In this document: in pieces, positions 1 through 20,852 of the stretch
Layout: each line of letters begins with the position of its first letter
How positions within the stretch are numbered: the first letter of the stretch is position 1
NCBI GenBank assembly: GCA_002689665.1
Contig: NZEN01000065.1
Location: 14,009-34,860, forward strand
Direction of reading: 5' to 3'
Source of the DNA: Opitutia bacterium
GTDB taxonomy: Bacteria; Verrucomicrobiota; Verrucomicrobiia; Opitutales; Seribacteraceae
Length of the DNA stretch: 20,852 nucleotides
Made by a program: the position numbers and the translations under genes
The notes under the pieces: model-generated
The model's database searches: none
What the model saw: the letters and a program-made list of their open reading frames with translations, nothing else
Told to the model about the DNA's origin: nothing

Positions 1-1029
1 GTTTGCACGGGATTGCTCTGCGTTAATTTGATGAATCCGGGTATTGTAGATGATAAGGTTCGGGAAAAAATGCTTTCCAGTGCATCCGAAAGCCAGTCAG
101 CCAAGATTGAAGGAGCGATCGACCATGCGGATAAAGGACTTCAAGGCCTGGTAGAAATTTTCCATCGGATGGTGCCTTCGAATTTGTTTAAGGCAGCCAC
201 CGAAGGACAGCTACTTGGATTGATCTTTTTCGGATTACTTTTTGGATTCTTTGTGTCACGCTTAAGTCTAAAGGCACGGGAGACGCAAGTTGCGTTTTGG
301 GAAAGTCTCAACGCGGTAATCCTCTCAATTACAAAGTTAATTATCTCCTTTGCTCCCATTGGTGTTTTTGGGTTAGTCACCCCTACCCTCATGCAGGTAG
401 GCTTTGAAACTCTTGGGGTCATGGGCAAATTCGCAGTTACTGTTCTCCTGGGATTAGCGATTCATGCGTTGGTCGTGCTACCGTTCCTTTTATGGATTCT
501 TGGGAAAATTAATTTCAAGAACCACTACCAGGCAATGGCTCCCGCTCTTTTGACCGCTTTCTCGACCGCATCCTCATCGGCCACTCTGCCTTTGACCATG
601 GATTGCATTCGAAAAAGAGCCGGTGTATCGAACAAGATTACGAGTTTTACTCTTCCATTAGGCGCTACTATTAATATGGACGGGACCGCCTTATTTGAAT
701 GCGTTGTGGTGGTTTTTCTAGCACAGCTTTTCGGAGTAGAAATGGGCTTTGTGACGCAATTCACGGTTGTCCTGATGGCACTTCTTACTTCGATTGGTGT
801 GGCAGGTATTCCTTCCGCCAGTCTGGTTGCAATCATCGTAATTCTTCAGGCTGTCGGCTTCCCCCCAGAGAGTATAGCCATGGGAGTTGGTATTGTCTAT
901 GTGGTCGATAGAATTTTGGACATGACCCGTACCGCAATCAATGTTTTTGGAGACAGCTGTGCAGCAGTCATTATTGGTAAGTCCGAAGGCGAGTCTGGTT
1001 ATTACGAGTCCTTGTCATCAGGCAAGTAA
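1..1029 (+). CDS. Dicarboxylate/amino acid:cation symporter (DAACS/SDF family, GltP/GltT-like), 5'-truncated by the window edge
   Basis: Frame 1 is open from nt 1, so the listed ORF 13..1029 only marks the first in-frame start. The protein is multi-TM and hydrophobic, with the family signatures AFSTASSSATLPLT, NMDGTAL and VDRILDMTRTAINVFGDS. Stop TAA at 1027-1029. Confidence 0.9.
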   Translation, partial: VCTGLLCVNLMNPGIVDDKVREKMLSSASESQSAKIEGAIDHADKGLQGLVEIFHRMVPSNLFKAATEGQLLGLIFFGLLFGFFVSRLSLKARETQVAFWESLNAVILSITKLIISFAPIGVFGLVTPTLMQVGFETLGVMGKFAVTVLLGLAIHALVVLPFLLWILGKINFKNHYQAMAPALLTAFSTASSSATLPLTMDCIRKRAGVSNKITSFTLPLGATINMDGTALFECVVVVFLAQLFGVEMGFVTQFTVVLMALLTSIGVAGIPSASLVAIIVILQAVGFPPESIAMGVGIVYVVDRILDMTRTAINVFGDSCAAVIIGKSEGESGYYESLSSGK

Positions 1030-1050
1030 CCAGGTATAATTGTAAAGTTT

Positions 1051-3093
1051 TTGGATTTTAAATTACAAGCTGACTACCAGCCTCAGGGGGACCAACCCGA
1101 GGCTATCCGAAAATTGGTGGACTCAGTTCGTAAGGGTAATCAAAAACAAACCCTTCTCGGAGTCACCGGTTCAGGAAAGACTTTCACGATGGCCAATATG
1201 ATTCAGGAACTGCAACGGCCTGCTTTGATTATATCTCATAATAAAACATTAGCAGCCCAGTTATACTCTGAGTTCAAGGCATTTTTTCCTGAAAATGCGG
1301 TGGAATATTTCGTGAGTTATTATGACTACTACCAACCCGAAGCCTATGTCCCGTCAACTGATACTTTCATCGAAAAAGATTCGTCCATAAATGAAGAAAT
1401 TGAAAGATTAAGACTCGCGGCAACCGGTTCCCTGATTAGTCGAAATGATGTCATTGTAATCGCCAGTGTTTCCTGCATTTACGGGCTTGGGTCTCCGGAT
1501 GATTTCCGGGCACTATCCATAGAAATCAAAGTCGGACAGGAACTGGAAAGAGACATTCTTTTGGAGAGCTTGATCGACAGCCTCTACAACCGCAATGATG
1601 TAGAACTCAAAGCCGGAAAATTCAGGGTTCGTGGAGATGTCGTGGATATTTTCCCTGCCTATGCGAATCAGCCCATCCGCGTGGAGTTTTGGGGTGATGA
1701 GGTCGAGGCGATTCGCGAAATTGATCCAGTTTCGGGTGAAACCTTGCAAACTTTTGAAAATTACCGGATTTATCCGGCCAATCAGTACGTAACAACAAAG
1801 GATAAAGTTGCGGGAGCCTGCAAAGCCATAGAAAACGAATTGGATGAACGGGTTAAATGGTTTGAAAAAGAAGCCCTACTCCTCGAAGCACAACGAATAC
1901 GTATGCGTACGGAATATGATCTGGAAATGCTTCGTGAGATCGGGTTCTGTAACGGCATTGAAAATTATTCCCGTCATCTGTCCAAGAGAAAACCAGGTCA
2001 GCGTCCCTGGTGTCTGATTGATTTCTTCCCGGATGACTTTCTATTATTTATCGATGAAAGCCATGTTAGCATTCCTCAAATAGGGGGTATGTATAATGGT
2101 GATTATTCCCGCAAAAAACGATTAGTCGACTTTGGCTTCCGACTTCCTTCTGCTCTTGATAACCGTCCTCTTAAACCAGACGAATTTGAGGAGGTCACCA
2201 AACAGACGGTCTATGTATCGGCTACACCCGCTGCTTTTGAAATAGAACGTTCTTCGATTGTGGTAGAACAACTTATTCGCCCAACTGGTCTACTTGACCC
2301 AGAGATGGAAAGGCGCCCAATTAAGGGACAAGTCGAAGATTCTATTCAAGAAATTAAAAAAACAGTAGCCAAAGGCTTCCGGGTATTGGTCACGACATTA
2401 ACCAAGAGAATGACAGAAGACCTGACTGATTTTCTTCGTGATCATAATGTTCGGGTAGAATACTTGCATTCTGATATCGATGCCATTGAAAGAGTTGAAA
2501 TTTTACGAAACCTGCGAGCCGGAGAGTTTGATGTTCTTGTGGGAGTCAACCTGTTACGGGAAGGTTTAGATCTTCCCGAAGTTGCATTAGTCATTGTCCT
2601 GGATGCCGACAAAGAGGGGTTTTTAAGAAGTGAAACCAGCTTAATTCAGACAGCGGGACGGGCAGCAAGACATGAAAAAGGCAGAGTCATCTTTTACGCT
2701 GATGTTATGACTCAATCTTTAACCAAAGCCTGGGAGACTTGTCAGTACCGCAGGGATAAGCAAATTGCATACAACGAGGAGCATGGCATTACACCCCGTA
2801 GTGTCATTAGGCCAGTGCAGGAAAGCCTGCGGGTAAAGAAAGAAGAGGAAGAAGACAATTTGGCTGTCGCCGAAGATGTATCTTCCAAGGATGCGAAGAA
2901 ACTCGCCAAAGAGCTAGAAAAGGAAATGATTGAAGCAGTCAAAAAGCTTGAATTTGAGAAAGCAGCCCTGCTTCGCGACCAAATCGCTTTCCTCAGGGGT
3001 GAGGGTGGAGAAAAAAGCCTTCAAAGCCAAGCGGTTGGGGGTTACAAAAAAACTAAATATGGTAAGCGTCGAAAATTCAGATCAAAAAAATAG
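1051..3093 (+). CDS. uvrB: Excinuclease ABC subunit B (UvrB)
   Basis: 680 aa. Typical N-terminus FKLQADYQPQGDQPEAI, Walker A GVTGSGKT, beta-hairpin region SYYDYYQPEAY, DESH box (FIDESHVSIPQ), helicase C motifs and a C-terminal UVR domain (LEFEKAALLRDQIAFL). The start is TTG at 1051. The K/R-rich tail is unusual but in frame. Confidence 0.97.
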   Translation: MDFKLQADYQPQGDQPEAIRKLVDSVRKGNQKQTLLGVTGSGKTFTMANMIQELQRPALIISHNKTLAAQLYSEFKAFFPENAVEYFVSYYDYYQPEAYVPSTDTFIEKDSSINEEIERLRLAATGSLISRNDVIVIASVSCIYGLGSPDDFRALSIEIKVGQELERDILLESLIDSLYNRNDVELKAGKFRVRGDVVDIFPAYANQPIRVEFWGDEVEAIREIDPVSGETLQTFENYRIYPANQYVTTKDKVAGACKAIENELDERVKWFEKEALLLEAQRIRMRTEYDLEMLREIGFCNGIENYSRHLSKRKPGQRPWCLIDFFPDDFLLFIDESHVSIPQIGGMYNGDYSRKKRLVDFGFRLPSALDNRPLKPDEFEEVTKQTVYVSATPAAFEIERSSIVVEQLIRPTGLLDPEMERRPIKGQVEDSIQEIKKTVAKGFRVLVTTLTKRMTEDLTDFLRDHNVRVEYLHSDIDAIERVEILRNLRAGEFDVLVGVNLLREGLDLPEVALVIVLDADKEGFLRSETSLIQTAGRAARHEKGRVIFYADVMTQSLTKAWETCQYRRDKQIAYNEEHGITPRSVIRPVQESLRVKKEEEEDNLAVAEDVSSKDAKKLAKELEKEMIEAVKKLEFEKAALLRDQIAFLRGEGGEKSLQSQAVGGYKKTKYGKRRKFRSKK

Positions 3094-3898
3094 ACCGTTC
3101 GTTGTCTTCCTCTTGTTTCTTTGGGTGGGTGTAAGTTCTTTATTAGGAGAACTTACCCAAAAGCGTCAGATGCTTTTCTATTTTGATAAGATCGAGGTAA
3201 ATGGTGCGGTTGATGTCTTTGTTACTCCTGGTCCAAGAAATGAAGAGGCACTAATTTTTGCGGACTCTGAGATAATGGATAACATCTCCCTCACGGTTCG
3301 GGAACGGGTATTATTTATCGATGCAAATAACACCTATGACATCAGCCGCAGACTTCCATTTATTAAGCTGCGAGCTGAAAGAATATTTCCAGTGGAAATT
3401 ATTATTCATACTGAAAAACTTTCTGAATTACGGTTAAATGAAACTGCCAACCTGACCGTGACGGATATTAGAACTCCAAAACTTTCAATTCACACGACAG
3501 GCAGTGGTCGTTTCCATCTGGAGAATGCTTCGGTCGATTCTCTTTCCGTCAGGCAGGATGGGAAGGGTCCGGTAATTCTTAAAGGACAGGAAGTAAGTAA
3601 CCTGGATCTATTGGTTATGAATGATGGCCCCGTTTGGGCTCAGTCGCTGCCCGTTGACCGAGCACGTATTTTACACCATGGAAATAAGAGCATTGAAATA
3701 AATTCACTGAAATTTCTTGATACAAGAATTTTTGGGCAAGGAAATGTTCTTCTACACAGTAAGCCAAAAAGCATTGTGGTCACTCAAAAAGGTACGGGAA
3801 AAGTCGTGGATGTACTCCCTGATGCACCCCAGCTGTATGACCTAAATGCAACTAGCCCTGTATTGCCTTTAAAAAGGGTATCTTTGAGAAGAAATTAA
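3059..3898 (+). CDS. Membrane-anchored DUF2807/GIN-domain (putative adhesin-head beta-helix) protein
   Basis: I prefer the ATG at 3059 because it gives MVSVENSDQKNRPFVVFLLFLWVGVSSLLG, an N-terminal signal or TM anchor. The body shows the repetitive beta-strand pattern typical of DUF2807 (FDKIEVNGAVDVFVTPGP..., LSIHTTGSGRFHLEN, LSVRQDGKGPVILKG). The family call rests on pattern memory, not a search. Confidence 0.55.
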   Translation: MVSVENSDQKNRPFVVFLLFLWVGVSSLLGELTQKRQMLFYFDKIEVNGAVDVFVTPGPRNEEALIFADSEIMDNISLTVRERVLFIDANNTYDISRRLPFIKLRAERIFPVEIIIHTEKLSELRLNETANLTVTDIRTPKLSIHTTGSGRFHLENASVDSLSVRQDGKGPVILKGQEVSNLDLLVMNDGPVWAQSLPVDRARILHHGNKSIEINSLKFLDTRIFGQGNVLLHSKPKSIVVTQKGTGKVVDVLPDAPQLYDLNATSPVLPLKRVSLRRN

Positions 3899-4740
3899 AG
3901 AGTAATCTCTTCTCCTTCTACAGCGGGCCTAGCATTTGCATTAATGGCCGCTGCCTCCTCAGCGATTTGATCCATACGATCATCACTGTGAGAAGGATCA
4001 TGGTGAAACAAAAATGTATTTTTTACATTGGCAGCTTCCGCAATCTTTAACGCTTCCTGCCAAGTAGAATGACCCCAACCCTTGAACTTGGGATATTCCT
4101 CATCGGTGTAAGCAGAATCATAAATCATAGCATCTGCATGTTCAGCTAGTGCCAGAACTTCATCATCCAACTTACCTTCATAATGCTCCGTATCCGTGCA
4201 AATAGCCAGTGACTTCCCACCATATTCTATACGATACCCACAAGCCCCATTCGGGTGGTTTAATTTACCGGTTTTGATAATAATTCCGTCTCCCAAGTCA
4301 AAAATTTTACCACAGGGATAATCATTAAAAGAACAGGCTTTTTCAATCAGGGCACTTGGCACAGGAAAAACGGGGTCTTTCATCAACATCGTCCCAACAA
4401 TACCAAGTAGATCATATTTCTGATCTCCCAGATGTCCTGCATGTAACCGAACATCACTCTCGGGATTGTAAAGAGGAGCAAAAAATGGGAGTCCCTGAAT
4501 GTGATCCATATGAGTGTGGGTAAAAAAGAGATCCGCGTTTAACAAATTTCCCTCTTCCAACATTATCTTTTTGCCTAAAAGCCTGATCCCCGTTCCTGCA
4601 TCGATAATGATTCTACGCTTGCCACAAGTAACCTCAAAACAAGTTGTATTACCTCCGTAGCGAACGGTATCTGGTCCTGGGCACGGAATGCTTCCTCTTG
4701 TTCCCCAGAACTTCAGGCGGATAGTGGATTCACTTGTCAT
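3895..4740 (-). CDS. MBL-fold metallo-hydrolase (Lactamase_B_2-like)
   Basis: 281 aa. HxHxDH zinc motif in FFTHTHMDHIQG, an N-terminal RLKFWGTRGSIP strand typical of this subfamily, and downstream His/Asp ligands (HAGH, CTDTEH, FHHD). Confidence 0.85.
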   Translation of the reverse strand: MTSESTIRLKFWGTRGSIPCPGPDTVRYGGNTTCFEVTCGKRRIIIDAGTGIRLLGKKIMLEEGNLLNADLFFTHTHMDHIQGLPFFAPLYNPESDVRLHAGHLGDQKYDLLGIVGTMLMKDPVFPVPSALIEKACSFNDYPCGKIFDLGDGIIIKTGKLNHPNGACGYRIEYGGKSLAICTDTEHYEGKLDDEVLALAEHADAMIYDSAYTDEEYPKFKGWGHSTWQEALKIAEAANVKNTFLFHHDPSHSDDRMDQIAEEAAAINANARPAVEGEEITL

Positions 4741-4811
4741 GTTTGAATTTTATAATGAGAAAAGCGAATATCTTGGCAACCTTCAAAATTTGCCCTCTTA
4801 TCTTCGAAGAT

Positions 4812-5792
4812 TTAACGATCTAGCCAAGTGCCTGTTTCATCTTGGTAAGAATCTGTCACCCGCCCATCTCCCCAATCATACTTTCCATCTAAGGCAAATC
4901 CATTTTTAAAAACACCGATATAAGTTGCACCGTTACCAAAATCTACGGTTCCCGCACCCTCCTTCAGTCCATCTGCCCAAGTACCAAAATATCGAACACC
5001 ATTTACCTGTTCTTCGATCCCAAACCCATTGGGCAAACCTTCTGAAAATTGCCCCGTGTATTTTGATCCATCGCTACTCAATAGCATCCCACTGCCAGAG
5101 TATTGATCATCCTCAAAATCTCCCACATACAGAGTTCCGTCTACTTTTTCCAGAATCCCCTTCCCATGGTAGGAATTAGCTAAAAATTCACCGGCGTAAA
5201 GATCACCGTTCGGGTTATTTATAAAACCTGACCTGTAACTTCCATCAGAGTTAAATATCCCGTTATATTCAGCCCCAAACGAATCTCTCGAAAAACCTTC
5301 TTCTAAAAAGTCCCAATTCCCGCGCCATTTTCCCGAACGAATAGAGCCATCACTACCTTGATAATCGCCATATTCCAATCTATCTTTTATCCATTGCCCT
5401 GTTACTCGCGACCCATCAGTCAAAACCAAGGTTCCATAGCCATTCCATTTATCGTTTGCCCACATACCAACATAACGGTCAATCAATTCATCTTGCTTAA
5501 ATCTGTAGGTGCCATGACCGTGTGCCCTCCCCTTTTGAAATTGACCTTCATATTCGTCGCCTTGTGGAAAGTCCTTTTTTCCATACCCATGCGGTTCTCC
5601 CCTCATCAATTCACCCGTATAAGTTGAACCATCCTCTAATGCCTGCTTGCCGGTTTGTGCCTTACGGAGTAAAACCTTTCCTTCCGACACTGATTGGTCA
5701 CTTTTAGGAAGAGGTGAACTATCCTCAGAGCAACTGCTAAGATAAATGAAATTAGCTATAAAACAAAGGCGTAAAAGATAATTTTTATTCAT
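4812..5792 (-). CDS. MORN-repeat lipoprotein
   Basis: 326 aa. Signal peptide with lipobox (FIYLSS|C). About 11 consecutive MORN-type repeats of the form Y-x-G-x-[FW]-x(3-5)-G-x-G (YTGELMRGEPHGYG, YEGQFQKGRAHGHG, YVGMWANDKWNGYG, YAGEFLANSYHGKG, YVGDFEDDQYSGSG, YTGQFSEGLPNGFG, YFGTWADGLKEGAG and others). The start lies 6 nt downstream of the gspF stop. Confidence 0.85.
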   Translation of the reverse strand: MNKNYLLRLCFIANFIYLSSCSEDSSPLPKSDQSVSEGKVLLRKAQTGKQALEDGSTYTGELMRGEPHGYGKKDFPQGDEYEGQFQKGRAHGHGTYRFKQDELIDRYVGMWANDKWNGYGTLVLTDGSRVTGQWIKDRLEYGDYQGSDGSIRSGKWRGNWDFLEEGFSRDSFGAEYNGIFNSDGSYRSGFINNPNGDLYAGEFLANSYHGKGILEKVDGTLYVGDFEDDQYSGSGMLLSSDGSKYTGQFSEGLPNGFGIEEQVNGVRYFGTWADGLKEGAGTVDFGNGATYIGVFKNGFALDGKYDWGDGRVTDSYQDETGTWLDR

Positions 5793-5798
5793 TAATAA

Positions 5799-7055
5799 TC
5801 AGTAACTGATACTTTTACTAACCTGAAAAATACTTGTGACAATAGAAATCGCAACAATTGCTACTAAAGAGAAGGCAAAACCCAATGCTGATCCAGAAAC
5901 AAGTGTGGTCATGACCTTGATTCGTTTGGTTAATCTAGTTCTAAATGAGCGACTGGAATCCTCTATACTATTACCTAAATTTCCAGTTTTCTCACCGACT
6001 TCGATCACATCCAATTGCATCAGAGGCATAAATTTATATTTCCTAAGTGCATCCGGAAGTGACTTTCCTTCGTTAACTAAGGCTCGTGCAGATCTGAATT
6101 GACTTCTCAAAAAGCGATTTTTGATTGTTTTTTCGCAGAGCCTCAGATTTTCAGTCAATCCAATCCCACTCCATATTAAGGTAGATAACAAACTGCTTAA
6201 CTGGAACATTTCCGAAAGGTAGAAAATGTCACCAAAAAGAGGAATGCGAAGTAAATTCTGATCGAAAAGAACTCCGCCTTTATCTGATTTACTCCATCTG
6301 TATAAAGCTCCACCTCCAACTAGAATTCCAATCAATACAAAAGGTCCAAATGTAAGTACCAAATTGGAACCATTAATCAAAACCTTGGCCATCATATTTA
6401 ATTCCCCACCCAAAGAATCGAGCATTTCCTCAATTTGAGGCAGGAGAAAAAATAAGAAGAAAAGAACTACCCCAAAAGCGACTGTGCCGACGAAAACAGG
6501 ATAGGTCATGCTGCTCAAAACTTTATTTTTTATTTCACGCTTCTCTTCAATGTGAAGAATAATCTTTGCGAGAATAGGAGCTAAATTTCCTGTTGCTTCA
6601 CCTGCTTCAACAACAAAAGTCGAAGACTCAGAGAAATACTGTGGCAATAGGCGCATAGCTCTTGAGAGCGTTCGTCCTTCAGCTAATTCTTTCCACAATT
6701 TACCCGCTATTTCTTTTTGATAAGGATCTGAAAGTCTGAGGTTCAACAATTTAACCGACTCTGCAATTGGCATTCCACTGTTATGAAGCTCGTGAAGTCG
6801 TTTAAGAAATTCTAAACCTAATCTTTCACCCTTTTGGCTACCCTTACCAATTACTTTCCCTTTGGACTGATTATTTGTTGATTCGTTTGCAACTTTTTTT
6901 TGCCCATTTTGACTATTACCTACTGCTTTTAATTTTAAAGGAGTGAGTCCCTTAACTTGCAGATTCTCTTTTGCCTCTTTGGAATTCTTGGCAAGGAGCT
7001 TACCGGAGGAAGATTTCCCCCTTTTATTGATTGCTACATATGTGAACTCACGCAT
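5799..7055 (-). CDS. gspF: Type II secretion / type IV pilus inner-membrane platform protein (GspF/PilC family)
   Basis: 418 aa. Family-typical N-terminus (FTYVAINKRGKSSSGKLLAKNSKEAKENLQVKGLTPLKL), two repeated cytoplasmic helical domains each followed by TM segments, and a position directly after the GspE ATPase. Contains a low-complexity insertion (NSQNGQKKVANESTNNQSKGKVIGKGSQKG). Confidence 0.9.
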   Translation of the reverse strand: MREFTYVAINKRGKSSSGKLLAKNSKEAKENLQVKGLTPLKLKAVGNSQNGQKKVANESTNNQSKGKVIGKGSQKGERLGLEFLKRLHELHNSGMPIAESVKLLNLRLSDPYQKEIAGKLWKELAEGRTLSRAMRLLPQYFSESSTFVVEAGEATGNLAPILAKIILHIEEKREIKNKVLSSMTYPVFVGTVAFGVVLFFLFFLLPQIEEMLDSLGGELNMMAKVLINGSNLVLTFGPFVLIGILVGGGALYRWSKSDKGGVLFDQNLLRIPLFGDIFYLSEMFQLSSLLSTLIWSGIGLTENLRLCEKTIKNRFLRSQFRSARALVNEGKSLPDALRKYKFMPLMQLDVIEVGEKTGNLGNSIEDSSRSFRTRLTKRIKVMTTLVSGSALGFAFSLVAIVAISIVTSIFQVSKSISY

Positions 7056-7107
7056 GGAGAGATTATATCAGAACTCTTATCAATTTAGGTGATTGCGGGT
7101 TATAAAA

Positions 7108-9441
7108 CTAAACTTCTTCCTCCACAACACCATCAGCATAACGAATTACCTCATCAAAGGTAGTTAAACCTCTTTTAATCTGTTGCCATCCACTTCCTTG
7201 CAAGGTGCTCATTCCCTCTTTCAGGGCAACTTCTCGTATATCAGGAGCGGATGCACTTTTAATCACAAGACTGTGAATCGAATCGCTCATTCTCATAAGT
7301 TCAAAGATTCCAACGCGACCTCGATAACCTAAGTTTTGACATTTCGGACACCCTTTAGCGTCTTTTACCTTATCCAGAAAGGTCTTTTCTGCTGGGTCAA
7401 TTTCGAGCAGAGATAAAGAAGCTAACAAATCTTTCTCAGTCATCTTCGTTGGCAAGCAACATTCCTGGCAAAGTCTTCTTACCAAACGCTGAGCAATCAC
7501 CATCTCAACCGAGGATGCGATCAAGAAAGGTTCAATTTCCATATCAACCAATCGGGTGATGGCACCCGGAGCATCATTAGTATGCAAGGTACTAAGAACT
7601 AAGTGACCGGTAAGGGAGGCCCGAATTGCAATATCGGCCGTTTCACGGTCACGAATTTCTCCAACCATGATTACGTCTGGATCTTGTCGGAGTATCTCCC
7701 GCAAAGCACTTGCAAAATTGAAACCAATCTCAGAATTAACTTGGGTTTGGTTAATACCAGCAACTTCGTATTCGACAGGATCTTCAACTGTCATAATCCT
7801 ACGCTCAGGTTTATGTATTTTACGTATAAAAGCTGTGAGGGATGTAGACTTCCCCGAACCGGTGGGACCTGTAACCAACACTATCCCGTGAGGCTTTTCT
7901 AGTACAGACACAATATTGCTCTCATCTCTTGGCAACAAGCCAAGTTCAGTCATGGATAAAGGTTGAGATTTTTCGTTTAGAAGACGCAAACTGATACTTT
8001 CCCCGTAAAGCGTAGGTAAAGTGGAGACCCGAATATCCAGATCACTTTGTCCATGAGAAAATGTAATCCTGCCACCTTGAGGCCTCCGTTTTTCGGAAAT
8101 GTTAATACCGGCCATAATTTTAATCCTGGATATGATCGCATCCTGAAAACTTCTTAAATTATCAGGAACCCGAACAGGAACTAGCTGACCGTCGATACGA
8201 TACCTTATCTGAAGAGTATCTTTATGGGGCTCAAAATGAATATCAGTTGCACGGTCGACAATTGCCTTTTGCACCACTTCATTCACAAAGCGAATGATCG
8301 CTGCATTCTGATCCTCCAAATCATCCTGTGTATCCTCTTCATTTTCATCATCGAGGTCAGAATCATCGAGACTATCTGATCCAATACCAAAGTTTTCAGT
8401 GATCGCTCCGATAACCATTTCAGGTAGCCCAAGGTACCAAATTGGCTTTCTTCCAGAGACAGCGTATACCCATCTACTCATTCTAGGAGTTGGAGGCCAA
8501 ACTGTAAGTAAATGAATCTTACCGTCATCTTTTGTATGACTGACTTTGTCCACTAACTTCTTTTGGTGGATTTCGCTTCCTTCCTTGAGAGTTTGTATCA
8601 ATTCCTCAGAGGAACAAGGTTTTGTCAAAATCTTGAATACTTTCCCTGAGTTAATGGCCTCCTTTGCAGTATCGAAATCAGAATGTCCGGTGATCAAAAC
8701 ACTGGCAATATCGGGATCTAATTTGTTTATTTCAGAAAGCATTTCAGAGCCGCTCATTCCAGGCATTCTCATATCTGACAATACCACAGAAAACCCGCCT
8801 ACTTTCTTGAAGATCTCGATCCCACTTTCGCCCCCCTTCGCGACATGGAGATCGAAGTATTTGCGCAAATTTAATTGGTACCCTCGTAAAATAGATTCAT
8901 CATCATCGACACACAGCACTTTTACTTTTTCCTCATGGATTGGCGACTGCTCTACCTCAACCGGTAAACTGCTAAATGCATGAATTAGTCGTAATGGAAA
9001 GTTCCTAGTAGGATTTTCAGCGAGTAAAAAATCATCAAGAAGTGGGAAGTTTTTTCTTTCTGAAATCGACTGCATCGTATGTTCTATACTCATAGAAACT
9101 TTGGCCGAGAGCAATCGGGCCCGATCTTCCAGTGGAGCGTTTTGAATATTTAGACGATCCAAGTCTGACAAATCTGGCCACCAGTCAAATCTTGCACCCG
9201 GATCATCACCTAATACCTCATACTTTTTTTCCTTTAGCCCTGAATCCTTTTTTTCTTTGGGTTGATCTTTGTCATTTGGCTTACGACCATTATCACTATC
9301 ACTTACATCTTCCTGCTCAACAGGTACTTTTTTATTCTGTAATCCTTCAATATGGAATGAGGAATTATCACCTCCTTTTTTCCTCTTTTTCTTTTTGGAA
9401 GAAAAAGTACTGGTGATAAATTTCGGACGAAGGATAGACAT
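7108..9441 (-). CDS. gspE: GspE/PilB-family secretion ATPase with an N-terminal low-complexity region and a CheY-like receiver (REC) domain
   Basis: 777 aa. ATPase half: Walker [10 protein letters not shown] (aa 524-532), Walker [11 protein letters not shown], His box [12 protein letters not shown], and tetracysteine site CQEC...CPKC. REC, aa ~173-288 (nt 8578-8925): [22 protein letters not shown] (acceptor D223), LITGH (T251), KILTKP (K274). Confidence 0.9.
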
Positions 9442-9461
9442 GGTTTATCTCAAATATTAAA

Positions 9462-9983
9462 CTACTTTGCCGGGGTAGGCAATTTTGCACGCGGAGGAAT
9501 GGTTAATGTGCGATTTCCCTGTAAGTTTATTCTAGTAGGAGACTTTACTTTATTTATATTGGCGGGGGTGTTGGGTTTTGGTTTTGGGACAGGAATGCCG
9601 CTTGGAACCTGAAGTATCTTGTTTTCAGATTTTTTTAACGAAAGAGTCAGACCTCCTTCCATTTTCAAAACTTCAGTTTCTGGATTAAACCCTTCTATCT
9701 TCACACTACCATCCTGAAATGATTCTCCTTTTTTCAGCCAAACTCCCTTGTTTTTCGCCTTATCAAATATTGAAAAATACCATTCATCTTTGAGTTTAAA
9801 AAACCCTCGTAATTCGATGTTGGTATTCTGCGGTTTCGGCGGAGGAGGAGGAGGTGCTGGTCTTGAAATAACAGGTGGCCTTGGTTTGTTGGAACCAGGG
9901 CGTAAAAAAGGATTTTGTCCAAATACTATGACACATTGTGATAATGTGATGAATAAAAACGCACTCCAATTTAGGTATTTCAT
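9462..9983 (-). CDS. Small exported proline-rich protein, possible PilP / GspC-HR-domain analogue
   Basis: I prefer the start at M17 of the listed ORF (nt 9983), which gives MKYLNWSAFLFITLSQCVIVFGQ (signal peptide or anchor) and removes the overlap with the secretin gene. It has a poly-Pro linker (RPAPPPPPPKP), then a ~60-aa beta-rich block (IELRGFFKLKDEWYFSIFDKAKNKGVWLKKGESFQDGSVKIEGFNPETEVLKMEGG) resembling the homology-region fold of PilP/GspC. The function is inferred from pattern and position. Confidence 0.45.
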   Translation of the reverse strand: MKYLNWSAFLFITLSQCVIVFGQNPFLRPGSNKPRPPVISRPAPPPPPPKPQNTNIELRGFFKLKDEWYFSIFDKAKNKGVWLKKGESFQDGSVKIEGFNPETEVLKMEGGLTLSLKKSENKILQVPSGIPVPKPKPNTPANINKVKSPTRINLQGNRTLTIPPRAKLPTPAK

Positions 9984-9993
9984 AAAAAAATCA

Positions 9994-12303
9994 CTAAAAG
10001 TTCTTAAGGTCAGGTACTGGAGATTTCTCATCGCTCAAGGATGGTTTTGCCTTATCAGGAATACCTAACGATTTGCCTGATGGAGATGTGAAAGTGGGAA
10101 AATAATTCTGCTGCATCGTTTGATCGATTCTTAATGTATTTTCGACACTCCTATCAGTAGACTCTGGATCAAACAGTCTTGGTCTTATAAATATAATCAA
10201 TTCAGTTGGAGTATACTTGACCGATTTGGGTGTAAAAAACTTCTCCCCAATATAAGGGATATTGCTTAAAAGATTATATTTAGACTCCGACTTATTCAGT
10301 TGAATTTCCCGCAATCCGCCAATTACCATAATTTCCTGATCGTTAACCGCAAGGTCGGTACTTGCAGTCCTGGTCTTTTTGCCAGGCAAGTTCTGCCCTT
10401 CATAAACATTTGCCGTGGTTTCATCAAATTTTTCCGCAGAAACTTCAACTGACATAAAAATAGTACCTCTCGAATTTTCAATCGACTTATCCCTTAATTT
10501 GATTCTGGGATTTTTAATTTTCATTTCAGTCTTAGCTTCAATCTCTTGTAATTGCGTGGACGAATTGGCATTTCCGTAATTATTAACCGGAAGACCTACA
10601 TATCGGGTATCCCTAATCTCAATTTTATTACGATCACTTGCAGAGTTATTTTCAGTTCCTTTACCTCCATGAATAACAGTTAAGGAAGGAGTTGAAAAAA
10701 TTCTCACATCATTACGAAGTTGGGCTAAAGAGAAAATTTGATCCCACTTAATTTGAGTAAGCTTCCAATTCTGCAATTGAAATGGGACTGCTGAATCAAG
10801 CAATGGGACTTGAAGGACGCCATCCAGAGCATTTTGGGCGTCAGAAATTTCGGTGCTTTGAACATCGTCATCGGTATCAGGTAGTCCATCAGGTCCTGGT
10901 TCATTAATCGTTCTGGAAATACCACCTTCTTTAGCCCACTGTAAATCTTTGAAAAAAGAATCGACTCCACTACTGCTGCCCTCACTGATATCAACCATTA
11001 CAAAAATGGTATCAATTTGAGCCATAGGCAACGGCTTATCCAACTGCAAAACTATATCAGAAGCCATCTGTATATCTTTGTCAGTTCCATGGATAAAGAT
11101 TCCATTACTACGAGGGTCAGGCACCACCTGTGCATATTCACTAAAGTTTCCATTTATAGCTCCACTGGAACTTGTTGAATTGGAGATAGTATTTGTCGCA
11201 GGCTTTGGAGTGGGAGTAGGAGATTTTGGTGAACTGCCTTTCGAAATGCTCTTGGTTGAAGCACCGATGATTCCCTGTAAAATATCAGAAACCTGTTCTG
11301 CATCGGCATGATAAAGAGTAATTAATTCACTTCTAGGCTCTTCCAAGGCATTATCTACATTCAATGATTTTATAATTTTTTGCAGTATGCTCACATCTTT
11401 CATGTGGCAAACGACTGTTAGCTTTGTTCCTTGGTCTGGGGCCTGAAAATGAGGTGGCACCTGAAATCGATTTGCTAATAAACCTCCTTCTTTAAGGATT
11501 GGGCTAAGTGACTTACTCAAGAATTCTTTGGCCTCTGTGTAATTTAAATCGACTGTGAAAATTTCGATGTCGATTTCTGATTCAGTCATGGGTTTATCTG
11601 TCTCACCAATAATTTTCTCCATCCTTTGAAGATTAATTAAGGCATCAGTAATCATAATGGAATTAGCATGGGGGAAGGTCAGCAGCGATGAGACATTGGG
11701 TGTTGCAAATGGATTCAAGATTTCCCTCATTTTCTCAACGGGAGTATATTCGAGTCTATATAGCTTGATATAAATATTTTGGCTTGGTTTTATGATGGAA
11801 GCCGGTCCATCCAACCAAATGGGCACATGGACATTAACGCCTTGAGCCGGAACAGCCTTATAAAACTTGTCATTAATTTTGGTGATCGCGACACCATTCA
11901 TCGACAACAAACTTTCCACTGCCATTAATGTTTCCCGTTTTGTAAGTGGGGTCATACTATCAAATGTAATCTTTACTTGAGGTAAGTTCTGAGGTCTGAG
12001 AATATACCTGCCTGTGATCAGCTGGATCATGTCCAAAATCATATTTGTATCCTGATCTCTTAATTTCAGGACTTCAAACTCTTCATCCAGTCCATCAATT
12101 AGCGATAGTTCATTGGGATCGGACAATGGATTGATCGGCAAAACTGGATCCGGAAAGGTTTCTGCAGCAGGAATGTTATTCGGTACTTGAGCATCAGGTA
12201 GTGTTGGTGAAGGAGCTACATTATCAACGTCACTTGCAGGCACTTGGCCAAAGACCATACTTGCGGTGAAAAATGTAAATGCTGTAAAAAAAATATGTTT
12301 CAT
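9994..12303 (-). CDS. gspD: Outer-membrane secretin (GspD/PilQ family)
   Basis: 769 aa. Signal peptide (MKHIFFTAFTFFTASMVFG|Q), N0-like domain (EVLKLRDQDTNMILDMIQLITGRYILRP...ITFDS), repeated N-domains and the C-terminal secretin signature (YNLLSNIPYIGEKFFTPKSVKYTPTELIIFIRPRL). Confidence 0.9.
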   Translation of the reverse strand: MKHIFFTAFTFFTASMVFGQVPASDVDNVAPSPTLPDAQVPNNIPAAETFPDPVLPINPLSDPNELSLIDGLDEEFEVLKLRDQDTNMILDMIQLITGRYILRPQNLPQVKITFDSMTPLTKRETLMAVESLLSMNGVAITKINDKFYKAVPAQGVNVHVPIWLDGPASIIKPSQNIYIKLYRLEYTPVEKMREILNPFATPNVSSLLTFPHANSIMITDALINLQRMEKIIGETDKPMTESEIDIEIFTVDLNYTEAKEFLSKSLSPILKEGGLLANRFQVPPHFQAPDQGTKLTVVCHMKDVSILQKIIKSLNVDNALEEPRSELITLYHADAEQVSDILQGIIGASTKSISKGSSPKSPTPTPKPATNTISNSTSSSGAINGNFSEYAQVVPDPRSNGIFIHGTDKDIQMASDIVLQLDKPLPMAQIDTIFVMVDISEGSSSGVDSFFKDLQWAKEGGISRTINEPGPDGLPDTDDDVQSTEISDAQNALDGVLQVPLLDSAVPFQLQNWKLTQIKWDQIFSLAQLRNDVRIFSTPSLTVIHGGKGTENNSASDRNKIEIRDTRYVGLPVNNYGNANSSTQLQEIEAKTEMKIKNPRIKLRDKSIENSRGTIFMSVEVSAEKFDETTANVYEGQNLPGKKTRTASTDLAVNDQEIMVIGGLREIQLNKSESKYNLLSNIPYIGEKFFTPKSVKYTPTELIIFIRPRLFDPESTDRSVENTLRIDQTMQQNYFPTFTSPSGKSLGIPDKAKPSLSDEKSPVPDLKNF

Positions 12304-12848
12304 GGGTTGAGAAATTCTACTGAACTAACTTCAAAAGAAGCGTCGAAAGTCGTGGGATCATAAGGTCGGTTTTTAGGCGGGTAATTTGGCTCAATTTTCA
12401 CTTCACTTAAAAACATGTATGGGCTTTCAGCACGTATTAAAGCGGCATATTCATTTACATCCTCGTAACTTGCCCGGTCAAATTTAATTCTCACTCGGTG
12501 TTGTTTGTATCTTTCTCTTTCGTCTGAATCCAATTCGCGGTAGTCCCTCTGAGGAAACACTTGGTCAGCTAGTCGAGAGGCAAGATTACTTAATTGTTTC
12601 TTATCGTAGCTTTTGTTTTGTTGGTCGGTCTTTTGTTGTTCCAGTGCAATATCTATCGATGGCTTTAAACTGAGAATTTGTTTATGCCCTGAAATAACTC
12701 TTTCATTTAATTCCCATTGCTCATATGTCTCTACGGAGTTACCCAAAATCTTAAAAATAAAAATTGCCAAAACAGACCAAATAGCAATGACAAGCAAAGT
12801 TTGCTCCCTTGCGTTTAGTCCAAAAAATAAATTCTCTATATATTTCAT
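12300..12848 (-). CDS. GspM-like (or PilO-like) bitopic assembly-platform protein
   Basis: 182 aa. N-terminal pattern FFGLNAREQTLLVIAIWSVLAIFIF resembles the GspM 'L-x-x-RE + single TM' start. A coiled-coil-like periplasmic part follows. It is positioned after the GspL-like gene, and its stop overlaps the secretin start (ATGA, 12300-12303). Confidence 0.5.
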   Translation of the reverse strand: MKYIENLFFGLNAREQTLLVIAIWSVLAIFIFKILGNSVETYEQWELNERVISGHKQILSLKPSIDIALEQQKTDQQNKSYDKKQLSNLASRLADQVFPQRDYRELDSDERERYKQHRVRIKFDRASYEDVNEYAALIRAESPYMFLSEVKIEPNYPPKNRPYDPTTFDASFEVSSVEFLNP

Positions 12849-12856
12849 GACCCTTT

Positions 12857-14107
12857 TCAGTTTGGCACGGAACTTAATTCTTTTGTTTTGGTATCTTCAA
12901 TTAATTCGATATCCATTTCAAAAGATGTTTTTCCACCCGCACTTCTAATTTTTCTTCGCTCGTCTCCTCCTCGATCTAGCATAAGGGTAGCAACTTTGTT
13001 TTTTTCAATATTTTCAATGAATGTATTGATGGATTCGATGTTTTTACCTTCACCCTTGATTTGAACCTCATTTCTACTTTCGAAATGAGCGGATGTAAAC
13101 CAGACATCTAAATTGTTGGCCGTTCCACCAAGATGACTATATAGTCTGCCAATCGAACCGAATGGATCGATGCCACCGAGTTTATTTTGCTGCAATTTTT
13201 CCAAAAGCTTTCTCGACTCTATTACTAAAGGAACTTCAGTCGCCATATTTAAGGCAAGTGTTTGTCGATCTTGAAGCTTAACTCCAAAAATTTTCAGTCC
13301 TAGAAAAAGGATAAGGGTCGCAGCCATGCTCAAACTCCAAATCTTTGTGGCCTGCCATTTGCCACGACTCTGACTACGGCGCTTTCTCTCCTCTCTCTTA
13401 AAAGATGGAGAACGAATATCGATGGACCATAGCTCCTCTGAATCAATGAAAACATCCTGCTCCAAATCAAGACTGGGGTCATCACCTTGCAGCCACTCGT
13501 GTTCAAATTTAAAAACACCATCCTTCTGACGATCAACTTCTCCAGCTACCAAAACATCAGACAAAATATCATAATTATCAGAATCTACCAACGAGAGTAG
13601 TTTACCGCGGGCAATTTTCAAAGACTCTTCATCATCACTTTCAACAGGTAATGAGAATAATGAACTGGGGATCTTGGAATCAGCAAGGTAAGTAATTACG
13701 CTTAGCGTATTGTCTTCCATCAGAAAAAGAATCGTGTTCTTGGAAAAACTCTTTCCTAGAACAGACACAAAGGATGGAAAAACCCGGCGAAAAATGTCAA
13801 TTGCTTGCCAACCCATCTGCCGAAGTTTCACAAGAGGACAGGCAAATATAAAAACCCTCTTTTCCTTTAATGAACCGTAATATCCCCAGGCCACTTGGTC
13901 TTGGGGATATGGAGAAAGTGTCTTCGTGTCAAAAAACTCGCCAACAAACTGTTCTAAGACCTCCTGCTCGCTCTGGTCTTCATGAGTAGATAGGGATGCG
14001 GGGATATCAACACTTTCGCAAAAAAAATGTTCACCAGGAATTCTAAGAATAAAACTTCTTAACTCTAACAATTCCAATTCGGAATCTTTTTGAGATTCTT
14101 CGGCCAT
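12857..14107 (-). CDS. GspL-like (or PilM-PilN-like) bitopic assembly-platform protein
   Basis: 416 aa with a ~255-aa cytoplasmic part, a basic stop-transfer tract (KREERKRRSQSRGK), one TM (IWSLSMAATLILFLGLKIFGV, aa ~256-276) and a ~140-aa periplasmic domain. This topology, the size and the position after gspK match GspL. I recognise no diagnostic sequence motif. Confidence 0.45.
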   Translation of the reverse strand: MAEESQKDSELELLELRSFILRIPGEHFFCESVDIPASLSTHEDQSEQEVLEQFVGEFFDTKTLSPYPQDQVAWGYYGSLKEKRVFIFACPLVKLRQMGWQAIDIFRRVFPSFVSVLGKSFSKNTILFLMEDNTLSVITYLADSKIPSSLFSLPVESDDEESLKIARGKLLSLVDSDNYDILSDVLVAGEVDRQKDGVFKFEHEWLQGDDPSLDLEQDVFIDSEELWSIDIRSPSFKREERKRRSQSRGKWQATKIWSLSMAATLILFLGLKIFGVKLQDRQTLALNMATEVPLVIESRKLLEKLQQNKLGGIDPFGSIGRLYSHLGGTANNLDVWFTSAHFESRNEVQIKGEGKNIESINTFIENIEKNKVATLMLDRGGDERRKIRSAGGKTSFEMDIELIEDTKTKELSSVPN

Positions 14108-14141
14108 TGATTTAAAGTTTAACTATTACTTAAGGGTATTA

Positions 14142-14180
14142 AAACACTGATTGAAAGTAACTTACTTCCAATCAGTGTTT
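14142..14180 (-). other. Intercistronic stem-loop between gspK and the GspL-like gene
   Basis: Arms 14142-14158 and 14164-14180 with a 5-nt loop (14159-14163). There are 16 Watson-Crick pairs plus position 14154/14168, which is an A.C mismatch in plus-sense RNA but a G.U wobble in minus-sense (operon) RNA. The stem starts at the last base of the gspK stop codon. No U-tract follows on either strand. Confidence 0.7.
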
Positions 14181-15295
14181 CAGTCGATTAAATTCTCATT
14201 TTCCTTCAAAGCCAAAATACGGAATGGATAATTCATTCCTAAATTCAGTTTGCTTCGCGGTAATACATTTTTTTTGTTCTGGTTGGTTTGTCCCCGTGTG
14301 CTTTGATTTATATTAATCTCCAAAATTGCGTGCAATTTGAATACGGACTTCCCTTTTTTGATTGTAATTTCAATTCTTAAAAAATCGATCCTTGGGGTTA
14401 ATGTTAATCCTGCTTTGTTAGCCAACTGCTCTATCTTTCTGTAATATTCATCTAAATCAGAAGAATCTCCTGATCTCCGTAACTCAAGAAGTTCCTCAAC
14501 CAAATACTCATCAAAGTCTGCAAGAAAACGAACTATAAATTCGGTGGTACTGAATGGGTTAATTTTGTCTTCGTTGTAAAACGAGAAAGAATCCTTAAAT
14601 TTCTTAAATTCCTTAGTTTCGAAACCGTATTTATCATAAAAAATACCGCTCTCATCAGGGTCATCATAAGATAAACCAAAACCTCTGATCATCTGGAACT
14701 CATTGTATGAATAAATTTTCCTTCCGGGCGTAAAATAGGGAGGATCAAGATTTTCATAAAAATCATCCTCGGCTCCTTCTTCCCTTGGTTCGTTATCAGA
14801 GTCTTGCCAATCTTTAAAAGAATCCAGCAAAGGTTTCCCCTCTTCTTCGTCATAATTACCCCACTGATCCTCAATCATCATCGCAGCAAACAATTTGGAT
14901 AACTTCCCATCCTGTATTTTAAAGAGCGGCACTTTTCCAGTTTCATCCAATAAAGTGGCCTCCCATTCAAAAGGGTTGGTGCCGTCACCTTTTTCTCCAC
15001 TTGTATTGAACATGGCGGGACTCATTTTATCAGCATACCGCAGGGGATCCCAAAAGTGCCAAGTTGGTTTTATATATCCTTCAGTCATGTACCATTCATT
15101 CACTACTCCCACGACCAAGTCCAAACATGAGTAAGCGTAAATCCGCAGATCATCTTTACGGTAAAATTGACTTACATGCCTAAGTTCCTGCGTAGTTTCT
15201 TTAATCAAACGGATTGATAAAGCGGAGAGCAAGACCAGTAACCCCAATACGAAAACCAAGATTGAGCCTTTTTTACCTTTCGTATGGCTTTTCAT
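14180..15295 (-). CDS. gspK: Minor pseudopilin GspK
   Basis: 371 aa. Prepilin-like hydrophobic N-terminus without Glu5 (KGKKG|SILVFVLGLLVLL), as is usual for GspK. Conserved GspK core pattern DWQDSDNEPREEGAEDDFYENLDPPYFTPGRKIYSYNEFQMIRGF. Position after gspJ. Confidence 0.8.
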   Translation of the reverse strand: MKSHTKGKKGSILVFVLGLLVLLSALSIRLIKETTQELRHVSQFYRKDDLRIYAYSCLDLVVGVVNEWYMTEGYIKPTWHFWDPLRYADKMSPAMFNTSGEKGDGTNPFEWEATLLDETGKVPLFKIQDGKLSKLFAAMMIEDQWGNYDEEEGKPLLDSFKDWQDSDNEPREEGAEDDFYENLDPPYFTPGRKIYSYNEFQMIRGFGLSYDDPDESGIFYDKYGFETKEFKKFKDSFSFYNEDKINPFSTTEFIVRFLADFDEYLVEELLELRRSGDSSDLDEYYRKIEQLANKAGLTLTPRIDFLRIEITIKKGKSVFKLHAILEININQSTRGQTNQNKKNVLPRSKLNLGMNYPFRILALKENENLID

Positions 15296-16008
15296 CTAGG
15301 CTCTTCCTCGATTCCACTTGGAATCGGTTTATCAATTGCAATAGTAATGGTCTTTTCCAAGTCTTCCTCATCCCATCGAAAAACTAATTTAATTTGGGTA
15401 GGTAATCTAAATTTCTCCCCCTTTTCACTTTCTAGCAACTGCTCACTAATTTCCCATTCTTTAATGTCGTCTTTACCATCATCTTCCGATCCATAATAAC
15501 AGTAGTACATTTCTTTTAAAAAAGGACTTATGAGAGTTTTTCGAAGATCATCCTCTTCGGCTAACTCAATTCCACCTTCTTTATTTTTTTCAATTTCATT
15601 TAATTCCGAAAACCAAAGTATTGATAGTCCTTCATCTTCATCGGGATAAATGAAGGCGTGCAAACGAACGGCCGGTCCGTGAGGGTTATAAAACAATGGC
15701 GGTGCTTCCTTTACAAAAAAATGAATCAGTGGGTCATCGGTGGATGAAAAGCCAGTGGGGCGTTTGAGATCAATAAGCGGATCGCCAGTTTTGGATGTTA
15801 TAGAATAGCTAGCCTCCTCTAGAATAATAGTAAGGAAATTGGATACCCCGTTAACATGAGATAAAAATGCATCACGAGTTGCTGGACGATTTGCCCAAGA
15901 TTGGGCGATTGTAATTAATAGGGCTGTTGCAGAGACAAGCACGAGACTACCTATGCTCAGAGCAAGGAGCACTTCTACCATAGTAAACCCGTTCCGCCTG
16001 TGTTTCAT
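15292..16008 (-). CDS. gspJ: Minor pseudopilin, GspJ position
   Basis: 238 aa. Prepilin peptidase site and Glu5 (HRRNG|FTMVEVLLALSIGSLVLV). The assignment as J rests on the conserved G-H-I-J-K gene order. ATGA overlap with gspK. Confidence 0.7.
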   Translation of the reverse strand: MKHRRNGFTMVEVLLALSIGSLVLVSATALLITIAQSWANRPATRDAFLSHVNGVSNFLTIILEEASYSITSKTGDPLIDLKRPTGFSSTDDPLIHFFVKEAPPLFYNPHGPAVRLHAFIYPDEDEGLSILWFSELNEIEKNKEGGIELAEEDDLRKTLISPFLKEMYYCYYGSEDDGKDDIKEWEISEQLLESEKGEKFRLPTQIKLVFRWDEEDLEKTITIAIDKPIPSGIEEEPR

Positions 16009-16517
16009 TAAAGGTTTTTCTTAACTTTTAAGATGTTGTCCACATTTCTCATATTGCCTTCATCTCTGAGCTCCTTGATCTTTTCGCTTTTTGCCTCCAA
16101 CAACCATTGTCTTTCAGTCTTGAAATCGCTGTGATTCATCCAGATTGGTCGAAGAAGTAGCATCACATAATCTCGCTCACCGCTCTCGATTCCAAGTTCA
16201 CTGTTTCCATCCCAGGATAAAGTGAGCAGTACCCTGTATAAATCGACTATATCAGTCATTTCTACTTCCACCTCCCAAACAATCTCACCTATATTGACCG
16301 TCTCAAGTTCGCCACCTTCCTTTAACTTTTCATAATTGGCCTCCCGAAAAATTTCACTTCTGGCCCAGAGTAAATCATGATCAAGCTCTTGGCTGGCTTT
16401 CATTTGCAGCATAGTTCTTGATCCGATAAAAGCACCCTCAACCAGATAAACTGCCATAAGCGCAAATAGAGCCAATGCAATAAGTACTTCAATAAGCATG
16501 AAACCTCTATTTTTCAT
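16008..16517 (-). CDS. gspI: Minor pseudopilin, GspI position
   Basis: 169 aa. MKNRG|FMLIEVLIALALFALMAV prepilin N-terminus. TAATG stop/start overlap with gspJ (16006-16010). Longer than typical GspI. Confidence 0.7.
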   Translation of the reverse strand: MKNRGFMLIEVLIALALFALMAVYLVEGAFIGSRTMLQMKASQELDHDLLWARSEIFREANYEKLKEGGELETVNIGEIVWEVEVEMTDIVDLYRVLLTLSWDGNSELGIESGERDYVMLLLRPIWMNHSDFKTERQWLLEAKSEKIKELRDEGNMRNVDNILKVKKNL

Positions 16518-17050
16518 AAATCAAGCTCATCGGGATTTAACTCATACCCTGAGAATGGATCAAAATATAAGGTGTCAGATTTCTCCATGAATAAGATTTC
16601 AGCCGTAAATGGAGTTGAACAACCTGCATGAAAACGAATTGATTCCAACTCTAACTGCTCATCTTCCAGATCAGTTTCCTCACCATCCACGCCAGTCCCT
16701 GGTCCTATCGCCCGGAAAAAAACCCGAGGGATTTTTTCTGGGGAGGATTGAATATCCTCAGATATTTCTTCGTAGATTTTGAAATCCTTTAAAATCCCTC
16801 CTTGTGGATCTGAGATTAAAAAGGAAGCATTCTCTTCTAAGTAACTTAACCTGACTTCTCTTTTACGTTCGTTCGAGAGGTAGATCCCTTCAAGCACTGC
16901 TCTTTTGAGAACTCTACTAGGTGGTTCGACTTTTGATCCATCAATAAAACCTGCTATGTTTCCACTGACGATTGCAGCCAAAACCCCAACCAGAGCCAAA
17001 ACGATAAGAATTTCGATTAAGCTAAACCCAGCTACTGGATGCTTTCGCAA
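16514..17050 (-). CDS. gspH: Minor pseudopilin, GspH position
   Basis: 178 aa. TTG start. HPVAG|FSLIEILIVLALVGVLAAIV prepilin N-terminus. ATGA overlap with gspI (16514-16517). Confidence 0.7.
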   Translation of the reverse strand: MRKHPVAGFSLIEILIVLALVGVLAAIVSGNIAGFIDGSKVEPPSRVLKRAVLEGIYLSNERKREVRLSYLEENASFLISDPQGGILKDFKIYEEISEDIQSSPEKIPRVFFRAIGPGTGVDGEETDLEDEQLELESIRFHAGCSTPFTAEILFMEKSDTLYFDPFSGYELNPDELDL

Positions 17051-17061
17051 AATTTAAAGAA

Positions 17062-17478
17062 TTAATTAGAGGGATCTTTATTGCTTAGTCTTTTTCCTTC
17101 CGGACTAGTCGTCCAAAGTTCAAAGCTGTTCGCCTGTAAAGTATATTGATAAGGCTTACCCCAGGGGTCATTCAAATCGGAGGCTTTGTTCACAAAAGGA
17201 GTCACACCACTTGGTGGGGATAATAGATCATTAAGAGTAGTTGGATAATTCCCAACAAGAGCAAGATAACTGTTAATGTAGGCAGGACCTGTAGCATTAA
17301 CCCATGTTTGAGCCGCCTTCTCCTTGCCACCGCCGAATATACCTCCGAGATTTTGCATAGCTAAACCGGCGACGATACCGATCAAAGCAAGAACGATTAG
17401 AATTTCTACCAGCGTGAAACCTCTGTTTTTATTTTTAAGTTTTAGTGGTTCTTTCAGCTCAAGTCTTTGATCATTCAT
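17062..17478 (-). CDS. gspG: Major pseudopilin GspG
   Basis: 138 aa. KNRG|FTLVEILIVLALIGIVAGLA prepilin N-terminus plus the GspG-typical DPWGKPYQY motif. First gene of the operon. The leader is unusually long, about 20 aa. Confidence 0.92.
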   Translation of the reverse strand: MNDQRLELKEPLKLKNKNRGFTLVEILIVLALIGIVAGLAMQNLGGIFGGGKEKAAQTWVNATGPAYINSYLALVGNYPTTLNDLLSPPSGVTPFVNKASDLNDPWGKPYQYTLQANSFELWTTSPEGKRLSNKDPSN

Positions 17479-17657
17479 AATTATAAACTTATTTTTCTTG
17501 TTGTCACTGAATTCATACAGCGGAGTGATTAAATTTGTTACATATAACTTTCAACTCTAATACTTAAACCATTCCATATAGCTCAATCAACTAGAAATAG
17601 CTTAATTGCTAGTGATTGAACTTGCCTCAGCTAAATATTCTCTTCAAGTAAATAGTT
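17479..17657. promoter_or_regulatory. Divergent intergenic region expected to carry the T2SS-operon promoter (minus) and the nuoA promoter (plus)
   Basis: This 179-bp AT-rich non-coding gap lies between the first gene of the minus-strand operon (gspG) and the plus-strand nuoA. One possible minus-strand sigma70-like pair is TTGAAA (17549-17554) and TTTAAT (17528-17533) with a 15-nt spacer, which is weak. I cannot assign exact promoter elements. Confidence 0.4.
17583..17619. repeat. Imperfect inverted repeat TCAATCAaCTAG-N14-CTAGTGATTGA
   Basis: 11 complementary positions with one bulged A (17590) and a 14-nt spacer. It ends 39 nt upstream of the nuoA GTG. Confidence 0.6.
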
Positions 17658-18032
17658 GTGACCTTACCAGATTATTTACCTGTTCTAATACAAATACTCC
17701 TAGCGGTTGGCATGGGTGCGGGAATCTTGGTTGCTAGTCACATTTTCGGACAAAAAGCACGACACAGTAAAATTAAGGATTCTCCCTATGAATGTGGCCT
17801 TGCATCCGAAGTCGGAGGCGAGACCCGTTATTCGGTAAAATTTTACATCACCGCCATGCTCTTCATTCTCTTTGATATCGATGTGGTCTTCCTAATACCC
17901 TGGGTTCTCACCCACCGGGATCTGGTCGCGGCAGGTATTCCCATTTTGGGACCCATGATGTTTTTCACTTTCATCCTTGCTATTGGATTAATTTACGAAC
18001 TTAAAAGTGGTGCCCTTAAGTGGGAAAAATAG
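17658..18032 (+). CDS. nuoA: NADH-quinone oxidoreductase subunit A (NuoA/ND3 family)
   Basis: 124 aa, GTG start, three TM segments. Conserved SPYECG loop and FILFDIDVVFLIPW motif. Confidence 0.9.
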   Translation: MTLPDYLPVLIQILLAVGMGAGILVASHIFGQKARHSKIKDSPYECGLASEVGGETRYSVKFYITAMLFILFDIDVVFLIPWVLTHRDLVAAGIPILGPMMFFTFILAIGLIYELKSGALKWEK

Positions 18033-18054
18033 TTTATTTACGGTACCAACTTCT

Positions 18055-18079
18055 GAAGCCAGTGGCTTCTTTTCGTCTT
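18055..18079 (+). terminator. Candidate intrinsic terminator after nuoA
   Basis: GAAGCC-AGT-GGCTTC (6-bp stem, 3-nt loop) followed by TTTTCGTCTT, 22 nt after the nuoA stop. The stem is short, so the call is only moderately convincing. Confidence 0.4.
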
Positions 18080-18091
18080 ATCGGCTGATTT

Positions 18092-19447
18092 ATGAGAATT
18101 GATCGGTACATCTCAAATTCCCGGATTATAGATCTGTCCTCCAGAGATCTTCGATCTGCCTACTCTGAACTGATTGATACTTTCGGCACCCAATTAACCA
18201 CCCCTGCCAGTCGGAAAAAAGTGCTCAAAGAGCTAGTGGAAAGGGAAAAATCCCTTACCAGCTACATCGGGGAAGGAGTTGCCCTGCCCCATGCTCGGGT
18301 ACCGATGAAGCGGCCATACGCACTTGCTGTCGGCAGATGCCCAGCAGGTTTGACATTTGAAGGCAAGGACAGCTATGAAGACATTCGCTTTGTTTTTCTT
18401 CTTCTAGCCAACGAGAAGGCCAAAAACTATCTTTCCTTTCTCGCCGCCCTCGCCCGTGCGTTTCAGGATAATTCCGTCATGGACCAGCTATGGATGGCCC
18501 GTGACAAAAACGAATTCAAAAATGCCGTCAGGAATGCATTTGCGGAAACCGATGACCGACCTGCCCGCCGCCGAACTAAATTTAACAAGCTCCTCACCGA
18601 TGAAGCTGCCAAAATAGCTAAGGCCGCTGAGTGCTCCACCATACTTGTATTCACCGATGTCTTTCCACCGACTCTTGCTCCACGCATGACATTCCCCAAT
18701 TTCAAGGTGGTTCTTGCCGGCGAAGGGGTAACGGAAGAGGACCAGGCTCATCACCGGGCCGATGCCACCTTGGCCGTACGGGCCCTTTCCCGTTCCCGCC
18801 TTTCTCAACTTCGGGCAGCCATCCTACTGGGATTAACCCGTGAAATATTTGGATTTCAAGATCGTGTTTGCTGCGTGGGAGGGATACCCGACAGCGGACA
18901 ACTTGATACCGTATTGGTCGTGGATGTAGATGAAGAATTTGAATCAGTCATCGGACAGGGTGATGAAATGTTACCGACAGATGTGGCTGCTGAATCCCTG
19001 GAACGACTGACCGCGATTGCCACAGACTTGGCCACGGCCGGTCGCGAAGGTAAATCGATCGGTGCCATGTTTGTGCTCGGTGATCACGAAGAAGTGATTA
19101 AGCGATCCAAACAGTTGATTCTCAATCCTTTTCATGGCTACGCCGAAGAGGATCGAAATATCCTCAATCCCTTCATGGATGAAACTATCAAAGAGCTCGC
19201 CTTGATTGATGGTGCATTCATCGTACAGGGTAATGGCGTGGTCGAATCAGCCGGATGCTTAATTCAGGCAAAAGCGGACGAGATTGATCTACCCGGTGGC
19301 ATGGGTACGAGACATGCAGCTGCGGCCGCGATCACCCAGACGACGGATTCCCTCGCCCTGGTGGTATCAAGTTCCGGTCAAGTCACCTATTTCCGAAAAG
19401 GTCGCATGTTTACCCTGTTTGATAAATCCGAGGGTCGTTCCTTGTGA
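18092..19447 (+). CDS. PTS EIIA(type 2/Ntr)-like domain fused to a central alpha/beta domain and a C-terminal diadenylate cyclase (DisA_N/DAC) domain
   Basis: 451 aa. EIIA-2 pattern in aa 1-150 with the phosphorylatable-His context GEGVALPHARV (His67, nt 18290-18292). DAC pattern in aa ~300-440: GAMFVLGD, LIDGAFIV (DGA, nt 19208-19216), GMGTRHAAAAAIT (RHA, nt 19310-19318), SLALVVSSSGQVTYF. Confidence 0.8.
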   Translation: MRIDRYISNSRIIDLSSRDLRSAYSELIDTFGTQLTTPASRKKVLKELVEREKSLTSYIGEGVALPHARVPMKRPYALAVGRCPAGLTFEGKDSYEDIRFVFLLLANEKAKNYLSFLAALARAFQDNSVMDQLWMARDKNEFKNAVRNAFAETDDRPARRRTKFNKLLTDEAAKIAKAAECSTILVFTDVFPPTLAPRMTFPNFKVVLAGEGVTEEDQAHHRADATLAVRALSRSRLSQLRAAILLGLTREIFGFQDRVCCVGGIPDSGQLDTVLVVDVDEEFESVIGQGDEMLPTDVAAESLERLTAIATDLATAGREGKSIGAMFVLGDHEEVIKRSKQLILNPFHGYAEEDRNILNPFMDETIKELALIDGAFIVQGNGVVESAGCLIQAKADEIDLPGGMGTRHAAAAAITQTTDSLALVVSSSGQVTYFRKGRMFTLFDKSEGRSL

Positions 19448-19454
19448 TTCAAAT

Positions 19455-20078
19455 ATGCCCGAACCGTCCACTTATTCCACGCCCCGAATCGGTTTCTTTG
19501 GAGGAAGCTTCGACCCCATCCATCAGGGACATGTCTCGGTCGCCTTGGAAGCGGTTAAGCAATTCAACCTCCGGCAAATCCTACTCTGTCCTGCGTTCTT
19601 TGCTCCTTTGCGCGATCAAAAACCGCTTTTCTCAGCAGTCCATCGGCTCGCGATGGTTAATGCCGTGGCCCAAGAACATTCGGAGTTCGTGGCATACGAT
19701 GTGGAAATTCTCGCCCAAAAAACCTGTTTCACTTTCCATACACTGCAATCCGCACAGCAAATATACTCGCAAAGCGAAATTTTTCTCATGCTTGGAGATG
19801 ATCAATTTAACAAGTTTGATCAATGGAAATTCCATCAGGAAATTCTTGCTCAATTTCCACTCATCATTTTCAACCGAAACGGAACCAAAAATAATCAAGA
19901 TTTCTCCGAAGAATTTCCATCTGCCAAAATTCACCCTTTGGGAAATCAACGATTCCCGCATTCATCCACTGAAATCCGACAACACATCAATCAGGGCACT
20001 TGTATTTCCAGTCATGTCCCACAATCTGTTCTCGCATATATGACAAACCACCAGCTTCTTGACCATCGCGACTTATGA
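19455..20078 (+). CDS. nadD: Nicotinate-nucleotide adenylyltransferase (NadD)
   Basis: I prefer the ATG at 19455 (MPEPSTYSTPRIGFFGGSFDPIHQGH). It has the (H/T)xGH nucleotidyltransferase motif GGSFDPIHQGH and the C-terminal SSTEIR motif. The upstream part of listed ORF 19284.. overlaps the previous gene in another frame. Confidence 0.92.
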   Translation: MPEPSTYSTPRIGFFGGSFDPIHQGHVSVALEAVKQFNLRQILLCPAFFAPLRDQKPLFSAVHRLAMVNAVAQEHSEFVAYDVEILAQKTCFTFHTLQSAQQIYSQSEIFLMLGDDQFNKFDQWKFHQEILAQFPLIIFNRNGTKNNQDFSEEFPSAKIHPLGNQRFPHSSTEIRQHINQGTCISSHVPQSVLAYMTNHQLLDHRDL

Positions 20079-20449
20079 GCACCGTTCTTCCTGAGACTAA
20101 ATCCGAACTCCGCAAAAATCTTCACATCGCTTGTGAAGCTCTTCTCGACAAAAAAGCAGAAGATCTGAAATTGCTTTATTTTGGAGATAAATCTCCTCTT
20201 ACCGATTGCTTTATTATCGCAACTGGCACCTCCGACCCACACCTAAAAGCTCTCCGAAACAACCTTGAAGCGGAGCTTAAGCAAAATAAAATAGAAACCT
20301 TATCCAAAGATCGGTTTCATCCAGGTGGATGGCTCATTTTGGACGCGATCGACTTTGTAGTTCATCTCTTTTCTAAAGAGCAACGGGACAACTACGCACT
20401 TGAGCATCTCTGGAAGGATGCTGAGCAACTAACCCCCGAGGATCTTTAA
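20075..20449 (+). CDS. rsfS: Ribosome silencing factor RsfS (Iojap family)
   Basis: 124 aa. Family pattern KKAEDLKLLYF...TDCFIIATGTSDPHLKAL...GGWLILDAIDFVVHLFSKEQRDNYALEHLWKDA. ATGA overlap with nadD, and the nadD-rsfS pairing is a conserved one. Confidence 0.92.
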   Translation: MSTVLPETKSELRKNLHIACEALLDKKAEDLKLLYFGDKSPLTDCFIIATGTSDPHLKALRNNLEAELKQNKIETLSKDRFHPGGWLILDAIDFVVHLFSKEQRDNYALEHLWKDAEQLTPEDL

Positions 20450-20460
20450 TCTTTTTTGTT

Positions 20461-20499
20461 CCAAGGTCTGCATACCATTTGACCTTTGGTTTAAATTTT
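20461..20499 (+). terminator. Weak candidate terminator after rsfS
   Basis: CCAAGGTC (20461-20468) pairs with GACC(T)TTGG (20481-20489) with one bulge and a 12-nt loop, followed by TTTAAATTTT. The structure is poor. Confidence 0.25.
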
Positions 20500-20575
20500 C
20501 AAAATCTTGGTAAGGTTTGCCCAAATTTAATCATTAATTACTGAAAATATACTTTTTAAAAAAACAGCCCAATCT

Positions 20576-20852
20576 ATGACAAATCGAAGATCCTTCCTCA
20601 AACAGGCATCGTTTGCCTCCGCTCCTTTTATTTTGCCTTCCCGAATCTGGGCAGCCAAGGGTGACTCATCTCCGAACAATCGCATCAATATTGCAATCAT
20701 TGGGCCTGGAAAAATGGGACGGGGACATGCCCATAAGTTGATCCGCAATCCCCGTGCACAGGTCACTGGTTTTGCGGAAATAGCCGATATAAGGAAAAAG
20801 CATACCAAAGATCTGATTGAAAAACACTACTCCAAAAGCACCCCGGGTGACA
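20576..20852 (+). CDS. Gfo/Idh/MocA-family oxidoreductase with twin-arginine (TAT) signal, 3'-truncated by the window edge
   Basis: Not in the ORF track because it is open-ended. My own translation from ATG 20576 gives MTNRRSFLKQASFASAPFILPSRIWAAKGDSSPNNRINIAIIGPGKMGRGHAHKLIRNPRAQVTGFAEIAD... This shows an RRSFLK TAT motif and then the Rossmann motif IAIIGPGKMG. Confidence 0.8.
   Translation, partial: MTNRRSFLKQASFASAPFILPSRIWAAKGDSSPNNRINIAIIGPGKMGRGHAHKLIRNPRAQVTGFAEIADIRKKHTKDLIEKHYSKSTPGD

What the first reader, a model, noticed from the sequence alone, without database searches (positions are those of the whole stretch)
7108..9441. T2SS ATPase (GspE) with a CheY-like receiver domain replacing the usual GspL-docking N-terminus
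The C-terminal half (aa ~380-777) is an ordinary GspE/PilB ATPase: an N2-like segment [24 protein letters not shown], Walker A/B, a His box and a CxxC...CxxC zinc site. Upstream of it, canonical T2SS ATPases carry the N1E domain that binds cytoplasmic GspL. This ORF instead has two other elements. The first is ~170 aa of K/E/D-rich low-complexity sequence ([24 protein letters not shown]). The second is a complete receiver domain (aa ~173-288, nt 8578-8925) with every canonical residue: acidic triad D179-D181, acceptor D223 in [11 protein letters not shown]251 and K274 in KILTKP. A short hydrophobic segment and a strongly acidic linker ([24 protein letters not shown]) follow it. This implies the motor of the secretion machine is gated directly by His-Asp phosphotransfer, yet no histidine kinase is encoded in the window. 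I know of no experimentally characterised REC-GspE, but I cannot say from memory how common the architecture is in databases.
Basis: partly seen in the sequence, partly recalled or inferred. Interest (0 to 1): 0.75.

Follow-up and report, generated by a model that had tools for sequence, protein, structure and literature searches.

The report
Receiver domain nested inside GspE's docking domain
The motor ATPase of a type II secretion system in uncultured marine Opitutales (Verrucomicrobiota) carries a complete two-component receiver domain inserted into a loop of its GspL-docking N-terminal domain (it does not replace that domain), which suggests phosphorylation controls secretion directly at the motor.

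Summary
The 777-aa ORF (7108-9441, minus strand) is real. It contains a significant receiver (REC) domain at aa 175-285 with all five catalytic residues, and a GspE/PilB ATPase at aa 377-767. REC-less orthologs from the same operon slot align on both sides of REC, with 18 aa between the flanking motifs instead of 155-165, and those contiguous flanks hit Pfam MshEN (formerly T2SSE_N). AlphaFold2 predicts both flanks as confidently folded, with REC looped out between two strands. A genuine GspL is encoded four genes upstream, so the docking partner is present. Among 120 homolog clusters, 57 carry an intact REC, 12 a degenerate pseudo-receiver, 2 a short loop and 49 no insert. All those identified come from marine Opitutales/Opitutia. 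In intact-REC lineages the insert evolves as slowly as flank A. No histidine kinase lies within about 10 kb in the window or in four related loci. I found no publication describing this architecture. Known parallels are c-di-GMP sensing by MshEN and REC proteins that regulate PilB in trans. Verdict: a new variant of a known kind. The proposed mechanism, phospho-control of N1E-GspL coupling, is inferred.

The parts
7108..9441 (-). gspE encoding the 777-aa REC-nested GspE ATPase
   Evidence: ORF. Pfam T2SSE plus Response_reg. TIGR02533 GspE scores 521 bits, below the 630 cutoff, and matches profile positions 86-484 only.
9187..9441 (-). N-terminal extension (aa 1-85): conserved [11 protein letters not shown] motif followed by a fast-evolving K/E/D-rich, probably disordered segment
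   Evidence: The motif is shared with REC-less P0053 and pseudo-REC P0080. dN is high against distant orthologs. This region was not included in the AF2 model.
8944..9186 (-). Flank A (aa 86-166): helical subdomain, a further helix and the first beta-strand of the N1E/MshEN-like domain
   Evidence: Conserved in REC-less orthologs. AF2 pLDDT about 90, with helices at aa 93-100, 104-114, 119-130 and 150-155 and a strand at 158-162. The MshEN Pfam match of orthologs starts in this region.
8548..8925 (-). Inserted receiver (REC) domain (aa 173-298), with acceptor D223 and D180/D181/T251/K274
   Evidence: Pfam E 2.6e-19. AF2 predicts a (beta-alpha)5 fold. Foldseek matches REC domains with TMt up to 0.92. 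The catalytic quintet is conserved in 57 of 69 insert-bearing clusters.
8374..8523 (-). Flank B (aa 307-356): beta-alpha-beta-alpha, the second half of the N1E/MshEN-like domain ([18 protein letters not shown])
   Evidence: Nearly invariant across the family. AF2 pLDDT above 90. It directly follows flank A in REC-less orthologs.
8308..8373 (-). Acidic N1E-N2E linker (aa 357-378)
   Evidence: Predicted disordered. Also present in REC-less orthologs. A flexible N1E-N2E linker is a known GspE feature (PMC6882859).
7138..8307 (-). N2E plus CTE ATPase core (aa 379-768), with Walker A and a tetracysteine Zn site
   Evidence: Pfam T2SSE. About 86-89% identical to REC-less orthologs.
12857..14107 (-). 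gspL (416 aa): cytoplasmic actin-like domain, one TM helix, periplasmic ferredoxin-like domain
   Evidence: No Pfam or NCBIfam family match. AF2 pLDDT 82. Foldseek matches PilM, PulL-cyto 5tkw, GspL in 4pht, EpsL 1yf5/1w97, and the periplasmic domains XcpY 5n7l, PulL 8a9w and EpsL 2w7v.
5799..7055 (-). gspF platform protein
   Evidence: Pfam T2SSF (two stretches); TIGR02120, 253 bits.
9994..12303 (-). gspD secretin
   Evidence: Pfam Secretin and Secretin_N; TIGR02517.
12300..12848 (-). Probable gspM (182 aa)
   Evidence: Weak NF040576 GspM match spanning nearly the full length, E 0.013. Its position after gspL fits.
14180..17478 (-). gspG, three minor pseudopilins and gspK
   Evidence: Pfam N_methyl, T2SSG and T2SSK_1st.

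Best explanation
This is the GspE motor ATPase of a complete type II secretion operon from a marine Opitutales bacterium. It keeps the usual three-part GspE layout: an N1E/MshEN-like docking domain, an acidic flexible linker, and the N2E-CTE ATPase. A full, phosphorylation-competent receiver domain of the RpfG-like REC subfamily is nested in the loop between two strands of the alpha/beta subdomain of N1E.

Proposed mechanism (inferred): an unlinked histidine kinase or Hpt protein, or a small phosphodonor, phosphorylates D223. The resulting change at the alpha4-beta5-alpha5 face is passed through the unusually long alpha5 helix (aa 278-298), which leads via a 6-residue connector into the next N1E strand. 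This alters how N1E engages the cytoplasmic domain of GspL, or how N1E packs against the ATPase ring, and so switches motor recruitment or activity and secretion.

Shown: the domain content, the nested topology, the presence of GspL, strict orthology with REC-less forms, and purifying selection on REC.
Inferred: phosphorylation itself, its source, and its effect on GspL binding or ATPase activity.
For: Domains: Pfam REC E 2.6e-19 and T2SSE E 6e-130.

Nested topology:
- The alignment with REC-less orthologs shows a clean gap of about 140 aa flanked by invariant motifs.
- The motif spacing is bimodal: 18 aa versus 155-165 aa.
- REC-less P0077, P0053 and P0060 hit Pfam MshEN over profile positions 8-85 of 90, spanning the junction, at E 1e-6 to 7e-5. 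Nested P0039 hits MshEN in two stretches.
- 28 of 60 family members hit MshEN.
- The PilB model TIGR02538 aligns continuously from profile position 61 in the REC-less forms.
- AF2 gives both flanks pLDDT about 90, a full (beta-alpha)5 REC between them, low-confidence connectors only at aa 165-170 and 299-304, and three strands plus three helices, which is the published MshEN_C topology.

GspL: Foldseek matches the cytoplasmic domains of GspL, PulL and EpsL and their periplasmic domains.

Orthology: REC-less L082, pseudo-REC L083 and intact-REC L003/L004 all occupy the same operon slot with the same neighbours.

Functional constraint: the quintet D-D/E-D-T/S-K is kept in 57 of 69 insert-bearing clusters. 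REC dN is 0.07-0.28 in intact lineages, at or below the flank A values, against 1.07 in the pseudo-REC ortholog, with synonymous sites saturated.

Background: N1E forms a 1:1 complex with GspL-cyto and is tethered to the hexamer by a flexible linker (PMC6882859).
Against: - No kinase or Hpt gene lies within about 10 kb in the window or in four related loci.
- Twelve clusters keep a pseudo-receiver without the acceptor Asp, so the insert can persist without phosphorylation.
- REC-less orthologs show the machine does not need the insert.
- The query's own REC-excised sequence does not reach Pfam MshEN or PDB N1E by sequence. The hhalign comparison with E. coli GspE was uninformative.
- The relative orientation of REC and N1E is unresolved (pTM 0.51). 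I could not inspect coordinates, so strand pairing between the flanks is inferred.
- The residue at the usual aromatic switch position (K-3) is Ile271, read directly from the sequence.
Confidence: 0.55

Rival explanations
1. REC acts as an autoinhibitory or oligomerisation module on the ATPase ring itself, as the receiver does in NtrC1/DctD-type AAA+ activators. Unphosphorylated REC, possibly as dimers, would hold protomers in an assembly-incompetent state and phosphorylation would release hexamer formation. GspL docking would be unaffected.
For: Top structural neighbours include the DctD and HupR receivers, which signal through alpha4-beta5-alpha5 dimers and an extended alpha5. AF2 predicts a long alpha5 of 21 residues. 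N1E is tethered to the ring by a flexible linker, so an N1E-borne REC could reach the ring.
Against: The insertion sits in N1E and not next to N2E/CTE. About 22 disordered acidic residues separate N1E from N2E. No contact prediction was obtained.
Confidence: 0.2
2. The insert is a phosphorylation-independent structural or interaction module (spacer, dimeriser or binding site for another partner). Its catalytic residues are kept for folding or by inheritance, and it is on its way to decay or loss.
For: Twelve pseudo-receiver clusters, two loop remnants and 49 REC-less clusters occur within one orthologous family. No partner kinase is nearby.
Against: All five catalytic residues are strictly conserved in 57 clusters that span down to about 52% identity in the N-terminal region. 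dN is low relative to saturated dS. The pseudo-REC forms diverge much faster (dN 1.07), which shows what relaxed constraint on those residues looks like.
Confidence: 0.2
3. It is an artefact: an assembly chimera or a gene fusion created by a sequencing error, or translation really starts after REC.
For: None found.
Against: The same continuous ORF occurs in 69 clusters at 90% identity from independent metagenomes, MAGs and single-cell genomes. Conserved coding sequence lies on both sides of REC. The N-terminal MSILRPKF motif is conserved.
Confidence: 0.02

Closest known systems
Canonical T2SS ATPase GspE (EpsE/PulE/XpsE) with N1E bound to cytoplasmic GspL (PDB 2BH1, 4PHT)
   Same: Operon context (gspG-K, L, M, D, E, F); the N1E, flexible acidic linker, N2E and CTE layout; Walker A and the tetracysteine site; a GspL with matching cytoplasmic and periplasmic folds.
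   Different: A 126-aa receiver domain (about 140 aa with its connectors) is nested inside N1E. N1E also has a helical MshEN_N-like subdomain and a variable N-terminal extension of about 85 aa. The protein scores below the TIGR02533 equivalog cutoff (521 versus 630 bits).
MshE / PA14_29490-type ATPases whose MshEN (T2SSE_N) domain binds c-di-GMP (PDB 5HTL; PMC5013675)
   Same: Signal input is placed in the N-terminal domain of a GspE/PilB-family ATPase. The flanks belong to the same Pfam family in the orthologs.
   Different: The c-di-GMP motif RLGxx(L/V/I)(L/V/I)xxG... is absent from the query and from five relatives tested. The input module here is a His-Asp receiver and not a nucleotide pocket.
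REC proteins that regulate PilB-family ATPases in trans: PixG/PixH (Synechocystis), DrdR and EmvR (Xanthomonas), FimX-PilZ-PilB
   Same: Two-component or REC-containing regulators act post-translationally on the assembly ATPase (abstracts of PMC11181946, PMC13507683, PMC11973254 and PMC5595344).
   Different: Those are separate polypeptides acting on type IV pilus motors. Here REC is covalently nested in the ATPase of a T2SS.
RpfG-family response regulators (REC-HD-GYP) and REC-adenylate cyclases
   Same: They have the closest REC sequences (up to about 58-61% identity; P0248, P0415) and the closest structures (3kcn, 3hv2).
   Different: Their REC is N-terminal and is followed by an enzymatic output domain. 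No secretion ATPase is involved.
Bd2402-type REC-MshEN_N proteins (Bdellovibrio), noted in PMC5013675
   Same: REC and MshEN-type modules are combined in one protein.
   Different: The arrangement is tandem (REC, then MshEN_N), there is no ATPase, and MshEN_N binds c-di-GMP.

Membership tests
GspE/PilB secretion ATPase superfamily (Pfam T2SSE, PF00437) | N2E plus CTE ATPase core with Walker A/B and the Asp/His boxes | tested here: met
   PF00437 scores 433.6 bits over aa 377-767 and covers profile positions 3-370 of 370. Walker A is GPTGSGKS at 525-532.
T2SS GspE (as opposed to T4P PilB) | Encoded in a gsp operon with the secretin GspD, GspF, GspG-K pseudopilins and GspL/M | tested here: met
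   TIGR02533 GspE is the best NCBIfam hit but falls below its cutoff (521 versus 630 bits). PilB TIGR02538 scores almost as high (508 bits).
T2SS GspE | Tetracysteine Zn-binding motif in CTE | tested here: met
   C658, C661, C698 and C701 are invariant across the family.
T2SS GspE | N-terminal N1E domain that binds cytoplasmic GspL | tested here: inconclusive
   A split MshEN/N1E-like domain is supported by orthologs and by AF2 topology, and GspL is present. The query's own excised flanks do not reach Pfam or PDB thresholds. Binding cannot be tested here.
Response regulator receiver (Pfam Response_reg, PF00072) | (beta-alpha)5 fold | tested here: met
   69.9 bits against a cutoff of 30.2. AF2 secondary structure is beta1-alpha1 through beta5-alpha5. 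Foldseek TMt is 0.85-0.92 to solved receivers.
Response regulator receiver | Catalytic quintet: two acidic residues after beta1, the acceptor Asp after beta3, Thr/Ser after beta4, Lys after beta5 | tested here: met
   D180, D181, D223, T251 and K274. They are conserved in 57 of 69 insert-bearing clusters.
Response regulator receiver | Phosphorylation by a cognate histidine kinase or Hpt protein | not testable with these tools
   No kinase lies in the window or in the flanks of four related loci.
MshEN c-di-GMP receptor (PF05157, functional sense) | Tandem 24-residue motif RLGxx(L/V/I)(L/V/I)xxG(L/V/I)(L/V/I)xxxxLxxxLxxQ | tested here: not met
   Strict and loose regular-expression searches found nothing in the query or in five relatives.

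The most novel reading that the evidence does not exclude
A two-component phosphorylation signal is read directly by the T2SS motor, through a receiver domain nested in the N1E docking domain, so that phospho-REC allosterically switches the N1E-GspL coupling and turns secretion on or off within seconds, without transcription. Nature supplies the controls: strictly orthologous REC-intact, pseudo-REC, loop-remnant and REC-less motors in sister lineages of marine Opitutales.
Probability: 0.4. Interest if true: 0.65.

Novelty: new variant of a known kind. Interest (0 to 1): 0.52.

Why it matters
Post-translational control of type II secretion is poorly understood. The best-known direct input to GspE/PilB-family motors is c-di-GMP binding to MshEN, together with REC or PilZ proteins acting in trans on pilus motors. 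A receiver domain built into the docking domain of a T2SS ATPase would be a compact and testable example of His-Asp control of a secretion motor. It would also be an unusual case of REC as a nested domain instead of a terminal one. The family offers natural comparison sets (intact, degenerate, deleted) in otherwise 85-90% identical motors, which suits chimera and structure-function work. The organisms are abundant but uncultured marine Opitutales. From general knowledge, marine Verrucomicrobiota are known as polysaccharide degraders, so regulated T2SS export of hydrolases could matter ecologically. That link was not tested here.

Tried and rejected
1. 'REC replaces N1E' was rejected on the ortholog alignments, Pfam MshEN hits and AF2.
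2. Scanning an in-silico REC-excised query gave no MshEN match in Pfam and no N-terminal extension of the PilB/GspE alignments in NCBIfam. The query's flanks are more divergent than those of its orthologs.
3. phmmer and a profile hmmsearch of the flanks against PDB sequences returned only chance hits with E above 0.8.
4. hhalign of the flank profile against the E. coli K-12 GspE N-terminus gave no signal (Neff 1.7 against a single sequence).
5. Foldseek of the REC-containing model listed only REC hits among the 50 shown, so it could not confirm the N1E fold.
6. The exhaustive search of 1.84 billion representatives with aa 80-380 found only fragments of this clade covering the flanks. Twenty checked hits, both long proteins and top scorers, were REC-HD-GYP proteins, REC-cyclases, REC-GAF/EAL/PP2C proteins, kinases and two clade fragments, and none was another REC-T2SSE fusion. 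Clustering at 50% identity may hide nested forms under REC-less representatives.
7. The last word-indexed homolog search, run with an N-terminal profile, was swamped by generic REC proteins and missed known members, so it cannot be used to size the clade.
8. L007 and L076, partial matches in the genome scan, are not GspE: L007 encodes ordinary REC-HD-type regulators at the match, and no GspE-like ORF lies at the match in L076.
9. Formal dN/dS ratios could not be computed because dS is saturated, so only dN values were compared.
10. Seven literature searches found no description of a REC-GspE fusion. This is absence in the held library only.
Full report
OBSERVATION. The ORF at 7108-9441 on the minus strand is real and encodes 777 aa. 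Pfam places a Response_reg domain at aa 175-285 (69.9 bits, E 2.6e-19, cutoff 30.2) and a full T2SSE ATPase at aa 377-767 (E 6e-130). No T2SSE_N/MshEN hit appears for this protein. NCBIfam's best model is GspE TIGR02533, but only profile positions 86-484 are matched and the score (521) is below the equivalog cutoff of 630. The domain observation is therefore confirmed and is far beyond chance.

CONTEXT. The gene sits in a complete minus-strand T2SS operon:
- gspG, three minor pseudopilins and gspK (14180-17478)
- a 416-aa ORF (12857-14107)
- a probable gspM (12300-12848)
- the secretin gspD (9994-12303)
- a 189-aa ORF without family (9462-10031)
- the REC-bearing gspE (7108-9441)
- gspF (5799-7055)
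- a MORN-repeat protein and a metallo-beta-lactamase-fold protein

No histidine kinase or Hpt domain was found in any of the 20 main ORFs. The 416-aa ORF has no family hit by sequence. Its AF2 model (pLDDT 82) matches PilM, PulL-cyto (5tkw), the GspL chain of the GspE-GspL complex 4pht and EpsL-cyto (1yf5, 1w97). Its C-terminal domain matches the periplasmic domains of XcpY (5n7l, TMt 0.72), PulL (8a9w) and EpsL (2w7v). It is a genuine GspL, so the partner that N1E normally binds is encoded here.

WHAT THE N-TERMINUS REALLY IS. The homolog search returned 120 clusters, the few with source names labelled Verrucomicrobiota. Many are 86-89% identical to the query but cover only about 61% of it and lack REC, and several of those carry PF05157 (MshEN, formerly T2SSE_N). 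Aligning them shows why. REC-less proteins match the query on both sides of REC: upstream through [13 protein letters not shown]...EDRARLL...NPT..PLRLIH.F..LP, and downstream through [26 protein letters not shown]...ITENFGIG. A single clean gap of about 140 aa corresponds to query aa ~167-306.

Across all 120 clusters the distance between the PLRLIH and TVWPP motifs is bimodal. It is 18-19 aa in the REC-less forms, 155-165 aa in the insert-bearing forms, and 42 aa in two proteins that carry only a low-complexity loop there. In REC-less P0077, P0053 and P0060 the Pfam MshEN model aligns over profile positions 8-85 of 90, straight across the junction (E 1e-6 to 7e-5). In REC-bearing P0039 it matches in two stretches. 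Of 60 members scanned, 28 hit MshEN although only 26 lack a REC-sized insert. The PilB equivalog model aligns continuously from profile position 61 in the REC-less forms.

AF2 on query aa 80-380 with a 74-sequence alignment (mean pLDDT 79) gives the following:
- three helices (aa 93-130), short strands, a helix (150-155) and a strand (158-162), all at pLDDT about 90
- a low-confidence connector (165-170)
- a complete (beta-alpha)5 receiver (173-298) with a long alpha5
- a second low-confidence connector (299-304)
- strand, helix, strand, helix (308-351) at pLDDT above 90
- a disordered acidic linker (355-380)

[quoted passage not shown] REC is therefore nested between the first and second strands of the N1E/MshEN-like domain and does not replace it.

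Caveats. The query's own REC-excised sequence falls below the Pfam filters and finds no PDB N1E by sequence. I could not inspect coordinates, so pairing of the flanking strands is inferred from the contiguous orthologs and from the high confidence of both flanks. Only aa 1-85 is low-complexity sequence. It starts with a conserved [11 protein letters not shown] motif that also occurs in REC-less and pseudo-REC orthologs, which validates the start codon.

DISTRIBUTION AND EVOLUTION. Of the 120 clusters, 57 have an insert with an intact quintet (D-D/E, D, T/S, K). Twelve have a same-sized insert whose acceptor Asp and other key residues are lost, making them pseudo-receivers. Two have the 42-aa loop, 49 have no insert, and one is truncated. 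REC-less P0070 (L082), pseudo-REC P0106 (L083) and intact-REC L003/L004 all occupy the identical slot in the same operon with the same neighbours on both sides. These are therefore orthologs and not paralogs.

A crude NJ tree of the ATPase core, without support values, nests the REC-less groups among REC and pseudo-REC groups. The loop forms sit next to pseudo-REC forms. This suggests an old insertion followed by decay and precise loss, but the direction is not settled.

In the genome collection, only two marine single-cell genomes (AG-891-C06, AG-919-G08) and two Opitutia/Opitutales MAGs matched the whole N-terminal region. That scan was seeded with exact peptides from the query, so the count is a lower bound. 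An exhaustive HMMER pass over 1.84 billion representatives with aa 80-380 found flank-covering hits only as fragments of this clade. Every other hit was REC-only, and the 20 I checked were REC-HD-GYP, REC-cyclase, REC-GAF/EAL/PP2C proteins, kinases and two clade fragments, never T2SSE fusions from outside the clade. The nearest relatives of the inserted REC are RpfG-family receivers, by sequence and by structure (3kcn and 3hv2, TMt about 0.9).

Synonymous sites are saturated even against the closest relative. REC dN (0.07, 0.12, 0.28, 0.28 against L001-L004) is at or below that of flank A in three of those four comparisons (0.12 versus 0.075 against L002), whereas against the pseudo-REC ortholog it is 1.07 with flanks at 0.18-0.37. 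The intact REC is therefore under strong purifying selection.

MECHANISM. Established background: N1E forms a 1:1 complex with cytoplasmic GspL and is tethered to the N2E/CTE hexamer by a flexible linker, and the N1E/L-cyto units decorate the hexamer (PMC6882859).

Inference: in receiver domains generally (textbook knowledge, not measured here), the N- and C-termini lie close together on the side opposite the phosphorylation site, which makes REC easy to accommodate in a hairpin. Its alpha5, part of the alpha4-beta5-alpha5 signalling face, leads almost directly into the next N1E strand. Phosphorylation of D223 is thus well placed to change N1E conformation, and with it GspL coupling or ring assembly.

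I rate this phospho-switch at N1E as the most likely reading (0.55). Two rivals each get about 0.2: an NtrC1/DctD-like control of oligomerisation, and a phosphorylation-independent structural role. An artefact is effectively excluded. The phosphodonor is unknown: no kinase lies within about 10 kb here or in four related loci.

COMPARISON WITH KNOWN SYSTEMS. The protein is a member of the GspE/PilB superfamily and, by operon context, a T2SS GspE. It is not a c-di-GMP-type MshEN receptor, because the motif is absent. It resembles MshE in placing signal input in the N-terminal domain. It resembles PixG/PixH, DrdR, EmvR and FimX in using REC-type regulators on the assembly ATPase, but those act in trans on pilus motors. 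Wang et al. 2016 note that MshEN can co-occur with REC, for example the tandem REC-MshEN_N protein Bd2402. Seven literature searches found no description or characterisation of a REC-GspE fusion or of a nested REC in N1E. Public databases already hold dozens of these proteins, labelled 'general secretion pathway protein E' or, in one case, 'FixJ family response regulator'. The sequences are therefore not new, but the architecture appears to be unremarked.

VERDICT. This is a new variant of a known kind, restricted, as far as these searches show, to marine Opitutales. Interest is moderate (0.52). The mechanism is testable and comes with a natural series of intact, degenerate and deleted forms, but REC fused to new outputs is a familiar evolutionary theme and the regulatory function is still inferred.

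Noticed in passing
window 18092-19447 (+): A 451-aa fusion of PTS_EIIA_2, DacZ_P and a DAC diadenylate cyclase domain lies beside nuoA and the gsp operon. The same gene is the neighbour in L003, L082 and L083. This suggests a c-di-AMP cyclase possibly controlled by PTS-type phosphorylation.
   Followed up: partly
window 9462-10031 (-): A 189-aa ORF lies between gspD and gspE, with a signal anchor, a proline run (PPPPPP) and a small C-terminal domain. It has no Pfam or NCBIfam hit but is conserved (157-174 aa) at the same position in all related loci. It could be a GspC/PilP-like adaptor. The listed start overlaps the end of gspD by 38 nt, so the true start is probably Met17.
   Followed up: partly
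window 4812-5792 (-): A MORN-repeat protein (326 aa) lies immediately downstream of gspF. A protein of similar size (317-328 aa) sits in the same position in L004, L082 and L083, so it may be co-transcribed with the T2SS genes.
   Followed up: no
window 9187-9441 (-), aa 1-85 of GspE: The conserved N-terminal motif [14 protein letters not shown] is followed by a rapidly evolving K/E/D-rich stretch. The motif occurs in only a subset of orthologs and does not depend on whether REC is present (for example REC-less P0053 and pseudo-REC P0080).
   Followed up: partly
P0089 and P0091 (homologs): Two orthologs carry a 42-aa low-complexity acidic loop exactly at the REC insertion site and group with pseudo-REC forms in the crude tree. 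They may be remnants of a deleted receiver.
   Followed up: partly
window 1-20852: No prepilin peptidase (gspO) and no recognisable gspC or gspN are present in the operon or its flanks.
   Followed up: no
window 2930-3898 (+): The listed start of the DUF2807 ORF overlaps the end of uvrB by about 160 nt. The ortholog in L082 is 268 aa, so the true start is probably further downstream.
   Followed up: no
L082 19851-21779: In the REC-less relative's contig, a large TIR (ThsB_TIR/TIR_2) plus TPR protein lies just beyond the conserved neighbourhood. It looks like a candidate defence gene. The window ends before the corresponding position, so its presence in this organism is unknown.
   Followed up: no

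Follow-up and report, generated by a model that had tools for sequence, protein, structure and literature searches.

We found that a marine member of the Opitutales (Verrucomicrobiota) has a dac gene whose product is probably a c-di-AMP synthase of the kind known from archaea as DacZ, equipped with an extra PTS-EIIA regulatory domain. The gene lies in a stretch of 20,852 nucleotides, hereafter the window, whose features are collected in Table 1. In the Pfam scan, the three segments of the protein matched PTS_EIIA_2, DacZ_P and DAC, all above the Pfam cut-offs. The fusion of an EIIA and a DAC domain in a single polypeptide, which the initial annotation had proposed, is therefore real, and the positions it gave for His67, the DGA motif and the RHA motif were correct. 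No transmembrane segment was found in the 451-aa protein, which is soluble. An AF2 model of the full-length protein reached a pTM of 0.56, so the geometry between the domains is too uncertain to lend support to any mechanism. Literature searches did not find experimental work on any member of the EIIA-DacZ_P-DAC family, and the 451-aa protein is thus an uncharacterised member of a catalogued family.

Table 1. Positions of the dac gene, its domains and motifs, and the neighbouring genes within the window
Feature	Position	Strand	Remarks
Solitary nuoA-like gene (NADH-quinone oxidoreductase subunit A/ND3 family)	17658..18032	+	Pfam Oxidored_q4, 98.4 bits
Complete dac ORF	18092..19447	+	451 aa, first start to stop: EIIA(Ntr)-like, PK_C-like DacZ_P, DAC
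PTS_EIIA_2 domain, EIIA(Ntr)-like, aa 26-147	18167..18532	+	Pfam 75.2 bits, cut-off 27, E 6.6e-21
Arg51-Glu52	18242..18247	+	Arg51 corresponds by alignment to Arg57 of E. coli EIIA-Ntr (1a6j) and Arg49 of EIIA-Mtl (1a3a)
His67, predicted phosphorylatable His (GVALPHARV)	18290..18292	+	Aligns with His73 (1a6j) and His65 (1a3a)
DacZ_P domain, aa 167-284	18590..18943	+	Pfam 50.2 bits, cut-off 27.4, E 2.6e-13
DAC (diadenylate cyclase) catalytic domain, PF02457, aa 314-438	19031..19405	+	Pfam 77.8 bits, cut-off 27, E 6.5e-22
DGA motif, D373 G374 A375	19208..19216	+	D and G invariant in 81 sequences
RHA, R407 H408 A409, DacZ-clade form of 'RHR'	19310..19318	+	R and H in 80/80 sequences covering the motif
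S426-S427-S428 loop	19367..19375	+	Corresponds to SEE(TG) of CdaA/CdaS and SES(DG) of H. volcanii DacZ
nadD (nicotinate-nucleotide adenylyltransferase)	19455..20078	+	TIGR00482, 153.7 bits, cut-off 112.45
rsfS (ribosome silencing factor)	20075..20449	+	TIGR00090, 95.4 bits, cut-off 56.9; overlaps the nadD stop

Relatives of the protein were encoded in 302 of 535 candidate stretches from GTDB species genomes. Among the best 80 of these 302 relatives, 79 loci gave one continuous tblastn alignment from residue 1 to residues 445-451, and at the remaining locus (L051) the alignment ended at residue 402, which is the contig end. The same three Pfam domains were present in all full-length database homologues, and the three-domain layout also occurs outside Opitutales, in Spirochaetota and Ca. 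Brocadiia. The possibility, raised by the initial annotation, that a frameshift from sequencing or assembly had joined two genes was ruled out, since 79 of 80 independently assembled genomes carry the ORF without interruption. An ORF of ~450 aa was likewise whole in single-cell genomes and hundreds of metagenome contigs, and the chance that the fusion is an artefact is negligible. Databases give this architecture automatic names such as 'diadenylate cyclase' or 'PTS sugar transporter subunit IIA', and Pfam already has the domains DacZ_P and DacZ_T. Since the architecture is visible in databases and catalogued, its value is that of an experimental lead and not of a discovery.

The central domain points to the class of the enzyme. 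An AF2 model of residues 160-300 (pLDDT 86, pTM 0.81) gave pyruvate kinases as all of its best 50 PDB matches, with TMq values of about 0.57-0.65. DacZ_P, which stands directly N-terminal of DAC, is folded like the allosteric C-terminal domain of pyruvate kinase, and PF02887 (PK_C) was also matched by some homologues. The low-confidence suggestion of the initial annotation that the centre resembles this domain was thus right, given both the DacZ_P match and the PDB matches, and it identifies the protein as a DacZ/CdaZ-type cyclase that is extended N-terminally by an EIIA(Ntr)-like domain. Of the NCBIfam models for cyclase classes, DacZ scored by far the best. Its haloarchaeal equivalog model, NF041371, gave 104.9 bits, which is below the cut-off of 430, and Haladaptatus DacZ proteins, used as a control, scored 441.8 and 449.8. 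The other classes also stayed below their cut-offs (CdaS, 36.6 vs 225 bits; CdaM, 33 vs 225; CdaA, 29.3 vs 188.8; DisA, 18.6 vs 201), and the Pfam scan detected none of the accessory parts of CdaA, CdaS, CdaM or DisA (TM helices, HhH and N-terminal helices). The DAC region (aa 260-444, 185 aa) is 32% identical to DacZ of Haloferax volcanii (E 3e-26), and Foldseek matched the DAC domain to CdaA, DacA, CdaM, CdaS and DisA. The claim that the well-known cyclase classes lack such an arrangement was therefore overstated: the EIIA domain is indeed an addition, but the protein is a DacZ/CdaZ-class enzyme and its architecture is abundant in databases.

H. volcanii DacZ (HVO_1660, NF041371) shares with the window protein the DAC subtype, a non-catalytic alpha/beta domain directly before DAC, a third motif residue other than Arg (RHM vs RHA), the absence of a His before DGA and a soluble form without TM segments. 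In contrast to the three domains and 451 aa of the window protein, it has two domains in 269 aa and no EIIA domain, its N-terminal domain is DACZ_N (PF19294) where the window protein has DacZ_P, it reads SESDG instead of SS-SG, and its gene is in an operon with mscS2 (PMC6741144), whereas the window gene stands beside nuoA, nadD and rsfS. Compared by description only, CdaZ of Methanocaldococcus jannaschii (DacY/CdaZ) also has a PK_C-like domain N-terminal to DAC. We know of no report of an EIIA domain in CdaZ. 'DacC' and 'DacD', minor classes of bacterial DACs, reportedly appear in Corrigan and Gründling (2013), and a catalogue by Galperin (2023; J Bacteriol 205:e00023-23) is said to hold 22 families. 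Braun et al. (2019) argued that DacY/CdaZ, DacZ and related bacterial proteins are one family, and listed Lacunisphaera, Puniceicoccaceae, Coraliomargarita and Opitutae as DacD representatives and Desulfobacterota and a spirochaete as DacC representatives (PMC6741144). These groups coincide with those in which the window architecture or its two-domain relatives occur. CdaA/DacA, CdaS, CdaM and DisA have the DAC catalytic fold and the DGA/RH core in common with the window protein, but their motifs HDGA, RHR and SEETG read IDGA, RHA and SS-SG here. Unlike the CdaA/DacA/DisA systems, the window protein has no TM helices, YbbR or GlmM partner or HhH domain, and its regulation would be exerted in cis by fused domains instead of by regulators such as CdaR and GlmM, as for CdaA/DacA.

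The RHA motif raised the question of whether the cyclase is functional, since DisA, CdaA and CdaS have the full RHR motif and the initial annotation read the change as a possible sign of a weakened cyclase or a sensor. Were the DAC domain weakened or dead because RHR became RHA, the protein would be a sensor of ATP or c-di-AMP and no enzyme. Besides Ala409 in place of the second Arg, two further changes in the window clade are in line with this reading: the Glu found next to the conserved Ser in CdaA/CdaS (SEE) and in H. volcanii DacZ (SES) has become Ser427, and the metal-binding His170 of CdaA, just before DGA, corresponds to Ile372. However, a residue other than Arg is the rule in the whole DacZ-type clade. 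Position 409 is A in 61, S in 16, V in 2 and T in 1 of 80 Opitutales sequences, and R in none. After RH, close relatives have A (112) or T (1), distant three-domain proteins A (92) or T (16), and 131 representatives at 50% identity A (60), T (16), Q (12), R (10), H (7) or others; in haloarchaeal DacZ the residue is M (108), N (7) or H (3), and R in 0 of 120. H. volcanii DacZ itself reads GLGARHMAG, that is RHM, together with LDGA, and so has Leu at the position of His170; it is the sole DAC of H. volcanii, and the purified enzyme makes c-di-AMP in vitro (PMC6741144). The result that RHR is essential came from a triple RHR-to-AAA mutant (PMC3328451), and as all three residues were changed, it shows nothing about the third residue alone. 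In addition, D373, G374, R407 and H408 are invariant in the Opitutales set (Table 1), as are many other DAC positions, which indicates strong purifying selection. Taken together, the clade-wide counts and the active RHM enzyme led us to reject RHA as a mark of degeneration, and a dead or weakened DAC domain is unlikely. RHA is normal for DacZ-type enzymes and no defect. The DacZ clade is not characterised by the third Arg, and an RHM enzyme is active; RHR therefore does not define active DACs in general, and the common rule of thumb needs correction: the residue in RHx is not a basis for calling DAC domains degenerate.

The gene neighbourhood bears on the product of the cyclase. In 68 of 80 loci, among them some where the other neighbours differ, dac is directly preceded on its strand by the nuoA-like gene, for which the NCBIfam NuoA models scored below their cut-offs; this linkage is missing in several Opitutales lineages and in spirochaetes. 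On the other side, the ATG of nadD is 7 nt past the dac stop codon, and nadD is downstream in 56 and rsfS present in 50 of the 80 loci. The synteny with nuoA, nadD and rsfS constitutes a core-gene neighbourhood that is kept across at least 50 species. A Rfam scan of the window matched no family, so the window holds no c-di-AMP (ydaO) riboswitch. A terminator-like hairpin is found at 18055-18069 between nuoA and dac, and the sequence of this spacer is not conserved among 12 loci. A 2026 preprint reports defence-system DACs that make other nucleotide signals (10.64898/2026.08.10.743927), and by analogy the window protein could serve an anti-phage or other specialised system by producing a nucleotide signal different from 3'3'-c-di-AMP. 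The core-genome synteny argues against this, as does the fact that the closest characterised relative is a housekeeping DacZ. PADLOC gave no defence-system match for the dac gene, on which ground we rejected a defence-system reading of it, and no effector-like gene adjoins it. A product other than c-di-AMP is thus very improbable.

The N-terminal domain resembles the regulatory EIIA proteins of the nitrogen-type PTS. Its best six Foldseek matches were all PtsN chains (3urr, 2a0j, 4gqx and 1a6j), with TMt values of 0.81-0.83 for five of them and 0.72 for one, and His67 and Arg51 align with H73 and R57 of E. coli EIIA-Ntr, which bears out the EIIA(Ntr)-like label of the initial annotation. The spacing from this Arg to the phospho-His is 16 residues, as in EIIA-Ntr and EIIA-Mtl. 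His67 was kept in 81 of 81 Opitutales sequences, and Arg51-Glu52 was invariant in two family alignments, one of which consists of 26 distant members; in these 26, only 27-33% identical to the window protein, Pro66-His67 was invariant as well. The cut-offs of the PtsN equivalogs were not reached (TIGR01419, 47 vs 138.7 bits; NF008145, 25.7 vs 221 bits). Because His67 and Arg51 are almost invariant and aligned to the active sites of EIIA-Ntr and EIIA-Mtl, control of c-di-AMP synthesis by phosphorylation is plausible, and control through the EIIA domain by phosphorylation or by a ligand is a reasonable hypothesis from sequence. PtsN proteins (E. coli 1a6j, Burkholderia 3urr/4gqx, Neisseria 2a0j) are like the window domain in fold and in the spacing of phospho-His and Arg, but they stand alone, with ~160 aa, and bind their targets, whereas in the window protein the EIIA domain and its presumed target are covalently joined in one chain. 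According to 10.1101/2023.07.05.547876, PtsN, an EIIA with a solely regulatory role, acts on K+ transport via KdpD and TrkA, the K+ physiology under PtsN control is also controlled by c-di-AMP in other bacteria, and the Ntr-type PTS sets the level of (p)ppGpp in Caulobacter and other alpha-proteobacteria. The Caulobacter PTS(Ntr) resembles the system proposed here in that an Ntr-type PTS provides the input to a nucleotide second messenger. There, EIIA(Ntr)/NPr acts in trans on SpoT/Rel and thus on (p)ppGpp, whereas the window EIIA domain would act in cis on a c-di-AMP synthase.

Searches for PTS partners gave no candidates near dac. We found neither Enzyme I nor HPr/NPr, HprK or a stand-alone PtsN in the 20.9-kb window, and according to the Pfam tables of their neighbourhoods, no PTS genes adjoin dac in six annotated relative loci. 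A tblastn search of the window and 88 loci (1.29 Mb; loci, not whole genomes) with approximate sequences of E. coli and B. subtilis HPr and NPr, plus the EIIA domain, gave no match. In a rival reading, the cyclase is active, but its EIIA domain is no phospho-acceptor and serves as a phosphorylation-independent sensor of a ligand or protein. A partner, possibly the NuoA-like membrane protein encoded next to it or else some other protein of the membrane or of K+ transport, would tether or gate the cyclase. Two features of the domain itself agree with such a sensor. In ~7% of divergent three-domain representatives (P0134, P0136, P0144, P0150, P0174 and P0196), all of which keep the EIIA domain, the His has given way to Q, N, S or R, so that the domain must also work without phosphorylation in some lineages; and the invariant Tyr113 stands where EIIA-Mtl and EIIA-Ntr have their second active-site His (H111/H120). 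The position of the nuoA-like gene in most loci is in line with a membrane partner, but the lineages in which this linkage is missing speak against NuoA in that role. PTS genes are usually not adjacent to the genes of PTS-regulated proteins, which weakens the argument from missing partner genes. In addition, R51-E52 and P66-H67, invariant at the exact EIIA spacing in members so distant from the window protein, form the pattern expected of a working phospho-acceptor site. We regard a sensor of this kind as a possible but less favoured explanation.

The reading that we favour, at about even odds, is an active DacZ-type cyclase with DacZ_P and EIIA(Ntr) modules in which phosphorylation of His67 tunes the output of c-di-AMP. 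It is based on the observed domain identities and folds, on the conserved residues for catalysis and phospho-acceptance and on RHA as the norm of the clade; from these, we infer catalytic activity and phosphorylation of His67, as well as the donor and the sign of the effect. DAC activity depends on the formation of productive head-to-head DAC dimers (PMC8573169), and the pairing logic of CdaA/DacA-type DACs applies in general to the window protein as well. The protein would be a soluble, catalytically competent DacZ-type DAC that converts two ATP into c-di-AMP in such a dimer, with two regulatory modules before the catalytic domain. Of these, DacZ_P, which is common to archaeal DacZ/CdaZ, is probably a module for oligomerisation or metabolite binding, and the N-terminal EIIA(Ntr)-type domain is specific to this bacterial family. 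In the most likely mechanism, His67 would be reversibly phosphorylated by a carrier of the HPr/NPr type, which PEP would feed via Enzyme I. The phosphorylation state of His67 would then alter how the DAC domains can pair, and the output of c-di-AMP would thereby follow the PEP/pyruvate or carbon/nitrogen status of the cell.

The signals that set c-di-AMP levels are poorly understood, and the known inputs of CdaA are the protein partners GlmM and CdaR. We know of no input for DacZ/CdaZ, and to our knowledge c-di-AMP signalling is almost unexplored in Verrucomicrobiota, Spirochaetota and Planctomycetota, the phyla in which the fusion occurs. An EIIA domain fused in cis, with a nearly invariant predicted phospho-acceptor, offers a testable input, namely the PEP-dependent phosphorylation of one histidine. 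More tentatively, a PTS phosphorelay at His67 may directly switch the synthesis of c-di-AMP in Opitutales, and likewise by the related proteins of Spirochaetota and Brocadiia, with a second input from a glycolytic or nucleotide ligand on the PK-C-like domain. Through its conserved association with a solitary NuoA-like membrane subunit, the cyclase could in addition be coupled to the respiratory chain or the membrane. If a switch with these two inputs proves true, two classical regulators of K+/osmotic homeostasis, EIIA-Ntr of Proteobacteria and c-di-AMP of Firmicutes and archaea, would be placed in series in one polypeptide.

The three Pfam domains of the window protein (table) do not overlap, and each scores above its gathering cut-off. 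The residues quoted in the initial annotation were correctly placed (GVALPHARV with His67, DGA at 373-375, and GTRHAAAAAIT with RHA at 407-409). In a scan of GTDB species genomes, relatives were encoded in 302 stretches; 79 of the best 80 gave a single unbroken alignment from residue 1 to residues 445-451, and the alignment of the one exception (L051) ends at residue 402, where its contig ends. These continuous alignments rule out a frameshift origin of the fusion and bear out the proposal that the EIIA and DAC domains form one polypeptide. Marine Opitutales/Verrucomicrobiota MAGs, for example 'Verrucomicrobia bacterium TMED175', supply the nearest database proteins (99-100% identity), and every full-length database match has this trio of Pfam domains.

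Features of the cyclase gene, its product and the surrounding genes
Feature	Position	Strand	Remarks
Type II secretion ATPase (T2SSE)	7108-9441	-	777 aa; N-terminal response-regulator receiver domain, aa 175-285
ORF in type II secretion cluster	9462-10031	-	189 aa; no Pfam match
ORF in type II secretion cluster	12300-12848	-	182 aa; no Pfam match
ORF in type II secretion cluster	12857-14107	-	416 aa; no Pfam match
nuoA-like gene (NuoA/ND3)	17658-18032	+	solitary, without nuoB and further nuo genes; 59-nt gap to cyclase gene
Terminator-like hairpin	18055-18079	+	GAAGCC-AGT-GGCTTC, then T-rich tail; in the 59-nt spacer
Cyclase ORF	18092-19447	+	451 aa; first start codon after a stop
PTS_EIIA_2	aa 26-147		Pfam, E 6.6e-21
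DacZ_P ('probable sensor domain')	aa 167-284		Pfam, E 2.6e-13
DAC	aa 314-438		Pfam, E 6.5e-22
S426-S428 of the DAC domain	19367-19375
nadD	ATG at 19455	+	starts 7 nt past the cyclase stop
rsfS	20075-20449	+

The full-length AlphaFold model has a pLDDT of 81 and a pTM of 0.56. When it was searched with Foldseek, the six top PDB matches of the EIIA domain were all EIIA(Ntr)/PtsN chains (3urr, 2a0j, 4gqx, 1a6j), with a TMt of 0.81-0.83 in five and 0.72 in one. In sequence alignments, His67 corresponds to His73 of E. coli EIIA-Ntr (1a6j) and His65 of EIIA-Mtl (1a3a), the known phosphorylation sites of those proteins, and Arg51 corresponds to Arg57 and Arg49, respectively, with the same Arg-to-His spacing of 16 residues. 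The counterpart of their second active-site His (H120/H111) is Tyr113, which is invariant in the family. In 26 distant members, which share 27-33% identity with the window protein, neither the EIIA site residues R50, E51, P65 and H66 nor the core residues of the DAC domain vary; in a few divergent representatives, the EIIA His is replaced by Q, N, S or R. The fold matches and alignments show an EIIA(Ntr)-like N-terminal domain with a conserved, predicted phospho-acceptor site. PTS genes were found neither adjacent to the cyclase gene in the neighbourhoods examined nor in the 1.29 Mb of the window and related loci. A phospho-switch at His67 is a tentative reading, somewhat short of an even chance, and the main rival, in which the EIIA domain is a phosphorylation-independent sensor or tether, is rather unlikely.

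The low-confidence guess that the central part resembles a pyruvate kinase C-terminal domain was confirmed by fold and family matches. Modelled separately, residues 160-300 (pLDDT 86, pTM 0.81) matched pyruvate kinases in all of the top 50 PDB hits (about 120 residues aligned, TMq about 0.57-0.65), and some homologues also matched Pfam PK_C (PF02887). This agrees with Braun et al. (2019, PMC6741144), who reported a PK_C-like domain in DacZ, in DacY/CdaZ and in 'some bacterial' relatives. Foldseek matched the C-terminal domain, which has a DAC fold, to CdaA, DacA, CdaM, CdaS and DisA, and residues 260-444 are 32% identical to H. volcanii DacZ. The best NCBIfam cyclase model was DacZ at 104.9 bits (every other at most 36.6), which falls well short of the 430 set for the haloarchaeal equivalog; the window protein reached none of the curated NCBIfam cut-offs of the haloarchaeal DacZ equivalog, PtsN, CdaA, CdaS, CdaM or DisA. 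The DAC domain is DacZ-type, its D/G/R/H core is intact and strongly constrained by purifying selection, and the identity of the whole as DacZ-type DAC, PK_C-like and EIIA(Ntr)-like domains is very probable.

The RHR of CdaA, DisA and CdaS is RHA in the window protein, and the initial annotation had raised this as a possible mark of a weakened cyclase or a sensor. An alignment of 81 Opitutales sequences has R407 and H408 wherever the motif is covered, and position 409 is A in 61, S in 16, V in 2, T in 1 and never R. In a set of 150 representatives from clustering at 50% identity, RH is followed by A in 60, T in 16, Q in 12, R in 10, H in 7, V in 6 and E in 5, besides others, and the pattern is alike in three-domain and two-domain (about 300 aa) proteins. 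H. volcanii DacZ (P0364, 269 aa) reads GLGARHMAG, that is RHM, and among 120 haloarchaeal DacZ proteins, M stands at this position in 108, N in 7, H in 3 and R in none. H. volcanii has only one DAC, and the purified protein synthesises c-di-AMP in a Mn2+-dependent manner as verified by LC-MS (PMC6741144). The view that RHR is essential rests on a mutant with all three residues changed to AAA (PMC3328451). Since a non-Arg third residue is thus the normal, active form in the clade, that reading of RHA falls. In CdaA, the His preceding DGA is a metal ligand (PMC11686323), whereas the window protein has Ile372 there; the active H. volcanii DacZ likewise lacks the His and has Leu. The SEETG loop of CdaA/CdaS is SESDG in H. 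volcanii DacZ and SS-SG in the close Opitutales clade, in which Ser427 stands in for the acidic residue that follows the conserved Ser and the loop is 1 residue shorter; across the bacterial family, the residue after this Ser is E, Q, S, A or G. A degenerate or sensor DAC is very unlikely, and the window protein is probably catalytically active.

Two Haladaptatus megaplasmids (540-600 kb) carry dacZ (L081, 1456-2262 of NZ_CP085338.1; L082, 1432-2238 of NZ_CP085330.1). Both proteins narrowly exceed the NF041371 cut-off (441.8 and 449.8 vs 430) and have RHH, not the usual haloarchaeal RHM; the two genes may be paralogues, carried on plasmids, of an essential gene.

Three-domain proteins of 436-471 aa aligned over nearly the whole query at identities down to 27%. 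Named members belong to Opitutales, Puniceicoccales and Verrucomicrobiia, and a profile of distant members added named matches in Spirochaetota (including the cultured Spirochaeta dissipatitropha) and Candidatus Brocadiia; two-domain relatives (DacZ_P and DAC) occur in Planctomycetota and Opitutales. Four homologues have 75-255 additional residues before the three domains (P0150, 714 aa; P0198, 535 aa; P0229, 569 aa; P0218, 531 aa), and therefore more architectural variants exist. In S. dissipatitropha (L086), a canonical cdaA-cdaR pair (CdaA_N and DAC, YbbR; 448-2221) lies 7 kb upstream of the EIIA-DAC fusion gene (8001-9311), so the fusion enzyme can coexist with a CdaA-type cyclase. The architecture is clearly already catalogued. 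Braun et al. (PMC6741144) assign Lacunisphaera, Puniceicoccaceae, Coraliomargarita and Opitutae proteins to the minor class 'DacD' (Corrigan & Gründling 2013), and Desulfobacterota and spirochaete proteins to 'DacC'. A gut-microbiome survey (PMC12901056) already lists Verrucomicrobiota proteins under InterPro DacZ, and it cites 22 DAC families catalogued by Galperin (2023). No experimental work on any member was found in the literature searched, and the window protein is a new, uncharacterised member of this architecture.

In 68 of 80 Opitutales loci, the nuoA-like gene is the immediate upstream neighbour of the cyclase gene and has the same orientation (gaps of 44-145 nt). This adjacency is kept in genomes with about 50% identity in which other neighbours have changed (in L085, rpoD/dnaG upstream and trpA downstream), and is absent from other Opitutales lineages and spirochaetes. 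The two genes may form a functional pair, for example through membrane tethering or coupling to respiration. The spacer sequence is unconserved across 12 related loci, several of which also have short hairpins. The window gave no match to Rfam families or PADLOC defence systems. The cyclase gene is the GC-richest in the window (GC 0.51, GC3 0.50; the remaining 20 genes have 0.37-0.46 and 0.33-0.47, respectively); its orthologues exceed their flanks by 2.4-9.5 GC points in 44 of 44 close-clade loci flanked by at least 6 kb, which was not seen in the clade with about 50% identity. A type II secretion cluster lies upstream of nuoA-dac-nadD-rsfS in the divergent orientation. The receiver domain of its ATPase suggests phosphorelay control of a secretion or pilus ATPase, and its three Pfam-less ORFs, the position of which is kept in L083/L084, are probably divergent GspC/L/M-type components.

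The predicted working mode is a DacZ/CdaZ cyclase with a PtsN-like input domain, and the best explanation overall, an active cyclase under His67 phospho-control, has about an even chance of being right. An HPr/NPr-type carrier would set the phosphorylation state of His67, which would govern productive pairing of DAC domains, and the PK_C-like domain may add metabolite sensing, oligomerisation or both. DisA and CdaA are known to need their DAC domains paired head to head (PMC8573169). The protein would not surprise a specialist versed in the Pfam/InterPro catalogue, but it is a good experimental lead. K+ uptake is regulated by EIIA(Ntr) and by c-di-AMP in different lineages, for example through KdpD (10.1101/2023.07.05.547876), which makes the EIIA-cyclase fusion physiologically suggestive.
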